This document shows, in pieces, positions 1 to 61,574 of a stretch of DNA of 61,574 bases; positions within the stretch are counted from its first letter, which is position 1; every line of letters starts with the position of its first letter. The notes below the pieces were generated by a model. That model made no database searches. It was given only the letters and a program-made list of their open reading frames with translations, and had not been told where the DNA came from. This DNA is from Gemmatimonadota bacterium. GTDB taxonomy: Bacteria > Gemmatimonadota > Gemmatimonadetes > Longimicrobiales > RSA9. The position numbers and the translations under genes are program-made. The DNA is taken from assembly GCA_017881445.1 (NCBI GenBank), contig JADGQX010000003.1:1-61574 (forward strand), given 5' to 3'.

Positions 1-710
1 CCCGTCTCGAAGTACTTCCGGTACCAGTCGAGGGGGACGTCGCCCGTCTGCAGCGGGTAGCCGCGCGCGTCGAAGGGGCGCGGCAGGATGTCCTCGTCGT
101 CGTGGAAGAAGCCGCGGAACTTGAACGTGGGCGGCCCCTGGCTGAAGCGGGTCCGCTTCAGCACCAGCGGGTCGTGGTGCTCGGGCTGGTAGCCGGTCCA
201 GAGGTAGAGCGGGTCGATGCCCAGCCGCTCCGAGAGCGTGTACGCGGCGAAGGCGGTGCCGCGCGCGTTGGAGCCCACCAGCCAGACGACGTCGCCGTCC
301 GTCAACACCCGGTAGGCCTCCCACTGGCCCTGCAGCGCCTTCGCATCGATGGCGCGCGGCAGCTTCCCGTCGCCCAGCGTCTGCAGCCGGATCGCCACCT
401 TGCCCTGGGTGGGCTGCTCCACCAGCGGCGGGCGGTAGCCGCTGATCCGCTCGATGTCGCCCGCCAGGAACTGCGCCGCCTGGTGCACGGCCGGGTTCTC
501 CGCCGCCGGGACCACGATCTCGGCGCCGGCGCCGGCCGCCCCGCTCGCCCCGCCCCGCGCCAGCACCACGTCACCGGGTGCGACGTCGCCGGTCCGCACC
601 CAGGACCCGCGCAGCATCCCGCTCCAGGGCGCCTGCGCCGAGAGCGCGCCGGCGGGCGAGGCCAGGATGAGCAGCAGCCACAGCAGCGTACGAGCTGGAC
701 GTGACTCCAC
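1..710 (-). CDS. glycoside hydrolase family 115-like protein, N-terminal part (3' end runs off the window)
   Basis: Absent from the ORF track because it leaves the window. My reverse translation from GTG 710 gives a signal-like ESRPARTLLWLLLILASPAGALSAQA. It continues ...DGDVVWLVGSNARGTAFAAYTLSERLGIDPLYLWTGYQPEHHDP..., which resembles the conserved GS-x-x-RGT...LSE..G..P..W block of GH115 xylan alpha-glucuronidases. Confidence 0.5.
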   Translation of the reverse strand, partial: MESRPARTLLWLLLILASPAGALSAQAPWSGMLRGSWVRTGDVAPGDVVLARGGASGAAGAGAEIVVPAAENPAVHQAAQFLAGDIERISGYRPPLVEQPTQGKVAIRLQTLGDGKLPRAIDAKALQGQWEAYRVLTDGDVVWLVGSNARGTAFAAYTLSERLGIDPLYLWTGYQPEHHDPLVLKRTRFSQGPPTFKFRGFFHDDEDILPRPFDARGYPLQTGDVPLDWYRKYFET

Positions 711-868
711 GGGGACCTCGCAGGTTCGGGCGGGTCGAACGGTTGCTTTCGGTGGTTCGCGCGGGGACGCGCGCAGGAAGGGTACTCGGAATGTAAGCCG
801 TCCGCGAGATGCGGATCGGCCCTGGCCGAGGTGGCCGGGGCCCCGGCGTCATGCCCGGGCCCCGGGCG

Positions 869-2413
869 TCAGCCCATCCGCCGGACCTCGATGCCGTTGC
901 GGAAGCGCGACCAGTCCAGCCGCAGCTTGCGCATGCGGGCGCGCAGCGTGTGCGGGTTCACGTCCAGCAGGGCGGCGGCCCCGGCGTCGCCCTCGATGCG
1001 GCCGCCCGTCCGCCGGAGCGCCGCTTCGACGTGGCGCCGGATCGCCTCGTTCAGCGTGGGGAAGGGGCCGTCGGCCGGCGGCGCGGGAGCCAGGACGGGC
1101 TGGGCACCGGCGACGGCGGACACCCCGAGCGCCGCGGCCACCTCCAGGCGGTGGCCGCCACCCAGGATCACCGCCCGCTCGATCACCGTGCCCAGCTCGC
1201 GCACGTTGCCCGGCCAGGAATAGGCGATCAGCAGCTCCAGGTCCGCCGGGCTGGGCGCCAGCGGCGCCCCACCCAGCCGCTTGCCCGCGCGCCAGGCGAA
1301 GTGCTCCGCCAGCGCCGGGATGTCACCGGGGCGCTCGCGCAGCGCCGGCAGGCGGATGGGGAAGACGCTGATCCGGTACCACAGGTCCTCGCGGAAGCGG
1401 CCGTCCTGCACCATGACGTGCAGGTCCCGGTGGGTCGCCGCCACGATGCGGACATCAACGGAGTGCGTGCGGCGGCCGCCCACCCGCTCGAAGGTGCCAT
1501 CCTGCAGCACCCGCAGCAGCCGCACCTGCGCCTCCGGCGGCAGCTCGCCGATCTCGTCCAGGAAGAGCGTGCCCCCGTCCGCCCGCTCGAACCAGCCGGC
1601 GCGGTCGCTCACCGCGCCCGTGAAGCTGCCGCGCTCGTGGCCGAACAGCTCCGAGTCGATCAGGCCCGGCGGGATGGCGCCGCAGTTCACCCGCACGACC
1701 GGCCCTTTCGAGCGCGCCGACCCGCGGTGGATCTCGCGCGCGATCACCTCCTTGCCACTCCCCGTCTCCCCCAGTAGCAGCACGGGCGCGTCCGTCTGCG
1801 CCACCTGCGCCACGCGCTCCACCACCGCCCGCAGGCCGCCGTCCGCCCCCACCACCGCCTCGGCGATCTCCTGCCGGTCCAGCCGCGAGAGCAGCGCCTG
1901 TTTGTCCGCCTCCAGCGCCTCCCGGTAGCGCCCGATCTCCAGGCGCTGCAGGTGGCTGCGCAGTGCCGCCGACAGCGGCTCCCGCAGCTCCGACCAAAGC
2001 TCCTGCTCCGCCCGCCCGAAGGCGCCGCGCGCGCCCCACGCCACCGCGAAGCCGATCACTTCATCCCCGTGCAGCAGCGATGCGATCAGCACGTCACCCT
2101 CGGCCTCCCGCGGCACGATCACCGACGCGGCACCCGCTTCGGCGCCGAAGGCGACGCCGCGGCCCCGACCCCACGCCTGCAGCGCCTCCACCTGCGCCGG
2201 CGCCAGCGGCATCCGCCCCGTGGGCGGGACCGGCGACCGGCCGCAGCGGGCCGCGACCACCGTCTCCAGCCGCTGCCGCTCGGGCTCCAGCCGCTGGATG
2301 ACCAGCGCCTCCAGCCGGATCTCCTGGCGCAGCAGCGCCGCCAGCCGTTGCAGCATCTCCTCGATCGGCGTGTGGCGTCCCGCCTCGCGCCACACGTCCA
2401 GCAGAAGACTCAT
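869..2413 (-). CDS. sigma-54-dependent transcriptional activator (GAF-like sensor, AAA+, Fis-type HTH)
   Basis: ORF 869..2536; the likely start is ATG 2413 (MSLLLDVWREAG). It has Walker A GETGSGKE, a GAFTGA-type loop ERGSFTGA, DEIGELP and a C-terminal HTH (NPHTLRARMRKLRL). Confidence 0.85.
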   Translation of the reverse strand: MSLLLDVWREAGRHTPIEEMLQRLAALLRQEIRLEALVIQRLEPERQRLETVVAARCGRSPVPPTGRMPLAPAQVEALQAWGRGRGVAFGAEAGAASVIVPREAEGDVLIASLLHGDEVIGFAVAWGARGAFGRAEQELWSELREPLSAALRSHLQRLEIGRYREALEADKQALLSRLDRQEIAEAVVGADGGLRAVVERVAQVAQTDAPVLLLGETGSGKEVIAREIHRGSARSKGPVVRVNCGAIPPGLIDSELFGHERGSFTGAVSDRAGWFERADGGTLFLDEIGELPPEAQVRLLRVLQDGTFERVGGRRTHSVDVRIVAATHRDLHVMVQDGRFREDLWYRISVFPIRLPALRERPGDIPALAEHFAWRAGKRLGGAPLAPSPADLELLIAYSWPGNVRELGTVIERAVILGGGHRLEVAAALGVSAVAGAQPVLAPAPPADGPFPTLNEAIRRHVEAALRRTGGRIEGDAGAAALLDVNPHTLRARMRKLRLDWSRFRNGIEVRRMG

Positions 2414-2465
2414 CGCTTGCCCCCGTCCGTTTTCCCCGGCCCGCCTCGCTTGCGCGCGGCCGCGC

Positions 2466-2502
2466 CCGTGACATGTCACGGATTTCCCGTGCAATGTCAC
2501 GG
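2466..2502. promoter_or_regulatory. two tandem 16-bp palindromes CCGTGA-N4-TCACGG (candidate activator binding sites)
   Basis: CCGTGACATGTCACGG (2466-2481) is a perfect palindrome. CCGTGCAATGTCACGG (2487-2502) has one arm mismatch. The centres are 21 bp apart, 53-90 bp upstream of the activator start. Confidence 0.45.
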
Positions 2503-2694
2503 CCCGCGCCGCGCGGGAGCGGACAACTCCCCGCAACTCCTGTCAAATCATGGGCTTGGGACGTCGCCGGGCCTCGGCCGCGGCCCGTCCGCATGCGGCG
2601 TCCGTCCCGTCATGCGTTGCACCCTCGCCACAGCGCGGGCCGCCGCGCCGACGGTCGAACGCGCCCCTCACATTTGCTGGTTTCGCCCCGGTCG

Positions 2695-2727
2695 CCGTGA
2701 CATTTCACGGCCATTTCCGTGAAATGG
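2695..2727. promoter_or_regulatory. third CCGTGA-N4-TCACGG palindrome plus an overlapping half-site (candidate upstream activating sequence)
   Basis: CCGTGACATTTCACGG lies at 2695-2710. It is followed by CCGTGAAATGG at 2717-2727, so CATTTCACGG and CCGTGAAATG form a second inverted repeat. The site is about 105 bp upstream of the putative -24 element. Confidence 0.45.
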
Positions 2728-2807
2728 TCTGGATCGCCCCCGGGCGTCGCCGGGCGAATTAGCCGCAAGCGCATGTGTGATATGTCCTTACGGACTTCGC
2801 CCCGACC

Positions 2808-2824
2808 CGGCACACCCCCTGCTT
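2808..2824 (+). promoter_or_regulatory. putative sigma-54 (-24/-12) promoter of the sulfate uptake operon
   Basis: CGGCAC-ACCCC-CTGCT compares with the consensus TGGCAC-N5-TTGCW. GG is at 2809-2810 and GC at 2821-2822 with the correct 10-nt spacing, about 58 bp upstream of the cysA GTG. Confidence 0.45.
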
Positions 2825-2880
2825 TAGGCCACTGCGCAAATCGCGGGAAAATGCGGGCACACCGGCGAAAGGACGGGAGA

Positions 2881-3933
2881 GTGGGCATCCGTGTGGACGG
2901 CCTGAGCAAGCGGTTCGGCTCCTTCGTGGCCGTGGACGACGTCACGTTCGACGTGCGGGCGGGCGAGCTGGTGGCGCTGCTCGGTCCGTCGGGCGGCGGC
3001 AAGAGCACGATCCTGCGGATCATCGCGGGGCTGGAGACGGCGGACGCCGGCTCGGTGTCGCTGGAAGGCGAGGTGGTGGACGAGATGCCGCCGCGGGATC
3101 GGCGGGTTGGCTTCGTGTTCCAGCATTACGCGCTCTTCCGCCACATGACCGTGGAGCAGAACATCGGTTACGGTCTGAAGGTGAGAGGCGTGGCGAAAGC
3201 GGAGCGGCAGCGGCGGGTGGGGGAGCTGACGGGGATCATGGGACTGCGCGGGCTGGAGGCGCGCTACCCCGCGCAACTCTCGGGCGGGCAGCGGCAGCGG
3301 GTGGCGCTGGCCCGCTCGCTGGCGCCCAGCCCGCGCCTGCTGCTGCTGGATGAACCGTTCGCGGCCGTGGACGCCCGCGTGCGGGAGGAGCTGCGTGCCT
3401 GGCTGCGGCGCATGCACGACCAGGTCGGCGTCACCTCGATCTTCGTGACGCACGACCAGGAGGAAGCCTTCGGCCTGGCCGACCGCGTCATGGTGATCAA
3501 CCGGGGGCGCCTGGAGCAGGACGGGTCGCCGCGCGAGATCCAGGATGAGCCGGCGACGGAGTTCGTCGCGCGCTTCATCGGCGAGTCCAACGTCCTGGAG
3601 GCGCGGGTCCAGGGCGAGGACGCCTGGGTGGGCGCGCTCCGGGTAGGGCTGGACCAGGGGGAGCGGGGGACGCGGGGCGGCGCGGCGGCGCGGCTGATCA
3701 TCCGCTCGTACGACCTGAAGTTCTGGCATGCGGAGAACGGTGACAGCGTGGCCGTGGTCCGTCGTGTGGTCCCGCTCGGCGACCGCGTGCGCGTGGAAGC
3801 CGCCGTGGACGGCGCCGGACCGATCTTCGCCCACTTCCCTCGCCGCAGCTCCCTTCTGCACGGGATCGAACCCGGTGCCCGCATCGCGGTGGAGGTCACG
3901 CGCGCTCGCGCCTACCCGGTGGAGGCTCCATGA
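2881..3933 (+). CDS. cysA: sulfate/thiosulfate ABC transporter ATP-binding protein
   Basis: GTG 2881 is preceded by GGGAG. Walker A GPSGGGKST, signature LSGGQRQR and Walker B LLLLDEPF are present, with a CysA-type C-terminal regulatory domain. Confidence 0.9.
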   Translation: MGIRVDGLSKRFGSFVAVDDVTFDVRAGELVALLGPSGGGKSTILRIIAGLETADAGSVSLEGEVVDEMPPRDRRVGFVFQHYALFRHMTVEQNIGYGLKVRGVAKAERQRRVGELTGIMGLRGLEARYPAQLSGGQRQRVALARSLAPSPRLLLLDEPFAAVDARVREELRAWLRRMHDQVGVTSIFVTHDQEEAFGLADRVMVINRGRLEQDGSPREIQDEPATEFVARFIGESNVLEARVQGEDAWVGALRVGLDQGERGTRGGAAARLIIRSYDLKFWHAENGDSVAVVRRVVPLGDRVRVEAAVDGAGPIFAHFPRRSSLLHGIEPGARIAVEVTRARAYPVEAP

Positions 3934-5318
3934 GAGCGACGACCCTGATCGTCGCCGTGGCGCTCGCCCTCGCCACCACGGCCGCGCGCGCGCAGGCGCA
4001 GCTGCCGGCGCCGACGACGCCTGATGACAGCACGGCCGTGAGACCCCCGGAGACGCTCGAGGATCTGATCCAGCGCGTGCGCGTCCTGGAGCGGAAGCTC
4101 GAGCTGAAGCAGGAGGAGGATGCGGCGCGCGCGAAGGCGGCCCCCGCCATCGTGGTCGCGGGCGACGGCGTCGCCTTCCGCGCCGCGGACGGCTCCTTCC
4201 AGCTGCGGCTGCGCGGCTACGTGCAGGACGACGCGCGTATGTACCAGGGCGTCGCGCACCCCGGCACGAGCGCCTTCCTGCTGCGGCGCGTGCGCCCGAT
4301 CCTCGAGGCCACCGCGCTGCAGCGCTATACGCTCCGCATCATGCCCGACTTCGGCAACGGGCAGACGGTCCTTTACGACGCCTACGTCGAGGCGGCGTTC
4401 CTGCCCCAGCTCGGGCTCCGTTTCGGCAAGTTCAAGCCCCCGGTCGGGCTGGAGCGGCTGCAGTCCGCGACCAATCTCATGTTCGTGGAGCGCGCGCTGC
4501 CCACGGCACTGGTGCCCAACCGCGACCTGGGCGTCCAACTCCAGGGCGTCGTTGGCGGGGGCTTGCTGAGCTACGCGCTGGGCGTCTTCAATGGCGTGAA
4601 CGACGGCGGCATGGCCGATACCGACACGGACAACGCCAAGGAGGTCGCCGCGCGGCTATTCGCGCAGCCCTTCCAGGCGAGCGAATCCGACGCGCTGCGC
4701 CGGCTGGGCTTCGGCGTGGCCGCCACGCGCGGCGCGGTGCACGGCACTCTCACTAGCGTCTCGCTGCCGTCGTACTCCTCCCCGGGGCAGCTCGCGTTCT
4801 TCCGCTACCGCGCCGATGGCAAGGCCACGGGCACCGCCATCGCGTCCGGCGACCATGTCCGCCTCGCGCCCCAGGGCTGGTACTACCGCGGGCCGCTGAG
4901 CGTGCTGGGCGAATACGTGATCTCGCGCCAGGCCGTTGCCCTGGACACGGCCTCCGCCACCCTGCGCAATCGCGCCTGGCAAGTAGCGGCCGCTTATGCA
5001 GTTACGGGTGAGGACGCGGGCGCGAAGGGGATCCGCCCGCGCAGCGTGTTCGACCCGGCGAAGGGTAGCTGGGGCGCGATCGAGCTGACCGCCCGCGTCC
5101 ACCAGCTGCGGCTGGACGACGACGCTTTCCCTCGTTTTGCCGACCCGACCGCCTCCGCCCGCTCGGCGCGGGCCTGGGCCGCCGGCCTCAACTGGTACCT
5201 GAACCCGAACGTGAAGCTGGTGCTCGACTACGAGCGCACGCGCTTCGCGGGCGGGGCCAAGACCGGCGACCGGGCGCCCGAGCGGGCGCTGTTCAGCCGT
5301 ATCCAGTTCGCGTTCTGA
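3930..5318 (+). CDS. OprO/OprP-family anion-selective porin
   Basis: The signal peptide is [23 protein letters not shown]. It contains [25 protein letters not shown] and a C-terminal aromatic ...RIQFAF. The start overlaps the cysA stop (ATGA). Confidence 0.75.
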
Positions 5319-6379
5319 TGTCCGCCACCCCTGACCCGACCCATCGACCCATGGAGACCCACCGCATGCGCCGTTCGATCGTCGCGGCCCTGGCCGCGCT
5401 GACTGCCGCCCTGCCGCCGGGCGCGGCCGCCCAGCAGGCTCCGAAGGACGTCGTCCTTCTGAACGTTTCCTACGACCCCACGCGGGAGCTCTACCAGGAC
5501 TACAACGCCGCCTTCGCCCGCTACTGGAAGGCGAAGACGGGACAGAGCGTGACCATCCGGCAGTCGCATGGCGGCTCGGGCAAGCAGGCGCGCTCGGTGA
5601 TCGACGGGCTGCAGGCAGACGTGGTCACGCTCGCCCTGGCCTACGACGTGGATGCGCTGGCGGAGCGGGGCCGCCTCATCCCGCGCAACTGGCAGACGCG
5701 GCTGCCGGACAACAGCGCGCCCTACACCTCCACGATCGTGTTCCTGGTGCGGAAGGGGAACCCGAAGCGGATCCGGGACTGGGGCGACCTGGTCCGGCCC
5801 GGCGTCTCGGTCGTGACGCCGAACCCCAAGACCTCCGGCGGCGCGCGCTGGAACTACCTGGCCGCGTGGGGCTACGCCCTGCGGAAGTTCGGCGGCGACG
5901 AGGGAAAGGCGCAGCAGTTCGTGGCCGCGCTGTTCCGGAACGTGCCCGTGCTCGACTCGGGCGCCCGGGGCGCGACCACGACCTTCATCGAGCGCGGCAT
6001 CGGCGACGTGATGATCAACTGGGAGAACGAGGCGCTGCTGGCGATGCAGGAGATGGGCAAGGGGCAGTACGAGATCGTGATGCCATCGGTCAGCATCCTG
6101 GCGGAGCCGCCGGTGACGGTGGTGGACCGCGTCGCCAACAAGCGCGGCACCCGGCCGATCGCGGAGGCCTACCTCCATTACCTCTACTCGGAGGAAGGCC
6201 AGACCATCGCGGCCAGCCACTTCTACCGCCCGCGCATGGCGTCGGTGGCGGCGAAGTTCGCCAGCCGCTTCCCGAGAATCCAGCTCTTCGACATCCGGGA
6301 GTTCGGCGGCTGGCAGGTGGCGCAGAAGAAGCACTTCGACGATGGCGGCATCTTCGATCGCCTCTACCAGCCGAGGTAG
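5318..6379 (+). CDS. sbp: sulfate ABC transporter substrate-binding protein
   Basis: [25 protein letters not shown]...[35 protein letters not shown] is typical of Sbp/CysP. Alternative starts at 5351 or 5366 lie before the signal peptide [12 protein letters not shown]. Confidence 0.9.
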
Positions 6380-6386
6380 CCCAGCC

Positions 6387-7220
6387 ATGGCGAGATCGCG
6401 CGCGAAGAATGTGCTGCCCGGCTTCGGGCTCACCCTCGGCTTCACCCTGCTCTACCTGAGCCTGATCGTGCTCATCCCCCTGGCGGCGTTGCTGCTGAAG
6501 AGCACGTCGCTCACCTGGGGGCAGTTCTGGGGCGTGGTGAGCAATCCCCGGGTGCTGGCCGCCTACCGCCTGAGCTTCGGCGCGGCGCTGGGCGCCGCGC
6601 TGGTCAACGCCCTGTTCGGGCTGCTCCTGGCCTGGGTGCTGGTGCGCTATTCCTTCCCCGGCCGGCGGCTGATAGACGCCCTGGTGGACCTGCCCTTCGC
6701 TCTGCCCACGGCCGTGGCGGGGATCACCCTGACGGCGCTGTTCGCGAAGACGGGCTGGCTGGGCGCGCCCCTGCACGCGCTGGGCATCGACGTGGCCTAC
6801 ACGCCGCTGGGCGTCATGATCGCGCTCACGTTCATCGGCCTGCCCTTCGTGGTGCGCACGGTCCAGCCGGTGCTGGAGGACCTGGCGGCGGAGCGCGAGG
6901 AGGCGGCGGCCATGCTGGGCGCCAGCCGCTGGCAGACGCTGCGCGGCATCGTGCTGCCCGAGCTCGCGCCCGCGCTGGTCACCGGCTTCGCCCTCGCCTT
7001 TGCCCGCGCCACGGGCGAGTACGGCTCCATCGTGTTCATCTCCGGCAACATGCCGATGAAGACCGAGATCGCGCCGCTGGTCATCATCACCAAGCTGGAG
7101 CAGTACGACTACGCCGGCGCCACCGCGGTCGCCGTGGTCATGCTGGCGATCTCGTTCACGCTGCTGCTGGTCATCAACCTGCTCCAGGGCTGGAGCGGCC
7201 GCCGGCACGGCGAAGCCTAG
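6387..7220 (+). CDS. cysT: sulfate ABC transporter permease CysT
   Basis: ATG 6387 ([15 protein letters not shown]) follows GAGG. It has a multi-TM MetI-type permease core ([23 protein letters not shown]). Confidence 0.85.
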
Positions 7221-7235
7221 CCCGATAGGAGATCT

Positions 7236-8228
7236 ATGCACGTCGTCAACATCTCGCGCCAGAGCGCCAGCCGGCAGCTGCGCCAGGCCACGACGGAGCC
7301 CGCCGCGGTGCGCTGGCTCCTGGTCGCCGTCGCCCTCGCCTTCGTCGGTGTCTTCCTGGTGCTGCCGCTGGTGGCCGTGGCGGCGCAGGCGCTCAAGGCC
7401 GGGCTGGGCGCGTTCGGCGCCGCCATCCTGGACCCGGACACGCTCGCCGCCGTGCGGCTCACGCTGCTGACGGCGGCGATCGCCGTGCCCCTGAACGTCG
7501 TCTTCGGCGTCGCCGCCGCCTGGGCCATTGCCCGCTTCGAGTTCACCGGTCGCAGCCTGCTGATCACCCTGATCGACTTGCCCTTCGCGGTCTCGCCCGT
7601 GATCGCGGGGCTGATCTACGTGCTGCTCTTCGGGATGCAGGGCTGGCTCGGCCCGTGGCTGGCCGACCACGACGTCGCCATCATCTTCGCCGTCCCCGGG
7701 ATCGTGCTGGCGACGATCTTCGTCACGTTCCCCTTCGTGGCCCGGGAGCTGATTCCGCTGATGCGGGCGCAGGGGCCGGAGGAGGAGCAGGCGAGCGTGG
7801 TGCTGGGGGCCAGCGGCTGGCAGACCTTCCGCTACGTCACCCTGCCCAACGTGAAGTGGGGACTGCTCTACGGCGTCATCATCCTGAACGCCCGCGCCAT
7901 GGGGGAATTCGGCGCGGTCTCCGTGGTGTCGGGCCACATCCGCGGCCTGACCAACACGATCCCCCTCCACGTCGAGATCCTGTACAACGAGTACCAGACG
8001 ACGGCGGCGTTCGCGGTCGCGTCCATCCTCACGCTGCTCGGGCTGGTCACGCTGGTGGCCAAGACCATCGCCGACCGCAAGCGCGCCCAGAGCCTGGTCC
8101 CGCTCGCCGCCCTGGCCGAGGACCCGGCGCATTCCGCACCACCGCACCTTGACCTCGCCGGGCACGCGCTGCAGGCTCGGAGCGCCGGCGCGGCGCTCGG
8201 GACCCCGGCGCAGGAAGCGTGGGCCTGA
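7236..8228 (+). CDS. cysW: sulfate ABC transporter permease CysW
   Basis: AGGAG Shine-Dalgarno sequence. The permease core is [26 protein letters not shown]. This is the second permease of the cys operon. Confidence 0.85.
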
Positions 8229-8338
8229 AAGGAGCTTCCGGATCGGCGCGGCATCGACAACCGGCCCGTGATCCCGAGCGGGACCACGGGCCGGCTCATG
8301 TGCCTTATGAGATGGTACGGCGGCATCAGAGCCGCCGT

Positions 8339-9034
8339 TCACATGGGCGTCACCTCGACGCCGTAGTACTTCCATTGCCGGTGCGCGTCCTGCGTCAGGC
8401 TGGCCAGGTAGACCTTGTCGCCGGGAAGGCCGCTCGTCGGCACCAGGACGAACACGACGATGTCCTGCCGCTGGTTAGGCTTGATGGGGATGTCCGTGTA
8501 GCTGTTGTCCATGAAGTTGTGGACCGTCCACGAGCCGGCGTCCGGCCCCGCCTGCACGTCGAAGTGAATCATGAACGTGTGGAATTGCTGGGCGAGGCTG
8601 GTCATCACGGCCACGTTGACGCGCTGGCCGAGCGGCGTCGTCGACCAGGCATCGACGACGTTGAAATAGGGATCATTCATGGTGGCCACTTCCACCATCA
8701 TGTAGCCCTTGCCGTCGACGTAGGGTGCGCGGGGCGTGAGCGTGAAGGGGCCGGACGGTGGTTGCGCCGGCGCCGGCATTCCGGCCTGCTTCAGCATCTC
8801 GAGCTTCTCCGACCACGGAATTGCCCTGAACTTCACCGACGCCGTCGTCCTCACGGTCGGTTGGGACTTCACGACCGTGGCCGGCGCCGACAGGACCAGC
8901 GTCCGGCCGCCCGCGGCCGTGATCACCTTGGAAGTTCCGGGCGGGAGATTCACCTGCGCCCGCGCTCCCTCGGCCATGGCCGCCAGTGCGACAAGCGCAA
9001 CCACTGCCGACAACGAGAGGTAGCTCCGCTTCAT
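8339..9034 (-). CDS. hypothetical secreted protein
   Basis: ATG 9034 has a strong AAGGAGG Shine-Dalgarno sequence. The signal peptide is MKRSYLSLSAVVALVALAAMAEGARA. I recognise no family. Confidence 0.55.
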   Translation of the reverse strand: MKRSYLSLSAVVALVALAAMAEGARAQVNLPPGTSKVITAAGGRTLVLSAPATVVKSQPTVRTTASVKFRAIPWSEKLEMLKQAGMPAPAQPPSGPFTLTPRAPYVDGKGYMMVEVATMNDPYFNVVDAWSTTPLGQRVNVAVMTSLAQQFHTFMIHFDVQAGPDAGSWTVHNFMDNSYTDIPIKPNQRQDIVVFVLVPTSGLPGDKVYLASLTQDAHRQWKYYGVEVTPM

Positions 9035-9243
9035 CGTGTCCTCCTTTGCCGCCGCTTGCGGCGGCGCCCAGGGCACTCCGGCGTGATCGCTCGGCGGAGC
9101 GACTCAGGGTCGGGGCGGTGTGCGCCGAAGATAGCGTGGCGACCGCATACGCAGGAAGCGTCTTCCGGCGCCTGACCCTGCGCGCCTTGACACGCGGCCG
9201 CGGCATCGGCCAGTTGCTGCGACCCTTCGAGCTGGAGCCGTCC

Positions 9244-12093
9244 ATGCCGCGAGAGTTCTCCCGTCGCCGCTTCATCCTGAGTGCCGGGCAGCTGGGGTGC
9301 GCGCTGCCGCTGGTCGGCTCGCCCTTCGGCCGGGACCTGCTGGCCGGGCTCGAGCGCCAGCTCGTCCCTGCGCCCGGCGGACCGATGCCGCCCGGCCTTT
9401 TCGCCAGCCTGCACTGGCGCCTGCTCGGGCCCTTCCGCGGCGGCCGCGTGGACGCGGTGAGCGGCGTGCCGGGTCGCCCGAACGAGTTCTACTTCGGGGC
9501 CGTGTGCGGCGGGATCTGGAAGACCATCGACGCGGGCCGCACCTGGCAGCCGATCTTCGACGAGCAGCCCGTCGCATCCATCGGCGCCCTCGCCGTCGCA
9601 CCCTCCTCACCCGACGTCGTCTATGCCGGCACGGGCGAATCGACGCTGCGCGATTCCGCCAGCTACGGCAACGGCGTGTACCGGTCGAACGACGGCGGCC
9701 GGAGCTGGACGCACCTGGGCCTGGAGGAGACCCACCACATCGGCCGGATCGCCGTCGATCCGCGCAACCCCGACGTGGTCTTCGTCGCGGCCATCGGACA
9801 CCTCTACGCCGCCAACGAGCAGCGCGGCGTCTTCCGCTCGCGCGACGGCGGACGCAGCTGGCAGAAGGTGCTGTACCGGAATGGCGACGTCGGCGCCGTC
9901 GAGGTGGTCGTCGATCCGACGGATTCGAGGGTCGTCTACGCCGGCCTGTGGAACACGCGCCGTCCGCCCTGGTTCACCTACGCGCCCAGCAACGGACCGG
10001 GTGGCGGCATCTTCAAGTCCACCGATGGCGGCGACACGTGGCAGCCGCTCACGACCGGGCTGCCGGCGCAGGGGATCGGTCGCACGGGCATCGCCGTGTG
10101 CCCGAGCGATCCCAGGCGAGTGTATGCCGTCGTGGACTGCCTGGTACCGGAGCCGGGCGCGGTGGCGCCGCCGCCGCCCCCGCCCGACAGTCGCGGATCG
10201 TCGCGGCCCTTGCCCATGCAGGGCGGCTTCTTCCGCTCCGACGACGCCGGCGCCAGCTGGCAGCGACTCTCGTCCGACGAGGCCCTCTGGGGCCGCGGCT
10301 GGTACTTCGAGAAGATCACCGTGGATCCCCGGGACGCCGACGTCGTTTACGTGCCCAACGTGGCGGTCAACCGGTCGCTGGACGGTGGCCACAGCTGGGA
10401 CGTGCCGCGCGGCTCGCCGGGCGGCGACGACTACCACCAGATGTGGGTGTCGCCCGACGATCCCAACACCGTGATCGTGGCCAGTGACCAGGGCTGCATC
10501 ATCACGCACAACGCCAGGACGAAGGACCCCGCCGACGTTACCTGGACCTCGTGGCTCAATCAGCCCACGGCGCAGATCTACCACGTGTCCATCGACCCGC
10601 GCTTCCCCTACTGGGTCACGGGCGCACAGCAGGACAGCGGCGCGGTGGCCGTGCGCTCGCGCGGCCGGTTCGCCGAGATCAGCATGCGGGACTGGGAGCC
10701 GATCGGCGCCGGCGGCGAGAGCGGCTACACGGCGGGCGACCCGCTGCACCCCGGCATCATCTTCGGCGGCGCGGGGCAGCGCTACGACCTCGAGCTGAAC
10801 CGCTCCATCCCCACCTCGCAGCCGCGCATGCCGGAAGGCGAGACGGCCCGCGCCGACTGGACGCAACCGCTGGTGCTGTCGCAGGGCGACCCGCACGCGC
10901 TCTACTACGCCAACCAGTACCTCTTCAAGTCCACGGACAGCGCCCGCACCTGGACGCGGATCAGCCCCGACCTGACGCGGCCCGACCCCGGTGTCCCCGC
11001 GACCCTCGATGCCGCCGCGGCCGGGCTGGCCGGGAACGAAAGGCGAGGCGTCGTCTACACCATCGCGCCCTCGCCCCTGCAGGCGCCGCTGGTCTGGATC
11101 GGCACCGACGACGGCTGTATCCAGGTCAGCGACGACGATGGCAAGAGCTGGCAGAACGTGACGCCCGGGGCCGTGACGCCCTGGAGTCGCATCACCATGA
11201 TCGAGGCGTCGCACTTCGATGCTCGGGCGGCCTACGCCAGCGTGGACCGGCACCAGCTCCAGGATTTCCAGCCCTATGTATACCGCACGCGGGACCGCGG
11301 CCGGAGCTGGCAGAAGATCGTCCGGGGCCTGCCGGCGGACGGCTACGTGCACACGGTCAAGGAGGATCCCAAACGACGGGGGCTGCTGTTCGCGGGCACG
11401 GAGACGGGTGCGTTCGTGTCATTCGACGAGGGCGACGACTGGCAGCCGCTGCAGCTGAACCTGCCCGCCACATCCGTGCGCGACTTCGCGGTCCACGGCG
11501 ACGACCTGGTGGTCGCGACCTTCGGCCGCGGCTTCTGGGTGATCGACGGCATCGCGCCGCTGCGGCAGGCGGACGCGGCCATCGCCCAGGCGGACGCCTA
11601 CCTGTTCCAGCCCCCGGACACGGCGGTGCCCGTGCAGGGGCGCGACAACGGCACGCCGCTGCAGAAGGACGAGCCGCAGACCGCGAACCCGCCCGATGGC
11701 GTGTCCATCGATTACTACCTGAAAGCCGACGCGACGACGCCCGATCGCCCCGTCACCCTCGAGATCCTCGACGCCGCCGGCGGCGTGCTCAGGACCTTCT
11801 CCAGCACCGCCCCCCCGCCGGCGCCGCAGGGCCGCGCCGGGCGGCAGGGTGGCATCCCCAGCGTGTCGCCGCAGTGGCAGGTGCGGCCGCCGCAGTTCGC
11901 CGCCGGCGCCGGCGCACATCGCGTCGTCTGGTTCCCCGCTCCGGCACCGGCTCCCGGCGCCCGGGGCGGCGGTGTCTTCGGCGCGCCCGCCCTGCCCCTG
12001 ACGGGCACGTTCACGGCCCGCCTCACCGTGAATGGCCGGAGCTACACGCGCGGCTTCACCGTGCTGCCCGACCCGCGCAAGACGGATGGCTGA
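9244..12093 (+). CDS. BNR/Asp-box repeat, sortilin(VPS10)-like beta-propeller protein
   Basis: ATG 9244 precedes a Tat-like signal (SRRRFILSAGQ). S-x-D-x-G-x-x-W motifs recur (SNDGGRSWTH, SRDGGRSWQK, STDGGDTWQP, SDDAGASWQR, SLDGGHSWD, STDSARTW, DDDGKSWQN, TRDRGRSWQK). Confidence 0.75.
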   Translation: MPREFSRRRFILSAGQLGCALPLVGSPFGRDLLAGLERQLVPAPGGPMPPGLFASLHWRLLGPFRGGRVDAVSGVPGRPNEFYFGAVCGGIWKTIDAGRTWQPIFDEQPVASIGALAVAPSSPDVVYAGTGESTLRDSASYGNGVYRSNDGGRSWTHLGLEETHHIGRIAVDPRNPDVVFVAAIGHLYAANEQRGVFRSRDGGRSWQKVLYRNGDVGAVEVVVDPTDSRVVYAGLWNTRRPPWFTYAPSNGPGGGIFKSTDGGDTWQPLTTGLPAQGIGRTGIAVCPSDPRRVYAVVDCLVPEPGAVAPPPPPPDSRGSSRPLPMQGGFFRSDDAGASWQRLSSDEALWGRGWYFEKITVDPRDADVVYVPNVAVNRSLDGGHSWDVPRGSPGGDDYHQMWVSPDDPNTVIVASDQGCIITHNARTKDPADVTWTSWLNQPTAQIYHVSIDPRFPYWVTGAQQDSGAVAVRSRGRFAEISMRDWEPIGAGGESGYTAGDPLHPGIIFGGAGQRYDLELNRSIPTSQPRMPEGETARADWTQPLVLSQGDPHALYYANQYLFKSTDSARTWTRISPDLTRPDPGVPATLDAAAAGLAGNERRGVVYTIAPSPLQAPLVWIGTDDGCIQVSDDDGKSWQNVTPGAVTPWSRITMIEASHFDARAAYASVDRHQLQDFQPYVYRTRDRGRSWQKIVRGLPADGYVHTVKEDPKRRGLLFAGTETGAFVSFDEGDDWQPLQLNLPATSVRDFAVHGDDLVVATFGRGFWVIDGIAPLRQADAAIAQADAYLFQPPDTAVPVQGRDNGTPLQKDEPQTANPPDGVSIDYYLKADATTPDRPVTLEILDAAGGVLRTFSSTAPPPAPQGRAGRQGGIPSVSPQWQVRPPQFAAGAGAHRVVWFPAPAPAPGARGGGVFGAPALPLTGTFTARLTVNGRSYTRGFTVLPDPRKTDG

Positions 12094-12110
12094 GCCGGGC
12101 GTCTGGTTTT

Positions 12111-12188
12111 ACCGCCGAGAACGCCGGGGACGCCGAGAAAAGAACAAGTACTCAATCTGTCCTCGGCGTCCTCAGCGTTCTCGGCGGT
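12111..12188. repeat. REP-like 27-bp imperfect inverted repeat (hairpin) after the BNR gene
   Basis: ACCGCCGAGAACGCCGGGGACGCCGAG (12111-12137) pairs with CTCGGCGTCCTCAGCGTTCTCGGCGGT (12162-12188). The arms have 2 mismatches by eye and enclose a 24-nt AT-rich loop. Confidence 0.6.
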
Positions 12189-12279
12189 AGGATGTGGTTT
12201 ACGGTTCCTAGCGCAGCAGCCCTGACCCGCTCGGACCACTTCCCCCGCTTTCGCCACCACCACCATGCAGGAGGCCGTC

Positions 12280-13074
12280 ATGAGCATCGTCGGGGAATTC
12301 GTCTGGTACGACCACTGGACCAACGACCTGACGGCCGCGGAGGAGTTCTACACGCGGGCGATCGGCTGGAACACCCAGCGGTTCGGCGAGGGCCCGGACG
12401 CGTACGTCATGTGGGCGGTGGGCGACACAGCCATCGGCGGGATCGGCAAGGTGCCGCGCGAGGCCGACGGCCGCGCCGGGCATCCGCTCTGGGTCGCCTT
12501 CGTGGCGGTGGACGACGTGGACGCCACGGCGGAGCGGGCCCGTCGGCTCGGTGGTGGCATCCGCACGCCCGGCACCGACATCCCCGGCGTCGGCCGTTTC
12601 GCCGTCATCCAGGACCCGCAGGGCGCGGTCATCGCGCTGCACAGCTCCATCCAGGAGGGCTCGACCGTCCCCGCCGACCGGGTGAAGCCGGGGTTCGTCT
12701 GCTGGCACGAGCTGTACACGACTGACCACGAGGCGGCGTGGCGCTTCTACTCCGAGCTGTTCGGCTGGAAGCACACCAGCTCGATGGACATGGGCGCGGA
12801 CGGCCCCTACTTCATGTTCCGCCACGCCGACGCAGCCGAGCAGGCTCCGTTCGGCGCCATGTTCAATGGCGCCAGGACCCTGGACGTGCCGCCCCACTGG
12901 CTCTACTACGTCAGCGTCGAGGGGCTGGAGGGCACGCTGGGGCGCGTCCGCGACGCCGGGGGCGAGGTGTGTGAAGGCCCCATGGACGTGCCCGGCGGCC
13001 GGATCGCGCCCTGCCGTGACCCGCAGGGCGGCGCCTTCGCGGTCTTCTCGCACGAGCCGCCGCGCGTGCCATGA
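12280..13074 (+). CDS. VOC (glyoxalase/bleomycin-resistance) family protein, two-domain
   Basis: ATG 12280 follows AGGAGG. Two similar halves (FVWYDHWTNDL...IQDPQGAVIAL and FVCWHELYTTD...CRDPQGGAFAV) are typical of tandem VOC modules. Confidence 0.75.
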   Translation: MSIVGEFVWYDHWTNDLTAAEEFYTRAIGWNTQRFGEGPDAYVMWAVGDTAIGGIGKVPREADGRAGHPLWVAFVAVDDVDATAERARRLGGGIRTPGTDIPGVGRFAVIQDPQGAVIALHSSIQEGSTVPADRVKPGFVCWHELYTTDHEAAWRFYSELFGWKHTSSMDMGADGPYFMFRHADAAEQAPFGAMFNGARTLDVPPHWLYYVSVEGLEGTLGRVRDAGGEVCEGPMDVPGGRIAPCRDPQGGAFAVFSHEPPRVP

Positions 13075-13282
13075 CGGCTGGCGGCTCCCGCCCGCCGCGC
13101 GCCCGCGCCTGGCGTCCGCCTGGCCGAAGCCGGCGCGCGGCGGGCCCGGGCCGTGAGCGTTGCACCGACGTGAGGAAAGGGCATACCTTCGGCGCGCGAC
13201 GGCGGGCGCCGTCGCAGTCGCTGGAGAGCACCCGCGCCGGGCCGCACCGCCGGCGCGCACCCGCCCGGACGGGAGAGTGACC

Positions 13283-15355
13283 ATGCGTGACGAGGCGATG
13301 GTGTCGGCGACGGGGAGTCAGGGGCTGGCCCAGCGGCTGCGGCGGACGGCGCGGATCCTCCTCCGCGAGGCCGCCACCGCGTTCGAGCGCACGCCTCTCG
13401 AGGTGCTTCTGGGCGCGTGCGCGGCGGTCGGCTTCTCGCTGGCCATGGAGCGGGACAAGCTGGAGCCATTCGCGCGCTCCCTCGCCGCCGTCGGCATCGC
13501 GCTCCCGCTGACCTACGCCGCCAGTGTGCTGCGCGAGCGGGGCCTCGTTCCGGCCTGGCTGCGCTGGGGCATCTCCGCCGCTGCCGTCGCGGCGGGCGCC
13601 GTCTGGGGCTTCCTGCTCCTGGACCCCGCACGCGTGGCGGACGTCTGGCGCTGCTGGCTGCTCTGCGGTGCCAGTGTCGCGGCACTGCTCTGCGTACCTC
13701 TCCTGGACCGGGACGGGGGAGACCGGCGCGAGCGGACCCATCGTTTCGTTGCGCGCCTCGCCGCCCGCGCGGCCGTGGTCGTCGCCTACGCCGGCGCGCT
13801 CTGGATCGGGCTCTCCCTGGCGCTGGCGGCGGTCAACGGCCTGTTCGAGCTGCACATGGACGGCAAGGCCTACGGGCATCTCGCCTCGGCGTTGTTCATC
13901 CTGATGCCCCCCTGGGCGGTCGCCGCCGGGCTGCCGGCGCTCGTGGCGCCGATCGAGCCCTGGCGGGAGCCGCAGCTTCGGCTCTTCCGCCGCATCGGCG
14001 CCCTCCTGCTGGCGCCGCTCCTGCTCGTGTACCTGGCCATCGTCTACGCCTACACGGTGCGCGTGCTGGCGACGGGCGAGGTGCCGAAGAACCTGGTCTC
14101 GCCCGTGGTGATCGGAGCGGGGCTGCTCATCGTGGCGACGACCATCGCCCTCGAGCCAACCCACGACGACGAGGGAGCCGCCGGGCTCGCGTGGCTGCTG
14201 CGCATGGCGGCGCCGCTCCTGCTGCCGCTCGTGCTCTTCGCCATCTGGGCCGTTTCCACCCGTGTCGATCAGTACGGCTGGACGGAATTCCGCTACCTGC
14301 GACTCCTGGCCCTCGCGCTCCTGGCCGCCTACGGCGCCGCGGCCCTCTACCGCCTGCTGCGCCGCCGGCGTCCGCCGCTGACCGCCGTTCCGGCCGTGGC
14401 GGCGATCACGCTCCTGCTGGCGGCGATCGGGCCCTGGAGCGCGCCGGCCGTGGCGCGGCACAGCCAGACCGGGGCGCTGCGCCAGCTGCTGGCGGCGACC
14501 GGACGGACGGGCGCCGGCGGCGCCCCCAGTGCGGTCGAGCCGGCGGTGTTCCGCGGCATCACGGACAAGGCCGCCTACCTGCGCGGGCACTTCGGTTGGA
14601 CCGCAGTCAGAGAGGTGGTGCCCTGGATCGGCGCGCAGCCGGCCGAGCGGGGCGGCCCGCCCTTCTACGCGACGCGCATCGGCATCGTCGAGCGCATGGC
14701 CGCCGGGATGACCCGCGTCGTGAACGCGCGCCTGCCGGTCGGGCGCGGCATCCCGGGGGTCGAGCGCGGAACGCTCTTCCCCTTCGAGTCGGGGCCCGCT
14801 CCGGCGCCGCGGCCGCTGCAGTCCGGGCGCCCCGCGGGGACGGCGGGCGCCGCCGCGAAGGCGCCGCAGCCCGGGCAGCTGGTGGTGAGGATCGACAGCG
14901 CCTCGGGCCGGCTGCTCGTCGCCGTGCCCGCCGGAGATACGCTGGTCGCGGACGTCACGTCGCTGGTACAGGCGCTGATAGAGCGTTCGTCGTCCCGGAC
15001 CGGCACCCTGATCTATGAGGGCCGGCCGCGGGGCAATCGCGAAGAGCAGGCGGCAAGCGGGCGCTCCTTCGACCTCGAGCTCGACCCCGGGGAGGTGGTG
15101 CAGCCGCTTCGCCACGCCGACGGCCGCCCCGCCGGCCAGCTGGTCCTGCTCCGGCTCCAGGTCGAGTCCGCGCCCGCCGCTGCGAGGCCCGGGGCGGCCG
15201 CGGCGCCGGGGAGCGGCCCGCCGGCGCTGCCGGCTCCGGTGCTGCGCGTCCGCTCGGCCGAGGGGTTCGTCATCCTCTCGGCGCCCTACTCCTCCACCGT
15301 CATCCGCCCGACGCCGAAGACCCGTCGGTCGCTCGTCTCCAGCACGACGCGGTAG
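13283..15355 (+). CDS. polytopic membrane protein (DUF4153-like)
   Basis: ATG 13283 follows GGGAGAG. About 10 hydrophobic segments are followed by a soluble C-terminal region. The family assignment is from memory only. Confidence 0.55.
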   Translation: MRDEAMVSATGSQGLAQRLRRTARILLREAATAFERTPLEVLLGACAAVGFSLAMERDKLEPFARSLAAVGIALPLTYAASVLRERGLVPAWLRWGISAAAVAAGAVWGFLLLDPARVADVWRCWLLCGASVAALLCVPLLDRDGGDRRERTHRFVARLAARAAVVVAYAGALWIGLSLALAAVNGLFELHMDGKAYGHLASALFILMPPWAVAAGLPALVAPIEPWREPQLRLFRRIGALLLAPLLLVYLAIVYAYTVRVLATGEVPKNLVSPVVIGAGLLIVATTIALEPTHDDEGAAGLAWLLRMAAPLLLPLVLFAIWAVSTRVDQYGWTEFRYLRLLALALLAAYGAAALYRLLRRRRPPLTAVPAVAAITLLLAAIGPWSAPAVARHSQTGALRQLLAATGRTGAGGAPSAVEPAVFRGITDKAAYLRGHFGWTAVREVVPWIGAQPAERGGPPFYATRIGIVERMAAGMTRVVNARLPVGRGIPGVERGTLFPFESGPAPAPRPLQSGRPAGTAGAAAKAPQPGQLVVRIDSASGRLLVAVPAGDTLVADVTSLVQALIERSSSRTGTLIYEGRPRGNREEQAASGRSFDLELDPGEVVQPLRHADGRPAGQLVLLRLQVESAPAAARPGAAAAPGSGPPALPAPVLRVRSAEGFVILSAPYSSTVIRPTPKTRRSLVSSTTR

Positions 15356-16239
15356 TGGCCCGGGGGGACCGAGCCGGATGGCGGATGCCAGCCGTCCCAC
15401 ACGCGGAAGCCGTTGGCGTTCGCGGTGATGGTGACGTCCCTGGATAGGCGCAGGAGGGCGCCATCCCGCTGCCATTCGAGCTGCACGGTCGCCGGGACGG
15501 CCGTGGGCGAGAAAACCTCGAACAGCACGAAGAGCGCCCCGTCCAGCTTCTTCGACGAGGTGTGAGCGGCCAGCGGATGCCGCAAGACGAGGTCGTTCCG
15601 GTCGATGACGGAAGCGAAGCTGACGCGCTCCAGGCGCAGGGGCACCGGAGGGATGATCTGCGGAAAGCCCAGGACCACGCCCAGCATCCCCAGCGCGGCG
15701 GCCGCGAGCAGGAACCGCGCACGTCGTACCTTGCGCATGGTGCGCACCGCCAGTATCGCGGCGCCCCCGACGGACAGCAGCGCCGCGGCCGGGGCGGCCA
15801 CGCGAGGCTCGACCCTGGCGAGCAGCGGAATCAGCAGGTTGATGGCCGCGAACGCGACCATCGCGAAGAACGTGAGCGCGAACAGCGGGCGGGTGCGGAG
15901 CCAGCGGTCGAAGAGAAGATCGACGCACGAGAAAACGGCCAACCCGCCCAGGAGCACCAGGAACACGACGTTGGGCGAGCGCAGAACGGTGGAGTACGCA
16001 TAGAACGGCAGCAGGAAGAAGAGCGTCTCCTGGTAGAGCACGCGCGTCACGTAGGAGGTCACCTCCCGCACGAGCCCGGGGGCGCCTTCCGGCTCGAGCG
16101 CCGCGGCTCGGCCGAAGAAGAGCGTGGAGGCCCAAGTCAGGGTGAGGAAGAGCACCACCCACGGCACGAGGTGATAGCGCTCCCGCGCCAGCAGCAAGAC
16201 GACGGTGCCGCTGGCGAGCGCCCACGTCGAGTGCAGCAT
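15286..16239 (-). CDS. membrane protein with C-terminal DUF2914-like domain
   Basis: Minimal start is ATG 16239 (MLHSTWALASG); alternative upstream non-ATG starts are possible. A multi-TM N-terminus is followed by a C-terminal beta-rich domain (VQLEWQRDGALL...GHYRVVLETSD). Confidence 0.55.
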   Translation of the reverse strand: MLHSTWALASGTVVLLLARERYHLVPWVVLFLTLTWASTLFFGRAAALEPEGAPGLVREVTSYVTRVLYQETLFFLLPFYAYSTVLRSPNVVFLVLLGGLAVFSCVDLLFDRWLRTRPLFALTFFAMVAFAAINLLIPLLARVEPRVAAPAAALLSVGGAAILAVRTMRKVRRARFLLAAAALGMLGVVLGFPQIIPPVPLRLERVSFASVIDRNDLVLRHPLAAHTSSKKLDGALFVLFEVFSPTAVPATVQLEWQRDGALLRLSRDVTITANANGFRVWDGWHPPSGSVPPGHYRVVLETSDRRVFGVGRMTVEE

Positions 16240-16444
16240 CCAGAACAGGCTCCGGTGGCTGCCCCAGAACCGGCCTGCTCCTGCGCGCAGTGAGCGCGCC
16301 CCCGCCTGGATGCTCAAGAGCCGAGATCCTCCCGCACCTGGCCGTCCTCCTCCAAGTCGAAGCACACGTACGTTGAAGAGTGGACGATTGACCGGGTGTG
16401 CACAACGTCCGGCGCGGCCGTTTCGAGCTTTCAACGAGGATGGA

Positions 16445-17860
16445 ATGACGATGAGAATCGGCCGACTGACCACGACGGCCCTTTGCGTCCTGCTGGCCAG
16501 CGCCGTACACGCTACCGGCGCGCGCTCCCAGGTCGTGCCACTCTGGGCGCGCGGCGCGCCGGGCTCCGAAGGGAGGACCGCCCAGGAATCCGTCCGGTTG
16601 ACGCCGGAGGGCGAGCACATCGTGTCACAGGTCCATCGCCCCTCGATCACGGCGTTTCTTCCCGACAGCAGCCTGGCAACGGGAACGGCCGTGATCGTGA
16701 TTCCCGGCGGCGGTCATCGTGAGCTGTGGATGGACCACGAAGGCTATCGAGTGGGTCAATGGCTGAGCGCTCACGGTATCGCCGCGTTCGTGCTCAAGTA
16801 CCGTCTGGCCCGGGAAGAGGGCTCCAGCTACACCGTCGAGGGCGACGCGCTGGCGGACGTGCAGCGCGCGATCCGCGTGGCGAAAAGCCGGGCTTCCGAG
16901 TGGCGGATCTCGCCCGATCGGATCGGTGTGCTCGGGTTCTCCGCGGGAGGAGAGCTGGCCGCCCTCGCGGGTACCCGCTTCGACGCAGGCATGCCGGGCG
17001 CTGACGATCCGATCGACCGCACCAGCTCCAGGCCCGCCTTCATGGCGCTGATGTACCCGGCGATCCCGCGGGACATGACGCTCTCCAGGGACACGCCGCC
17101 CACCTTCCTCATGTGCGGTGAGAACGACTCGCCGACGATCTCGGAAGGCGTCGCCACGCTCTATCTCGCGCTCAAGCACGCCGGCGCCCCCGTCGAGCTG
17201 CACATCCTCACCGGCGTCGGACACGGCTTCGGCATTCGCGACGGCAATCCGCCCGCGGTGACCGCCTGGACGACGCTTCTCTACGACTGGCTCGCCGCTC
17301 GCCACCTGTCGGACCCGCTGCCCGGTCCCCCGCGGATCAGCACCCAGATGCGCGATGGGATCCCGAACGCGCCGTACATCCCTCCCTACTCCGCCGGCGA
17401 ACGCGCCTCGGCCGCACAGCGCATCCTGAAGAGCGCCTCGCCTCCCACACTGGGCGCGGTCGTAACGCTAACGCCCAATGAGCCTTACGCGGCCGATGGT
17501 TCGCACCTCTCCATCTGGAAGCCGTCCTTCGTCCTGGGAACCGCCAACGGAGGCGAGGTGGGCGTGAATTTCTGGGGCATCCACGACGAGGGGCACGTGA
17601 ACGTCGGCTTCAGGCCGGCTTCCGGCACCTCCACGCTGCTGGACTGTCGCCTGCTTTCGACGGGGGGGATCGCGTTCAGGATCTACAATGGACCGAGCGA
17701 CTCGCCCAGCACGAAGGGCGAGCGTGCACTGGACCACGGCCACGTCCTGCTGGTCGTTCCCGCACCCCCGGCGGGCGGATCGGTTTCCGTGGAGCTGTGG
17801 CCCGCGCCGATCACGGCGACCACGGGTTTCTTCGGCTGCACCCTGAGCGCGATCGACTGA
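16445..17860 (+). CDS. secreted alpha/beta-hydrolase (esterase) with an uncharacterised ~180-aa C-terminal domain
   Basis: The signal peptide is MTMRIGRLTTTALCVLLASAVHA. It has an oxyanion-type PGGGH and the nucleophile elbow GFSAGG. I recognise no family for the C-terminal third. Confidence 0.7.
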   Translation: MTMRIGRLTTTALCVLLASAVHATGARSQVVPLWARGAPGSEGRTAQESVRLTPEGEHIVSQVHRPSITAFLPDSSLATGTAVIVIPGGGHRELWMDHEGYRVGQWLSAHGIAAFVLKYRLAREEGSSYTVEGDALADVQRAIRVAKSRASEWRISPDRIGVLGFSAGGELAALAGTRFDAGMPGADDPIDRTSSRPAFMALMYPAIPRDMTLSRDTPPTFLMCGENDSPTISEGVATLYLALKHAGAPVELHILTGVGHGFGIRDGNPPAVTAWTTLLYDWLAARHLSDPLPGPPRISTQMRDGIPNAPYIPPYSAGERASAAQRILKSASPPTLGAVVTLTPNEPYAADGSHLSIWKPSFVLGTANGGEVGVNFWGIHDEGHVNVGFRPASGTSTLLDCRLLSTGGIAFRIYNGPSDSPSTKGERALDHGHVLLVVPAPPAGGSVSVELWPAPITATTGFFGCTLSAID

Positions 17861-17864
17861 CCGC

Positions 17865-18578
17865 TCAGTCCGCCGACGTCCCCAGCAGCTGCTCCGCGCA
17901 GAGGGCGCCATCGGGCGTGTCTTCGTGCTTGAAGAAGACGAAGACGTCCTTCCCGCCGCCCACCAGGTCCCGGGCCCGCGTCCGCATGGTGGCGATCTCG
18001 TCGGGCCCATATTCGGGCTTCCGCAGCCGGAAGTAGACGAAATCGGCCGTGACCACCTGCGGCACCGTCAGCTTGTCGGATTCGGCCAGGCAGAGCGAGA
18101 CGTTCCGCTCGGCCAGCAGCCGATAGACCGGCTCGACCAGCCATGACTCGTGGCGGAACTCGAAGGCGGTGCGCACGTCGGCCGGGAGCAGCGTGAGATA
18201 GTCGCGCAGCAGCTCGACATCGCAGCGCAGGTAGGGCGGGAGCTGGAACAGCACCGGGCCCAACCGGCCGGCGGCACGCAGGGGATCGAGCGCTCCCAGG
18301 AAGTAGGCGGTCGGCTGGGCCGCGTCCTTCAGCTTCTGGAAGTGCGTGATGCGCTGGTTGGCCTTCAGGGCGAAGCGGAATCCGGCCGGCGTGGCCGCGG
18401 CCCAGCCGGCGAGTGTGCCCGCCGCCGGCATGCGCCGGAAGGTGTAGTTGATCTCCACGGAGTTCAGCCGCGTCGCGTAGTGCTCGAGGAACTTCTTCTG
18501 GGGCAGGTCGCGAGGATAGAAGCCGGGTTTCCAGTTGGGGTACGCGAAGCCCGACGTGCCCGCGAAGAGCTGAGCCAT
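17865..18578 (-). CDS. DUF72 (YecE-like) family protein
   Basis: ATG 18578 starts MAQLFAGTSGFAYPNWKPGFYP...FLEHYATRLNSVEINYTFRRMP, the typical DUF72 N-terminus. The upstream part of the 400-aa track ORF is compositional noise. Confidence 0.8.
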   Translation of the reverse strand: MAQLFAGTSGFAYPNWKPGFYPRDLPQKKFLEHYATRLNSVEINYTFRRMPAAGTLAGWAAATPAGFRFALKANQRITHFQKLKDAAQPTAYFLGALDPLRAAGRLGPVLFQLPPYLRCDVELLRDYLTLLPADVRTAFEFRHESWLVEPVYRLLAERNVSLCLAESDKLTVPQVVTADFVYFRLRKPEYGPDEIATMRTRARDLVGGGKDVFVFFKHEDTPDGALCAEQLLGTSAD

Positions 18579-18612
18579 GGACGCCTCTCGCTGCTGGGGA
18601 CGCATCTGCCCT

Positions 18613-20406
18613 TCAGTAGTTCGCCGCCGCCCGCACTGCGCTCGCCGGCTTGCCCAGATCGGCGAGCAACTCGGGCGCGACGATCGCGAGCGGTGTGGTG
18701 CCGTAGGACAGCAATCGATCGTGGAAGTCGTGCAGCGAACCGCGATTGCCCAGCCTGAGCATATATTCGGCGAGCAGGTTCTCGACCTGGAGGCGCCCCA
18801 CGGTGTACGCGATGACGTAGCCAGGCCCGGTCGCGATCCCCGCCACGGCCGCCTCGGCGGCCTCCTTCGTGAATCCCGTCTGCGCCGCAAAGAAATCGAC
18901 CGCCTGCGCGTAGGTCCATTCGCCGCTCGCCAGCTTCGGGTCGACGATCGCGCGTGCGCCGCGCACGCGCTCCCAGCGCGCCGTGAACAGGCGGGCATCC
19001 AGATTCGTTCCGTACAGCCCCAGGCGCACGAACATCTCTTCGCCGTAGAACGCCCAGCCCTCTGCAAACGCGCCCGAGGACTGGATCTTACGGATGAAAT
19101 CCGGATGGCGCTTGGCGATGGACAGCTGCAGGAAATGGCCCGGCATTGCCTCGTGTGCCGCCGTGGAGATGATGCGGTCGTGATCGAAGTCCTCGTTCAT
19201 ATCCAGTCGCGCGGCTGCTTCTTCCAGCGAGCGAGGAGGCGTGATGAAGTAGTAACCGGTGGTGGAGCTCTCGAATAGCCGCGGCGGATTCATCGACGCG
19301 CCGGGCGAGACCGGCTGGAGGAAGGATGGCGTCTCCACCACCTGCATCGTGCCGAGCCAGCCGGGCACGGTCACGACGTCCTCATCCGCCACGAACTTGC
19401 GCAGCTCCGCGATCCGGTCGCGGTAGTAGTCGATCAGGGCCGGACCACCCGGCGCCATGCCTCCGCCGCTGGCCGCTCCGAGCGGCAGAGACAGGCGCTT
19501 CGAGATCGAGACCAGCCATGCCTCCTCCGCCCACCCGTGCGCGAGCTCGTCCTGGCCCATGCGCTCGATATCGGTGGCGTCGAAAGGCAACAGCTGCTCC
19601 TCCTTCAACATGCGGTCGTACGCCTTGCGCCCAATCGCGTAGTTCTCGGGCCACGACGACACGTGGGCGTCGATGTAGCGTTGCAGCTCCGCCAGCGCTG
19701 CCGCCGCGGCCGTGCGTGCCTGCGCGAACCGGGCGAAAGCCGGGCTGGTCGCGCCGAGCTGGCTCCTGGCGGCGTCCGTCAACGGTCCGTTCAAGAAGTC
19801 CGGTGCGCCGGCCAGCTGCTTGCTGCCGATCACCCCGAACAGGTGACACGGCAACGTCACCAGCGGCCGCGAGGCCGCGATGTACGCGGGCGTCCTTGAG
19901 AGTCGCGCGCTGATGTCATCCCAGGCCCTGGCGAGGTCGGCCGGCGTCGCGCCGTCCTGACCCACGACGGGCAGGTGCTGGAACTGGGTGAAGATGGCGC
20001 CAACGACGTTGTTCCCGGACGCGCTGTAGTCCTTGCGGTCGAACAGGTAGATGCGCAGCGAATTCAATTGCTGGGCAAGCTGAGCGGCGAGGAGGGTGGC
20101 GTCGTCACGATCGACCAGCGACGTGGAAGAGTCGAAACGAGCTGTCACGACATTGAGCTGACTCTGCCAATCCGTGAGCCGCTTGCTGTAGTTCGCCCGG
20201 TCCGCCTCGCTCGGCGACTCGAGCTCCCCATCGTGGCCGGCAATTCCGAGGGCCGTGGCCTGCATCGGGCGCAGGCGCGCCGTCGTGTACACGAAGTCCT
20301 GAGCCAGAGCCGTGAGCCTGTCGTGGACGGAGGCCTGGGCCTGAAGCCGAAGCGGGCTCGCCGCGAGAGCCACCACGCCTAGCACGACCGTGTGCAGCTT
20401 GCGCAT
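18613..20406 (-). CDS. DUF885 family protein (putative secreted metallopeptidase-like)
   Basis: ATG 20406 (MRKLHTVVLGVVALAASP, AAGGA Shine-Dalgarno); the alternative ATG is at 20421. It contains an HEAMPGH motif characteristic of DUF885. Confidence 0.75.
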   Translation of the reverse strand: MRKLHTVVLGVVALAASPLRLQAQASVHDRLTALAQDFVYTTARLRPMQATALGIAGHDGELESPSEADRANYSKRLTDWQSQLNVVTARFDSSTSLVDRDDATLLAAQLAQQLNSLRIYLFDRKDYSASGNNVVGAIFTQFQHLPVVGQDGATPADLARAWDDISARLSRTPAYIAASRPLVTLPCHLFGVIGSKQLAGAPDFLNGPLTDAARSQLGATSPAFARFAQARTAAAAALAELQRYIDAHVSSWPENYAIGRKAYDRMLKEEQLLPFDATDIERMGQDELAHGWAEEAWLVSISKRLSLPLGAASGGGMAPGGPALIDYYRDRIAELRKFVADEDVVTVPGWLGTMQVVETPSFLQPVSPGASMNPPRLFESSTTGYYFITPPRSLEEAAARLDMNEDFDHDRIISTAAHEAMPGHFLQLSIAKRHPDFIRKIQSSGAFAEGWAFYGEEMFVRLGLYGTNLDARLFTARWERVRGARAIVDPKLASGEWTYAQAVDFFAAQTGFTKEAAEAAVAGIATGPGYVIAYTVGRLQVENLLAEYMLRLGNRGSLHDFHDRLLSYGTTPLAIVAPELLADLGKPASAVRAAANY

Positions 20407-20705
20407 TCGATAATCCTTCATGAAGAGGTCTTCCGGCTCCTCAACGTGAAACGGTGCGCCCCGCCGAATGTTCCCCTACCGCTTCGAGACTCGTGCCGCG
20501 GGCACGCACCGACTCATCCGCTTCCGGCCTGGCCGCGCTTCGCTCACCCAGCCGCATTCGTGAACGATCCTTCACGCGCGCATCACGGTCCCTTCATCGG
20601 GGCGATGCCATTGTAGCGCGTTCGCAGACGCGGCCCGGATCCCGGGGGGGCCGGCCGCCGCGTTGACCTGCGCCTCTCGCCAGCGGTCGTTTGCCGCCGT
20701 AAGGC

Positions 20706-21227
20706 ATGGACGAAAGCCCAATTCGCAGGATTCAGCCGACGCGCTGGAAGTACGCCCTGGCGGCCGCCGTCCTCGCGGCGCTGGGCGTGTACTCCCGGGT
20801 GCGTCCGGCGGCGCCTGACCAGCCGGTCGCCTTTGCGCACTCGGTCCACCTGAAGGCCGGCGTGAAGTGCGCGGGCTGCCACCGCGACGCCGCCAGCTCT
20901 CCGCAGGCCGGCCTCCCCGGCGTAAAGGAGTGCGCGCTCTGCCACGCGAAGATCCGGACGGAGAGCCCGGCCGTCCGGCAGGTCCTGGCGTACGCGCGGC
21001 GCGGCGAGGAGATCCCCTGGCAGCGGGTCTATTCCTTCCCCGCGTCCGCGTACGTGCGTTTCCGCCACGACATGCACGTGCGGGGCGGCATCGCCTGCTC
21101 CACCTGCCATGGCGATCTGCGGCAGGCGGGCACGGCGCGGGTGTGGAAGCCCTTCAACATGGGCGTCTGCCTGACCTGCCACCGGGAGCACGGCGCCGGC
21201 ACGGAGTGCGAGCAATGTCACTACTGA
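20706..21227 (+). CDS. actA: pentaheme cytochrome c, ActA-like (Alternative Complex III)
   Basis: An N-terminal TM segment is followed by five CXXCH motifs (CAGCH, CALCH, CSTCH, CLTCH, CEQCH). Confidence 0.8.
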   Translation: MDESPIRRIQPTRWKYALAAAVLAALGVYSRVRPAAPDQPVAFAHSVHLKAGVKCAGCHRDAASSPQAGLPGVKECALCHAKIRTESPAVRQVLAYARRGEEIPWQRVYSFPASAYVRFRHDMHVRGGIACSTCHGDLRQAGTARVWKPFNMGVCLTCHREHGAGTECEQCHY

Positions 21228-21300
21228 CGACCGCCCTGCATGGGCCGGTGAGCGTTCTCGCGATGCGCGGACCGGCCGCCGCGCCGCTTCGGAGAAGCCC

Positions 21301-23544
21301 ATGAGTGATCCGTCCTCCCTGCCGCGCCGGGACTTCATCAAGCTCGCGCTGGTCGGCTCGGCAGGCGTGGCTGCGGCGGCCTGCAGTCCCCACGGCCGCG
21401 AGCTGGCGCCGCTGCTCGTCCCCGAGGAGCAGCTCCCGTCGGGGGAGGCGTACTGGAGCCGGGGACTCTGCCGGCAGTGCGACGCGGGCTGCGGCGTGCT
21501 GGTCAAGCGCATGGAAGCCATCGTGCCCCTGACGGTGGGCGGCAAACCATTCCGCCAGTCCCGCCTGGTCGCCAAGAAGCTGGAGGGCAACCCGGATCAT
21601 CCGCTGAATCGCGGCAGCCTGTGCGCGCGCGGGCAGGCCGGGCTGGAAGAGACGTATCATCCGCTGCGCCTGGGCACGCCCATGCGCCGCACCGGCTCCC
21701 GCGGCAGCGGCCATTTCCAGCCGGCGAGCTGGAAGGACGCGCTGGCCGCGCTGCAACAGAAGCTGGCGGCGGCCGGCGCGGGAGAGGTGGGCTGGCTCGG
21801 CCGACCGCTGCGCGGCACAGAGGCCGAGGTGGTCGGCGACTGGTTGCAGCAGCGCGGTGCCCGCCGGTGGGAGTACCAGGCGTTGCCCGCGCCCCGGGCG
21901 GTGGCGGATGCGGCGCGGCTGGCGCGCCTGCCGGATGCGGATTTCCTGCTGTCCTTCGGCAATTTCCTGGAAAGCTGGCCCGCCCAGACCGCCACGACCC
22001 GCGCCTACGCCCAGTTCCGGCGGGCGGGCCGCGGCCCGTTCGTCCAGGTCGAGCCCCGGCTGTCGCTCACCGCGGCCAATGCCGACCGCTGGATCGCGGT
22101 CCGGCCGGGCACGGAAGGCGTGTTCGCCCTGGGTGTCGCGGCGCAGCTTCTGGCATCCTTCGGCGGGCGGCTGTCGTCGGGCGGGGCGAGCTTGCTGCCG
22201 GCCTGGCTGCAGGCGTACACGCCCGCCCAGGTCCATGCGGTCTGTGATGTCCCCGCCCCGCAGGTGGTCCGGATCGGGAAGGCGCTCGCCGCCGCCCGCC
22301 GTCCGCTGGTCGTGGGCGGGCCCGCCGCTTACGCCTATCCGCACGCGGAATTCCAGGCCAACGCCATCCAGTATCTCGCCTCGCTGACCGAGGAGGTGGC
22401 GGCAACGACCGGCCTCGCCTCGGCGCCACCCGAGGAGAATCGGCCGGCAGCTTTGACGCCTGCGGCGCTCCACCCCGCCGGCGGCCTGGCGGCCGTGGCC
22501 TTGACGGCGCCGCTGCCGCCGGCGCCGCGGTTGCTGATCGTGCACCAGTCGAATCCGGTCTTCTCGGCCCCGCCCGGTTGGGGACTCGGCGCCTGGCTGC
22601 AATCGATCCCCGAGATCGTGGTGCTGGGCACTCTCCCGGACGAGACCGTGCTGCAGGCGGACCTGGTGCTGCCGCTTTCGACCACCCTCGAAAGTTGGGC
22701 CGACGACGAGCGCCTTTCCAGCGACGGCCAGCCGATCGCCACCCTGAACCCGCCCGCGATGCACCCGCTGCACGATACGCGGTCGCTGCTGCAGATCATC
22801 ACCGAGCTCGCCGGGCCAGTATCGCCTTCTTCCGTCGGCGGGAACGACGCACAGCTGCCCGGCGACGCGGCGGAGGCGGCCATCCAGCGGCACTGGCAGC
22901 GGTTGCAGGAGCTGAACGCCCCCGGCCAGCCGTTCCCGACCTTCTGGGAGGCGGCCGTCCAGCGCGGCGGCGTCTGGTCGGCCGGTGCCGCACGCCCCGC
23001 GGCCGCGGCGCCGGGCGCGGCGCTCCAGGCGGGGCTGAGCGCGCTCGCCGCTGCGCCTGCGCCTGCGCCGGCAACGCCGTCAGCGGACTACCCGTACCAC
23101 CTGCGCCTGTACGAGTCCCCGGTCTTCGGGGGCGACGGCAGCGGCAGTTGGCTGAGCTGGCTGCAGGAGCTGCCCGATCCCACGACCTCGGCCATGTGGT
23201 CCAGCTGGGTCGAGATCCACCCTCAGCTGGCGGAGCGGCTGGGGCTGAAGCAGGGCGACGGCGTCTGGGTGGAATCCCGCGCGGGCAGGATCGAGCTGCC
23301 GGTCTTCCTCTTTCCCGGCCTGCACCCCGGGACCGTGGCCGTTCCCGCGGGCCAGGGGCACTCCGCCGGCGACGCGCCCAGCAACCGGGGCGCCAATGCA
23401 TACGCGCTGCTCGACGCGGAGCACGATCCGGAAACGGGCACTCTCGCCTGGGAAGCGACGCACGTGAAGCTCACGCCGTCCGGCCGCCGGCTGGCGCTGC
23501 CGCTGTTCGGTCGCAGCCTGCAGCAAGCCATCACTCACCGCTGA
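21301..23544 (+). CDS. actB1: molybdopterin-oxidoreductase-like subunit, ActB1-like
   Basis: Tat signal SLPRRDFIKLALVG, MopB-fold length (747 aa) and a CRQCDAGCG motif near the N-terminus. Confidence 0.8.
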   Translation: MSDPSSLPRRDFIKLALVGSAGVAAAACSPHGRELAPLLVPEEQLPSGEAYWSRGLCRQCDAGCGVLVKRMEAIVPLTVGGKPFRQSRLVAKKLEGNPDHPLNRGSLCARGQAGLEETYHPLRLGTPMRRTGSRGSGHFQPASWKDALAALQQKLAAAGAGEVGWLGRPLRGTEAEVVGDWLQQRGARRWEYQALPAPRAVADAARLARLPDADFLLSFGNFLESWPAQTATTRAYAQFRRAGRGPFVQVEPRLSLTAANADRWIAVRPGTEGVFALGVAAQLLASFGGRLSSGGASLLPAWLQAYTPAQVHAVCDVPAPQVVRIGKALAAARRPLVVGGPAAYAYPHAEFQANAIQYLASLTEEVAATTGLASAPPEENRPAALTPAALHPAGGLAAVALTAPLPPAPRLLIVHQSNPVFSAPPGWGLGAWLQSIPEIVVLGTLPDETVLQADLVLPLSTTLESWADDERLSSDGQPIATLNPPAMHPLHDTRSLLQIITELAGPVSPSSVGGNDAQLPGDAAEAAIQRHWQRLQELNAPGQPFPTFWEAAVQRGGVWSAGAARPAAAAPGAALQAGLSALAAAPAPAPATPSADYPYHLRLYESPVFGGDGSGSWLSWLQELPDPTTSAMWSSWVEIHPQLAERLGLKQGDGVWVESRAGRIELPVFLFPGLHPGTVAVPAGQGHSAGDAPSNRGANAYALLDAEHDPETGTLAWEATHVKLTPSGRRLALPLFGRSLQQAITHR

Positions 23545-23548
23545 TGCC

Positions 23549-24321
<773 letters not shown>

Positions 24322-24325
<4 letters not shown>

Positions 24326-25692
24326 ACGCCACCAGCCCGGCCGCCGCGCCCATATCCATCGCCCCGGGGCGGGAGGCGCCCCTCCTGCGCCCCATGCTCG
24401 TCACCGGCCGGGCGTACAAGCATATGGTCATCCTGCTGACCGGGGTGATCTCCTGGGGTGCGTTCTGCTTCATCTACCAGGGCTTCATCGGTCTGGGCCT
24501 GACCGGGCTCCGGCGCCCGGTCTTCTGGGCATTCTTCATCACCGATTTCGTCTTCTGGATCGGGATCAGTCACGCGGGCACGCTCATCTCGGCCATCCTG
24601 CGCCTCAGCAGCGCGAGCTGGCGCTACCCCGTCACGCGGGCCGCCGAGGCGATCACGGTCTTCGCCCTCGGGATCGGCGGCGTCTTCCCCATCGTCCACC
24701 TGGGCCGGCCCTGGCTGTTCTTCTGGCTGGCGCCCTACCCCAACGCGCGCATGATCTGGCCGAATTTCCGCTCGCCGCTGGAGTGGGACTTCTTCGCCAT
24801 CTCCACCTACCTCACGGGCAGCGCGCTCTACCTGTTCCTGCCCATGCTGCCCGATCTGGCGCTGGCGCGCGATCGCAGCCAGGGTTGGCGGCACCGGCTT
24901 TACCGTTTCCTCGCCATGAGCTGGCAGGGCACGCAGCAGCAATGGCACCGCCTGGAGCTGGCCATCCAGCTCATGGCGGCGGTCGTCATCGCCATCGCGG
25001 TCTCGGTTCACACGATCGTGAGCTGGGACTTCTCCATGGCCATCGTGCCCAGCTGGCATTCCACGATCTTCGGGCCGTACTTCGTCGCCGGCGCGATCTT
25101 CAGCGGGATTGCCGCCCTGATCCTGATCATGGCGATCCTGCGCCGGGTGTACCACCTGGAGGATTACCTGCAGCCGAAGCACTTCAACAACCTGGCCAAG
25201 CTGCTGCTGACCATGACGCTGCTGTGGGGCTACTTCGTATTCGCCGAATCGATCACCACGTGGTACGGCAATCTGCCGGCCGAGATGCCGGCGTTCTGGA
25301 GCAAGATCAGCGGGCACTATGCCCCCCTGTTCTGGGCGATGGTCCTCTGCAACTTCGTCATCCCATTCCCCATCCTGGCGATCAAGCGCCTGCGCACCAT
25401 TACCGGGATGGTGATCGCCTCGATCACGATCCTGATCGGGATGTGGCTGGAGCGATTCCTGATCGTCGTGCCGGGGGCCGCTACCCAGCGGTTCGCCTTC
25501 GACAATTGGTACGGATACTTCCCACACTGGACCGAGATCAGCATCTCGCTGGCCACGCTGGCGGCCATGGCCCTGCTCTACATGGTCTTCTCCAAGCTGT
25601 TCCCCATCATCTCGATCTGGGACGTGGTCGGGCAGGCCCCGGCGCCCACGGGCGAGGGGATTGCCGAACCCGGTCCGGGAGGCGCGCCATGA
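24322..25692 (+). CDS. actC: NrfD/PsrC-like quinol-interacting membrane subunit, ActC-like
   Basis: ATG 24322 overlaps the actB2 stop (ATGA). The protein has about 10 TM helices. The listed ORF 24124..25692 has a noise N-terminus. Confidence 0.85.
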
Positions 25693-26180
25693 TCGAGGTC
25701 AGCCTGCGGCTCTCCTGGGACCACGACCTGGCCGGCGTGGTGAAGCGGCTGGAGGCAGGCGGCGTTCCCAGCCGGGAGGTCAACGTCCTGAGCCGCGTGC
25801 CCTTGCCGGAGTCCGTGTTTCCCGCGAACCCCAGCCGCATGTCGTTGATCGGCGTGATCGGCGCGCTGCTGGGCTTCAGCGTGGCGGTGGCATTCCTGGT
25901 GGCGGTGACCGTCAGCTACGGGCTGCGTACCGGCGGCATGCCCCTGATCGCTCCACTGCCGCTAGGCGTGATCACCTACGAGATGACGCTGCTGGCGTCG
26001 ATTCTGGCCATGCTGGTGACGCTGTTCGTGCGTGCCCGGCTGGGTCCGTGGCGGCGGGTGCCCGAGCACCCGGAGCTGGATTACGGGGAAGTGATCATCA
26101 GTGTCACCTGTGCGGATCTCGCCCAGGCACAACGGGCACGGGAGATCCTCGCCGGGGTGGCGGCAGGCCGAGCAGCATAG
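25689..26180 (+). CDS. actD: DUF3341/ActD-like membrane subunit
   Basis: ATG 25689 overlaps the actC stop. MIEVSLRLSW... forms a soluble N-terminal domain followed by two TM helices. It is the only credible part of track ORF 24108..26180. Confidence 0.7.
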   Translation: MIEVSLRLSWDHDLAGVVKRLEAGGVPSREVNVLSRVPLPESVFPANPSRMSLIGVIGALLGFSVAVAFLVAVTVSYGLRTGGMPLIAPLPLGVITYEMTLLASILAMLVTLFVRARLGPWRRVPEHPELDYGEVIISVTCADLAQAQRAREILAGVAAGRAA

Positions 26181-26198
26181 CCGGAGGAAGACCGAACC

Positions 26199-27002
26199 AT
26201 GGCCAGCCAGCCTTCGTTGTCGCGTTGCTCTCGCCCTTCCGTACCGGGCATTCCCGCCCTGGAACGGCTACTGGCGTTGCTGCTCCTGTTGGCGCCGGCA
26301 GGCTACACCGCGCCGGCGGCGGCGCAGACGGTGTTCCAGGAGAGCTGCGCGCCCTGTCACGGCATCCGGGGCGAAGGCGGGATCGCACCCCAGCTCGCCG
26401 GGCGGTCGCTAGCCGCGACCGTGGTGAGCAGCCGCGTCCGCGGGGGCGGCCTGGTCATGCCGGCGTTCTCGGCACAGCAGATGTCCGACCGGGAGCTGCA
26501 GGACCTGGTGACCTACATCAATGGCTTGCCGACGCCTCCTGCAGCGGAACTGCTGCCCTCCCCTTCGGCGCGGGCCCCCGGCGCGCCGGCGTTCCAGGCG
26601 AAGTGCCTGGCCTGCCACGGCGCCGAAGCCCGCGGCGCACTCGGCCCGGGCATACTGAACACCTCCCTCTCGCCCGAGCGGTTTATGCTCCAGGTGCGCC
26701 ACGGCGGGGGCCTGATGCCGCCGTTCCCCGCCGCTATGGTCGGCGACGCCGCGGTGCGAGACGTCTACGCGTATCTCCACCCACCGCTGCCACGCCCCGA
26801 TCCCGGCGTGGTCGATCCGCTGCCCGCCATGCCCGACTATCTCGGCGGCTTCCTCTTCGCCCTGGCGGCGCTGGCGCTCCTGGCGCAGGTCGGCAGCGAA
26901 CGCCGGCGGCGCCTGCGCCTGCGCATCCGCGCCGAAGAGGAGCTGGTGAGCGCGCGAATGCCCCAGGACGACAGTGAGAGCGTCAGGGTTCGCGTATTCT
27001 GA
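26199..27002 (+). CDS. actE: membrane-anchored dihaem cytochrome c, ActE-like
   Basis: GGAGGAAG Shine-Dalgarno sequence. It has two CXXCH motifs (CAPCH, CLACH), each followed by a downstream Met-containing segment, and a C-terminal TM helix (LGGFLFALAALALLAQV). Confidence 0.7.
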   Translation: MASQPSLSRCSRPSVPGIPALERLLALLLLLAPAGYTAPAAAQTVFQESCAPCHGIRGEGGIAPQLAGRSLAATVVSSRVRGGGLVMPAFSAQQMSDRELQDLVTYINGLPTPPAAELLPSPSARAPGAPAFQAKCLACHGAEARGALGPGILNTSLSPERFMLQVRHGGGLMPPFPAAMVGDAAVRDVYAYLHPPLPRPDPGVVDPLPAMPDYLGGFLFALAALALLAQVGSERRRRLRLRIRAEEELVSARMPQDDSESVRVRVF

Positions 27003-27083
27003 GCTTCGCCACGCCGGCCCGGTCGGCGGCGTGCCAGTCGTGTCTCTCGTTGACCCGGCCCGCGCCGGGGAGAGAAGGCAACC

Positions 27084-28031
27084 ATGCTGAAACACATCGT
27101 CGTCGCCCTCGAGGGGGCGGAATCGCACTCCACCGCTCCCCCCTGTGTCCTGGACTGCGCGGCGGAGATCGGCGCCCGCACGGGCGCCGAGATCGTGATC
27201 CTGCATGTGGAGCCGCGGGACTCATCGGAGCTGGAGAGCCTCACGCCCTTCCAGCTCGAGGGCGTCGTCGAGGCCACCGACGAGGCTGAGCTGAGCCGGA
27301 TCGCGCACACGCGCGAGGAGCAGCGCGGGCTCCAGCATCGGGTGGAGGAGAAGTGGCCGGTGCGGGTCGATCCTCAGGTCGCGCGGGGCCCGGTCCGCCT
27401 CACGACCGAGCGGCTGATCCGCCTGCAGCACGGGGACATGCTCGTGGCACGGTACGGCGAGGCACGCTGCAAGGCGGGCTACCTGGCCACCCTCCCGGAG
27501 CGGGTCGTCCGCGAGCTGGACGTGCCGGTCCTGTTCCTGGCGGCGGGCACGTGTCAAATGCTGCACGGACTCGAGCGCGTGCTCGTTCCGCTGGACGGGT
27601 CGCGCTACGCCGAGTCGATCCTGCCGCTCGCCCGGGAGTTCCTGCCGCCGGAGTCGGGCAGCCTCCACCTGCTCCTGGTGGTGCCGGCGCATACGACGCT
27701 CAATGCCTTGCGACACGGCCGCGGCCCCCTCGCCTCCCGCAAGAACGGCGAAGCCTACCTGGACTCGGTGGCGGCACGGCCTGAGCTGGCGGGGATCCGG
27801 ATCGAGCGAACGGTGCTGGAGGGAGTCGATCCCGCCGAGGCCATTCAGAGCGTCGCCCAGAGCGCGCATGCGAGCCTCGTCGCCATGATGACGCGCGATC
27901 GCGGGGCGCTCGAGCGCATGGTCGCCGGCAGCGTCGCCCATCGGATCCTGAAGGAGCTGCGCGTTCCGCTCCTGCTCTGGCGCTCGCCGGCGCGTGCGCG
28001 GGCCGCGAGCCCCACGTCGTCCGGCGAGTGA
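27084..28031 (+). CDS. tandem universal stress protein (UspA family)
   Basis: Two USP-like halves, each starting with I/VLV-x-LDG-type strands. The second ends in G..GALERMVAGSVAHRILKELRVPLLL. Confidence 0.8.
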   Translation: MLKHIVVALEGAESHSTAPPCVLDCAAEIGARTGAEIVILHVEPRDSSELESLTPFQLEGVVEATDEAELSRIAHTREEQRGLQHRVEEKWPVRVDPQVARGPVRLTTERLIRLQHGDMLVARYGEARCKAGYLATLPERVVRELDVPVLFLAAGTCQMLHGLERVLVPLDGSRYAESILPLAREFLPPESGSLHLLLVVPAHTTLNALRHGRGPLASRKNGEAYLDSVAARPELAGIRIERTVLEGVDPAEAIQSVAQSAHASLVAMMTRDRGALERMVAGSVAHRILKELRVPLLLWRSPARARAASPTSSGE

Positions 28032-28107
28032 GCGCGGCGCGAACGAAGCGCGCCGTCCGGGAGGCGGACGGCGCGTCGGCGTGCGGCTGGAGTGCCGGGG
28101 AATCGGT

Positions 28108-29598
28108 TCAGCCGGCCGACGGCGTCTCTTCGGCGGCATCGATCCGGGCCGACCCCGCGGCGCCGGAAGGTGGCGCGGTGACGGCATCCTGCAACGTCGC
28201 CCGCGGAAACACGATCCTGAAGACGGCGCCACCCGAGGGTCGGTTGCCGGCCGTCGCCCTGGCGCCGTGGGCCTCCGCGATGGCGTGCACGATCGAAAGC
28301 CCCAGCCCCGTGCCCCCCGTGGCTCCCCGCGTGCGGGCCTCATCCACGCGGAAGAAGCGGTCGAACACCCGGTCGATCTGGAGCTCCGGCAGGCCGGGGC
28401 CGTCATCCTCCACGCGCAGGACGACGCGCTCCTCGTAGGTGGCAACGCCCACGAGCACCGCCCCGCCGTCGGGCGTGTACTTGATGGCGTTGTCGATCAG
28501 GTTGTAGGCAAGCCGCTCCACCAGCTCCGGGTCCATGTACACATCGGCTCTCGGCGCCTGCAGTCCGAGACGAATGTGCTTGGCCTCGGCCTGCGATCGC
28601 AGCCGGCCGCAGGTCCGCTCCAGCACCGGTCCGAGATCGCCCGCACGCAGACGCGGGCGCAGGACGCCGGCGTCGGCGCGGGCCAGGGTGAGCAGGTCGT
28701 CGGCCGTGCGCGCCAACCGCCGGGCCTCCTCCAGCGCGCTGGCGATGACGCGGCGGTACTCCTCGGGGCTCCGTTCCCGCCGGAGCGCCAGCTCCAGCTC
28801 GCCCTGGAGCGCCGTCATGGGCGAGCGCAGCTCGTGGCTGGCGTCAGCCGTGAACCGCCGCTGGGCCTGGAAGGCATTGTCGAGTCGCTCGAGCATCGTG
28901 TTGAGCACCTGCACCAGCCGCTGGTATTCGAGCGTGTACGCCTGGGCGTGGATGCGGCCGCCCAGCGTGCCGGCACCGATCGCCTCGGACTGGTCGATGA
29001 TCTCGTCCACGGAGCGCATCACGTGCCGCGCGAGCCACCAGCTCCCGACGAACGCGCTCCCGGTCCCCAGCAGGATCAGCCCCAGGAGCACGAGCCGGAG
29101 TCGGCGCAGCATCGCGTCGCGCATCGCCAGCGGCACGGCCACCTGCAGCACGTGACCCGCGTGGGCGGGCCCCAGGCGCACCAGCGGGTAGTAGAGCGAG
29201 CGGATGGGAATCCCGCCCATTCGCTGCTGCGCCAGGACCAGTTGGCCTCGGGCCGCCCGTGCCAGTGCCCCACGATCCAGCGGGAGATCCTGCGCAAGAC
29301 GCCGGGTGCGCAGCAGGCTGCGACCGTCGCTGCTCCAGACCTCGGCGTACCGGTTGATGTCCGGTGCGGATGCAGCTTCCGCGGGCGTCAGCGTCCACTC
29401 GTGGAACGCCATCGTCCCGGAGGGCGCCTCCGTCACGGACGCGGCCTGAACCGACGCGATGTTCATCAGCGTCGCATCGATGTTCGAGTCCACCGCGCTG
29501 CGCATGCCGAGATAGCCGAGGATGCCGAACGGCAGGAGCACGGCGCCGACGGTTGCGGCAACGCGACCGGCTACCTGGGAGCGGAACGTGAGCATCAC
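28108..29598 (-). CDS. sensor histidine kinase (two TM, HAMP, HisKA, HATPase_c)
   Basis: H-box [15 protein letters not shown]-box [10 protein letters not shown] and G-boxes DDGPGL and [10 protein letters not shown]. Confidence 0.85.
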
Positions 29599-30275
29599 AC
29601 CTCCGAGCCCGCTCGCAGAACGTAGCCGACACCCCGAACCGTGTGGATCAGCGGCGGAGAGCTCTCGGCTCCGAGCTTCCGCCGCAGATTGCCGACGTGG
29701 ACGTCCACCACGTTCGACATGGGGTCGAAGGTCAGGTCCCAGATCTTCTCGAGCAGCTCCGTCCGGCGGATCACCTCCTCGGAGTGCAGCATGAAGTACT
29801 CGAGCAGCTCGAACTCCTTGGCGGTGAGATCCAGCAGGGCGCCGCCGCGGCGCGCCACGTGTCGCAGCCGATCCATCTCCACGTCGGCATAGAGGAGCCG
29901 CGTGAGGTGGGCGGCCCCCCCGCGGCGCACCAGCGCACGGACCCGCGCCAGCAGCTCGTTCAGGATGAACGGCTTCGTCACGTAGTCGTCAGCGCCCGCG
30001 TCCAGGCCGCGCACAATCTCGTCCGACTCGTCTCTCGCCGTGAGAATCAGGATCGGCACGGTCTTGCCGCCCGTCCGCAGCTCGTGGACGATGGCGTAAC
30101 CGTTCTTCCCGGGGAGCATGATGTCGACCAGTAGCGCGTCGTAATCGTTGACCTGCGCGTTGAACAACCCCTCCACGCCATCGTGGGAGACGTCCACCTC
30201 GTATCCGTCCTCGCGCAGCCCCGACGCCAGGAAGCTGGCCACCTTCCGATCGTCCTCGATGACGAGCAGCCGCAT
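29595..30275 (-). CDS. OmpR/PhoB-family response regulator
   Basis: ATG 30275 (MRLLVIEDD) follows GGAGG. A receiver domain ([14 protein letters not shown]) is followed by a winged-helix C-terminus ([12 protein letters not shown]). It overlaps the kinase start by 4 nt. Confidence 0.9.
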
Positions 30276-30461
30276 TCCCGCCTCCGTACCGCCGCTGACG
30301 ATGAATCTGCGGCAACATAATCTGATGCGCTGCCGCGCTGCCACACCTGACCGGAGACCGCGGGAGCATCCGGTCCCCGCTCCCTTCCCACCCCGCTCGC
30401 GCACGGATACTATCCGGCCGGCCACCGCCTAGCACGCGCCTTCGATCCGCCAACCGCCGCC

Positions 30462-30590
30462 ATGAAGAAGACCATCTTCGTCTACGGCCTCCTCGGCGGC
30501 GTTCTCATCGCCGGACTCAAGCTCATCGAGTACCGCTTTCTCGTCGTCGAGCACTCGCTCGAGATCTACGGCGGGCTGGTCGCGCTGTCC
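30462..30590 (+). pseudogene. N-terminal relic of a small membrane protein (resembles the TM N-terminus of membrane-anchored LuxR-type regulators)
   Basis: MKKTIFVYGLLGGVLIAGLKLIEYRFLVVEHSLEIYGGLVAL then loses protein-like composition and runs into the convergent GT4 gene. No C-terminal domain is present. Confidence 0.3.
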
Positions 30591-30631
30591 CTGACACCGC
30601 CCGGGCGGTGCGACCGGCCCGGCGCCCCCCC

Positions 30632-31882
30632 TCAGGGCCGGGCCTGGTCCGAGTCGGCTCGGTGCCGGGCGATGATCTCCCCGTAGAACTCCAGGGTCCG
30701 ACGCGCGATGCTCGGCCAGCCGAAGTGTCGCTCCACGCGCGCGCGAGCCCTCAGCCCCATGGACGCGCGCAGCTCCGGGTCGTCCAGCAGCGTGTTCACG
30801 GCCGCGGCCAGGTCCCGCGCGAACTGCTCCGGGTGGCGCGGCTCCATGTCGGTAGGACCGATCGCCTCCGGCGCCACCAGCAGCCCGGTCTCACCGTGAT
30901 CGACGACCTCGGGAATGCCGCCAACGGCCGACGCGACCACGGGCGTTTCGCAGGCCATCGCTTCCAGGTTGATGATGCCGAACGGCTCGTAGACGGACGG
31001 GCAGACGAAGATCGCGGCGTGGGTGTACAGCTGGATGACCTTCTCCTTGGGCAACATCTCCTGGATCCAGATGATGGCGTGCCCGCTCCGGGAGCGGGCG
31101 CGCGCCACCGCGTCGCTCATCTCGCGCGCGATCTCCGGGGTGTCGGGCGCGCCGGCGCACAGCACCACCTGCGCTCCCGCGCGGAAGTGCTCGATGGCGT
31201 GGACCAGGTGGATGATCCCCTTCTGCCGCGTGATGCGGCCGACGAACAGCACGAAGGGCGACGCCGGGTCGATCCCGAACTCGCTCAGAGTCTCCACGCC
31301 CGGAGTCGGCCGGTACTGCAGCAGATCGATGCCGTTGTGGATCACGCGAATCCGGTCGGTAGCCACACCGTAAAGCTCGCGCACGTCTTTCCGCATCGCC
31401 CCCGAGACCGCGACCACGCCATCGGCGTTCTCGTAGGCGGTGCGCTCGATCCACGATGAAGCCTGGTACGCGGTGCCGAGCTGCTCTGCCTTCCAGGGCC
31501 GGTGCGGCTCGAGCGAGTGCGTCGTCAGCACGAGCGGCACGCCGTGCAGCTGCTTGACGAGACAGCCGGCCAGGTGCGTGTACCAGGTGTGGCAGTGGAC
31601 GATGTCCACGTCCGCGACGCTGCCGCTCATGACCAGGTCCTGCAGCAGCGTCGCGAAGAGCTTCGCGTGCCGCGGCTCATACGCGGGCAGCTCGACCGGC
31701 GGCGACACACCCTCCACCGTCGGATTCCCGCCCGACGAGCGCTGGTCGCCGAAGCAGAAGACCTTCACCTGGTGCTGCCCACCGTCCAGCGCCGCCAGCT
31801 CACGCGTGAGATACTCGACGTGTACGCCGGCGCCACCGTACACGTTCGGCGGATACTCGTTACTCAGAATGGCAATCCGCAT
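30632..31882 (-). CDS. GT4 glycosyltransferase, glycogen-synthase-like
   Basis: MRIAILSNEYPPNVYGGAGVHVEYLTRELA..., with the E-x7-E region PSVYEPFGIINLEAMACETPVV. The start is ATG 31882; the alternative is 31927. Confidence 0.8.
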   Translation of the reverse strand: MRIAILSNEYPPNVYGGAGVHVEYLTRELAALDGGQHQVKVFCFGDQRSSGGNPTVEGVSPPVELPAYEPRHAKLFATLLQDLVMSGSVADVDIVHCHTWYTHLAGCLVKQLHGVPLVLTTHSLEPHRPWKAEQLGTAYQASSWIERTAYENADGVVAVSGAMRKDVRELYGVATDRIRVIHNGIDLLQYRPTPGVETLSEFGIDPASPFVLFVGRITRQKGIIHLVHAIEHFRAGAQVVLCAGAPDTPEIAREMSDAVARARSRSGHAIIWIQEMLPKEKVIQLYTHAAIFVCPSVYEPFGIINLEAMACETPVVASAVGGIPEVVDHGETGLLVAPEAIGPTDMEPRHPEQFARDLAAAVNTLLDDPELRASMGLRARARVERHFGWPSIARRTLEFYGEIIARHRADSDQARP

Positions 31883-32085
31883 GCAGGTCACCGGGTAGGG
31901 GTTCGTCGCGCCGAAACGCGAGGACAATGCACTCCCCGGCGGACGGCGGCAACTTCAGACTCGTTCCGACTGGTCGGCAGCCGGCAGCCCGCGTAGCTTT
32001 TGCCCGCGACGCCGCCCCGGCCGGCCTGTCGTGCAATGGGCCGGACGCTCGCATGGCGTTGTTCCAGAACCCATCCGACCCGAGG

Positions 32086-33264
32086 ATGATCGCGATGAGA
32101 AGCGTGATTGCGCTCGCGAGCGCCGGCCTGCTGCTCGGCGGCGCGTACACGGCATCCGCCCAGCGTCCGGCCACGCTGAAGGATGCCTTCAAGGGTGCGT
32201 TCCTCATGGGCGCGGCCGTCAACGACTCCGTCGTCGCCGGCACCGACTCGGCCTCGCAGAGGATCGTCATCCAGGAGTTCAACTCGATCTCGCCGGAGAA
32301 CGTGCTCAAGCCAGAGTCCGTGAACCCGCGGCCGGGCGTGTACACCTGGGGCCCCGCGGATGCGTTCGTCGCCTTCGGCGAAGCGCACCACATGTTCATC
32401 CACGGACACACGCTGCTCTGGCACAACCAGACGCCTGCCTGGTTCTTCCAGGACAGCGCCGGCAAGCCGAACACGCCGGCGGCGCAGATCGAGCGCTTGC
32501 ATAGCCACATCGAGGCGGTAGCCGGCCGGTACAAGAACCGGATCCATAGCTGGGACGTGGTCAACGAGGTGATCGACAACGACGGCTCCTACCGCAAGAC
32601 CAACTGGATCAACGCGGTCGGAAACGGCGACAGTCTGGTGTCGGCGGCGTTCCGCTTCGCCGCCCAGTACGCGGGTCCCGGCGTCGAGCTGTACTACAAC
32701 GACTTCAACACCTGGCGCCCGGCGAAGCGCGACGGCATCGTCCGGCTCGTCCGCATGCTCAAGAAGCAGGGGATCCGCATCGACGGCGTCGGCATGCAGG
32801 GCCACTGGGGGCTCGACTACCCGGACGCCAGGGACATCGAGGCCGCGATCGACTCCTTCGCGGCGACGGGCGTGAAGGTCAGCATCACCGAGCTGGACGT
32901 GGACGTGCTGCCGCTCAGCAAGGAAGGACAGATCACCGGCACCGCCCTGAACGATCCGCAGCTCCAGCTTCCGGAGTTCAAGAAGTACCTCGATCCGTAC
33001 CAGAAGGGCCTGCCGCTGGCGGTGCAGAAGCAGCTGGCGGACCGCTATGCCGAGCTGTATGGGATCTTCTACCGCAAGCGCGACAAGATCGAGCGGGTCA
33101 CCCTCTGGGGCGTGCAGGACGGCTCCTCCTGGAAGAACGCGCGTCCGATTCCGAGCCGCACCAACTACCCGCTGCTGTTCGACCGGCAGCACAGGCCCAA
33201 GCCCGCGTTCTACGCAGTGCTGCGGGTGCCGCAGGAGGCTTCCGCGAAAGCCGGGAAGCGTTGA
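32086..33264 (+). CDS. endo-1,4-beta-xylanase, GH10
   Basis: The signal peptide is MIAMRSVIALASAGLLLGGAYTASA. It contains WDVVNEVI (acid/base Glu) and SITELDV (nucleophile Glu). Confidence 0.85.
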   Translation: MIAMRSVIALASAGLLLGGAYTASAQRPATLKDAFKGAFLMGAAVNDSVVAGTDSASQRIVIQEFNSISPENVLKPESVNPRPGVYTWGPADAFVAFGEAHHMFIHGHTLLWHNQTPAWFFQDSAGKPNTPAAQIERLHSHIEAVAGRYKNRIHSWDVVNEVIDNDGSYRKTNWINAVGNGDSLVSAAFRFAAQYAGPGVELYYNDFNTWRPAKRDGIVRLVRMLKKQGIRIDGVGMQGHWGLDYPDARDIEAAIDSFAATGVKVSITELDVDVLPLSKEGQITGTALNDPQLQLPEFKKYLDPYQKGLPLAVQKQLADRYAELYGIFYRKRDKIERVTLWGVQDGSSWKNARPIPSRTNYPLLFDRQHRPKPAFYAVLRVPQEASAKAGKR

Positions 33265-33366
33265 GGAGCGCGCGGCGCCTGCGCTCCCTGCTAACGTCAA
33301 CGGGCATCCCCTCTTGACGATCGCTGGTCGCGGCCTACGTTTAGGGAAAATTCAACCAGTTTAGCC

Positions 33367-34395
33367 ATGATACTGGCCAATCGACTGCTCAAATACTTCG
33401 GGGGCCGACGGGCTCTGGCCGGGGTCTCGCTCGAGATCGACCGGGGCGAGGCCGTGGGCGTGCTGGGTCTGAACGGCGTCGGCAAGACGACGCTGCTGCG
33501 GATTCTGGCGACCGACCTGCGCCCGACGGGCGGGACGCTGCTGGTGGACGGCGTGGACGCGGTGCGAGATCCACTGTCGGTCCGCCGCCGCATCGGGTTC
33601 CTGCCACAGGTTCCGCCACTCTACCCCGAGATGGTGGTGCTCGACTACCTGCGCTTCGCGGGACGGCTGCACGGGCTCGAGCGGCGCGCGCTGGAGCGGC
33701 GCATCGAGGAAGTCGCGGATCTGATCCACATCCGGGGCGTGCTGGGCGAGCTGGTGCGGCACCTGTCGCACGGATACCGGCAGCGGGTGGGGCTGGCGCA
33801 GGCGATCCTGCACGACCCGATGCTGGTCATCCTGGACGAGCCCACGCACGGGCTGGACCCTGCGCAGGTCGTGGAGATGCGCGGACTCGTGCGGCGCCTG
33901 AAGGAACGGCACACGGTCGTGATCTCCAGCCACAACCTCCCCGAGATCAGCGAGACGTGCGACCGGCTGCTCGTGCTGGATGCGGGCGAGGTGATCGCCA
34001 TGGGGAGCGAGGCCGAGCTGAGCGGGCGGTTGCTGGGCGCCATGCGCATCGAGGTGGCGGTCCGTGCTTCCCGGGCCGGTGCCGAGGCGGCCACGGGTGC
34101 CGCGGCGGACGTCGTCGCTTGCCTGCAGGCGGTCGGGGGCGTGAGCGCGGTCGTGCCCGCGCCCGGACCGGCGGGCGAGCTGGCGTTCGCGCTGGAGGCG
34201 GATGGCGACCGGCGGGCCGAGGTCTGCCGGGCCCTGGTGGACGCCGGCTGGGCCGTGCTGCGGCTGGACCGGGGGCGTCACGAGCTGGAGAATGTGTTCC
34301 TGGAGCTTGTCGGGGCCGGTGCGGCCGGCTCCGGGCCCGGGCCGGCGCGCGGCGCCGAGGAACCGCCGGCGGCCATCGACGGGAGGGTCGCATGA
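33367..34395 (+). CDS. ABC transporter ATP-binding protein (GldA-like)
   Basis: Walker A GLNGVGKTT, signature LSHGYRQRV and Walker B VILDEPTHGLD. Confidence 0.85.
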   Translation: MILANRLLKYFGGRRALAGVSLEIDRGEAVGVLGLNGVGKTTLLRILATDLRPTGGTLLVDGVDAVRDPLSVRRRIGFLPQVPPLYPEMVVLDYLRFAGRLHGLERRALERRIEEVADLIHIRGVLGELVRHLSHGYRQRVGLAQAILHDPMLVILDEPTHGLDPAQVVEMRGLVRRLKERHTVVISSHNLPEISETCDRLLVLDAGEVIAMGSEAELSGRLLGAMRIEVAVRASRAGAEAATGAAADVVACLQAVGGVSAVVPAPGPAGELAFALEADGDRRAEVCRALVDAGWAVLRLDRGRHELENVFLELVGAGAAGSGPGPARGAEEPPAAIDGRVA

Positions 34396-35123
34396 GGTCG
34401 GCCCTGGTGATCGCCAGGCGCGAGCTGGCCGGGTACGTCAGCACGCCCATGGGCTGGATCGTGGCGGCGACGATTCTGCTCCTGGACGGGCTGCTGTTCT
34501 ACGCGCTGGCACTTGGCCCGGCCGCCGGCCCGCGGCTTTCGGCGGAGGTCCTGTCGCGCTTCTTCTGGACGACGAGCGGGCTCGTTCCCATCGCGGCCGT
34601 GACCCTGTCGGTGCGCCTCCTGACCGAGGAGCGGCAGCTGGATACGCTGGTGCTGCTGTCCACGGCGCCGGTGCGCGACCGGGAAATCGTGCTGGGCAAG
34701 TTCCTGGCGGCGCTGGCCTTCCTGGCGCTGCTCACGCTGCTGACCGTCTACATGCCGCTTCTCGTGCTGGTGAACGGCAAGATCTCGGTCGGGCAGGTGG
34801 GCGTCGGCTACCTGGGCCTGCTGCTGCTGGGCGGGGCGGTGCTGGCGATCGGGCTCTTTGCCTCCTGCCTCACGCGCCATACGCTGCTGGCCGTCGCGCT
34901 GGGTGCAGCCATCACGGCCGGCATGTTCCTGCTCTATCCGCTGGGCACCGTGATCGACCCGCCCCTGGGCGGGGTGCTGCGGGCGCTCTCGTTGCACGGC
35001 GAGCACTTCTTCGGCTTCCAGACGGGCGCGATGCACCTGCGCGACGTCGTGTACTACCTCTCGGTGATCTACTTCTTCCTGCTGGTGTCCACGAAGGTCC
35101 TGGAGGCGAAACGGTGGGAGTGA
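34392..35123 (+). CDS. ABC-2 type permease (GldF-like)
   Basis: ATG 34392 overlaps the upstream stop. MRSALVIARRELAGYVSTPMGWIV... has six hydrophobic segments. Confidence 0.75.
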   Translation: MRSALVIARRELAGYVSTPMGWIVAATILLLDGLLFYALALGPAAGPRLSAEVLSRFFWTTSGLVPIAAVTLSVRLLTEERQLDTLVLLSTAPVRDREIVLGKFLAALAFLALLTLLTVYMPLLVLVNGKISVGQVGVGYLGLLLLGGAVLAIGLFASCLTRHTLLAVALGAAITAGMFLLYPLGTVIDPPLGGVLRALSLHGEHFFGFQTGAMHLRDVVYYLSVIYFFLLVSTKVLEAKRWE

Positions 35124-36976
35124 GCCGGCAGGCGCCGGGGTGGCTGACCTGGGTGCTCGCGGGTGGCCTGGCGCTGGTGTTCCTGGGCGAGCGCATCCTC
35201 TCGGGTGCGTCGACGGCCCGGTTGGTGGCCTCGAGCGCGGGCTCCCTGCTCGTGCTGGCGAGTGCCGCCTGGCGCGTCGCCTCCTGGCAGCGTGCCCGCG
35301 CGGAAGGTCCCCCGGAGGCGGCGCGGGTCGAGGCGCAGCTCGCGCTGGCCCACGCCGGCTGCGTCCTGGCGCTGGCGCTGTATTTCCTCTCGACCGACGC
35401 CGGCATGTCCCTGCTGCGGCTCGACTTCGCCGACGAGGCCGCCCGCGGGCGCTACCGCACCGCCCTGCAGGTGCTCTGGGCGACCGTCGCCGCCGTCTCG
35501 CTGCTGCCGGCGCTGGTCGCCGGGCTGGCGCATGGCGCCCGCAGCGGCGCGGACGCGGGAGGGCTGCTGGAGGCCGAGCGGGTGGGCGAGGCCTTCAATG
35601 CGGGGCTGGTGATCGCGCTGGCGGGCACGCTCCTGTTCGTGGTGGGGTTCGTGGCCGCGCGGCGGGACCGGTCGCTGGACCTGGGCTACTTCCGCACCTC
35701 CAGCCCGGGCACGGCGACGACGGCGCTCGCGCGCTCACTGCACGACCCGCTGCAGGTACTGCTCTTCTTCCCGGACGCCAGCCCGGTGAAGGGCGAGGTG
35801 GAGGACTACTTCCAGGCGCTGGCTCGTTCGGGCGTGCGCCTGCGCGTGGAGGAGCACGACCGGCTCGCGGACCCGGACGTGTCGCGGCGCTTCGATGTGC
35901 GGGACGATGGCACCGTGGTGCTGATGAGCGCCGACCGCAAGGGGCGAGTGGTGCTCCCGGTCGAGATGGAGCAGGCGCGCGGCCGGCTGCGCACGCTCGA
36001 CCGGGATGTACAGACGCAGCTGCTGCGGCTGGTGCGCACGAAGCGGGTGGCCTACATGACGGTCGGGCACGGCGAGCTGAACGACACCGTGTCGGAAGCG
36101 GACCTGGCGCAGAAGGGCCTGGGCGGCGTGGACGCCATGCGCTCCCTTCTGGGGCTGCTGAACTACGAGGTGATGAACCTCAGTCTGACGACGGGTCTCG
36201 GCCGCGATGTCCCCACCGACGCGGCGGTCGTGCTGGTGCTCGGGCCGCGCCGCTCGTTCCTGCCGGAAGAGCTCGCGGTGCTGGACCGTTACCTCGCCCG
36301 GGGCGGCAGCCTGCTGCTGGCACTGCAGCCCCGCTCGGACTTCCGGCTGGGTCCGCTCGAGCGGCGACTGGGCGTGCGCTTCGACGGCGTGCCCCTGGCC
36401 GACGACCAGCAGTTCGTGCGCCGGCGCGGGGATCGCACCGACCGGGGGCTGCTCGTCACCGACCGGTTCTCGTCGCACGTCGCGGTCAAGACGGCTTCGC
36501 TCGCCGGATCCGACGCCGCCGCCCTGTTCCCGGACCCGGGCCGGCTGGAGGCGGCGGACTCGGCAACCGTTCACCCCGTCTTCCTCGTGCACACGCTGCC
36601 GTCGTCGTTCCTGGACCTGAACGGCAACTACGAGGCGGACGGGCCCAGGGAGAAGCGCGGCACGTACAACCTGGCGGCGGCGGTGCAGCCGGACTCCGCC
36701 CGCGCGCTCGTCTACGCCGACGCGGAGATGTTCACGGACGCCGTGCTCTCCAGCTCGCGTATCAACGCCTCGCTGGCGGCGGACGGGGTGCGCTGGCTCG
36801 GGCGGGAGGAGGCACTGTCGGGCACGGTCGCCTCGGAGGAGGATGTGCCCATCCAGCACACGCAGGCCCAGGACGTGGGCTGGTTCTACTCCACCATCCT
36901 GGGCGCGCCGGCACTGGTGCTGGTCTTCGGGCTCGTGGGCGTGCGCCGCCGGCGCCGGTCGGGGAGGCAGGCGTGA
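35120..36976 (+). CDS. GldG-like ABC-transport auxiliary protein
   Basis: GTG 35120 overlaps the upstream stop. An N-terminal multi-TM region is followed by a large soluble domain and a C-terminal TM helix (WFYSTILGAPALVLVFGLVGV), the usual GldG layout. Confidence 0.65.
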   Translation: MSRQAPGWLTWVLAGGLALVFLGERILSGASTARLVASSAGSLLVLASAAWRVASWQRARAEGPPEAARVEAQLALAHAGCVLALALYFLSTDAGMSLLRLDFADEAARGRYRTALQVLWATVAAVSLLPALVAGLAHGARSGADAGGLLEAERVGEAFNAGLVIALAGTLLFVVGFVAARRDRSLDLGYFRTSSPGTATTALARSLHDPLQVLLFFPDASPVKGEVEDYFQALARSGVRLRVEEHDRLADPDVSRRFDVRDDGTVVLMSADRKGRVVLPVEMEQARGRLRTLDRDVQTQLLRLVRTKRVAYMTVGHGELNDTVSEADLAQKGLGGVDAMRSLLGLLNYEVMNLSLTTGLGRDVPTDAAVVLVLGPRRSFLPEELAVLDRYLARGGSLLLALQPRSDFRLGPLERRLGVRFDGVPLADDQQFVRRRGDRTDRGLLVTDRFSSHVAVKTASLAGSDAAALFPDPGRLEAADSATVHPVFLVHTLPSSFLDLNGNYEADGPREKRGTYNLAAAVQPDSARALVYADAEMFTDAVLSSSRINASLAADGVRWLGREEALSGTVASEEDVPIQHTQAQDVGWFYSTILGAPALVLVFGLVGVRRRRRSGRQA

Positions 36977-37929
36977 GGCGTGAGCCTCTGACCTACGCCG
37001 TGCTGCTGGTCGCCGCCCTCGGCCTGGCCTTCCGCGCCTGGACCCACGAGAAGCGCGAGCAGCCCGCCCCCGGCAGCATCGAGCCGTGGCACCGGGCGGC
37101 AAACGACATCGTCGGCTTGCAGTACACGGGACCTGGACTGCACGTCGAGATCGAACGGCGCGGTACGGGCGACGCCGCCTACCTGTGGGCCACCACGGAC
37201 ACGTCCGCCTTCGTCGTGGGCGCCGACGTAGGCCAGCGACTCCTGGACAACCTGGCCTCGCCTCAGGCCGTGCGCGACCTGGGCGTCCCCGCCGCCCGCG
37301 CTCGCCAGGGCTATGGCCTGGACACGGCCCGCACACACCTGGTCATACGCTTCCAGGATGGCAGCCGCGAGCTGCTGATCGGCGGCCCCACCTACGTCGC
37401 CAGTGACCGCTACGTGCTCGACCGCACCAGCGGCCACGCCTACGTGCTGCCGCAGGGGACGGTTGCGCCGCTCGAAAACGCCGTCCAGATGCTGCCCGAG
37501 CGCCGCCTGCACGCCTTCCAGCCGGAGCGCGTCGCCGCCGCCACCCTGCGTGGCGCTGGCCGGACGCTGTCCATGCACCGGCTCGCGGGCGGCGCGGGCG
37601 GGGTTGGCGTTCCGGCGGCACCCGCCTGGGTCCCGGTCGCGGGGACCCAACGGCCGGACCCCGCCTTCGGCACCTTCATGCAGCGGCTGGACGGCCTCTG
37701 GGCCGGGAGCTACGCCGCGCGGGAGGACCCCCGCACGCTGGCGACGGTCTTTCGCCTGGACTACGCCGACCGCTGGGGGCGCCCCCTGGGCTTCCTCGAG
37801 CTATTCCGCAACCCCGGCCCCGGCCCGAGCCCCCAGTACTACGTGCGCACCGAGCTGACCCGCGTGCTCGTGCGGATCGACCCCGGCGCCGGCGAAAACC
37901 TCGCGACCGACGTGGCCCAGGGGCTGTAG
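36973..37929 (+). CDS. DUF4340-like protein
   Basis: GTG 36973 overlaps the GldG-like stop. It has an N-terminal TM helix (LTYAVLLVAALGLAF). The position after gldG is typical for DUF4340. Only the last 319 codons of track ORF 35140..37929 are credible. Confidence 0.5.
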   Translation: MRREPLTYAVLLVAALGLAFRAWTHEKREQPAPGSIEPWHRAANDIVGLQYTGPGLHVEIERRGTGDAAYLWATTDTSAFVVGADVGQRLLDNLASPQAVRDLGVPAARARQGYGLDTARTHLVIRFQDGSRELLIGGPTYVASDRYVLDRTSGHAYVLPQGTVAPLENAVQMLPERRLHAFQPERVAAATLRGAGRTLSMHRLAGGAGGVGVPAAPAWVPVAGTQRPDPAFGTFMQRLDGLWAGSYAAREDPRTLATVFRLDYADRWGRPLGFLELFRNPGPGPSPQYYVRTELTRVLVRIDPGAGENLATDVAQGL

Positions 37930-38025
37930 CGGGGCCCTCCGATCCCGCGTCAGGGGGTCCAGGCGCTACCGCCTGCGCCCGGGGGGGCTGGTTACCACGC
38001 TCCAGTGGAACGGCCCGGGTACCAG

Positions 38026-38070
38026 GTCAGGCGGCCTAGAGCAGGAACACCGCTGCCGCGAGCAACAGCG
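38026..38070 (-). repeat. 45-bp relic duplicating the 3' end of the membrane-protein gene at 47910
   Basis: TCAGGCGGCCTAGAGCAGGAACACCGCTGCCGCGAGCAACAGCGG compares with 47910-47954 TCAGGCGGCCCAGAGCAGGAACACCCCGGCCGCGAGCAGCAGCGG. I count 4 mismatches in 45 by eye, and one of them turns TGG into TAG. Confidence 0.55.
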
Positions 38071-38135
38071 GAGGATCCCGGCGCGCGCGCGCCGGGTGCA
38101 GCGCCCCGCTCCCTCCACCTCTGGTGCGAGCACCT

Positions 38136-39564
38136 ATGCGCAGCTTCCCGCGATTCGGCCGCTTGGGCCGCGCCAGCCGGTGGTTGCCGCCGCTCCTGGT
38201 GCTGGGGAGCTGCATGGGGCAGGGAGAAAAGCTGGCGCGCACGGACTGCGCCGCCTGTCACGCATTCCCCGACCCCAGCCTGCTGGACAAGAAGACCTGG
38301 CAGGACGGCGTGCTGCCCCAGATGGCGATCCGGGTAGGCGCGTCCCCCTGGTCGTTCAGCGCGACCCTCCAGAATCCCTACCTGACAACGCTCGGCCACG
38401 CGGTGTCGCCGGAAGACTTTGGCAGGATCGTCCGCTACTACGTCGACCACGCGCCTGACACGCTGCCCCCCGAGTCCCTGCCGGCCCAACCCAAGCTTGA
38501 CCCTGGCATCTTCCGAACCGGCCCCTTCGTGACGGACATCCTCGGCGACGCCGTGGTGACCCTCCTGAAAGCCGATTCGGTCCACCAACGGATCTTCGTC
38601 GGCGACGGGGCCCGAAACCAGCTCCTCGTCTTCGGCTGGGACCGGCGCCGGCTCTCCACCTACACGTTGGGCAGTCCGCCCACAGACCTGATCGTCGACG
38701 GCGACCGGATCCTCGTGCTGGAGTCCGGCATCCTCAGCCCCAACAACCAGGCCAGGGGCAGGCTAGCGGAATACGAGATGGGCGGCGATGACTCGCTTCG
38801 CTTCCGGTCCGTGGTGCTCGATTCGTTGATCCGGCCCGTCTTCGCCGTACGCTACGACTTCGACCGTGACGGCGTGGACGAGTTCCTGGTCTGCGAGTTC
38901 GGCAACGACCGCGGCCGGCTCGCGCTCTATCGCCGCCACGGGGCGGGCTACGCGCGTGAGGTGATCGATCCGAGTCCCGGTTGCATCAGGGCCGAGATCC
39001 ACGACATGAACGGCGACCGCGCCCCCGACATTGTCGCCCTCTTCGCGCAGGGGGACGAGCGGATCGTCCTCTTCGAGAACGACCTACGTGAACGGCGACA
39101 ACTTCGACTATTCACCCGTCCTGAAGCCGTACCACGGCGTGCGCATCCTGGAGAACGACGGGAAGAGCCATTTCAAGGAGCGCTACTTCTTCCCGATCTA
39201 CGGCGCCGCCGTGGCCGCCGTCGCCGATTTCGACCGCGATGGCGATCTCGACATGCTGACCACCAGCAACTTCCCCGACGCCGGGCGTCATCCCGAGCGC
39301 GGCATCATGTATTTCGAGAACGTGGGCCCGTTCGCGTTCCGGCCGCACGCCTTCAGCATCGCGGCCTCGAACCAGTGGAACCGGATCGCGACGGCGGACC
39401 TGAACCACGACGGCAGGCTGGACGCGGTGATCGGTGCCATGTCGCTGGAGAGCGTCGTGCGACACCAGCGCGGGCTGGCGGGCGGCGCCCCGACGCCGGC
39501 CCGGGCGCCCGTGCTGTATTTCGAGAACCACATGTCCCGCGACGCACGAGGACGCCGGCCCTGA
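38136..39564 (+). pseudogene. FG-GAP/VCBS-repeat protein with N-terminal CXXCH motif, interrupted by a frameshift near 39075-39090
   Basis: In frame A the sequence MRSFPRFGRL...CAACHAFPDPSLLDKKTWQDGVLPQM...DFDRDGVDEF...DMNGDRAPDIVALFAQGDERIVLFEN becomes noise. The protein continues in the +1 frame (ORF 39031..39564: YVNGDNFDY...ADFDRDGDLDMLT...ADLNHDGRLDAVI...LYFENHM). Confidence 0.65.
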
Positions 39565-39656
39565 GGTGGCCGCCGCACCCTGCGCGCGCGACGGGGCGGG
39601 CGGGTGCTCTTCCGGTCCGGCTTGCACTTCCGCTAACAGCTTCGACGAGGCCTCTG

Positions 39657-41675
39657 ATGAAACCTCTCTGCCGGCTCATGCTCATCCCGAGTCTCGCCTT
39701 CTTCACCGCCGCTCCCGCTCTCGGCCAGGCGACGCAGCCGCCGCTCGGCACCCGCGGCGTCCCGATCATCGAGCAGGGCGGCCTCCGGTTCCGGGACCTC
39801 GATCGGAACGGGCGGCTGGATCCGTACGAGGATTGGCGGCTGGCGCCGGAGGCACGCGCCCGCGACCTCGTCGCCCGCATGACGCTCGAGGAGAAGGCGG
39901 GCGCGATGATGCACGGTACCGCGCGCACGGGCGGGGCGACGGGCGGCGTCGGCTTCGGCGCGGGCTACGACACTACCGCCAACCGCGTGCTCATCGACAG
40001 CGCCCACGTCACGTCGATGATCACCCGCCTCATCGGCGACGCCGGGACGCTGGCGACGCAGAACAATCTGCTGCAGGAGATGGCCGAGCGCGGGAGGCTC
40101 GGGATCCCGCTCCTGATCAGCACCGACCCGCGCAACCACGCCCAGAACGTGCCCGGCCAGAGTAGCGGAGCACCCGTCTTCTCGCGCTGGCCGGAGGCGC
40201 CCGGCCTCGCGGCCACGTTCGATACGGCGCTGGTGCACCGCTTTGGTGACATCGCACGTCGCGAGTATCGAGCGGTGGGCATCCAGATGACGCTCAGCCC
40301 CCAGGCCGACCTGGCCACCGAGCCCCGCTGGAACCGCATTTCCGGCACCTTCGGCGAGGACGCCGACCTCGCCCAAGGCATGGTGCGCGCGTACGTCGAG
40401 GGGTTCCAGCACGGCGCGCACGGCGTGGACGCCGAGGGCGTGGCCGCCGTCGTGAAGCACTGGCTGGGCTACGGCGCGCAGCGGGAGGGCCTCGACAGCC
40501 ACAACTACTACGGCCGCTTCGCCGACTTCGGCCCGGCCCGGGGGGCCACCAACCTCGAGTACCACCTGCGGCCCTACCTCGGCGCCTTCGCCACGCATGT
40601 CGCGGGCGTGATGCCGACGTATTCGATCCTGCAGGGCGCGACCTGGGAGGGACGCCCGGTCGAGCAGGTGGCCGCCGGGTTCAACAAGCAGCTGCTCGAC
40701 GACATGCTGCGCACGCATTACGGCTTCAAGGGTCTCCTGCTCAGCGACTGGACGATCACCAACGACTGCAACACGCGCTGCCGCGAGGGGGCGCCGGTGG
40801 GGGAGCGCCCCTCCTTCGCGGACATCGGCACGCCCTGGGGGATGGAGGACGCGCCGATGCGCGCCCGCTTCGTCAAGGCGGTACACGCCGGCATGGACCA
40901 GTTCGGGGGAACCGAGCGCGCCGACATGCTGGTCGATGCCGTGCGCGCGGGCGAGCTGAAGGAGGTCCGGCTGGACTCGTCGGTCGTGCGGGTGCTGACG
41001 CTCAAGTTCGAGCTGGGTCTCTTCGAGAATCCCTTCGTCGACCCGGCCGCCGCCGCACGCACGGTCGGCAACGCCGGGTTCCAGGCCGCCGGTCTCGACG
41101 GGCAGCGAAGGTCACTCGTCCTGCTGGAGAACGAGGGCGCGCTGCTGCCGCTACGCGCCGGCGCCTTGCGCGTGTACCTGCGCGGGGTCGACTCGGCCGC
41201 CGCGCTGCGCGAGGGGTGGACCGTGGTCTCCGACCCCGCACGGGCGGAGGTGGCGATCGTGCGGCTGGCCGCGCCGTACCAGGTGCTGCACCCGCAGTTC
41301 GTGTTCGGCTCGAGGGCCCACGAGGGGAGTCTCGCGTTCAGCGACAGTACCCCGGGCTTTGCGGAGTTCATGAAAGTGAGCGCGCAGGTGCCGACCGTCG
41401 CCGTCGTCTCACTCGACCGGCCGGCGATCCTGACGCCGCTCAAAGCGCACGCCCGAGCACTCCTCGCCAGTTTCGGCGAGAGTGATCAGGCGCTGCTGGA
41501 CATCCTGACCGGCCGCGCACGGCCGCAGGGGAGGCTGCCGTTCGATCTGCCCGCCTCGATGGAGGCGGTGCTGGCGCAGCGCTCCGATCTCGCGCACGAC
41601 ATCGCGCAGCCCCTGTATCGCTTCGGGTTCGGACTGCGGTACCCCACGGCGCGCGCCGCGGTGAGCGGGAGGTAG
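39657..41675 (+). CDS. GH3 beta-glucosidase/beta-xylosidase-like glycoside hydrolase
   Basis: ATG 39657 starts the signal peptide MKPLCRLMLIPSLAFFTAAPALG. It contains RMTLEEKAGAMMHG, KHWLGYG and the GLLLSDW nucleophile region. This is the C-terminal two thirds of the chimeric track ORF 38124..41675. Confidence 0.85.
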   Translation: MKPLCRLMLIPSLAFFTAAPALGQATQPPLGTRGVPIIEQGGLRFRDLDRNGRLDPYEDWRLAPEARARDLVARMTLEEKAGAMMHGTARTGGATGGVGFGAGYDTTANRVLIDSAHVTSMITRLIGDAGTLATQNNLLQEMAERGRLGIPLLISTDPRNHAQNVPGQSSGAPVFSRWPEAPGLAATFDTALVHRFGDIARREYRAVGIQMTLSPQADLATEPRWNRISGTFGEDADLAQGMVRAYVEGFQHGAHGVDAEGVAAVVKHWLGYGAQREGLDSHNYYGRFADFGPARGATNLEYHLRPYLGAFATHVAGVMPTYSILQGATWEGRPVEQVAAGFNKQLLDDMLRTHYGFKGLLLSDWTITNDCNTRCREGAPVGERPSFADIGTPWGMEDAPMRARFVKAVHAGMDQFGGTERADMLVDAVRAGELKEVRLDSSVVRVLTLKFELGLFENPFVDPAAAARTVGNAGFQAAGLDGQRRSLVLLENEGALLPLRAGALRVYLRGVDSAAALREGWTVVSDPARAEVAIVRLAAPYQVLHPQFVFGSRAHEGSLAFSDSTPGFAEFMKVSAQVPTVAVVSLDRPAILTPLKAHARALLASFGESDQALLDILTGRARPQGRLPFDLPASMEAVLAQRSDLAHDIAQPLYRFGFGLRYPTARAAVSGR

Positions 41676-41773
41676 CGGGGCCATTCCGCGTCCAGCGGCA
41701 TCGAGGCGGCATCGACGCGCCGCCTCTCGTCCACCGCGCACCCCGCTCCTGGCGACGTCAGGCCCTCAGCACT

Positions 41774-43270
41774 TCAGGTGCTCGATGCTGCGGCGGAATG
41801 CGCCGGTTCCTCCCACGGCCCTTCGCTCACGGCCGACAGCTTCTTCATCGTCGGGATCACCGCGGCGGCGATCACGGTTCCGATCACGGCCACGATGCCC
41901 AGCTTCGTGAAGAGGTTCGTGTAGAGAGGTAGCGTGGCGACGGGATTCGTCACGTTCTGGGGCACGCTCGCGAACGTGGCGACGAGGCTCCCGAGGTACT
42001 GCGCGATCCCGCTCCCCAGGAACCACACGCCCATGATGAACCCGCGCAGCGACGGCCCGACGTAACGCGCGACCACCGCGAGGCCGAGACCGCTGATGAG
42101 GAGCTCTCCCAGCGACTGGAACCCATAGCCGGTGATCATCCACCAGAACGAGACCTTGCCCGCGCTGGCGAAGTGACCGCTGAATCCGTAGATGAAGAAT
42201 CCGAGGCTCAGGACCGCGAAGCCCATCGCGAACTTCGTGGAGATGTGGAAGTCTCCGCCCTTGCCCTTACCGAGGTGCGTGTAAAGCCAGGCGAGCCCCG
42301 GGCTCAGGGCGAAAACCCAGATCGGATTCAGCGCCTGGACCTGCCCTGCGGGGACGTCGTACCCGAAGAAGTTGAGGTCGACGTTGCGCAGCGAGAAGAG
42401 CGTGAGCGACGTCGACATCTGCTGATAGAAGATGAAGAAGAGCATGCCCAGCCCCGTCAGGATCAGCACGGCGATGAGACCCTTGCGCTCGCGCTCGCTG
42501 CCCCTGCGCATCATGATCCCGAAGATCGCGAGCATCGTGACGAAGCCGAGGAAGACGGTGCCCTGTGCGACGGTGCGGTTCTGGATGATGAACGTCACCA
42601 GCACGATGCCGACGGCGATTCCGATGAGGACCAGGACGAGGCGCTTCACGTTCAGGGGCTGGAAGTCGGGCTCGGAGCCCACGTGCCGGAGATAGCGGCT
42701 CATCGCCAGGTAATTGAGGAGGCCGACGACGAGCCCGGCCGCGCAGACCGCGAAGGCAACGTGCCAGCCGACCTTGACCGCGATGAGCGGCGTCGCGAGC
42801 TGCGATGCGGTCGCACCGATGTTGACCGCCATGTAGTACATCGTGAACGCGCTGTCGATCTTGGCGGAATCGCCCTCGAAGAGCTTGGAGATCATGTTGG
42901 CGGGGTTCGCCTTGAAGATGCCCCCGCCGACCGCCACCAGGCCCAGCGCCGGGAAGAGAAGCTCGGGACGGTCCGGAATGGAGAGCCCGATGTATCCGAG
43001 GACGAGGATCAGCGCACCGAGCACCATCGTGCGGCGGCTCCCCAGGAGCTTGTCGCCGATCCAGCCACCGACCGCGGGAACCGTGTAGGCAAGCAACGCG
43101 AACGCGCCAAACGTGAGGTTGGCGCGGTCGTCGGTGTAGCCGAGCTTCTGCACCATGAAGAGCACGACCACGGCCGTCATGCCGTAGTAGCCGAACCTCT
43201 CCCACAGCTCGATGAGGAAGAGGGTCGTGAATCCCTTCGTCCGCGAAGGCGTCTGCGCCTCTGTCGTCAT
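41774..43270 (-). CDS. POT/PTR2-family di-/tripeptide:proton symporter
   Basis: ATG 43270 follows GAGGAAA. The PTR2 signature GFTTLFLIELWERFGYYGM is present, with about 14 TM segments. Confidence 0.9.
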   Translation of the reverse strand: MTTEAQTPSRTKGFTTLFLIELWERFGYYGMTAVVVLFMVQKLGYTDDRANLTFGAFALLAYTVPAVGGWIGDKLLGSRRTMVLGALILVLGYIGLSIPDRPELLFPALGLVAVGGGIFKANPANMISKLFEGDSAKIDSAFTMYYMAVNIGATASQLATPLIAVKVGWHVAFAVCAAGLVVGLLNYLAMSRYLRHVGSEPDFQPLNVKRLVLVLIGIAVGIVLVTFIIQNRTVAQGTVFLGFVTMLAIFGIMMRRGSERERKGLIAVLILTGLGMLFFIFYQQMSTSLTLFSLRNVDLNFFGYDVPAGQVQALNPIWVFALSPGLAWLYTHLGKGKGGDFHISTKFAMGFAVLSLGFFIYGFSGHFASAGKVSFWWMITGYGFQSLGELLISGLGLAVVARYVGPSLRGFIMGVWFLGSGIAQYLGSLVATFASVPQNVTNPVATLPLYTNLFTKLGIVAVIGTVIAAAVIPTMKKLSAVSEGPWEEPAHSAAASST

Positions 43271-43369
43271 GTTCGTTTCCTCGATCCGTGAGTGCCGGCG
43301 GGTTGCCAACTATTATCTACTGCGGAAGACCGTGGCGCCACTGCCACGGACCGAGGCGGCGGAATGCCG

Positions 43370-43892
43370 TCACCCTCCGGGTGCCGCTTCGAGCTCCTCG
43401 CACACCCAGAGGTCCATCTCGACCGCGGCTCGCACCTGAAGTGCCGCCCTGGACTCTGCCGTCCCGATCCGCCCCAGCGCCCACGCCGCGTGTCCGCGCA
43501 CCAGCGGCTCCGGGTCCTCGAGCGCGCGCACCAGCGCCGGCACCGCCTCGGGCGCGCCCCAGTTCCCCAGCGCCACGGCGACGTTCCGGAGGAATCCCGC
43601 GCGGCGAGCCCGCCGGATCGCCGAGCCGCGCGAGAACTCGTCCCAGGCCGCCTCGTCCATCGCCAAGAGATCGGGGAGCACGGGGTAGGACGTGCCCGGG
43701 ACGGTCCGTCGTGAATCCGAATCCAGGCGCGCAGCGCCGGAATCCAGCGCCGCAGGCGCGGAGTCCGAATCCGGTCGTTTCGAGCCCGAGCCCGAGCCCG
43801 AGCCCGGCCGTGCAAGGTATCCCCTCTCCCGCGTCAGCCGCACGAACTTCTCGCCATTCCACGGGCAGACCTCCTGGGAGATCTGCCGACTC
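43370..43892 (-). pseudogene. queG 3'-end copy A (from the distal Fe-S motif to the stop)
   Basis: It begins ...SQEVCPWNGEKFVRLTRERGYLAR (CQEVCPWN with the first Cys replaced). It continues AMDEAAWDEFSRGSAIRRARRAGFLRNVAVALGNWGAPEAVPALVRALEDPEPLVRGHAAWALGRIG, near-identical to full-length QueG at 54399..55658. There is no N-terminal catalytic part. Confidence 0.8.
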
Positions 43893-44051
43893 ACCCGTTT
43901 CAGAATCTCGCTCCGGACGGGGTCGCGGAGGTTGTGACTGCCATTACGGACGCGGTCGGTCGGTGCCGAGCAGCTCCAAGCGGCGGCGCATCGCTGCAAC
44001 CCGTGGTTGGAGCGGCCCGGCGGGGCGTGCGGCCAGGGGACTCCAGGCCGG

Positions 44052-46046
44052 TCACCTGCCGCCGCGCGCAGTGATCTCCAGCACGACCACCGAATACGGC
44101 TTCAGCTCGATGGACAGATCACGCCCGTAGGCGATTGTGCTCTCGACCGGCGCGATCCGGTTCGGCTCGGCCAGCGACGCGGCGTCCGTCGGGGCCCCGC
44201 TCACCGTATACAGCGTCGCGCCGGCGTCGGCCGGCACGCGGGTTCCCTGCAGCCGGACGAGGAGCGTGTTGCGGCCGCCCTCGTAGTTCACCGCCTTGAT
44301 GACGATGCGGCGGCCGTCGGCACTGGAGGTCGCAACGGCATCCACGGTCCCCGGCCGCCAGTCTTCCGGCTTCATCTGCGAGATGTCGTCGAAGAACGGG
44401 CGCCGGTCCGGCAGGTCGCGGAAGGTGCCCCGGGCCGAAGCCAGGTAGTTCTCCCCGTAGTGCTCGCGGAACAGCTTCTCGACCACGTAGCCGCCGCCCG
44501 GGAACCACGTCACGTGGTCGTGGTAGATGAACGACGTCCAGGTCGGGTCGTCGGTGGTGTTGCGCAGCAACAGCGCCGGGCAGGCCATGGTCAATTCCGG
44601 TCCCAGCCGCTCGTACAGCATCAGCATGCCGGCCGCGTGAAGACCGGCCCGCCAGTCGTAGGTGCGGCTGAGATTCCACTCCAGGACGCCGAGCCTGAGG
44701 TTCGGGTGCTTCGAGCCCCGCACGTAGTCCCGCAGCTTGACCAGGTAGTCTTCGATGCGCTGCACGCCCGTCTCGTAGAGATCGCTCTCGTACTCGTAGT
44801 TGTGCACGCCCAGCACATCGAAGTTGTCGCCGGCCAGGTCGATGACCTTCTGGCTCCAGGCCATGTCGTTGGAGCGTTTCTGGCCACAGGCGACGATGGT
44901 CGCCCCCGGAGCGATGCGGCGAAGCTGGCCACCGTACAAGTTCACGATCTCGGCGTACTTCTCCGGCGTCAGCCCGTGATTCATGGGCTCGTTGTCGATC
45001 TGGAACATGTGCACGCCGTACGGTGCCGGATGCCCGTTCTTCGCCCGCAGCCGACCCCACTCCGTGGTCTCCGGGTCGTTCAGGTAGTGCACCCAGTCCA
45101 TGGCGTACTGCACGGAATCCGGGTCGGTGGTGGTGGCGGGCAGAACCACGAGCGGCTCGGTCTGGACCTCACGGGCCAGTTGCATGAATTCCTCGGTGCC
45201 GAACCCGTAATAGTCCGAGTAGCCGCCCCAGAGCACGTTCGGGTGGTACACGCGGGAAACCGCCGGCCCGATGCCGTCCTTCCAGCGGTAAACCGAGGCG
45301 TATGACCCGCCCGGCCAGCGGATGAACGGCGGAGCGAGCTGCCGTATCGCCTGCACCAGGTCCGGTCGGAGCTTGTCGGTCGCACGCAGGTCCGCCCGCA
45401 TCAGCGACACGAAGTCGATGAGCACGGCGCCGGAGCGCGTTGCGGCGATCTCCACGGACGCGGCGGTGTCCGTGCGCACGCTCGTGAACGCGAACCGGGC
45501 CTCCTGCCAGGCCGAGCCCGCGACCGGTAGCGGCCGCTCCGCCATGAGCCTTCCGTCCGAGCCGATCACCCGCAGCGCGAGCCGCGGCGTCCCCGCTTCA
45601 CGGCGGACCCACAGGGAGCCATCGTAGCGCCGTCCCGCTTGCAGGTAGACCCGGCCCTGGCGGATCCCGGCGGCGGGCCTGCCCGCCACAAGGCGCACGC
45701 TCTTCTCGCCGCGCTCGAACGGCACCTGCGCCACCTGCACCCGGCCGGAATCGCCGAACGCCCGCCAGTAGGTCGCGAAATCGCTCCCCTCGAAGCCGCT
45801 CCCTCGGATCTGCTCGGCGTACAGCCCGTCCACGACGGAGTGGTTGATGTGCTCCAGGAAATGGCCGTAGACCTTGACGTCGATGGGGCCGATCCTGTGG
45901 TCGGTATCGACCAGCAGAACCGAGACGCCCGGTCCACGCGACCGATCCGGCCGGCTCTGCGACTGGCCCGCTGCCGGAAGCCCAGCCACGCCGCATCCGA
46001 GCAGCAGGAGCGGGAGGATGCCGAGTCTGCGCTGGAGGTGCATCAA
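44052..46046 (-). CDS. GH51-like alpha-L-arabinofuranosidase
   Basis: The signal peptide is MMHLQRRLGILPLLLLGCGVAGL. The layout is an N-terminal CBM-like domain, a catalytic region (IRWPGGSYASVYRWKDGIGP, FQIDNEPM) and a C-terminal beta-sandwich. Confidence 0.6.
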   Translation of the reverse strand: MMHLQRRLGILPLLLLGCGVAGLPAAGQSQSRPDRSRGPGVSVLLVDTDHRIGPIDVKVYGHFLEHINHSVVDGLYAEQIRGSGFEGSDFATYWRAFGDSGRVQVAQVPFERGEKSVRLVAGRPAAGIRQGRVYLQAGRRYDGSLWVRREAGTPRLALRVIGSDGRLMAERPLPVAGSAWQEARFAFTSVRTDTAASVEIAATRSGAVLIDFVSLMRADLRATDKLRPDLVQAIRQLAPPFIRWPGGSYASVYRWKDGIGPAVSRVYHPNVLWGGYSDYYGFGTEEFMQLAREVQTEPLVVLPATTTDPDSVQYAMDWVHYLNDPETTEWGRLRAKNGHPAPYGVHMFQIDNEPMNHGLTPEKYAEIVNLYGGQLRRIAPGATIVACGQKRSNDMAWSQKVIDLAGDNFDVLGVHNYEYESDLYETGVQRIEDYLVKLRDYVRGSKHPNLRLGVLEWNLSRTYDWRAGLHAAGMLMLYERLGPELTMACPALLLRNTTDDPTWTSFIYHDHVTWFPGGGYVVEKLFREHYGENYLASARGTFRDLPDRRPFFDDISQMKPEDWRPGTVDAVATSSADGRRIVIKAVNYEGGRNTLLVRLQGTRVPADAGATLYTVSGAPTDAASLAEPNRIAPVESTIAYGRDLSIELKPYSVVVLEITARGGR

Positions 46047-46197
46047 TGCGCTCCGGGTGAACAGCGGTGATGGCTCCGGGCAGGTCGGGGGCCCGGCGCG
46101 CCCCGGAGCGAAAATAGCCGACGGCGGGCGTAAAGCGCTCCATTACCACTCGAGACGGCGGCGATGGGGCCACGCCGCCGTCCGACCGTAGCAGCGG

Positions 46198-47730
46198 CTA
46201 GCGCGGAACCACCGTGACGATGATGCGCTTGTAGCGCGAAAGCGCCGGCGTGCCCTTGTCCGTCACCCGCAGGATGAGCTGGATCGTCTGCGGCGTGTCG
46301 ACCTGCGGCGCCTGGACGTCGATATGGATCTGGTTCGGCACAAAGTCCAGCCGGCCCCTGTACGTACCTGCCTCCGGATACTGGAACCAGAAGTAGCTCA
46401 TCGAGTCGCCGTCCGGGTCCGTCGAGGCGCTGGCATCGAGCCTGAAGTATTCGCCCGAGTGCACCGCGAAGCTGTCGGCGCCCGCCAGCCGGGGCACCGG
46501 CGGGTGGTTCGCCTGGGTGAAGCTCTTCACGGTCCAGTCCATCCGCGCAGCGAAATCGTTCTGGAAGTCGTCCCGCCACCGCAGGAGCGTATACCGGTTC
46601 CCGCGGTAAACGGCGGTGTCCAGGCGGAATGCTCTCCCGTACGTCTGGGGCACGATCGGGGAGTAGGCGTCGTCCGCGTTGGTCCAGATGGGACGCGTCT
46701 CCGCCACCGGTGCCTTCTCCTTGCCGGGCTCGGCGAGGTTGTTCGACAGCGGCGTTGGCTCGGGGACATACAGCTCGTAGCGCCCGCCCCACCCGCCCCA
46801 GCTCGGATGCTCGGGCGCATTCAATCCGTTCGGAATCAGCCCCAGGAACGACGGCGTATCTCCCTCCATGCCCCAGGCGACGTCCGGGTAGGCGGCGCCG
46901 AGCGGACCATGCCCCTGCTGGATGTTCTCGGCGATCCAGCGGTTGCTGATCCGCTCGCTCTGCGTCGACGGATCCGGCTGGGTAATCGCCGTCCACGTGG
47001 AGCGGCCGTAGTCTCCCGGACTCACGATGTAGAACACGCTCGGAAACGTCCGCCGGATCCACGGCCCGGAATCATCCTGGTCGGATATCGTGTAGACCCG
47101 CAGCTTTCGGTAGAGCCGCTCCGCCTGCGCCGGCGAGCGGGTGTGCTGGACCTTCCAGAGCGCCTGCGCGAGCGCGGTCGGCCCACCCCACACCGTCACC
47201 CAGACCGGCCGCACGTCCGGCTTCTCCAGGACCCCTATGATCCATTCCGAGGCCTCGGAGTCCTTTCCCTCCCCCACGCCCGCCATGCCGTACATCGCCA
47301 AACTCTGCTTCACGAGCGCGTGCAGCGCACCGGCCGTCGGATAGCTCGGGTCGTGGAGGAGCAGGTTCGCGTGCACCTTCCCGTACGCGTCGATGACCCG
47401 GTGAATCGACTCCGGCGCGACCCGGTTGCGCTGCCAGGTCGATGTGGTGGCGATCAGGCCCTCGATCTGGATCTCGTTCGAGTAGAGCAGCAGGCGAACC
47501 ATCGACTCGGTATCGTCCGGATCCGCCTCGATGTCCGTGAGCACGACGACCCGGTTCCTCGCGGCCGCCCGCGCCGCCTGGGCGGCCGCTGCCGGCGCCA
47601 GACCGAGGAAGCCGCCCGCGCACACCCCGAGTGCCAGCAACCGGACGAATCTCCCGCAACGGCTCGGCCTCCTCGAGTGACGGCTGAGAACGTTCCCCAC
47701 CGCAGGTAACGCCGAAGTGTGGCGATTCAT
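46198..47730 (-). CDS. DUF1593 (nucleoside-hydrolase-like) domain protein
   Basis: RVVVLTDIEADPDDTESMVRLLLYSNEIQIEGLIATTS is the typical DUF1593 N-terminus, followed by a C-terminal Ig-like domain. Confidence 0.7.
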   Translation of the reverse strand: MNRHTSALPAVGNVLSRHSRRPSRCGRFVRLLALGVCAGGFLGLAPAAAAQAARAAARNRVVVLTDIEADPDDTESMVRLLLYSNEIQIEGLIATTSTWQRNRVAPESIHRVIDAYGKVHANLLLHDPSYPTAGALHALVKQSLAMYGMAGVGEGKDSEASEWIIGVLEKPDVRPVWVTVWGGPTALAQALWKVQHTRSPAQAERLYRKLRVYTISDQDDSGPWIRRTFPSVFYIVSPGDYGRSTWTAITQPDPSTQSERISNRWIAENIQQGHGPLGAAYPDVAWGMEGDTPSFLGLIPNGLNAPEHPSWGGWGGRYELYVPEPTPLSNNLAEPGKEKAPVAETRPIWTNADDAYSPIVPQTYGRAFRLDTAVYRGNRYTLLRWRDDFQNDFAARMDWTVKSFTQANHPPVPRLAGADSFAVHSGEYFRLDASASTDPDGDSMSYFWFQYPEAGTYRGRLDFVPNQIHIDVQAPQVDTPQTIQLILRVTDKGTPALSRYKRIIVTVVPR

Positions 47731-47909
47731 GGGCTCCTCGGGAGTGAACGACGGACGTGGCGCCCTCGGCTATCTACGGTCGACCCGCGGCCGCCGTTCC
47801 ACAAGAGGGGATCAGAAGCGCACGGGGTGCTGGACACCGCCAAACCGGGCGACGCTTGCCGCTCCCGGATGAGGCGGGCAACCAGGCTTCTACGAAAAGA
47901 CCCCCTCCC

Positions 47910-48173
47910 TCAGGCGGCCCAGAGCAGGAACACCCCGGCCGCGAGCAGCAGCGGCGAGCTGTAGACGCCCGGCATCGCCGGCCTGAAACGGATCGAGCCG
48001 GCGAAGTGGCCCAGGGCATTGCCGATCCCGATGAGGATGGCGAGGGGCCACGCGATGAGCCGCAGCGGGTGACTCCCACCGAAGGCAGCAGGCGACAGCA
48101 GGAGCAGAAGGACGATGCCCGCGATGAGACCGCCCAGCCACACTGTGAGCACGTCGCCGACGAAGCCACCCAT
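47910..48173 (-). pseudogene. C-terminal fragment of a small polytopic membrane protein (possibly HXXEE-domain family)
   Basis: MGGFVGDVLTVWLGGLIAGIVLLLLLS...NALGHFAGSIRF...LLLAAGVFLLWAA covers only about 87 aa. No credible N-terminus lies upstream. Confidence 0.35.
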
Positions 48174-48387
48174 GACTTCCTCGCGGTCTACAATCCCGTG
48201 GCGAGGACCGTTCGCGAACAACGCGCGGTGCAAGCAGACGTACAACGCGCTGACGCCGCCAGGAACGTGTCCGCTCTGCGGCGGGTGTACGGTTTCCGTG
48301 ACCCCCTTGGCTGGCGAGCACGGGAGGGGAACCGCGCTCGGCGGACGCCGGTGAGCAGCGCCCGCACCATCGCGACGAGCGACCGGG

Positions 48388-48465
48388 TGTTGTTATCCAG
48401 CGCGCCACCACGACGAGATCGTTCAGCGGATCGACGTAGATGATGCGAGGACGGTTACCCGGTCC
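48388..48465 (-). pseudogene. relic of a serine hydrolase / beta-lactamase-family C-terminus
   Basis: GPGNRPRIIYVDPLNDLVVVARWIT resembles the conserved G-x-GGQ-x-I-x-VDP-x-x-DLVVV segment of class-C beta-lactamase-like hydrolases. No ORF context surrounds it. Confidence 0.35.
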
Positions 48466-48510
48466 CGCCCGCCTTCGCCGCATGTGGCAGCGGCGACTCA
48501 ACCGGCCCTG

Positions 48511-49132
48511 TCAATCCACGCCGTCAGGCGGGGGGGCGAAAGCAAGGCGGATCTCCTCGCGCACGCACCGGTCGTCCTGATGCTCAAGGCGTACTTCGAG
48601 CGCCGCCAGCGCTTCCGCCGTCCCGATCCTCCCCAGCGCCCACGCCGCATGCCCGCGCACGAGCGGCTCTGCGTCCTCGAGCGCCCGCACGAGCGCCGGC
48701 ACCGCCTCAGGCGCCCTCCAGTTCCCCAGCGCGACCGCGACATTCCTGAGAAACCCCGCCCGTTTGGCCCGCCGGATCGCCGACCCTCGCGAGAACTCGT
48801 CCCAGGCTACCTCATCCATCGCCATGAGATCGAGGAGTGCCGGACCGGAGGTGTCCGGGATGGAAGCGGAAACCCGCGAGGCTGAGGCCGCCCCTTCCGA
48901 GCCCGAATCCGAATCCAGCGCCGCAGGCGCGGAATCCGAATCCGTGTGTTTCAAGCGCTTCCGGGTCCGGCCACTTTCGGAGAAGCCGGATTCGGATTCG
49001 GATTCCGGCACTGCGTGCCTGGATTCGGATTCGGTGAGGCGCGACGCCCGAGGAAGGTAGCCCGGCTCCCGCATCAGCCGGACCATCTTCGGGCTATTCC
49101 ACGGGCACACTTCCTGGGTGGATTGCCGACTC
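48511..49132 (-). pseudogene. queG 3'-end copy B
   Basis: It begins ...TQEVCPWNSPKMVRLMREPGYLPRA and continues through a long Ser/Asp/Glu linker to AMDEVAWDEFSRGSAIRRAKRAGFLRNVAVALGNWRAPEAVPALVRALEDAEPLVRGHAAWALGRIG. Homology to copy A starts at the same nucleotide position (GAGTCGGCA on the coding strand). Confidence 0.8.
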
Positions 49133-49222
49133 CGTGGATCCCGCCTGACCCTCTCGGTTCGCTTGGGCAACGGCGCGCCGCCCTGGGCGGTCTCCTCCTG
49201 CCACCACGCGCCGACCAGATTG

Positions 49223-49329
49223 CTTTGAAAGCTTTCCCGACATATCTTTCAAAGCATGCCTGGGCATTGAAAGGCCGTCGACCTGCCGCCCCGGAGGCTT
49301 TGTAAGGCTTCGTGGCACACCTTTCAAAG
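49223..49329. promoter_or_regulatory. cluster of CTTT(C/G)AAAG 9-mers upstream of fic
   Basis: CTTTGAAAG lies at 49223-49231, within the palindrome GAAAGCTTTC (49227-49236). CTTTCAAAG is at 49246-49254, TTGAAAG at 49267-49273 and CTTTCAAAG at 49321-49329. The patch is locally AT-rich. Confidence 0.4.
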
Positions 49330-49356
49330 CCCCTCGCCGTTCTGAAAAGGTCCTCG

Positions 49357-50520
49357 ATGGACGCGATGACGAGTACCCGGGCCGGGCGCCCCGTGACGCA
49401 GCAGGGCGGGCGTGATGGCTACGCCGCCTTCGTCCCGGCGCCACTTCCCCCGGAACCGGCCATCGCCGTGACGCCAGAGCTCCGGCGGTTGGAGGAGGAG
49501 GCAGCCCACGCGCTGGGAAAGCTGGAGGGTGTCTCCGCCACGATTGACCCGGACCGACTGCTGTACATGTACGTCCGAAAGGAAGCGGTGCTGAGCAGTC
49601 AGATCGAGGGCACCCGGTCGACGCTGACCGACCTGCTCCAGTACGAAGCCGCAGGCGCCGAGGGGACGCCGGTCGCCGACGTTCGGGAGGTGAGCAGCTA
49701 TGTGGCGGCGCTCTACCACGGCCTTGAGGCCATCCAGACGGGCAGGCTCCCCCTGAGCTTGCGGCTCCTGCGGGAATTGCACGGAGTGCTGGTGAGCGGA
49801 CGTCGAGGGGGCGACAAGGCTCCGGGGGAGTTCAGGCGAACGCAGAACTGGATCGGCGGGACGCGGCCGGGCAACGCTCGCTTCGTGCCCCCTCCGCCGC
49901 ACGAGTTGATGCCTGCACTGGGGAACCTCGAGGGGTTCCTGCACGACGAGTACGGTCCCACTCCGGCTCTGCAGAAGGCTGGGCTGGCGCATGTCCAGTT
50001 CGAGACGATCCACCCCTTTCTCGACGGGAACGGCCGCATCGGGCGACTTCTCATCAGCCTTGTCCTCGTAACAGAGCGCCTGCTCACACGCCCCTTCTTC
50101 TACCTTAGCCTCTACTTCAAGGAGAACCGCGCCGACTACTACGATGCGCTGCAAAGGGTGCGCACGCACGGCGACTGGGAAGGCTGGCTGCACTTTTACC
50201 TGGTGGGGGTGGCCTCAATCGCGAACCGAGCGGCCGAAACGACCCTGTTGTTGCGCAACCTCTTCGAGGCAGACCAGCAGCGGGTGCTCGCTCACGGGAA
50301 AGCCGCGAAATCGACGCTGACCGTCTATGACCTATTTCGGCGTCGTATCGTCGTCTCACCCGGTCGCGCCGCCGAGGAAACGGGCCTTACCTTGCCCACG
50401 GTCAGGAACGCCATCCAGAACATGGAGGAATTGCGGATCGTGCGGGAAACCACGGGACGGAAGTGGGGCCGACTCTACGTCTACTCCGAGCAACTGCGGA
50501 TTCTCAACGACGGCCCGTGA
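49357..50520 (+). CDS. Fic-family protein (class II, N-terminal inhibitory helix; C-terminal winged-helix)
   Basis: It has the canonical Fic motif HPFLDGNGRIGR and the inhibitory motif S-x-x-x-E-G in VLSSQIEGT. The start is ATG 49357; the alternative GTG is at 49312. Confidence 0.85.
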   Translation: MDAMTSTRAGRPVTQQGGRDGYAAFVPAPLPPEPAIAVTPELRRLEEEAAHALGKLEGVSATIDPDRLLYMYVRKEAVLSSQIEGTRSTLTDLLQYEAAGAEGTPVADVREVSSYVAALYHGLEAIQTGRLPLSLRLLRELHGVLVSGRRGGDKAPGEFRRTQNWIGGTRPGNARFVPPPPHELMPALGNLEGFLHDEYGPTPALQKAGLAHVQFETIHPFLDGNGRIGRLLISLVLVTERLLTRPFFYLSLYFKENRADYYDALQRVRTHGDWEGWLHFYLVGVASIANRAAETTLLLRNLFEADQQRVLAHGKAAKSTLTVYDLFRRRIVVSPGRAAEETGLTLPTVRNAIQNMEELRIVRETTGRKWGRLYVYSEQLRILNDGP

Positions 50521-50554
50521 CGGCCGGCGCATTCATGCCGTCCAAGCACGGACA

Positions 50555-50785
50555 TCAATCCGGGTGCGCGAGGGCGGCGAGGTCCAACTCCTCCAGCACC
50601 GCCCCGTCCCGCTCCCGCGCGAGCCGCACCTCCAGCGCCGCCCTCGCCTCCGCCGTCCCGATCCTCCCCAGCGCCCATGCCGCGTGCCCGCGAACCAGCG
50701 GCTCCGGGTCCTCGAGCGCCCGCGTCAGCGCCGGCACCGCCTCAGGCGCTCCCCAGTTCCCCAGCGCCACCGCCACATTGCGCAG
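50555..50785 (-). pseudogene. queG 3'-end copy C (shortest)
   Basis: RNVAVALGNWGAPEAVPALTRALEDPEPLVRGHAAWALGRIGTAEARAALEVRLARERDGAVLEELDLAALAHPD. Nucleotide homology to the other copies stops abruptly after ...CACATTGCGCAG (about 50785). Confidence 0.75.
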
Positions 50786-50936
50786 CCTCACCCCGAAGCC
50801 CGCTGCCACGCCGGTGAGAAGCACTCTTGACCCGGCGATCCCGCCCCGCCCATGCTACCAAAGTAGCCGAAATGGCGTTTGGATTTCCTATCCCTTCCCT
50901 TCTCGACCAGAGCCGAAAAGCGACAATCCGGCGCCG

Positions 50937-51261
50937 TCACCGCCGCGCGATGGTGGAGAGGTCATGGTCGTGGTGGTGGCCGTGACCATGATCATGGTGA
51001 TGGGTCGTGATCATAGGGATGGAGATGACCGTGCTCGCCCGGCGGATCCCCGCCACCGACCAGGGCGAACCGGCACACCGCCATCCCGCGGCTGGTTCCC
51101 TCGGAGAGCGTCGGCTGTCCGCACTCCCGGGGCATGACGGCCGCCAGATCGGCGAACACGCGCGGGCGGAGATCCGGCCGCGCATCAAGCAGCGCCGCGA
51201 CGAACATGTCGCCCGCGATCCCGCCGACGGCATCCAGGTGGATGTGCAGGGACCTAGTCAT
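50937..51261 (-). pseudogene. larC: larC (nickel-pincer cofactor Ni-insertion protein) N-terminal fragment, frameshifted and truncated
   Basis: The ATG overlaps the larA stop (GATGACTAG). MTRSLHIHLDAVGGIAGDMFVAALLDARPDL is the LarC N-terminus. The His-rich tract HHHDHGHGHHHDH lies in another frame and a stop follows at 50937. About 115 of an expected ~400 aa remain. Confidence 0.55.
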
Positions 51262-52549
51262 CGCCGGCAAAGACCGGGACCACATAGGGTCCCTCGGGGA
51301 TCACGCCCAACGACAGATCGTCGTGGCGTTCGAGGCTGGCACGAACGGCCTGCTCCACCGAGTCGACCAGCTCGACGCCAGTGATCCGGCGCTCCTCGCT
51401 CGTCAGCCCGGTGGTGAAGAGCTGGATGCGGCCGATACGCATGGGCTTGAGCTGCATCTCGGTCTGCCACTCGTCGATTTCGGCGAACGACTTGGCCTTC
51501 AAGGTCGCCAGGAAGCGGTCAGGGCCAAGCTCGACCATCCGCGCCTGAGCGTTGCGAAACTCGTCGGAGCCGAACCCTTCGGAGCATTCCGAGGCGATGA
51601 TCAGCGTGCCGCCGGGAGCCAGGATATCCATCGGGGTGACCATCCCCTTGACGGTCTGATAATAGGTCTTGTCGAGCGGATAGCCGGCCGAAGACGTCAG
51701 CACGGTCTTGAACCGACGCGGAATCCTGACCGCTGTCGACGCCTCGATAAACGCAACCGCGGTCAAATGGCTGGCGATGACTTCGCCGAAATTTACGTAG
51801 ACCAGATCCCTGTCTTCATCGAGAATCGTGTTGATGGCGTAGATTTCACCGATCTTGCGTACGATCTCCAACTGCTCCTCGTGCAGCGGATTGCCCACCA
51901 GATTGCACTGCACGGCGAGCGGATCCTCCATGAAACGCGCCGAATGGAAGGTGCGGATCGTTTCATGGTGGGCGACACCGGGAGCCACCACCTTGCGTCC
52001 GCCCGACCAGCCGGCCATGAAATGAGGCTCGATCAGGCCGGAGACGATGCGCAGGTCGGCGTCAACGAAGCGCCGGTCGATCTTGACCGGGATTCCCCGT
52101 CCGGTCCGGCCCAGGTCAACATGGGCCGCGTCGTCGCGAGCGAAGTGGTTTTCCACCCGCACGGTTTTCAGAACCCAGGGGTCGCCGACCAGCTCTTCGA
52201 GCTCCGTCCCTTCGTTCGCGCGGTGCAGGCCGGTCGCGACAACGATCGAAATGCCGTCACGCGATAGCCCGGCCTGCGTCAGCGTCTCGATGATCGGCCG
52301 CAGAAACAGCTTGTTGGGGACCGGCCGGGTGATGTCGCAAATCAGGATGCAGGCGCTCTTGCGATCTTTGGCCAGTTCGCCGAGCGGCTTGCTGGCGACC
52401 GGAGTCCCGAGCGCCTGGCGGACGGCCAGCGGCTGGTCCGGGAGCTTCGCCAAGGCGACCTTGCGAATGATCGTCGGCTCGGCCTCGGCCGGCAGCGCCA
52501 CATCCAACTGACCCCGGCCGAAGGCGATCTCCACCCGCTCATTCATCAA
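51254..52549 (-). CDS. larA: LarA-family nickel-dependent racemase/epimerase (DUF2088)
   Basis: ILICDITRPVPNK, VATGLHR and GLIEPHFMAGWSGGRKVVAPG align by eye with lactate racemase LarA landmarks. The ORF is full length at 431 aa. Confidence 0.8.
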   Translation of the reverse strand: MMNERVEIAFGRGQLDVALPAEAEPTIIRKVALAKLPDQPLAVRQALGTPVASKPLGELAKDRKSACILICDITRPVPNKLFLRPIIETLTQAGLSRDGISIVVATGLHRANEGTELEELVGDPWVLKTVRVENHFARDDAAHVDLGRTGRGIPVKIDRRFVDADLRIVSGLIEPHFMAGWSGGRKVVAPGVAHHETIRTFHSARFMEDPLAVQCNLVGNPLHEEQLEIVRKIGEIYAINTILDEDRDLVYVNFGEVIASHLTAVAFIEASTAVRIPRRFKTVLTSSAGYPLDKTYYQTVKGMVTPMDILAPGGTLIIASECSEGFGSDEFRNAQARMVELGPDRFLATLKAKSFAEIDEWQTEMQLKPMRIGRIQLFTTGLTSEERRITGVELVDSVEQAVRASLERHDDLSLGVIPEGPYVVPVFAGDD

Positions 52550-52642
52550 CGCTCTCCTTGCCCAAATCCCATCGGTTCGTTCCGGCGCCGGCGACCCGGC
52601 GCGCCGCCGGCAAGAGCGGCGCCCTTGTCGCTGGCCGCCGAA

Positions 52643-53568
52643 TTACGTATGCGCGATCTCAGGCGCCATCGCGACCTCGTTCTCCTGGTTCGCCGGCTCC
52701 TCTTCACCCTTCATCGTCCCGAACTTGGCGGCGACGAACGCAGTGACGAGCGGGACCATGACCGCGGTGATGACCACCGCCGCCGCGACCAGGATGGTGG
52801 CGCTTTGGGCCGCATCGGCGTAAACGGGATTTGCCGCCGCGATGATGGCAGGCACCGCCGCGGCGTTGCCCGCGGTCGACGCCGCGGCCACACCTGCCAC
52901 GCCGGTTCCTCCGGTCAGGCGATCCACGAAGAACAGAGCGATGCCGGTGACGGCCACCACAGCAACGCCGACGCCAACGCCGAGCAAGCCGGCGGACCAG
53001 ACCTTGCTCAGGTCGAGCGAGGCGCCGAGGCCGAAGGCGAAGAACGGGATGAGGCCGGGCGCGATCTTGCCCAGGAAGCCCCGCATCTCGCGGTCCAGGT
53101 TACCCATCGCCATGCCGATCCGCAGCGGAAGGATAGCGCCCAGCATGGCCTGCCACGGAAACGCGGCCAGCCCCGCCATTCCGAGCGTCACCATGGTCAG
53201 AAACGGCCCGGACTCCAATCGCCGCCACGATCGCCAGAGTGGAAAGCCCCGCGAACATGCCGCCGCTGATGGGCGCCTCCCCCAGAAAGTGGCCGAAGAT
53301 GAGACCGAAGGTGGCGCCGATTCCGATCTTGGTCAGAAACAGCGAACCGCCTTTCTTGAGGACACGCCTGGATGTCGATGCTGGCGCCCATGCAGACGAA
53401 GAAGGCGGCCAGAGTCGGCATGGGGTTGAACAGCGCCCCGGTGAACGATCCGAAGAACTTGGGTGTCTCGGGAAAGAAAGTATTGATGATGGCGCCGGTC
53501 AGCAGTGGAACGACCATCATTCCACCCGGAACCTTTTCGATCAGGCGCTTGATTCGAATCTGCATCAC
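52643..53568 (-). pseudogene. kdgT: 2-keto-3-deoxygluconate permease KdgT, disrupted
   Basis: The N-terminus MQIRIKRLIEKVPGGMMVVPLLTGAI...FFVCMGASIDIQ is in one frame. [16 protein letters not shown]...[14 protein letters not shown] is in a second frame. [15 protein letters not shown]...[14 protein letters not shown]... is in a third frame (ORF 52643..53218). About 30 codons are missing between the last two segments compared with E. coli KdgT as I recall it. Confidence 0.6.
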
Positions 53569-53889
53569 AGGAGCTCCCCTACTGGTCCGGACGGCAAACG
53601 TTGAAGCAATGGCATCGCAGCACCTCGACGGCCGCAGTAGAACGCGTCAGGCGTGGCTGCCACGCCAGCCGGCATTGTTGCGAAGTGGAAATATCGCGAC
53701 TCGGCCTCCTGGAGCGCCACGTTTCGTACGCATTCACCGACCTCCACGCGAAGCTCACCAGCGACCTCGGTGGCGTGAGGCGGCTCAGCGTCACCGCCCA
53801 TTTCAGCGCCGAGGCGTTGGGGGACCTGGATCACAGCGACAGCGCCGTCGTCGACTCGGACTGGTCCAACCGCGCGCTGGCCGTCCACT

Positions 53890-54390
53890 ACCGGACGGCG
53901 CCGGCGCAGTCTCTCATCGCCGATCTGTCGGCATCCTCAGCCAGTTTCACAGCAGGTTCCTGCTCGAGGGCGGCGATCCGCCGCAGCTGGACGCCCGCGG
54001 CACCATGCGCGACGCGCAGGGGACTGCGGAGCTGTGCTGGTATGCCGCCCCCGGTGTGGCGGTGGCCGGGGGAATCTGCGCGGGCGCCTTCTCCAGCGCG
54101 GATTCCGTGGCCGTGGCCGATCCGGACGTGGGCGAGATCGTGGAGCCCTCGTGGGCCCGCGGCCGCAGCAGCCCCGTCGGAAGGATGTGCTGTAAGAACC
54201 GACCGATGAAGGCATCCACCGGCAGCGGGAGCCGCTTCGTCTCGTGCGACTGCGCATGGGTGTAGCGGAACGTGACGCGGCCATCGGTGAAGGACTCCAG
54301 CGCGTGGTTGCTGAGGGCCAGGCGATAGACGTACCGTGAGAGATAGCGCAGCGCGTGCTCGCCGGTCCCGACCGCGGACTTCGACGGCAA
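53890..54390 (-). mobile_element. IS91/IS801-family (Y2 rolling-circle) transposase, C-terminal fragment, degenerate
   Basis: GEHALRYLSRYVYRLALSNHALESFTDGRVTFRYTH...LPLPVDAFIGRFLQHILPTG resembles the conserved C-terminal half of IS91-family TnpA. The frame breaks after LPTG, and the N-terminal catalytic part is absent. The fragment starts 9 bp from the queG stop. Confidence 0.45.
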
Positions 54391-54398
54391 GAGGTGGC

Positions 54399-55658
54399 TC
54401 AGTCTGGAACCGCCGCGATAAGCTCATCTCGCACGTAGGCATCCTCCTCCACTGCCCGGCGCTCCTCCAGCGCTGCCTGCGCCTCCGCCGTCCCGATCCT
54501 CTGCAGCGCCCACGCCGCGTGCCCGCGCACCAGCGGCTCCGGGTCCTCGAGCGCGCGCACGAGCGCCGGCACCGCCTCGGGCGCGCCCCAGTTCCCCAGG
54601 GCGACCGCGACGTTCCGCAGGAACCCCGCACGACGAGCGCGCCGGATCGCCGACCCGCGCGAGAACTCGTCCCAGGCGGCTTCGTCCATGGCGATGAGGT
54701 CGAGGAGCGCAGGCCCGGAGGTGCCCGGAATGGCGGCCGCCGCTGCCCGTCCCGAATCCGACTCCGAATCCGGCCGTTTCGGGCCCGGGCCCGGGCCCGG
54801 GCCCGTTTGTTCCGGCGGCCGCGGCGCCCGCGCCAGATACCCCGGCTCCCGCGTCAGCCGGACGAACCTGGCGTTATTGAACGGACAAACGGATTGGCAG
54901 ATGTCGCAACCGAACACCCGGTTGCCGATGGCCGGCCGCAGCTCGCGCGGGATCGGGCCGCGCAGCTCGATGGTGAGGTAGGAGATGCAGCGGCGGGCAT
55001 CGATGACCGGGGCGCCGGCGTCGTCCCGCCCCAGGAGCGCGCCGGTGGGGCAGGCGCCGAGGCAGGCGTCGCAGGAGCCGCAGCGATCCTCGGCGAAAGC
55101 CAGATCGGTCTCCAATTCCAGCTCCAGCAGCAGCGTGCCCAGGAAGAAGTAGGAGCCCGCCCGCGGGTCGATCATCATGGTGTTGCGGCCGAACCAGCCG
55201 ATGCCCGCGCGCCGAGCCAGCTCCCGCTCCAGCACCGGAGCGGTGTCCACGCTGGCGCGCGCCAGCGGCAGCGCCTGGCCGACCTCCGCCTCCAGCCAGC
55301 GGAGCAGTTCTACGAGCTTCGGTTTGATGACACGGTGGTAGTCGCGCCCCCGGGCGTAGCGGGCGACGACGCCGCGGGAGGGATCGTCGTCGGCCGCACC
55401 ATCGTCGCCTGGATGGTAGTTCTGGCAGACAACGAGGGCGCTGCGGAGCCCCGGCTGCGACGCCGCCGGCTCCAGCCGCCGCTGGACCGCGTCCGCCCGG
55501 GCCAGGTACGCCATCTCGCCGTGACGCCCTTGGGCCAGCCAGGCTCGGTAGAACGCCGCGTGCTCGCTGGGACCCAGCCGCGCGATGCCCGCGCGGTCGA
55601 ATCCCAGCTCCAGCGCCCGCGCCTTCAGGCGCGATTCCAGCGTCGCGTCCGCCGCCAT
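54399..55658 (-). CDS. queG: epoxyqueuosine reductase QueG (full length)
   Basis: The N-terminal DUF1730-type region has GEMAYLAR. Two ferredoxin-type motifs (CGSCDACLGACPTGAL and CDICQSVCPFN) are followed by a C-terminal HEAT-like domain. An unusual PGPGPGP/SESDS linker is inserted between them. Confidence 0.9.
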   Translation of the reverse strand: MAADATLESRLKARALELGFDRAGIARLGPSEHAAFYRAWLAQGRHGEMAYLARADAVQRRLEPAASQPGLRSALVVCQNYHPGDDGAADDDPSRGVVARYARGRDYHRVIKPKLVELLRWLEAEVGQALPLARASVDTAPVLERELARRAGIGWFGRNTMMIDPRAGSYFFLGTLLLELELETDLAFAEDRCGSCDACLGACPTGALLGRDDAGAPVIDARRCISYLTIELRGPIPRELRPAIGNRVFGCDICQSVCPFNNARFVRLTREPGYLARAPRPPEQTGPGPGPGPKRPDSESDSGRAAAAAIPGTSGPALLDLIAMDEAAWDEFSRGSAIRRARRAGFLRNVAVALGNWGAPEAVPALVRALEDPEPLVRGHAAWALQRIGTAEAQAALEERRAVEEDAYVRDELIAAVPD

Positions 55659-55701
55659 GCGTCTAGTCTACCCGGGCACGCCCGCCCCGGTCCGGGCCAT
55701 G

Positions 55702-55749
55702 GCGGGAGAGCGGGAGAGCGGGAGAGCGGGAGAGCGGGCGAGCGGGAGC
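55702..55749. repeat. 8-bp tandem repeat (GCGGGAGA x4 perfect plus 2 degenerate units)
   Basis: Read directly from the sequence. It lies in the 260-bp divergent intergenic region between queG and the MqnA/D-family gene. Confidence 0.85.
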
Positions 55750-55919
55750 CGCTGCGTTCGCGGTCGGCCCTGCTCCTGCTCCCACCCCGCCACGAGCACC
55801 GTCCGCGGGACGTGCACCTGCACGTCGGCCCTGCTCCTGCTCGTCGTCGGCCCGTTTGACGCGCCAACAGGGCGGCCCTAACATCACCGGCCGTGCCAAC
55901 CCGAACGCCAGGAAGCGCG

Positions 55920-56753
55920 ATGCCGACGATCCACGTTGCCCATTCCCCCGACTCCGACGACGCGTTCATGTTCTATGCGCTCGCCACGGGCAAGATCGAC
56001 ACGGGCGGCATCGAGTTCGTGCACGAGCTGCAGGATATCGAGACGCTGAACCGCCGGGCGCTGGCGGCGGAGCTGGAGGTCACGGCGGTCTCCATCCACG
56101 CCTACGCCTACCTGTCCGACCGCTACATGCTGCTGCCGCACGGCGCCTCCATGGGCGAAGGCTACGGCCCGCGGCTGGTGGCGCGGGAGCCGCTCACGCC
56201 CGAGCAGCTCGCGGGTCGGACGGTGGCCGTGCCGGGGGTCCTCACCTCGGCCTACCTGGCGCTGCGGCTGTTCGCGCCCGGCGCGGAGACGGTGGTGGTC
56301 CCCTTCGACGAGATCATGGAGCGGGTGGCGGCGGGCGAGCACGAGGTGGGACTGCTGATCCACGAGGGGCAGCTGACCTACCAGGACCACGGCCTGCACC
56401 TGATCGCCGACCTGGGCGAGTGGTGGGCCGCCGGCAACCAGGGGTTGCCACTCCCCCTGGGCGGCAACGCCATCCGCCGGGACCTCGGGCCCGAGCTGAT
56501 CAGCCGGGTCTCCCAGATCCTGCGCGAGTCCATCGCCTACGGACTGGAGAACCGCAAGGCCGGCCTCGACCACGCCCGCTCCTACGGTCGCGGGCTGGAC
56601 GAGGCCCAGACGGACGAGTTCGTGGGCATGTACGTCAACCAGCGGACGCTGGACTACGGCGACGACGGCCGGCGCGCGGTCCGTCTCTTCCTCGAGCGCG
56701 GCTATCAGGCCGGCATCATTCCCCACCCCGTGGACGTCCAGTTCGCGGACTGA
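55920..56753 (+). CDS. MqnA/MqnD/SBP-family protein (futalosine-pathway-related periplasmic-binding fold)
   Basis: ATG 55920 follows AGGAAG. MPTIHVAHSPDSDDAFMFYALATGKID... is the typical N-terminus of this family. Confidence 0.65.
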   Translation: MPTIHVAHSPDSDDAFMFYALATGKIDTGGIEFVHELQDIETLNRRALAAELEVTAVSIHAYAYLSDRYMLLPHGASMGEGYGPRLVAREPLTPEQLAGRTVAVPGVLTSAYLALRLFAPGAETVVVPFDEIMERVAAGEHEVGLLIHEGQLTYQDHGLHLIADLGEWWAAGNQGLPLPLGGNAIRRDLGPELISRVSQILRESIAYGLENRKAGLDHARSYGRGLDEAQTDEFVGMYVNQRTLDYGDDGRRAVRLFLERGYQAGIIPHPVDVQFAD

Positions 56754-56773
56754 GCACGCGGAGACAACTTCGT

Positions 56774-57012
56774 CTCACGCAGAGCCGCAGAGCCCGCGGA
56801 GGGCATGCCGGCGGGACCCCGGGAGACCGGGCGATCGCCGGCATCTTCTTTTTGTGGTTACATCCAGCGGGGTTCGCGACTGGCCGCTCTGTCCGAAGTT
56901 CCGCAGGTTGTTGCCGTTAAACAAATATAGAAAAGACCCCCGCTTGACTGCGGCCCCGTCGGTCGGCCGGAATCGGCCCGGCCGGCTCTGCGGCTCCGCG
57001 GCTCTGCGTGAG
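56774..57012. repeat. pair of inverted 21-bp REP-like arms flanking an AT-rich core
   Basis: CTCACGCAGAGCCGCAGAGCC (56774-56794) pairs with GGCTCCGCGGCTCTGCGTGAG (56992-57012), with 1 mismatch to the reverse complement. Both arms are built from GCAGAGCC-type octamers. Confidence 0.5.
56805..56852 (+). terminator. putative intrinsic terminator
   Basis: The stem ATGCCGGCG (56805-56813) pairs with CGCCGGCAT (56835-56843). A structured 21-nt loop lies between the arms, and CTTCTTTTTG follows. Confidence 0.5.
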
Positions 57013-57176
57013 ATGGCTGTTGAAGTCGGCGTGCTTGCGCCTCGCCGCAGGCCCCGGATGCACCGCCGGCCGGGGCGGCGGGCCCCGGCCGGGTTGCTCG
57101 GCAGATCCGCAGGTTTTCTGTGGCGGGATATTCCTGCGTGGAACTTCTTGCTCTCGGGCAATAGGCAAAGATGAGC

Positions 57177-59465
57177 CTAGGACGCCACGGCTCTGCCGAG
57201 CAACGTACGAACGCGACGCGCAAGTACTAGTGGTGTAAAGGGTTTGGTCAGGATCGCGGCTTCCGGACCGGCGAGCGGCCGGGAGGACGCGGGCTCGGAT
57301 GTATCGGTGATGTAGAGGACCCTGGCGGCGTTGCAGGCGCCGGCCAGCGCCTCGACCAGGGCGAGGCCACCGGGCCCCTTCATGTTGGAGTCGGCCACGA
57401 GCAGGTCGATGGGCCGGGGTGCCCCACGGGCGGCGCGGAAGGCGGTGGCGGCGCTGTCGGCCTCGAGCAGGGCGTAGCCGCGTCGCTCCAGCGTACGGCG
57501 CACGAGGGCGCGGAGCAGCCTGTCCCGCATGGCCACGAGCACGAGGGCGGGTTCCGGCGGAGCCAGGGCGGCGGTCTCCGCGGCGTCCTCGTCGATGCGG
57601 GGCAGCGCGATCTCGAAGGTCGTGCCTATCCCGACCTCCGTCTGCACCTCGATGTTGCCATCGCTCTGCTTGACGATCCCGTAGGCCGTGGAGAGGCCCA
57701 GGCCGCTCCCCTGGCCGGAGGGCTTGGTCGTGAAGAAGGGCTCGAAGATCCGCCCGCGGGTCTCCACGTCCATTCCGGTTCCCGTGTCGCTCACCGACAG
57801 TACCACGGCCGCGCTGCCGTCCGCGGCGACCCGGTTGCGCGTGGCAATGATCAGGCGGCCACCGTCGGGCATGGCGTCGCGGGCGTTCACGACCAGGTTC
57901 ATCAGCACCTGCTCGATATGAGCGGCGTCGGCGCGGACAGTGCCCAGCTCGGGGTCGAGACGAACCTCGAGGCCGATGTCGTCGCCGACGATGCGGCGCA
58001 GCATCTTCTCGGTCTCGGCCACCACGGCGTTCAGGTCGATGGGCCGCAGCTTCAGCGGCTGTCGCCGGGCCAGTGTCAGCAACTGGCGGGTGAGCGCCGC
58101 GCCTCTCTCGGCGGCGCGGCGGATCTCCTCGGCGTCGGCGGCGCGGGGATCGTCGCCCAGCTCGTCCACCAGGAGCTGGCCGTAGCCGCGGACCGCCGTG
58201 AGCACGTTGTTGAAGTCGTGCGCGACGCCCGCGGCCAATCGGCCGATCGCCTCCATGCGCTGGGAGTGCCGGAGCTGCTCCTCCATCTGGCGCAAGGCTT
58301 CCTGCGCCTCGCGCCGGTCACTCACGTCGCGCACGGTCGCCGCGAAGCCGATCAGGCCATCCTCGGCCCCGAACTGCGGCGCCACGGTCACCACGGCCCA
58401 GAAGGCGGTGCCATCGGCGCGGCGACGCCATTCCTCCGCCTCGAACCGACCCAGGTCGAGCGTCGCCCGCAACTCGGTCTCCGGCCGACCCGCGACCACG
58501 TCCTCCTCGCGGAAGAGCAACGCGGAATCCTGGCCGACGGCCTGGGCCGCGGTGTAGCCGAACAGGTGCTCGGCGCCCGCGTTCCAGCTGATGATCCGAC
58601 CCGCCGCATCCAGCGCCACCACGGCATGGTCCCGCAGCGTCTCGGTCAACAGCCTGAAGCGCTCCTGGCTGCGCTCGAGCTCCCCTTCCATCACGCGGCG
58701 GGGCGAGGCGTCCCGCAGGACCAGCAACAGCGCCGGGCGACGGCGGAACAGCAGCGGCGTCGCCACCACGTCGGCGTCGAGGACCTCGCCGTCCAGGCGG
58801 CGCAGCCGCATCTCCAGGACGGTGCCGGTGTTCCGGGTCGCGCGCCGCGCCGCCAGCTGCCGGATCTCGTCGTTGTCGATCAGGGTGAGGGCACTCAGCT
58901 CCATGCCCACGAGGGTGCGGCGCGGCGCGCCCAGCAGCCGGCCGCACGCCGGGTTGGCATAAGCCACCACGCCCTCCCGCAGGATGAGCATGGGCTCGGG
59001 GGACAGCTCCGCCAGTCGCCGCTCGTTGCGGCGCGCCCGGGCCAGGCGGCGGCGCAGCGTGCCGCGCTCGGTGATGTCCTCCAGTGTCAGCAGCACGCGG
59101 GGCGCCGCGCCGGGCGACTGGAGCGCCGCCGCGGACATGCGCACCACCACCCGCTCCCCGCGGCGGTTGACCCCGTCCAGCTCCAGCAGGAGCGGTGACT
59201 GGCCGTGTAACGCGCCATTGACCAGCAGCCTGAGCTCGGAGGAGGCGGCGTCGCCGGCCAGGGGCAGCCGCCCACCCACGACCTCGGCCGCGCTCCAGCC
59301 GTAGGTGCGCTCGGCGGCCCGGTTCCACGCCTGCGTGGTCCGGTCCGCGTCCAGCACCGCCGCGGGGACGGGCAGCGCCTCCAGGAAGTCGGCTAGCGAC
59401 TCGCCGGTCGGGGGCGCCTCGTGGGTGTGCGGCCGCCTGGCCGCGCGCGTGATCACTCGGTTCAT
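57177..59465 (-). CDS. hybrid sensor histidine kinase (three PAS-like modules, HisKA, HATPase_c, C-terminal receiver)
   Basis: H-box AHDFNNVLTAVRGY, with DTGTGM and GSGLGLS G-boxes. The receiver carries the conserved Asp context DLLVADSNM. PAS-type segments repeat (W-x-A-A/G-E-x-x-Y/FG). Confidence 0.85.
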   Translation of the reverse strand: MNRVITRAARRPHTHEAPPTGESLADFLEALPVPAAVLDADRTTQAWNRAAERTYGWSAAEVVGGRLPLAGDAASSELRLLVNGALHGQSPLLLELDGVNRRGERVVVRMSAAALQSPGAAPRVLLTLEDITERGTLRRRLARARRNERRLAELSPEPMLILREGVVAYANPACGRLLGAPRRTLVGMELSALTLIDNDEIRQLAARRATRNTGTVLEMRLRRLDGEVLDADVVATPLLFRRRPALLLVLRDASPRRVMEGELERSQERFRLLTETLRDHAVVALDAAGRIISWNAGAEHLFGYTAAQAVGQDSALLFREEDVVAGRPETELRATLDLGRFEAEEWRRRADGTAFWAVVTVAPQFGAEDGLIGFAATVRDVSDRREAQEALRQMEEQLRHSQRMEAIGRLAAGVAHDFNNVLTAVRGYGQLLVDELGDDPRAADAEEIRRAAERGAALTRQLLTLARRQPLKLRPIDLNAVVAETEKMLRRIVGDDIGLEVRLDPELGTVRADAAHIEQVLMNLVVNARDAMPDGGRLIIATRNRVAADGSAAVVLSVSDTGTGMDVETRGRIFEPFFTTKPSGQGSGLGLSTAYGIVKQSDGNIEVQTEVGIGTTFEIALPRIDEDAAETAALAPPEPALVLVAMRDRLLRALVRRTLERRGYALLEADSAATAFRAARGAPRPIDLLVADSNMKGPGGLALVEALAGACNAARVLYITDTSEPASSRPLAGPEAAILTKPFTPLVLARRVRTLLGRAVAS

Positions 59466-59487
59466 GGCTTCGCTCAGCTCGGGATCG

Positions 59488-59508
59488 GGACGCCCGCGAA
59501 GGGCGTCC
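59488..59508 (-). other. perfect 8-bp stem / 5-nt loop hairpin 13 nt after the precursor stop
   Basis: The coding-strand RNA is GGACGCCC-UUCGC-GGGCGUCC. No U-tract follows, so it could be an attenuator or processing element rather than a classical terminator. Confidence 0.4.
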
Positions 59509-59520
59509 GCCGATCATCCC

Positions 59521-59682
59521 TCAGCGCGCGTACTCCGGCGGAGGCGCCGGATCGCCGTCGTCGGGCGGCCGTGTTCCGTAGACTTCCCAGAGCGTCCCCC
59601 CGGCACCCCGCGTCTCCTTCTCCACTTTGCCATACTCCGCCAGGGTCGGGGGTGTGTACGTCTTCTTCTGCTCGTCCTTCAT
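59521..59682 (-). CDS. lasso peptide precursor (53 aa; not in the ORF track)
   Basis: The product is MKDEQKKTYTPPTLAEYGKVEKETRGAGGTLWEVYGTRPPDDGDPAPPPEYAR, with a GAGGAG Shine-Dalgarno sequence 6 nt upstream. Residues 9-25 fit the YxxPxLx3Gx5Tx leader motif, with Thr at -2. The core starts with Gly and has Glu at position 8. Confidence 0.75.
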   Translation of the reverse strand: MKDEQKKTYTPPTLAEYGKVEKETRGAGGTLWEVYGTRPPDDGDPAPPPEYAR

Positions 59683-59727
59683 CGATTACTCCTCGCGAAT
59701 CCAGTTGGCAGCTCGGCAGCATGCGAC

Positions 59728-61542
59728 TCACGCTGCCGTACGGGCACTCTCCGGCGGCGCCCACTTTCCGGAGCGGACCGCCAGCCAGGTTTCCAGCGAA
59801 AGCGCGTGCATCAGCGCCACCAGGTTCGTCGCATGGCCGTTGCGAGCGCCCTCGACGGCCGCGCGCAAGCGGACCGGCTCGACGCAGCCGAGCTCGGCCA
59901 GTAACGGCTGCCACAGCATGGCGTCCAGCCGGCCGCGCTCGCGCTGCAGCGACCAGAGGATGCGCGCGTCCATGCCACCCTTGCCCGTGCGGGTGCGGAT
60001 CGGCTCGGGCAGCACATCGCGCATAGCCTCACGCAGCACCCACTTACGCCCCTCCGGCCGCACCCGCATCGCCACCGGCAGCCGCAGCGAGAACTCCACC
60101 AGCGGGCGGTAGAGGAAGGGGTAGCGCATTTCCAGCTCGTCGTTGAACGGCTCGCGGTCGATCCAGACCGGCAGGCGCTCGACCTCGGCCGCCACCTGCG
60201 TCTGGAAGAGCTGCCCGGGATGCGGGCCCGAGGCCCGGCCCGCGCCGGGGGCGAACTCGGGCGGTATCCACGACGGGAGACGGGGGACCGCGCCCGCCTG
60301 CCGCAGGCGCAGGGGCAGCAGCGGCTCGACGACCGTGTGCCGGGCCGTCGTCCAGAAGGACTGGCGCCGAGCGACCGCCCAGCGGGCCGCCTCGCCCAGG
60401 GCGGCGCCAATGCGGCCGTGGGCGGCCAGGTCGGCGATGTAGCCCAGGTTGCCGTACAGCAGGTGGTCGGAGCCCAGCCCGCTCAGCAGCACGTGGCCGC
60501 CGGCGCTCTTCACCACGCCGGCCAGCCGGCGGTCCCGCTCGAAGAACGGATAGATGGGGCGCGGCTCGTCCGTGAGGGGTGCGCCCGCGCCGTCGTCGCG
60601 CCAGGCCCAGAAATCGTGGATGCACTCGTTGCGCACGCCGTAGCGCGACACGATCTCGCTGGAGAACGGCCGCTCGTCGCCGTCGCCCAGGGAATCGACG
60701 ATGGTCACGGTGCCGCCCAGCCCGCCCGCCAGCTCGCCCGCGGCGTGCATCGCCTGCACGCTGGCCACCACGGAGGAAGAGTCGAGGCCGCCCGAGAGCT
60801 GCGCCCAGGTACCCGCGTCGCCGGCACGCTGCCGCAGCCCCTCACGGAACAGGCGGCGGAACTCGCCGGCCAGCGCCGCTTCGTCACCGGCGGGCTCCGG
60901 CGTGAATGCGCCGGCGCTCCAGAAACGCCGCACGCTGGCCACAGTTCCGCGCTGGAGCAGCACGGAGCCCGCGCGCAACGACCGTACGTCTTCCCAGATC
61001 GTGCGGTCGCCGGGCGTGCCGCCCGCGACCAGGAAATCGGCGATGTAGTCGAGGTCGAAGCGACCGTCCTCCTCCAGCGCCGAGAGGCGCGAGGAGAGCA
61101 GCAGCAGGTCGCCCCGGCGGGCGAGGAACAGCGGCCGCACGCCGAAGGGATCGCGGGCGGCCACCAGCTTCTGGCCGCGGGCGTCGTAGGCGGCAAAGGC
61201 GAAATCGCCGGCTAACGCGTCCACGCTGTCGGCGCCGCGCGCGTCCAGCAGCGCCAACACCAGCTCCAGGTCGCTGCCCGATTCCACGGGCTGTCCCGCG
61301 AGCGCCGCGATGTCGCGCCGGTTGTCGAGCCGCACGTCGCCCACGGCCGCCCAGTGGTGCCAGCGAGCGGTCAGCGGTCGGAGCACGTGACCCTCCGAGC
61401 GCGCCACGGCGGCGAACGGACCGAGCTCCGTCGTCAGCAGCCGCTCCGCGCGGCCACCGGCAATCCGGGCCAGCGGCCCGAAGATGTCACTGCGGCGCAG
61501 GGGCTCGCCCGTCAGGCGCAGCGCGCAGAGATAGCCGTTCAT
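59728..61542 (-). CDS. asparagine-synthetase-like lasso peptide cyclase (McjC-type)
   Basis: The AsnB fold lacks the N-terminal Cys2 nucleophile (MNGYLC...). The PP-loop LSGGLDSS is intact. The length is 604 aa and the gene sits directly upstream of the precursor ORF. Confidence 0.8.
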   Translation of the reverse strand: MNGYLCALRLTGEPLRRSDIFGPLARIAGGRAERLLTTELGPFAAVARSEGHVLRPLTARWHHWAAVGDVRLDNRRDIAALAGQPVESGSDLELVLALLDARGADSVDALAGDFAFAAYDARGQKLVAARDPFGVRPLFLARRGDLLLLSSRLSALEEDGRFDLDYIADFLVAGGTPGDRTIWEDVRSLRAGSVLLQRGTVASVRRFWSAGAFTPEPAGDEAALAGEFRRLFREGLRQRAGDAGTWAQLSGGLDSSSVVASVQAMHAAGELAGGLGGTVTIVDSLGDGDERPFSSEIVSRYGVRNECIHDFWAWRDDGAGAPLTDEPRPIYPFFERDRRLAGVVKSAGGHVLLSGLGSDHLLYGNLGYIADLAAHGRIGAALGEAARWAVARRQSFWTTARHTVVEPLLPLRLRQAGAVPRLPSWIPPEFAPGAGRASGPHPGQLFQTQVAAEVERLPVWIDREPFNDELEMRYPFLYRPLVEFSLRLPVAMRVRPEGRKWVLREAMRDVLPEPIRTRTGKGGMDARILWSLQRERGRLDAMLWQPLLAELGCVEPVRLRAAVEGARNGHATNLVALMHALSLETWLAVRSGKWAPPESARTAA

Positions 61543-61574
61543 CGCGCCAGCTCGGGCAGGACGACAAAGGAGCG
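61539..61574 (-). CDS. 3' end of an upstream gene, translationally coupled to the cyclase (rest outside the window)
   Basis: The reverse translation ...RSFVVLPELAR ends in a TGA that overlaps the cyclase ATG (ATGA). The identity cannot be determined from 11 codons. Confidence 0.3.
   Translation of the reverse strand, partial: RSFVVLPELAR

Follow-up and report, generated by a model that had tools for sequence, protein, structure and literature searches.

Why should a tRNA-modification gene be followed by a row of its own 3' ends, with other genes lying in between? In the window, the 61,574-nt stretch of Gemmatimonadota DNA analysed here, full-length queG on the minus strand is followed downstream by three partial copies of its 3' end on the same strand, designated C, B and A in order of increasing distance. 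An earlier note had located these four copies and read them as the result of serial insertion of foreign segments at queG. The copies and their positions on the minus strand were confirmed by a repeat search of the window, which recovered a 300-nt family at 43383-43682, 48542-48841, 50577-50876 and 54412-54711 (65-82% identity), by the translations, and by pairwise nucleotide identities of 78-82% over the HEAT part of queG and the three copies, far above chance. The ORFs of copies A, B and C match only HEAT in Pfam, and each extends to its own stop codon. The array is laid out below from queG outwards; the arm is a degenerate relic at the head of a copy, the core is a near-palindrome, and the segments between copies are treated as candidate cassettes.

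54399..55658, minus strand: full-length queG, 419 aa, Pfam DUF1730, Fer4_16 and HEAT_2 (translation and Pfam); the proximal, functional copy.
54884..54907, minus strand: predicted recombination core within queG, GCGACATCTGC-CA-ATCCGTTTGTC, encoding CDIC-Q-SVC.
53950..54398, minus strand: IS91-family transposase relic, 5'-truncated (Pfam Y2_Tnp, profile 96-172 of 183, E = 2.4e-18), starting right after the queG stop.
50807..53949, minus strand: rest of proximal cassette 3, with kdgT, larA and a truncated larC N-terminus.
53646-52646, minus strand: kdgT, in two frames (Pfam KdgT, profile 1-66 and 140-304).
52549-51254, minus strand: larA (Pfam Lar_N/LarA_C).
51258-50995, minus strand: truncated larC N-terminus (weak Pfam Ni_insertion match, profile 2-59 of 375, E = 2.6e-4).
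50555..50806, minus strand: copy C, the HEAT-encoding remainder of a queG 3' copy; arm, core and ~300 nt deleted.
49156..50554, plus strand: cassette 2, with a lone fic gene at 49312-50520 (plus strand; Pfam Fic_N and Fic).
48511..49155, minus strand: copy B, with a short arm (~49155-49117), the core GGCAATCCACC-CA-GGAAGTGTGCC (49127-49104) and the queG 3' part to the stop at 48511.
43936..48510, minus strand: cassette 1, with an unassigned stretch and the next three features (Pfam).
48392-47910, minus strand: membrane-like ORF, uninterrupted, 160 aa, no Pfam match.
47730-46198, minus strand: Sde182/DUF1593-like gene (Pfam).
46046-44052, minus strand: GH51-like arabinofuranosidase gene (Pfam).
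43370..43935, minus strand: copy A, with an arm (~43935-43877), the core GGCAGATCTCC-CA-GGAGGTCTGCC (43887-43864; 10/11 symmetric) and the queG 3' part to the stop at 43370.
43309-41774: dtpT (Pfam PTR2), the next gene after copy A.

Alignment of the copies shifts the boundary that had been proposed for them. The earlier note had A and B begin together at the first nucleotide of AGTCGGCA, and both do carry the shared sequence (AGTCGGCA / GAGTCGGCA), at 43892 in A and 49132 in B. This is not their 5' limit, however: a degenerate non-coding arm continues ~40-60 nt further upstream, with homology to queG and the wider family reaching ~43935 in A and ~49155 in B, and the single boundary nucleotide gives way to a family-wide arm of ~55-60 nt and a palindromic core, common to both copies. 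The arm of copy B has an internal deletion of ~21 nt, and similarly shortened arms occur in loci L098, P0002 and P0004. Copy C is 5'-truncated, being homologous from ~50806 only; it is armless and adjoins the truncated larC. Recent duplication is not the origin of the copies, which are star-like and equidistant (dS 0.49-0.67, dN/dS 0.21-0.34); this implies that each end was shaped by selection in a separate lineage before its arrival. The intervening genes are as previously listed (IS91 relic, disrupted kdgT, larA, truncated larC, fic, GH51, DUF1593), except that one supposed relic (47910-48392) is the uninterrupted 160-aa ORF; the second supposed relic of cassette 1 has no Pfam match. Palindromic repeats lie upstream of fic in cassette 2 (repeat search). 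Truncated genes directly adjoin the stop codons of queG and copy B, indicating that illegitimate events also shaped this array.

The same anatomy recurs across the phylum. The arm is present in ~100 partial queG copies, from ~70 Gemmatimonadota MAG loci and several metagenome contigs (an arm-signature scan gave 70 loci, nearly all Gemmatimonadota), and short HEAT-only proteins with the arm's N-terminal signature were common among the matches listed (120 of 1921; 28 sequences read). In every locus with queG in view (20 loci), the copies lie downstream of it on the same strand. Arrays hold up to six copies with unrelated cargo in between; the cassettes are 0.8-10 kb long, often multi-gene and in either orientation, and the duplicated queG segment spans 300-650 nt. 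The arms form one lineage: deletions of 12 nt and 3 nt and the loss of both CDIC Cys codons, not seen in any genuine queG, recur in window copies A and B and in copies from distant MAGs. Arm conservation sets in sharply ~55-60 nt upstream of the core and rises towards it, and in-frame stops in several genomes indicate that the arm is not conserved as coding sequence. Judged by their sequences, the 3' parts have horizontal histories; in the tree they interleave with genuine queG ends and form no clade of their own, and L087 copy 1 matches the queG C-part of L001 at 82% identity in its 3' part, whereas the queG N-parts of the two hosts agree at only 63%.

Arm and 3' part meet at a single position, in the middle of a near-palindrome of 24 bp, GGCAnnnCTCC-CA-GGAGGTGTGCC, whose sequence overlaps that encoding the last Fe-S motif (CDIC-QEV-CP). 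Dyad symmetry reaches 8.8/11 in the copies (95 non-redundant) versus 5.35/11 in queG of the same loci (n = 20; Mann-Whitney p = 4e-11), and the arm-specific substitutions are those mirroring the right half-site. In L081, nothing upstream of CCAGGAGG resembles the host's queG, whereas the 110 nt downstream are ~95% similar to it; P0009, P0057 and P0087 have identical arms and diverge immediately after QE; and L142 copy 1 and L161 copy 2 agree in the 3' part and in the flank beyond it (81% over 867 nt, from 3 nt before the core) but have differing arms. As a caveat, the conserved CCAGGAGGTGTGYCC is also the longest identity stretch between diverged queG genes, so that RecA-dependent crossovers would cluster in this stretch and might look like a fixed junction, and the palindrome could have originated once, by a quasi-palindrome template switch, and then merely been inherited. 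The core of the window queG is atypical, with 3/11 symmetric positions, the lowest among 59 queG genes examined, and this degeneracy is at odds with a site that is active today.

The cargo varies widely and includes many toxin-antitoxin-like genes (DUF4160-DUF2442, HipA, PemK, Phd/YefM and Fic, the last also in L081, L129 and L134), and the same DUF4160-DUF2442 cassette occupies differing array positions in L180, L178 and L142. Of the 77 copies classified, 37 appear intact; truncation or decay affects 32 and frameshifts 8. Occupancy is patchy across related genomes: in nine Gemmatimonadota queG loci, 6 kb or more of downstream sequence contains no second copy, these being empty sites, and two Gemmatimonas species are collinear as far as queG but continue into differing cassettes. 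Together, the same geometry with different cargo in many Gemmatimonadota, the empty sites and the horizontal 3' parts support the accretion reading of the earlier note, while its comparison with polymorphic toxins holds for the geometry and for nothing beyond it. The segments of the window contain no integrase, as had been remarked, but the suggestion of local decay does not survive the comparison with other genomes, which yielded no integrase-bearing island in ~95 loci. Pfam and profile screens of these loci (~1.1 Mb) detected neither a tyrosine nor a serine recombinase linked to queG, the loci beyond the Pfam-annotated ones having been screened with custom profiles with few serine-recombinase seeds. 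The missing integrase is a family-wide rule and not a mark of local decay. Neither an excised circle nor an empty-site polymorphism within one species was observed.

We lean, at somewhat better than even confidence, towards the view that 43.4-54.9 kb holds three mobile cassettes in an array, added serially at a fixed site in queG, recombinase-less and dependent on an enzyme in trans. A cassette in circular form would comprise the arm, a ~55-60-nt degenerate non-coding queG relic, followed by the palindromic core, a complete replacement queG 3' end and the cargo. Exchange at or beside the central CA would fuse the incoming 3' end to the host queG, so that QueG would remain intact, and would displace the older 3' end downstream, headed now by the cassette's arm. 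Repeated rounds would stack the displaced ends, with the newest cassette adjoining queG; the part of the window queG downstream of 54895 would thus have been contributed by the newest cassette, and copy A would be the earliest displaced end. The putative recombinase, which the cassettes do not encode, would be supplied in trans, and the 11-2-11 dyad architecture suggests, speculatively, that it is of the serine type.

The main rival dispenses with a dedicated recombinase and relies on homologous recombination alone: the queG 3' end would have been partially duplicated once, long ago, to give queG-X-queG', a structure spreading among related strains by transformation or by Campbell-type single crossover within the 300-600 nt of homology, with the arm carried along passively as a mark of the first breakpoint. 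No recombinase was found in or near ~100 cassettes, and the geometry is exactly that expected from a single crossover of a circle with a 5'-truncated gene fragment; the Fe-S motif, as the best-conserved stretch, would draw crossovers, and the truncated genes at the window's cassette edges point to untidy events. The arms are harder to accommodate. They are common to Longimicrobiales-type and Gemmatimonadaceae-type genomes with QueG proteins just ~55-65% identical, a divergence across which recombination is very inefficient and at which a neutral, vertically inherited arm should be unrecognisable, yet they are conserved, in a gradient towards the core. Arm-specific changes, moreover, lift the dyad symmetry from 5.4 to 8.8 of 11, for which a passive relic offers no reason, and independent events all break at the core. 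We consider this explanation possible but rather unlikely.

IS91/ISCR-type rolling-circle capture, an option raised previously, accounts for a few loci and not for the family at large. An IS91-family element by the queG end would mobilise adjacent DNA by read-through replication, and the circles would be rescued by recombination at queG, duplicating its 3' end, as happens to the 3'-CS of complex class 1 integrons through rolling-circle capture by ISCR1 and recombination. The order in those integrons (conserved segment, IS91-like gene, cargo, partial second copy) is also that of the window, where the Y2_Tnp relic directly follows the queG stop, and intact IS91-family transposases (Y2_Tnp and Zn_Tnp_IS91) lie in or beside partial copies of L128, L151 and L160. 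However, IS91 sequence of any sort occurs in just 4 of ~95 loci; the elements of L151 and L160 sit at the end of a truncated partial copy (the LGN(Q)GT codons in L160) and suggest secondary insertion rather than the edge of a cassette; the relic in the window has lost its 5' part, making its queG junction a deletion scar and not an IS end; and the family-wide arm and palindrome are left unexplained. As a general mechanism, capture is therefore very improbable.

Still more doubtful is the possibility that the partial copies function as HEAT-repeat genes in their own right, descended from the C-terminal part of QueG, maintained by selection and duplicated locally: the frames of A, B and C are open to their own stops at dN/dS 0.2-0.34, and gene callers predict 140-230-aa proteins for many copies, but low dN/dS is expected if each end belonged to a working queG before displacement, about half of the 77 copies are truncated, decayed or frameshifted, the arms contain in-frame stops, the start codon is not conserved, a weak consensus scan found no promoter-like site upstream of A or B, and the 3' parts mix with genuine queG ends. 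Equally hard to credit is an ancient, vertically inherited tandem partial duplication, kept queG-like by gene conversion, with cargo from unrelated insertions; copies within a genome do tend to resemble the local queG (window, L095 and L088, in the tree), but L087 copy 1 is nearer another lineage's queG than its own, the window copies are equidistant (dS ~0.5-0.67) and not homogenised, occupancy is patchy among related genomes, and an identical cassette recurs at differing array positions.

Serial insertion of cassettes served in trans has partial parallels among known elements. Phage 21 and e14 bring a substitute 3' end to icd, and SGI1 does so at trmE, which, like queG, encodes a tRNA-modification enzyme; by carrying such an end, these elements leave the target gene functional, as the queG cassettes would. 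They have their own tyrosine integrase next to att, whereas none was found in the queG cassettes, and their repeats (tens of bp in SGI1, ~165 bp at icd) are short compared with the duplicated queG segment. Tandem SGI1 arrays are known (PMC8409611, PMC2297512). In Streptococcus thermophilus, CIMEs, or cis-mobilizable elements, and ICEs at the fda 3' end (ICESt1/ICESt3) also pile up in tandem, many units having att sites without integration genes and being movable by another element's recombinase (PMC5704250). As proposed for the queG array, insertion is site-specific, falls within the 3' end of a housekeeping gene and leaves that end directly repeated, with the units stacked in tandem; CIMEs, however, are described as decayed ICEs or IMEs with intact integrase-bearing relatives beside them, whereas the queG family shows no such relative in ~95 loci and differs in its small units (0.8-10 kb), long duplicated segment (300-650 nt), target and Gemmatimonadota hosts.

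In the tycheposon islands of Prochlorococcus, successive integration at one site pushes older elements inward, and partial tRNAs and degraded elements dot the islands (10.1101/2020.12.28.424599), much as partial target copies and degraded elements do in queG arrays; the tycheposon target is a tRNA gene, and 937 integrase-carrying elements were readily found, whereas queG is a protein gene with no cognate integrase found. Integrons, too, consist of recombinase-less cassettes parted by a repeated site next to one fixed primary site, with heterogeneous, toxin-antitoxin-like-rich cargo. In contrast, queG arrays have no intI by the primary site, their repeats are not attC-like and double as the replacement end of a housekeeping gene, and their cassettes are often multi-gene and in either orientation.

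The window array itself looks decayed and possibly frozen, given that copy C is armless, several cargo genes are broken and queG's own core is mutated. It is one example of a phylum-wide family of small, recombinase-less cassettes at queG.

The window contains four same-strand copies of the queG 3' end, as claimed by an earlier note on this stretch: translations and a repeat search of the window placed a 300-nt repeat family in register at 43383, 48542, 50577 and 54412, corresponding to three partial copies downstream of queG and to the gene itself.

queG, its partial 3' copies and the segments between them in the window
54399-55658, minus: queG, 419 aa (domains DUF1730, Fer4_16, HEAT_2; CxxCxxxCP motif)
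Between queG and copy C: 5'-truncated IS91 Y2_Tnp relic abutting the queG stop; kdgT split over two frames; larA; truncated larC
50555-50806, minus: copy C, partial queG 3' end
Between copies C and B: fic, no other gene
48511-49155, minus: copy B, partial queG 3' end
Between copies B and A: membrane-like ORF; Sde182/DUF1593-like gene; GH51-like gene
43370-43935, minus: copy A, partial queG 3' end
After copy A: dtpT (41774-43309)

Each partial copy reaches its own stop codon in frame, and the target gene has stayed intact despite the insertions, retaining all 419 aa, its three domains and the CxxCxxxCP motif. The blocks between the copies hold the cargo described in the earlier note, namely the IS91-like relic with disrupted kdgT, larA and truncated larC, then a lone fic, then GH51 and DUF1593. 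In this high-GC contig (~0.70), cargo GC falls to 0.60–0.65, compared with 0.71–0.75 for queG and its upstream flank. Next to queG lie an MqnA-like gene and a PAS histidine kinase (a glycosyltransferase in another array locus, L087), and the divergent queG/mqnA-like intergenic region contains about six tandem copies of the 8-nt unit GGAGAGCG (55697-55748), just upstream of the queG start. At the other end, dtpT, taken as host flank, has a GC of 0.63–0.65 against ~0.70 in the genes beyond; no further queG fragment occurs downstream of it in the window, and in the closest genomes queG is syntenic with neither dtpT nor the cargo.

The four copies share 78–82% nucleotide identity in the HEAT part and are about equidistant pairwise, with dS of 0.49–0.67 and dN/dS of 0.21–0.34. 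Given this dS and near-equidistance, they are not recent duplicates of one another; protein-level selection acted while most of their divergence built up. Every copy has a different length of linker joining the Fe-S motif to the HEAT domain; the linker is made up of GAATCC/GGATTC and GGGCCC hexamer repeats (43713-43806, 48878-49034 and 54735-54805) that encode a low-complexity peptide rich in Asp/Ser/Glu or Gly/Pro, and in copy B it includes a 42-nt inverted repeat (48903-48944 / 48993-49034, 86% complementary). Between the copy B arm, described below, and the start of fic (49210-49330), there are two related 46-nt units, each with a palindrome GCTTTGAAAG...CTTTCAAAGC, which may be an operator for fic.

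Copies A and B had been reported to begin at the same nucleotide. Both indeed contain GAGTCGGCA, but alignment with queG shows that degenerate homology extends further upstream, so this is not where they start. Relative to queG, this upstream arm has two deletions, of 12 nt and 3 nt, and lacks both Cys codons of the CDIC motif (GCDICQ to SRQ(I/S)(S/T)Q). Copy C has no arm, its homology beginning near 50806, beside the truncated larC.

In a Gemmatimonadaceae MAG (L001), the same derived arm heads a second partial copy lying downstream of queG, and searches traced this arm across the phylum. A DNA motif scan identified six genome loci, all six from Gemmatimonadota, and a protein search with copy A produced 1921 matches, with short HEAT-only proteins of 140–230 aa common among the 120 matches listed. 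Of these short proteins, most of those read (from 28 sequences retrieved) begin with the signature VRRPVxSGIxKRVSRHxxQEVCPWN in their N-terminal part, and a scan with the signature alignment yielded 70 loci, nearly all in Gemmatimonadota MAGs; one metagenome motif scan returned only six short contigs. IMG/VR contained no match to the DNA motif or to the arm signature, and tblastn against plasmid and phage records found ordinary queG genes only, none with the arm. Five arm-bearing contigs (L131, L135, L136, L137, L156) were assigned to MAGs of Kuenenia, Haliangiales, Acidobacteria, Sphingomonadales or Burkholderiales, reflecting either mis-binned Gemmatimonadota contigs or a wider host range.

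Mapping genuine queG cores (with CDIC) and arm-bearing cores in 86 loci revealed arrays of two to six copies with core-to-core spacing of 0.8–9.8 kb, and in all 20 loci showing queG the partial copies lie downstream of it on the same strand. Among 95 non-redundant copies, arm conservation sets in abruptly ~55–60 nt upstream of the core and increases towards it. In-frame stop codons interrupt the arm in several genomes, so its conservation is not that of a coding sequence.

Same-orientation direct repeats of the queG 3' end bound inserted segments in the window and in seven other loci (L081, L087, L095, L102, L112, L142, L169), and the copies themselves are mosaic. In a tree, the 3' parts form no clade of their own but are interleaved with genuine queG ends. 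The 3' part of the first copy in L087 is 82% identical to the C-terminal part of L001 QueG, whereas the N-terminal parts of the two hosts' QueG proteins share 63%, which shows a horizontal history of the 3' end. A copy in L081 has no similarity to its host queG upstream of CCAGGAGG and ~95% identity over the next 110 nt, and three proteins with identical arms diverge straight after QE. Two Gemmatimonas species with flanks of ~85% nucleotide identity (L142 and L161) are collinear through queG and then carry different cassettes; the first copy of L142 and the second copy of L161, each with its downstream flank, are 81% identical over 867 nt from a point 3 nt before the core onwards, but have different arms. 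Such a pattern is expected if each copy combines the arm of an incoming unit with the resident 3' end. One crossover point is common to the repeats, the arm/3'-part junction at CCAGGAGG recurring in independent cases; copy C, being truncated, is not scorable. Occupancy varies as well: at nine queG loci of Gemmatimonadota, the gene stands alone, with at least 6 kb free of a second copy. These are empty sites of the kind that the earlier note proposed to look for in relatives; integrase-bearing islands did not turn up in the family loci examined. An exact look-up of the window QueG retrieved no record, its best identity being 58–60% to Gemmatimonadaceae and Longimicrobiales MAGs, and the empty-site comparison thus rests on other species.

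The junction is the centre of a dyad-symmetric 24-bp site, GGCAnnnCTCC-CA-GGAGGTGTGCC, also written GGCACATCTCC-CA-GGAGGTGTGCC, which we predict to be the recombination site. Its left half mirrors the right at a mean of 8.8 of 11 positions in the 95 non-redundant copies (11/11 in six, 10/11 in thirty), compared with 5.35/11 in the genuine queG genes of the same loci (n = 20; Mann-Whitney p = 4e-11), and it is exactly the arm-specific substitutions that create the symmetry. Serine recombinases act at crossover sites of similar design (hix, res), and by this analogy the 11-2-11 dyad, with its asymmetric dinucleotide at the centre, would be a lead to a serine-type enzyme. In the window, the queG core (54884-54907, minus) has an unusual right half, CA-ATCCGTTTGTC (Q-S-V), in place of the near-universal CA-GGAGGTGTGYC (Q-E/D-V), and its symmetry of 3/11 is the lowest among 59 queG genes compared; recombination at the proximal site may no longer be possible for this array.

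Cargo genes are highly diverse: 85 ORFs yielded 105 Pfam families, including aldo/keto reductases, LysR regulators, glyoxalases, Ser/Thr kinases, DUF2442, HipA, PemK and Phd/YefM, SIR2-STAND and CHAT-STAND proteins, alpha-2-macroglobulin, M14 peptidase and Cu amine oxidase; Fic occurs in the window and in three other loci. A DUF4160-DUF2442 cassette (80–85% nucleotide identity) recurs in three MAGs, right after queG in two (L180:3717-4215, L178:8229-8712) and between the second and third copies in the other (L142:12160-12910), positions that fit insertion of newer cassettes on the queG side.

Searches found no recombinase linked to the arrays. A cognate integrase at an element end was found in no family member examined, Pfam tables of contig neighbours and Pfam scans of the array loci listed no recombinase, and the window has no recognisable one except the IS91 relic. 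Across ~1.1 Mb of loci, a motif screen produced one tyrosine-recombinase candidate (L169:11489-12430), also the only match to a tyrosine-recombinase HMM, and one weak serine-type motif match that phmmer and HMM searches did not support; these searches, seeded with the phiC31 and Bxb1 integrases, detected no serine recombinase. All-against-all clustering of 905 ORFs from the 86 loci identified no gene travelling with the arrays, yielding only large multi-copy families (TPR/kinase/STAND, histidine kinases, MacB/FtsX-type permeases) and queG-syntenic genes. The tyrosine-recombinase candidate belongs to a two-gene module (L169:10596-12433; L169/L183, CAVUEU010000003.1), an ORF of ~296 aa plus a XerC/D-like enzyme inserted in a six-copy queG array. 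Both genes have relatives that sit together in Phycisphaerales, Myxococcota, Actinomycetota, Acidobacteria and Photorhabdus, and some genomes have several copies. We rejected it as the array recombinase, given that its relatives in many phyla keep the conserved upstream ORF and none lies beside queG copies; it looks like an unrelated mobile module.

The best-supported explanation, which we consider on balance probable, is serial insertion of recombinase-less cassettes at a fixed core inside queG, with exchange by a site-specific recombinase acting in trans. Three properties of the arm favour such an enzyme: it is conserved between lineages whose divergence would make homologous recombination inefficient, it is not coding sequence, and it has evolved towards dyad symmetry. 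Each cassette would bring a replacement queG end and the conserved arm; an assembled attP would have the same appearance as a partial copy. In the window, copy A, beside dtpT, would be the oldest displaced end, copy B would derive from the first cassette, copy C from the second, and the present queG 3' end from the third, a later deletion having presumably cost copy C its arm and larC part of its length. Further decay shows in the broken kdgT and the IS91 relic.

A tentative extension, possible but clearly less secure, is that Gemmatimonadota have a distinct, hitherto undescribed integron-like system of cassettes, served by its own trans-acting recombinase encoded on the chromosome away from the array. 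Here, queG would be the fixed primary site, and the arm, the 24-bp palindrome and the queG 3' end the cassette-borne site, at which a recombinase, possibly serine-type judging by the 11-2-11 dyad and central CA, would insert, excise and reshuffle cassettes of 0.8–10 kb carrying toxin-antitoxin, defence, signalling and metabolic genes. The queG array is like an integron in outline, but the defining features, intI and attC, are absent: integrons encode the IntI tyrosine recombinase beside the primary site, and none adjoins queG in the window or L087; attC sites are imperfect palindromes (R''/L''...L'/R', GTTRRRY), whereas the queG repeats are 300–650-nt gene ends with an 11-2-11 dyad and nothing attC-like.

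Returning to cassette insertion by a trans-acting enzyme, its main competitor is spread by homologous recombination alone, which we regard as possible but less likely: queG genes share no identical stretch longer than the Fe-S motif, where such crossovers would concentrate, but homologous recombination is inefficient across lineages as divergent as those sharing the arm.

Rolling-circle capture by IS91 is improbable. Intact IS91-family elements (Y2_Tnp plus Zn_Tnp_IS91; ~90% nucleotide identity between MAGs) are present at L160:12789-14310, L151:4855-6223 and L128:539-1992, and those of L160 and L151 directly follow a truncated partial queG copy, cut in L160 at the LGN(Q)GT codons; GAAC is a possible target in both, as judged from the window's own copies and not from the sequence of these two loci. 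However, IS91-family sequences occur in only these three loci and the window, where a 5'-truncated relic (53950-54398) is joined to the queG stop, and the captured blocks are not each bounded by an IS91-family transposase.

That the partial copies are functional paralogues, the independent HEAT-repeat genes that the earlier note had weighed against its own interpretation, is very unlikely: only 37 of 77 copies are intact-like, about half being truncated, decayed or frameshifted, which argues against required genes; arms carry stops; 3' parts mix with genuine queG ends; and the copies have neither the conserved intact ORF nor the start codon nor the separate clade of a stand-alone paralogue. 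Vertical inheritance with gene conversion seems just as remote. A diversity-generating retroelement was rejected, the repeats being 300–650 nt, their differences not adenine-specific, and no reverse transcriptase being present, as was a tRNA-type att site or known RNA element, the window containing no tRNA gene, tmRNA gene or Rfam family. A suspected beta-lactamase-like relic just after the copy B stop had no Pfam support.

In geometry and logic, the array is like islands that replace a gene's 3' end, such as SGI1 at trmE, like integrative elements and CIMEs that pile up by accretion (PMC5704250), and like the islands built by tycheposons, which are dotted with partial tRNAs (10.1101/2020.12.28.424599). 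It differs from all three in its target, the length of the duplicated segment, its small units, the lack of an integrase throughout the family, and the defined 24-bp dyad; in the literature searched, queG was nowhere described as a site of attachment. The design is unusual, with small recombinase-less units, each bringing a replacement housekeeping-gene end and predicted to recombine at a defined 24-bp site, and places these units between classical integrative islands and integrons.

Many displaced queG ends of 140–230 aa are labelled 'epoxyqueuosine reductase (QueG)' or 'HEAT repeat protein' in public catalogues, a lesson for annotation, in that many short metagenome-catalogue proteins so named are displaced gene ends and not genes. 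The predicted site is a direct bait for the missing recombinase, and a new pair of site and enzyme would also help in engineering Gemmatimonadota, a phylum whose mobile elements have hardly been studied. If our reading is correct, queG would be a major, unnoticed hotspot of gene acquisition across a whole soil and sediment phylum.

Follow-up and report, generated by a model that had tools for sequence, protein, structure and literature searches.

Lasso peptides are ribosomally made, stable knotted scaffolds of pharmaceutical interest. At the end of a Gemmatimonadota metagenome contig a small open reading frame follows an asparagine synthetase-like gene and precedes a sensor kinase gene, which raises the question whether it encodes a lasso peptide precursor or is a fortuitous frame in G+C-rich DNA. 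The window, i.e. the whole stretch of DNA analysed, is the entire contig of 61,574 bp, which leaves no room for extension within its own assembly, and its end falls within a further gene, B2. Our analysis indicates that the locus very probably is a class II lasso operon of four genes, B1-B2-C-A, of which the 3′ two-thirds lie on this Longimicrobiales-like contig. Rfam at the gathering threshold and ARAGORN gave no matches in the window. The features of the locus are listed in Table 1.

Table 1. Features at and around the putative lasso operon
Feature	Position	Strand	Remarks
B2 leader-peptidase gene, last 11 codons and stop	61539..61574	(-)	RSFVVLPELAR*; cut by contig end
Lasso cyclase C, Asn-synthetase-like	61542..59728	(-)	604 aa; no Cys2; PP-loop LSGGLDSSS, residues 249-257
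Shine-Dalgarno-like GAGGAG	59689..59694	(-)	6 nt 5′ of precursor ATG
Leader-coding part of precursor A	59608..59682	(-)	residues 1-25, MKDEQKKTYTPPTLAEYGKVEKETR; YxxPxLx3Gx5TR
Core-coding part of precursor A and stop	59521..59607	(-)	28 aa, GAGGTLWEVYGTRPPDDGDPAPPPEYAR; Gly1 and Glu8 predicted ring-forming
Stem-loop between precursor stop and kinase start	59483..59515	(-)	8 perfect core pairs, no T tract
Soluble hybrid histidine kinase	59465..57177	(-)	762 aa; three PAS, HisKA, HATPase_c, receiver

The precursor and its predicted product

The reading frame at 59682..59521 on the minus strand encodes exactly MKDEQKKTYTPPTLAEYGKVEKETRGAGGTLWEVYGTRPPDDGDPAPPPEYAR (53 aa). Residues Y9, P12, L14, G18 and T24 of the leader occupy positions -17, -14, -12, -8 and -2, and the core begins at G26 (Gly1), with E33 as Glu8. 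Published lasso leaders carry YxxPxL at -17 to -12 and Thr at -2 (PMC10368454; PMC7168211). The leader shows the spacing by which class II is recognised (YxxPxL at about -17 to -12, Thr at -2), and these residues are invariant in homologues. Likewise, the core has the small first residue and the Asp/Glu at positions 7-9 that are typical of class II, here Gly1 and Glu8, and its 28 residues contain no Cys and hence no disulfide, which sets it apart from classes I, III and IV. The initial annotation had proposed a hidden 53-codon minus-strand frame with a GAGGAG site, a YxxPxLx3Gx5Tx leader with Thr at -2 and a core with Gly1 and Glu8; sequence and translation bear out the frame and its GAGGAG, the leader register is exactly as published, and both core residues are invariant in homologues. 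The GAGGAG itself is kept only in part in the related contigs L001 and L004. The precursor is predicted to yield a 28-aa class II lasso peptide without Cys that has a Gly1-Glu8 ring and a monoisotopic mass of 2922.357 Da. At 28 aa, of which 20 form the tail, the core exceeds the usual length in this class, which counts against the lasso assignment.

The precursor is well conserved. Its homologues are 67-87% identical, and all of them retain the motif residues, Gly1 and Glu8. In the homologues P0001-P0005, Y9, P12, L14, G18, T24, R25, G26 and E33 are invariant, and in the core G26, G29, W32, E33, V34, Y35, G36 and R38 are invariant among six close homologues; Gly1 and Glu8 are also kept throughout the wider Longimicrobiales clade. 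Because the codon differences in the leader are mostly synonymous (6 synonymous vs 1 non-synonymous and 9 vs 2 in two comparisons), the precursor appears to be under purifying selection. An identical precursor peptide is encoded on contigs of four other samples, all of which end before passing the cyclase. A search of the window in all six frames with the leader regular expression gives a single match, compared with 0.08 expected from shuffles; across 861 kb of related loci there are 88 matches, each of them on the strand of the cyclase. Judged from its sequence, the 53-codon frame is a genuine, conserved lasso peptide precursor of an uncultured Gemmatimonadota bacterium. In public records such precursors are nameless or entered as "hypothetical protein".

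Cyclase, upstream genes and gene order

The 604-aa protein contains the Pfam domains Asn_synthase and GATase_7. Its N-terminus reads MNGYLC, i.e. lacks Cys2, and the PP-loop residues S250, G251, G252, D254, S255 and S256 are invariant in 30 homologues. An Asn_synthase domain with a PP-loop and without N-terminal Cys nucleophile is what characterises a lasso cyclase. The top NCBIfam match is NF033535, the lasso peptide isopeptide bond-forming cyclase (1e-49), at 169.7 bits, which is below the curated cutoff of 525 and counts against the lasso assignment. The precursor matches NF033521 lasso_leader_L3 (17.3 bits, cutoff 19) and NF033528 weakly; the NCBIfam lasso models were made for other phyla, and cyclase and precursor both stay under the curated cutoffs. 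The model for true AsnB, TIGR01536, reaches 140.5 bits vs a cutoff of 267.1, and NF006949 81.7 bits vs 499. Thus the protein has neither Cys2 nor a score above the TIGR01536 cutoff, the two marks of an AsnB, and a true AsnB was rejected on these grounds. The earlier description of an AsnB-like protein without Cys2 that retains SGGLDSS agrees with sequence and domains, and on the distinction from true asparagine synthetases that it had called for, the NCBIfam scores favour the cyclase, with NF033535 best and TIGR01536 far under its cutoff. The distance to the precursor ATG, previously given as 46 bp, is 45 nt.

An exact look-up of the window cyclase sequence returned no records, and a scan of genome contigs with this single sequence found no relatives; relatives were recovered by scanning genome contigs with an alignment. 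The cyclase is 99% identical to P0006. Sequence and profile searches of the PDB detected AsnB, hydroxyamidotransferase and beta-lactam synthetase and no lasso cyclase.

Since the contig stops inside B2, only the last 11 codons of this gene are present in the window, and B1 and B2 of this genome are known through the contigs of relatives only. The B2 stop overlaps the cyclase start as ATGA, so that the coupled gene seen earlier to run off the edge proves to be the C-terminus of B2, which resembles those of L001 (RSFVILPELAR) and L003 (RSFVIMPELAR). Contig L003 shares 98.0% DNA identity with positions 59612-61574 of the window (the last 1.96 kb) and carries, upstream of its cyclase, a PqqD gene (106 aa) followed by a Transglut_core3/NF033537 B2 gene that is ATGA-coupled to the cyclase. 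L001, L004 and L005 are arranged in the same way, and the PqqD-like RRE and transglutaminase-like protease that the initial annotation had suggested looking for are thus found directly upstream in all four. The full B2 genes of L003 and L001 score 92.5 and 96 bits with NF033537, 'lasso peptide biosynthesis B2 protein' (cutoff 33), and B2 of the relatives also matches PF13471; a B2 relative was not found in the PDB. In L003, L004 and L005 the gene before B2 encodes a PqqD protein (102-110 aa) with a PF05402 match above cutoff (60.9 bits), which places an RRE in B1 of the relatives, outside the window. The nearest solved structures to B1 of L003 are the lasso RREs TbiB1 (5v1u, E = 6.7e-9) and TfuB1 (6jx3, 0.0045). 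B1 and most of B2 would lie off the contig, as suggested by the 98%-identical contig of another sample, and their absence from the contig counts against the lasso assignment. Neither an exporter nor an immunity gene or isopeptidase was found in linkage with the operon. This also counts against a lasso system and confirms the earlier statement that the window has no exporter, which extends to the clade.

In characterised actinobacterial clusters the precursor usually comes first (A-C-B1-B2-D). The position of the precursor after the cyclase had been regarded as unusual, and we rejected it as a quirk of this locus since the precursor lies 3′ of the cyclase in 53 of the 60 Gemmatimonadota loci with enough sequence past the cyclase. 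By far most of the Gemmatimonadota loci have B1 and B2 ahead of the cyclase, and B1-B2-C-A is, by this comparison, the usual order in Gemmatimonadota. The proposed check of the small frame in related loci therefore speaks for the precursor, with homologues at the identities given above and the motif frame 3′ of the cyclase in most loci. We found nothing on gene order in the review PMC8498205. As a practical rule for Gemmatimonadota, the precursor should be sought immediately 3′ of the cyclase.

By analogy with the established lasso pathway, the PqqD-type RRE (B1) would bind the 53-aa precursor via the YxxPxL motif of the leader, and the transglutaminase-like Cys protease B2 would cut after Arg25 with Thr-2 as guide. 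The Asn-synthetase-like cyclase would then adenylate the Glu8 side chain and couple it to the new Gly1 amine, giving an 8-residue macrolactam that would be threaded by the Pro/Asp-rich 20-residue tail.

The stem-loop, the hybrid kinase and alternative readings

The core stem downstream of the precursor is formed by GGACGCCC (59508-59501) and GGGCGTCC (59495-59488) around the loop TTCGC and can be extended to 59515-59483. In L004 the stem is preserved by compensatory changes (GGGGCTCCC/GGGAGCCCC), and perfect stems of at least 8 bp follow 13 of 83 precursors vs 2.1% of control windows. The hairpin energy is not exceptional in DNA of 70% G+C (z = -1.85), which counts against the lasso assignment. 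A promoter and terminator scan of 59000-61574 returned no sites, so that the hairpin is no canonical intrinsic terminator. Thus the perfect hairpin noted initially is real and conserved, and a canonical terminator, for which the T tract is missing, it is not. Most likely, the stem-loop makes the operon transcript more stable or causes part of it to end ahead of the kinase gene.

To the reading of the small frame as a product of chance, and of the 604-aa protein as an ordinary asparagine synthetase or a different amidotransferase, we attach next to no probability. High G+C DNA does give rise to many spurious reading frames, and Pfam reports Asn_synthase and GATase domains only. Against this stand a conserved frame with synonymous-biased changes, a motif in the exact published register that always occurs on the cyclase strand, coupled B1 and B2 genes upstream, and the missing Cys2 together with the low TIGR01536 score. 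Frame conservation, the NF033537 match of B2, the recurrence in 53 of 60 loci and the strand-specific motif effectively refute a chance origin. It is also quite improbable that the cluster is of genuine ancestry but silent, defective or incomplete here, or yields an unthreaded branched-cyclic peptide. The contig stops inside B2 so that B1 and B2 of this genome are unseen, the scan of 59000-61574 shows no promoter-like site, and the core is of unusual length. However, cyclase and precursor are intact, the identical precursor recurs in four other samples, the cyclase shares 99% identity with P0006, and the codon differences point to purifying selection; moreover, the operon begins outside the window, and the promoter scan was one for consensus sites of the sigma-70 type.

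A further alternative concerns the role of the peptide rather than its identity. The gene after the precursor was earlier described as a PAS-PAS-PAS hybrid kinase, and the domain search agrees. We consider it unlikely that the lasso peptide mainly signals through this adjacent kinase, in an autoinducer-like or intracellular manner, with B1-B2-C-A-HK acting as one module and not producing an exported antibiotic. In favour of such signalling, about 20 of the 51 Gemmatimonadota loci long enough to contain it have a kinase of the same subfamily directly 3′ of, and co-oriented with, the precursor. These precursor-adjacent kinases score 244-1458 bits against the window kinase, while 13 other histidine-kinase-like ORFs in the 861 kb reach at most 50 bits, and all eight that were tested share the PAS-HisKA-HATPase-REC architecture. 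Cyclase identities between pairs of loci correlate with those of the kinase core (r = 0.84, a value reached in 0 of 2000 permutations); the same correlation is expected from shared vertical descent. The versions in Gemmatimonadales have an N-terminal domain with roughly 8-10 membrane-spanning segments, and the kinase is absent from all ten loci with an ABC ATPase. On the other hand, no membrane segment was found in the window kinase and no exporter is linked, so that a route for an extracellular signal is not evident. The kinase is missing in L005 and several other close relatives, and a conserved stem-loop separates the precursor and kinase genes. Furthermore, the kinases of actinobacterial class I clusters regulate production and do not sense the peptide (PMC7168211). 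We are equally doubtful that B1-B2-C-A-HK forms a conserved five-gene module that is an alternative to exporter-linked clusters, in which the peptide would be, or would be controlled by, the signal sensed by the kinase. In Gemmatimonadales the kinase of this arrangement is a polytopic membrane protein, and in Longimicrobiales it is a soluble protein with three PAS domains. Judged by the size and strand of neighbouring ORFs, no conserved gene follows the kinase. With the locus read as a class II lasso operon, the kinase probably regulates, or responds to, the lasso system.

Relation to known lasso systems

The split-B class II systems of TbiB1 (5v1u/5v1v) and fusilassin TfuB1 (6jx3) resemble the present locus in the separate PqqD-type RRE, the transglutaminase-like B2, the leader with YxxPxL and Thr-2 and the Asn-synthetase-like cyclase. 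They differ in that here the precursor comes last (B1-B2-C-A), no ABC exporter is linked, the host belongs to the Gemmatimonadota and the core shows no sequence relationship to the peptides of those systems. The ring of microcin J25 (mcjABCD) is an 8-residue Gly1-Glu8 macrolactam, as predicted here, and its leader also has Thr at -2. The mcj cluster differs in that its B protein is fused, McjD serves as dedicated exporter and immunity protein, the precursor gene comes first and the core measures 21 aa; the present locus has a 28-aa core with a long Pro/Asp-rich tail and no linked exporter. Siamycin-like class I clusters (humidimycin, MS-271, aborycin) share a histidine kinase in or adjoining the cluster, and HumG/MslG and HumR1/R2 regulate production there (PMC7168211). 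However, those clusters comprise membrane-type two-component kinases, separate DNA-binding regulators, exporters and disulfide-forming enzymes, whereas here a single PAS hybrid kinase with fused receiver accompanies a Cys-free class II core, and no DNA-binding regulator is linked.

Lasso clusters of the same phylum and cluster class have been predicted with antiSMASH in 29 marine Gemmatimonadota MAGs (PMC11316326); counts are given there, and we found in that study no precursor sequences, gene order, kinase linkage or characterised product. RODEO has predicted 7,701 lasso precursors, a figure cited in PMC12480086. The lasso class itself and the standard class II cluster are known; what is new is one uncharacterised member, and the recurring sensor kinase gene 3′ of the precursor is the sole mildly new aspect. 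Our literature search found no characterised lasso peptide from Gemmatimonadota. As such a peptide is lacking and the precursors are unnamed, the locus offers, for an unexplored phylum, a specific precursor that can be tested, together with its predicted mass and the full set of enzymes. The kinase linkage, never seen together with an exporter, provides a handle on the largely unknown native function of lasso peptides. If the kinase and the lasso genes do form one module, this would mean a role in peptide signalling instead of an antibiotic role for a lasso peptide.

Precursor, cyclase and stem-loop at the contig end

The initial annotation proposed a hidden lasso-peptide precursor behind an AsnB-like gene, and this reading as a whole is supported. 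Strand reading and the ORF listing of 59300-61574 reproduced the 53-codon ORF and its GAGGAG site, and the encoded peptide reads MKDEQKKTYTPPTLAEYGKVEKETR|GAGGTLWEVYGTRPPDDGDPAPPPEYAR. The leader expression Y..P.[LVIM]...G.....T. matches once in the six frames of the window compared to a mean of 0.08 in shuffled sequence. A search of ~5.8 billion proteins identified five homologues with 67-87% identity, and public sources list such peptides as "hypothetical protein" or without a name. The invariant residues (Q5, K6, K7, Y9, T10, P11, P12, T13, L14, E16, G18, V20, E21, E23, T24 and R25 on the leader side; G26, G29, W32, E33, V34, Y35, G36 and R38 on the core side) span the full leader motif, the predicted cleavage site, Gly1, Glu8 and the stretch right behind the ring. 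The C-terminal tail is variable among homologues. The two candidate plug residues of the core, Tyr10 and Arg13, are equally retained by the close relatives. Codon differences in the leader are mostly synonymous (6 vs 1 and 9 vs 2 in comparison with the related loci L001 and L004). Furthermore, contigs from four further samples encode the same 53 residues without change, between a cyclase and a kinase fragment wherever the contig extends far enough. The NCBIfam lasso precursor models NF033521 (17.3 bits, cutoff 19) and NF033528 (E = 0.002) match below threshold. Judged by this conservation, which the initial annotation had named as a check, the ORF represents a real gene.

The top NCBIfam match of the cyclase is NF033535, lasso peptide isopeptide bond-forming cyclase (1e-49), while the AsnB equivalog TIGR01536 scores 140.5 bits against a cutoff of 267.1. 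The N-terminus reads MNGYLC, so Cys2 is absent, and residues 249-257 are LSGGLDSSS; both points agree with the initial description. The adjacency to the precursor likewise holds, at a distance of 45 nt and not 46. PP-loop residues are invariant across 30 homologues. Source names of cyclase homologues are Longimicrobiales or Gemmatimonadota, and the PDB relatives comprise only AsnB, a hydroxyamidotransferase and beta-lactam synthetase. A cysteine near the N-terminus, Cys6 in the window (61527-61525), is kept in at least 90% of the 30 homologues and may be a remnant of the glutaminase nucleophile.

The hairpin noted behind the precursor is present (GGACGCCC, loop TTCGC, GGGCGTCC). It has no T tract, and at 70% G+C a fold of this energy is nothing unusual (z = -1.85). 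The stem is preserved in L001; that of L004 differs in sequence yet is again perfect (GGGGCTCCC/GGGAGCCCC), so that the changes are compensatory. Perfect stems of at least 8 bp occur within 70 nt downstream of 13 of the 83 distinct precursors, compared to 2.1% of windows drawn at random from these loci, and those of at least 10 bp are enriched ~60-fold past precursors. The stem-loop is best read as a putative 3' stabiliser or partial terminator.

Features of the lasso locus, its relatives and the flanking DNA
Feature	Location	Strand	Remarks
Gene running off the window	61574 edge	minus	ends ...RSFVVLPELAR*; stop overlaps cyclase start as ATGA
Cyclase C, 604 aa	61542..59728	minus	Pfam Asn_synthase + GATase_7
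Ribosome-binding-site-like GAGGAG	59694-59689	minus	6 nt before precursor ATG
Precursor A, 53 aa	59682..59521	minus
Stem-loop 3' of precursor	extendable to 59515-59483	minus
Kinase HK, 762 aa	59465..57177	minus	Pfam: three PAS regions, HisKA, HATPase_c, Response_reg
queG	54399-55658	minus
queG 3' copies	54458-54733, 50622-50779, 48588-48863, 43455-43704		same orientation
KdgT (2-keto-3-deoxygluconate permease) frame	52643-53218, 53197-53568	minus	apparently split into two overlapping ORFs
Gene 3' end before PqqD gene, 95 aa	L003 3-290		no Pfam match of its own
PF03807 (F420_oxidored) gene	L004 8382-9089		directly upstream of B1; position equivalent to L003 95-aa fragment
Kinases with N-terminal hydrophobic domain	L037 8078-10741; L040, L042, L044, L049, L054, L056, L063, L064, L069		Gemmatimonadales
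ABC-ATPase-like loci	L024, L029, L030, L036, L041, L051, L057, L058, L060, L061		several: ORF between B1 and B2

Leader peptidase, recognition element and gene order

The window is the entire contig, and the ATGA-coupled gene leaving its edge was found again. Locus L003, from another contig, is 98.0% identical to 59612-61574 over 1,963 bp (its cyclase, P0006, is 99% identical) and extends further upstream. It encodes a 132-aa Transglut_core3 protein, ATGA-coupled to the cyclase and with the C-terminus RSFVIMPELAR, which at 92.5 bits clears the cutoff of 33 for NF033537, "lasso peptide biosynthesis B2 protein". Preceding it is a 106-aa PqqD protein (PF05402, 60.9 bits) that also matches both NCBIfam lasso PqqD chaperone models; among solved structures, the lasso RREs TbiB1 (5v1u, E = 6.7e-9) and TfuB1 (6jx3) come closest to it. 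The B1-B2-C-A layout recurs in L001 (6.8 kb at 90% identity to the window), L004 (cyclase 72% identical) and L005, a locus on a 5.4-Mb Gemmatimonadales chromosome (cyclase 59% identical). Thus the peptidase and RRE expected past 61574 lie directly upstream of the cyclase in all four loci. L004 and L005 have an upstream HisKA/HATPase kinase and OmpR-type regulator as well; we know of no tie of these genes or of the F420_oxidored gene to lasso tailoring.

A scan with the cyclase alignment, in which each species was represented by one genome, yielded 79 loci, all from Gemmatimonadota or Acidobacteriota, the latter mostly Vicinamibacterales. All 88 matches of the leader expression in the 861 kb of pooled loci are on the cyclase strand. 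One to six precursors directly follow the cyclase in 53 of 60 Gemmatimonadota loci with at least 250 bp past it, the great majority with B1 and B2 upstream, whereas the order in Vicinamibacterales is A-B2-C-B1. A precursor behind the cyclase, initially considered unusual, is therefore the phylum rule, and the points listed as unusual are phylum-normal or contig-end artefacts.

The Vicinamibacterales loci L070-L075 and L078-L084 (order A-B2-C-B1, ~2300-8100) have Cys-rich cores, e.g. DCxGxCxDG, and most carry a different histidine kinase upstream on the same strand (37-50 bits against the window kinase). Multiple precursors occur in L018, L024, L025, L050, L051 and L057-L061, with up to six behind one cyclase in L024 (7871-10904). 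In one family from these loci the cores end in GFGL; since M, I, S, V, A, L, Q, E or T, not Gly, follows the T-R leader end, its cleavage site or first core residue may be atypical.

Hybrid kinase and flanking DNA

Pfam confirms the next gene as a PAS-PAS-PAS hybrid kinase. Of the 51 Gemmatimonadota loci with enough sequence to hold one, about 20 have a homologue in the same orientation directly behind the precursor, among them Gemmatimonadales with cyclases only 40% identical to that of the window. These precursor-adjacent kinases score 244-1458 bits against the window kinase, compared to at most 50 bits for the remaining histidine-kinase-like ORFs, of which the 861 kb yielded 13, and all eight adjacent kinases tested are PAS-HisKA-HATPase-REC proteins. 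Longimicrobiales kinases, including that of the window, are soluble and have no membrane segment; those of Gemmatimonadales carry an additional N-terminal domain of ~340 aa with ~8-10 hydrophobic segments and no Pfam match. Identity matrices of cyclase and kinase core correlate with r = 0.84, a value reached by none of 2000 permutations and likewise predicted by common descent. In 10 Gemmatimonadota loci the lasso operon contains or adjoins ABC-ATPase-like ORFs, and the downstream kinase is absent from all 10. The ORFs behind the kinase, compared by size and strand, include no conserved gene. As kinases regulate production in siamycin-like class I clusters (PMC7168211), which likewise carry them, the linkage is not unprecedented in kind. 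Taken together, the association of kinase and lasso operon is suggestive.

Farther along, the 3' part of queG, coding for the C-terminal HEAT repeats, is present in four same-orientation copies (~85% identical, 160-276 bp), separated by gene sets for LarA-like protein and KdgT permease, Fic/DOC, and arabinofuranosidase-like and Sde182-like proteins. The pattern suggests that insertions occurred one after another at the 3' end of queG; the ORFs tested included no integrase. In L005, the VitK2_biosynth gene has as its neighbours (13810-17877) a large serine recombinase of 744 aa (Resolvase/Recombinase), small ORFs and an AAA protein; queG takes this position in the window and L001, and the site may be an insertion hot spot. 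Of the 305 positions in the KdgT profile, the 191-aa ORF covers only 141-304, and the split could reflect a frameshift or faulty assembly.

Predicted lasso peptide

All sequence-testable defining features of a class II lasso cluster were found, B1 and B2 on the near-identical contig and not in the window. By analogy with the established lasso pathway (PMC10368454, PMC7168211), B1 would bind the YxxPxL leader, B2 would cut after Arg25, and C would activate the Glu8 side chain and join it to Gly1, closing the ring with the tail inside. This predicts a class II peptide of 28 residues that has no Cys and a monoisotopic mass of 2922.357 Da. Gly1 and Glu8, invariant in the close homologues, are also kept in the cores of Longimicrobiales relatives, where position 7 is usually aromatic and position 10 often aromatic or Met; this conservation supports the initially predicted Gly1-Glu8 macrolactam. 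We consider it very probable that the locus is an authentic lasso operon whose peptide is of the Gly1-Glu8 type.

Lasso clusters in Gemmatimonadota MAGs have been counted with antiSMASH (PMC11316326), and the literature searched for this phylum yielded no characterised product, precursor description or mention of kinase linkage. The locus is a new, uncharacterised member of the known lasso class, whose sole possibly new feature is the five-gene arrangement B1-B2-C-A-HK.
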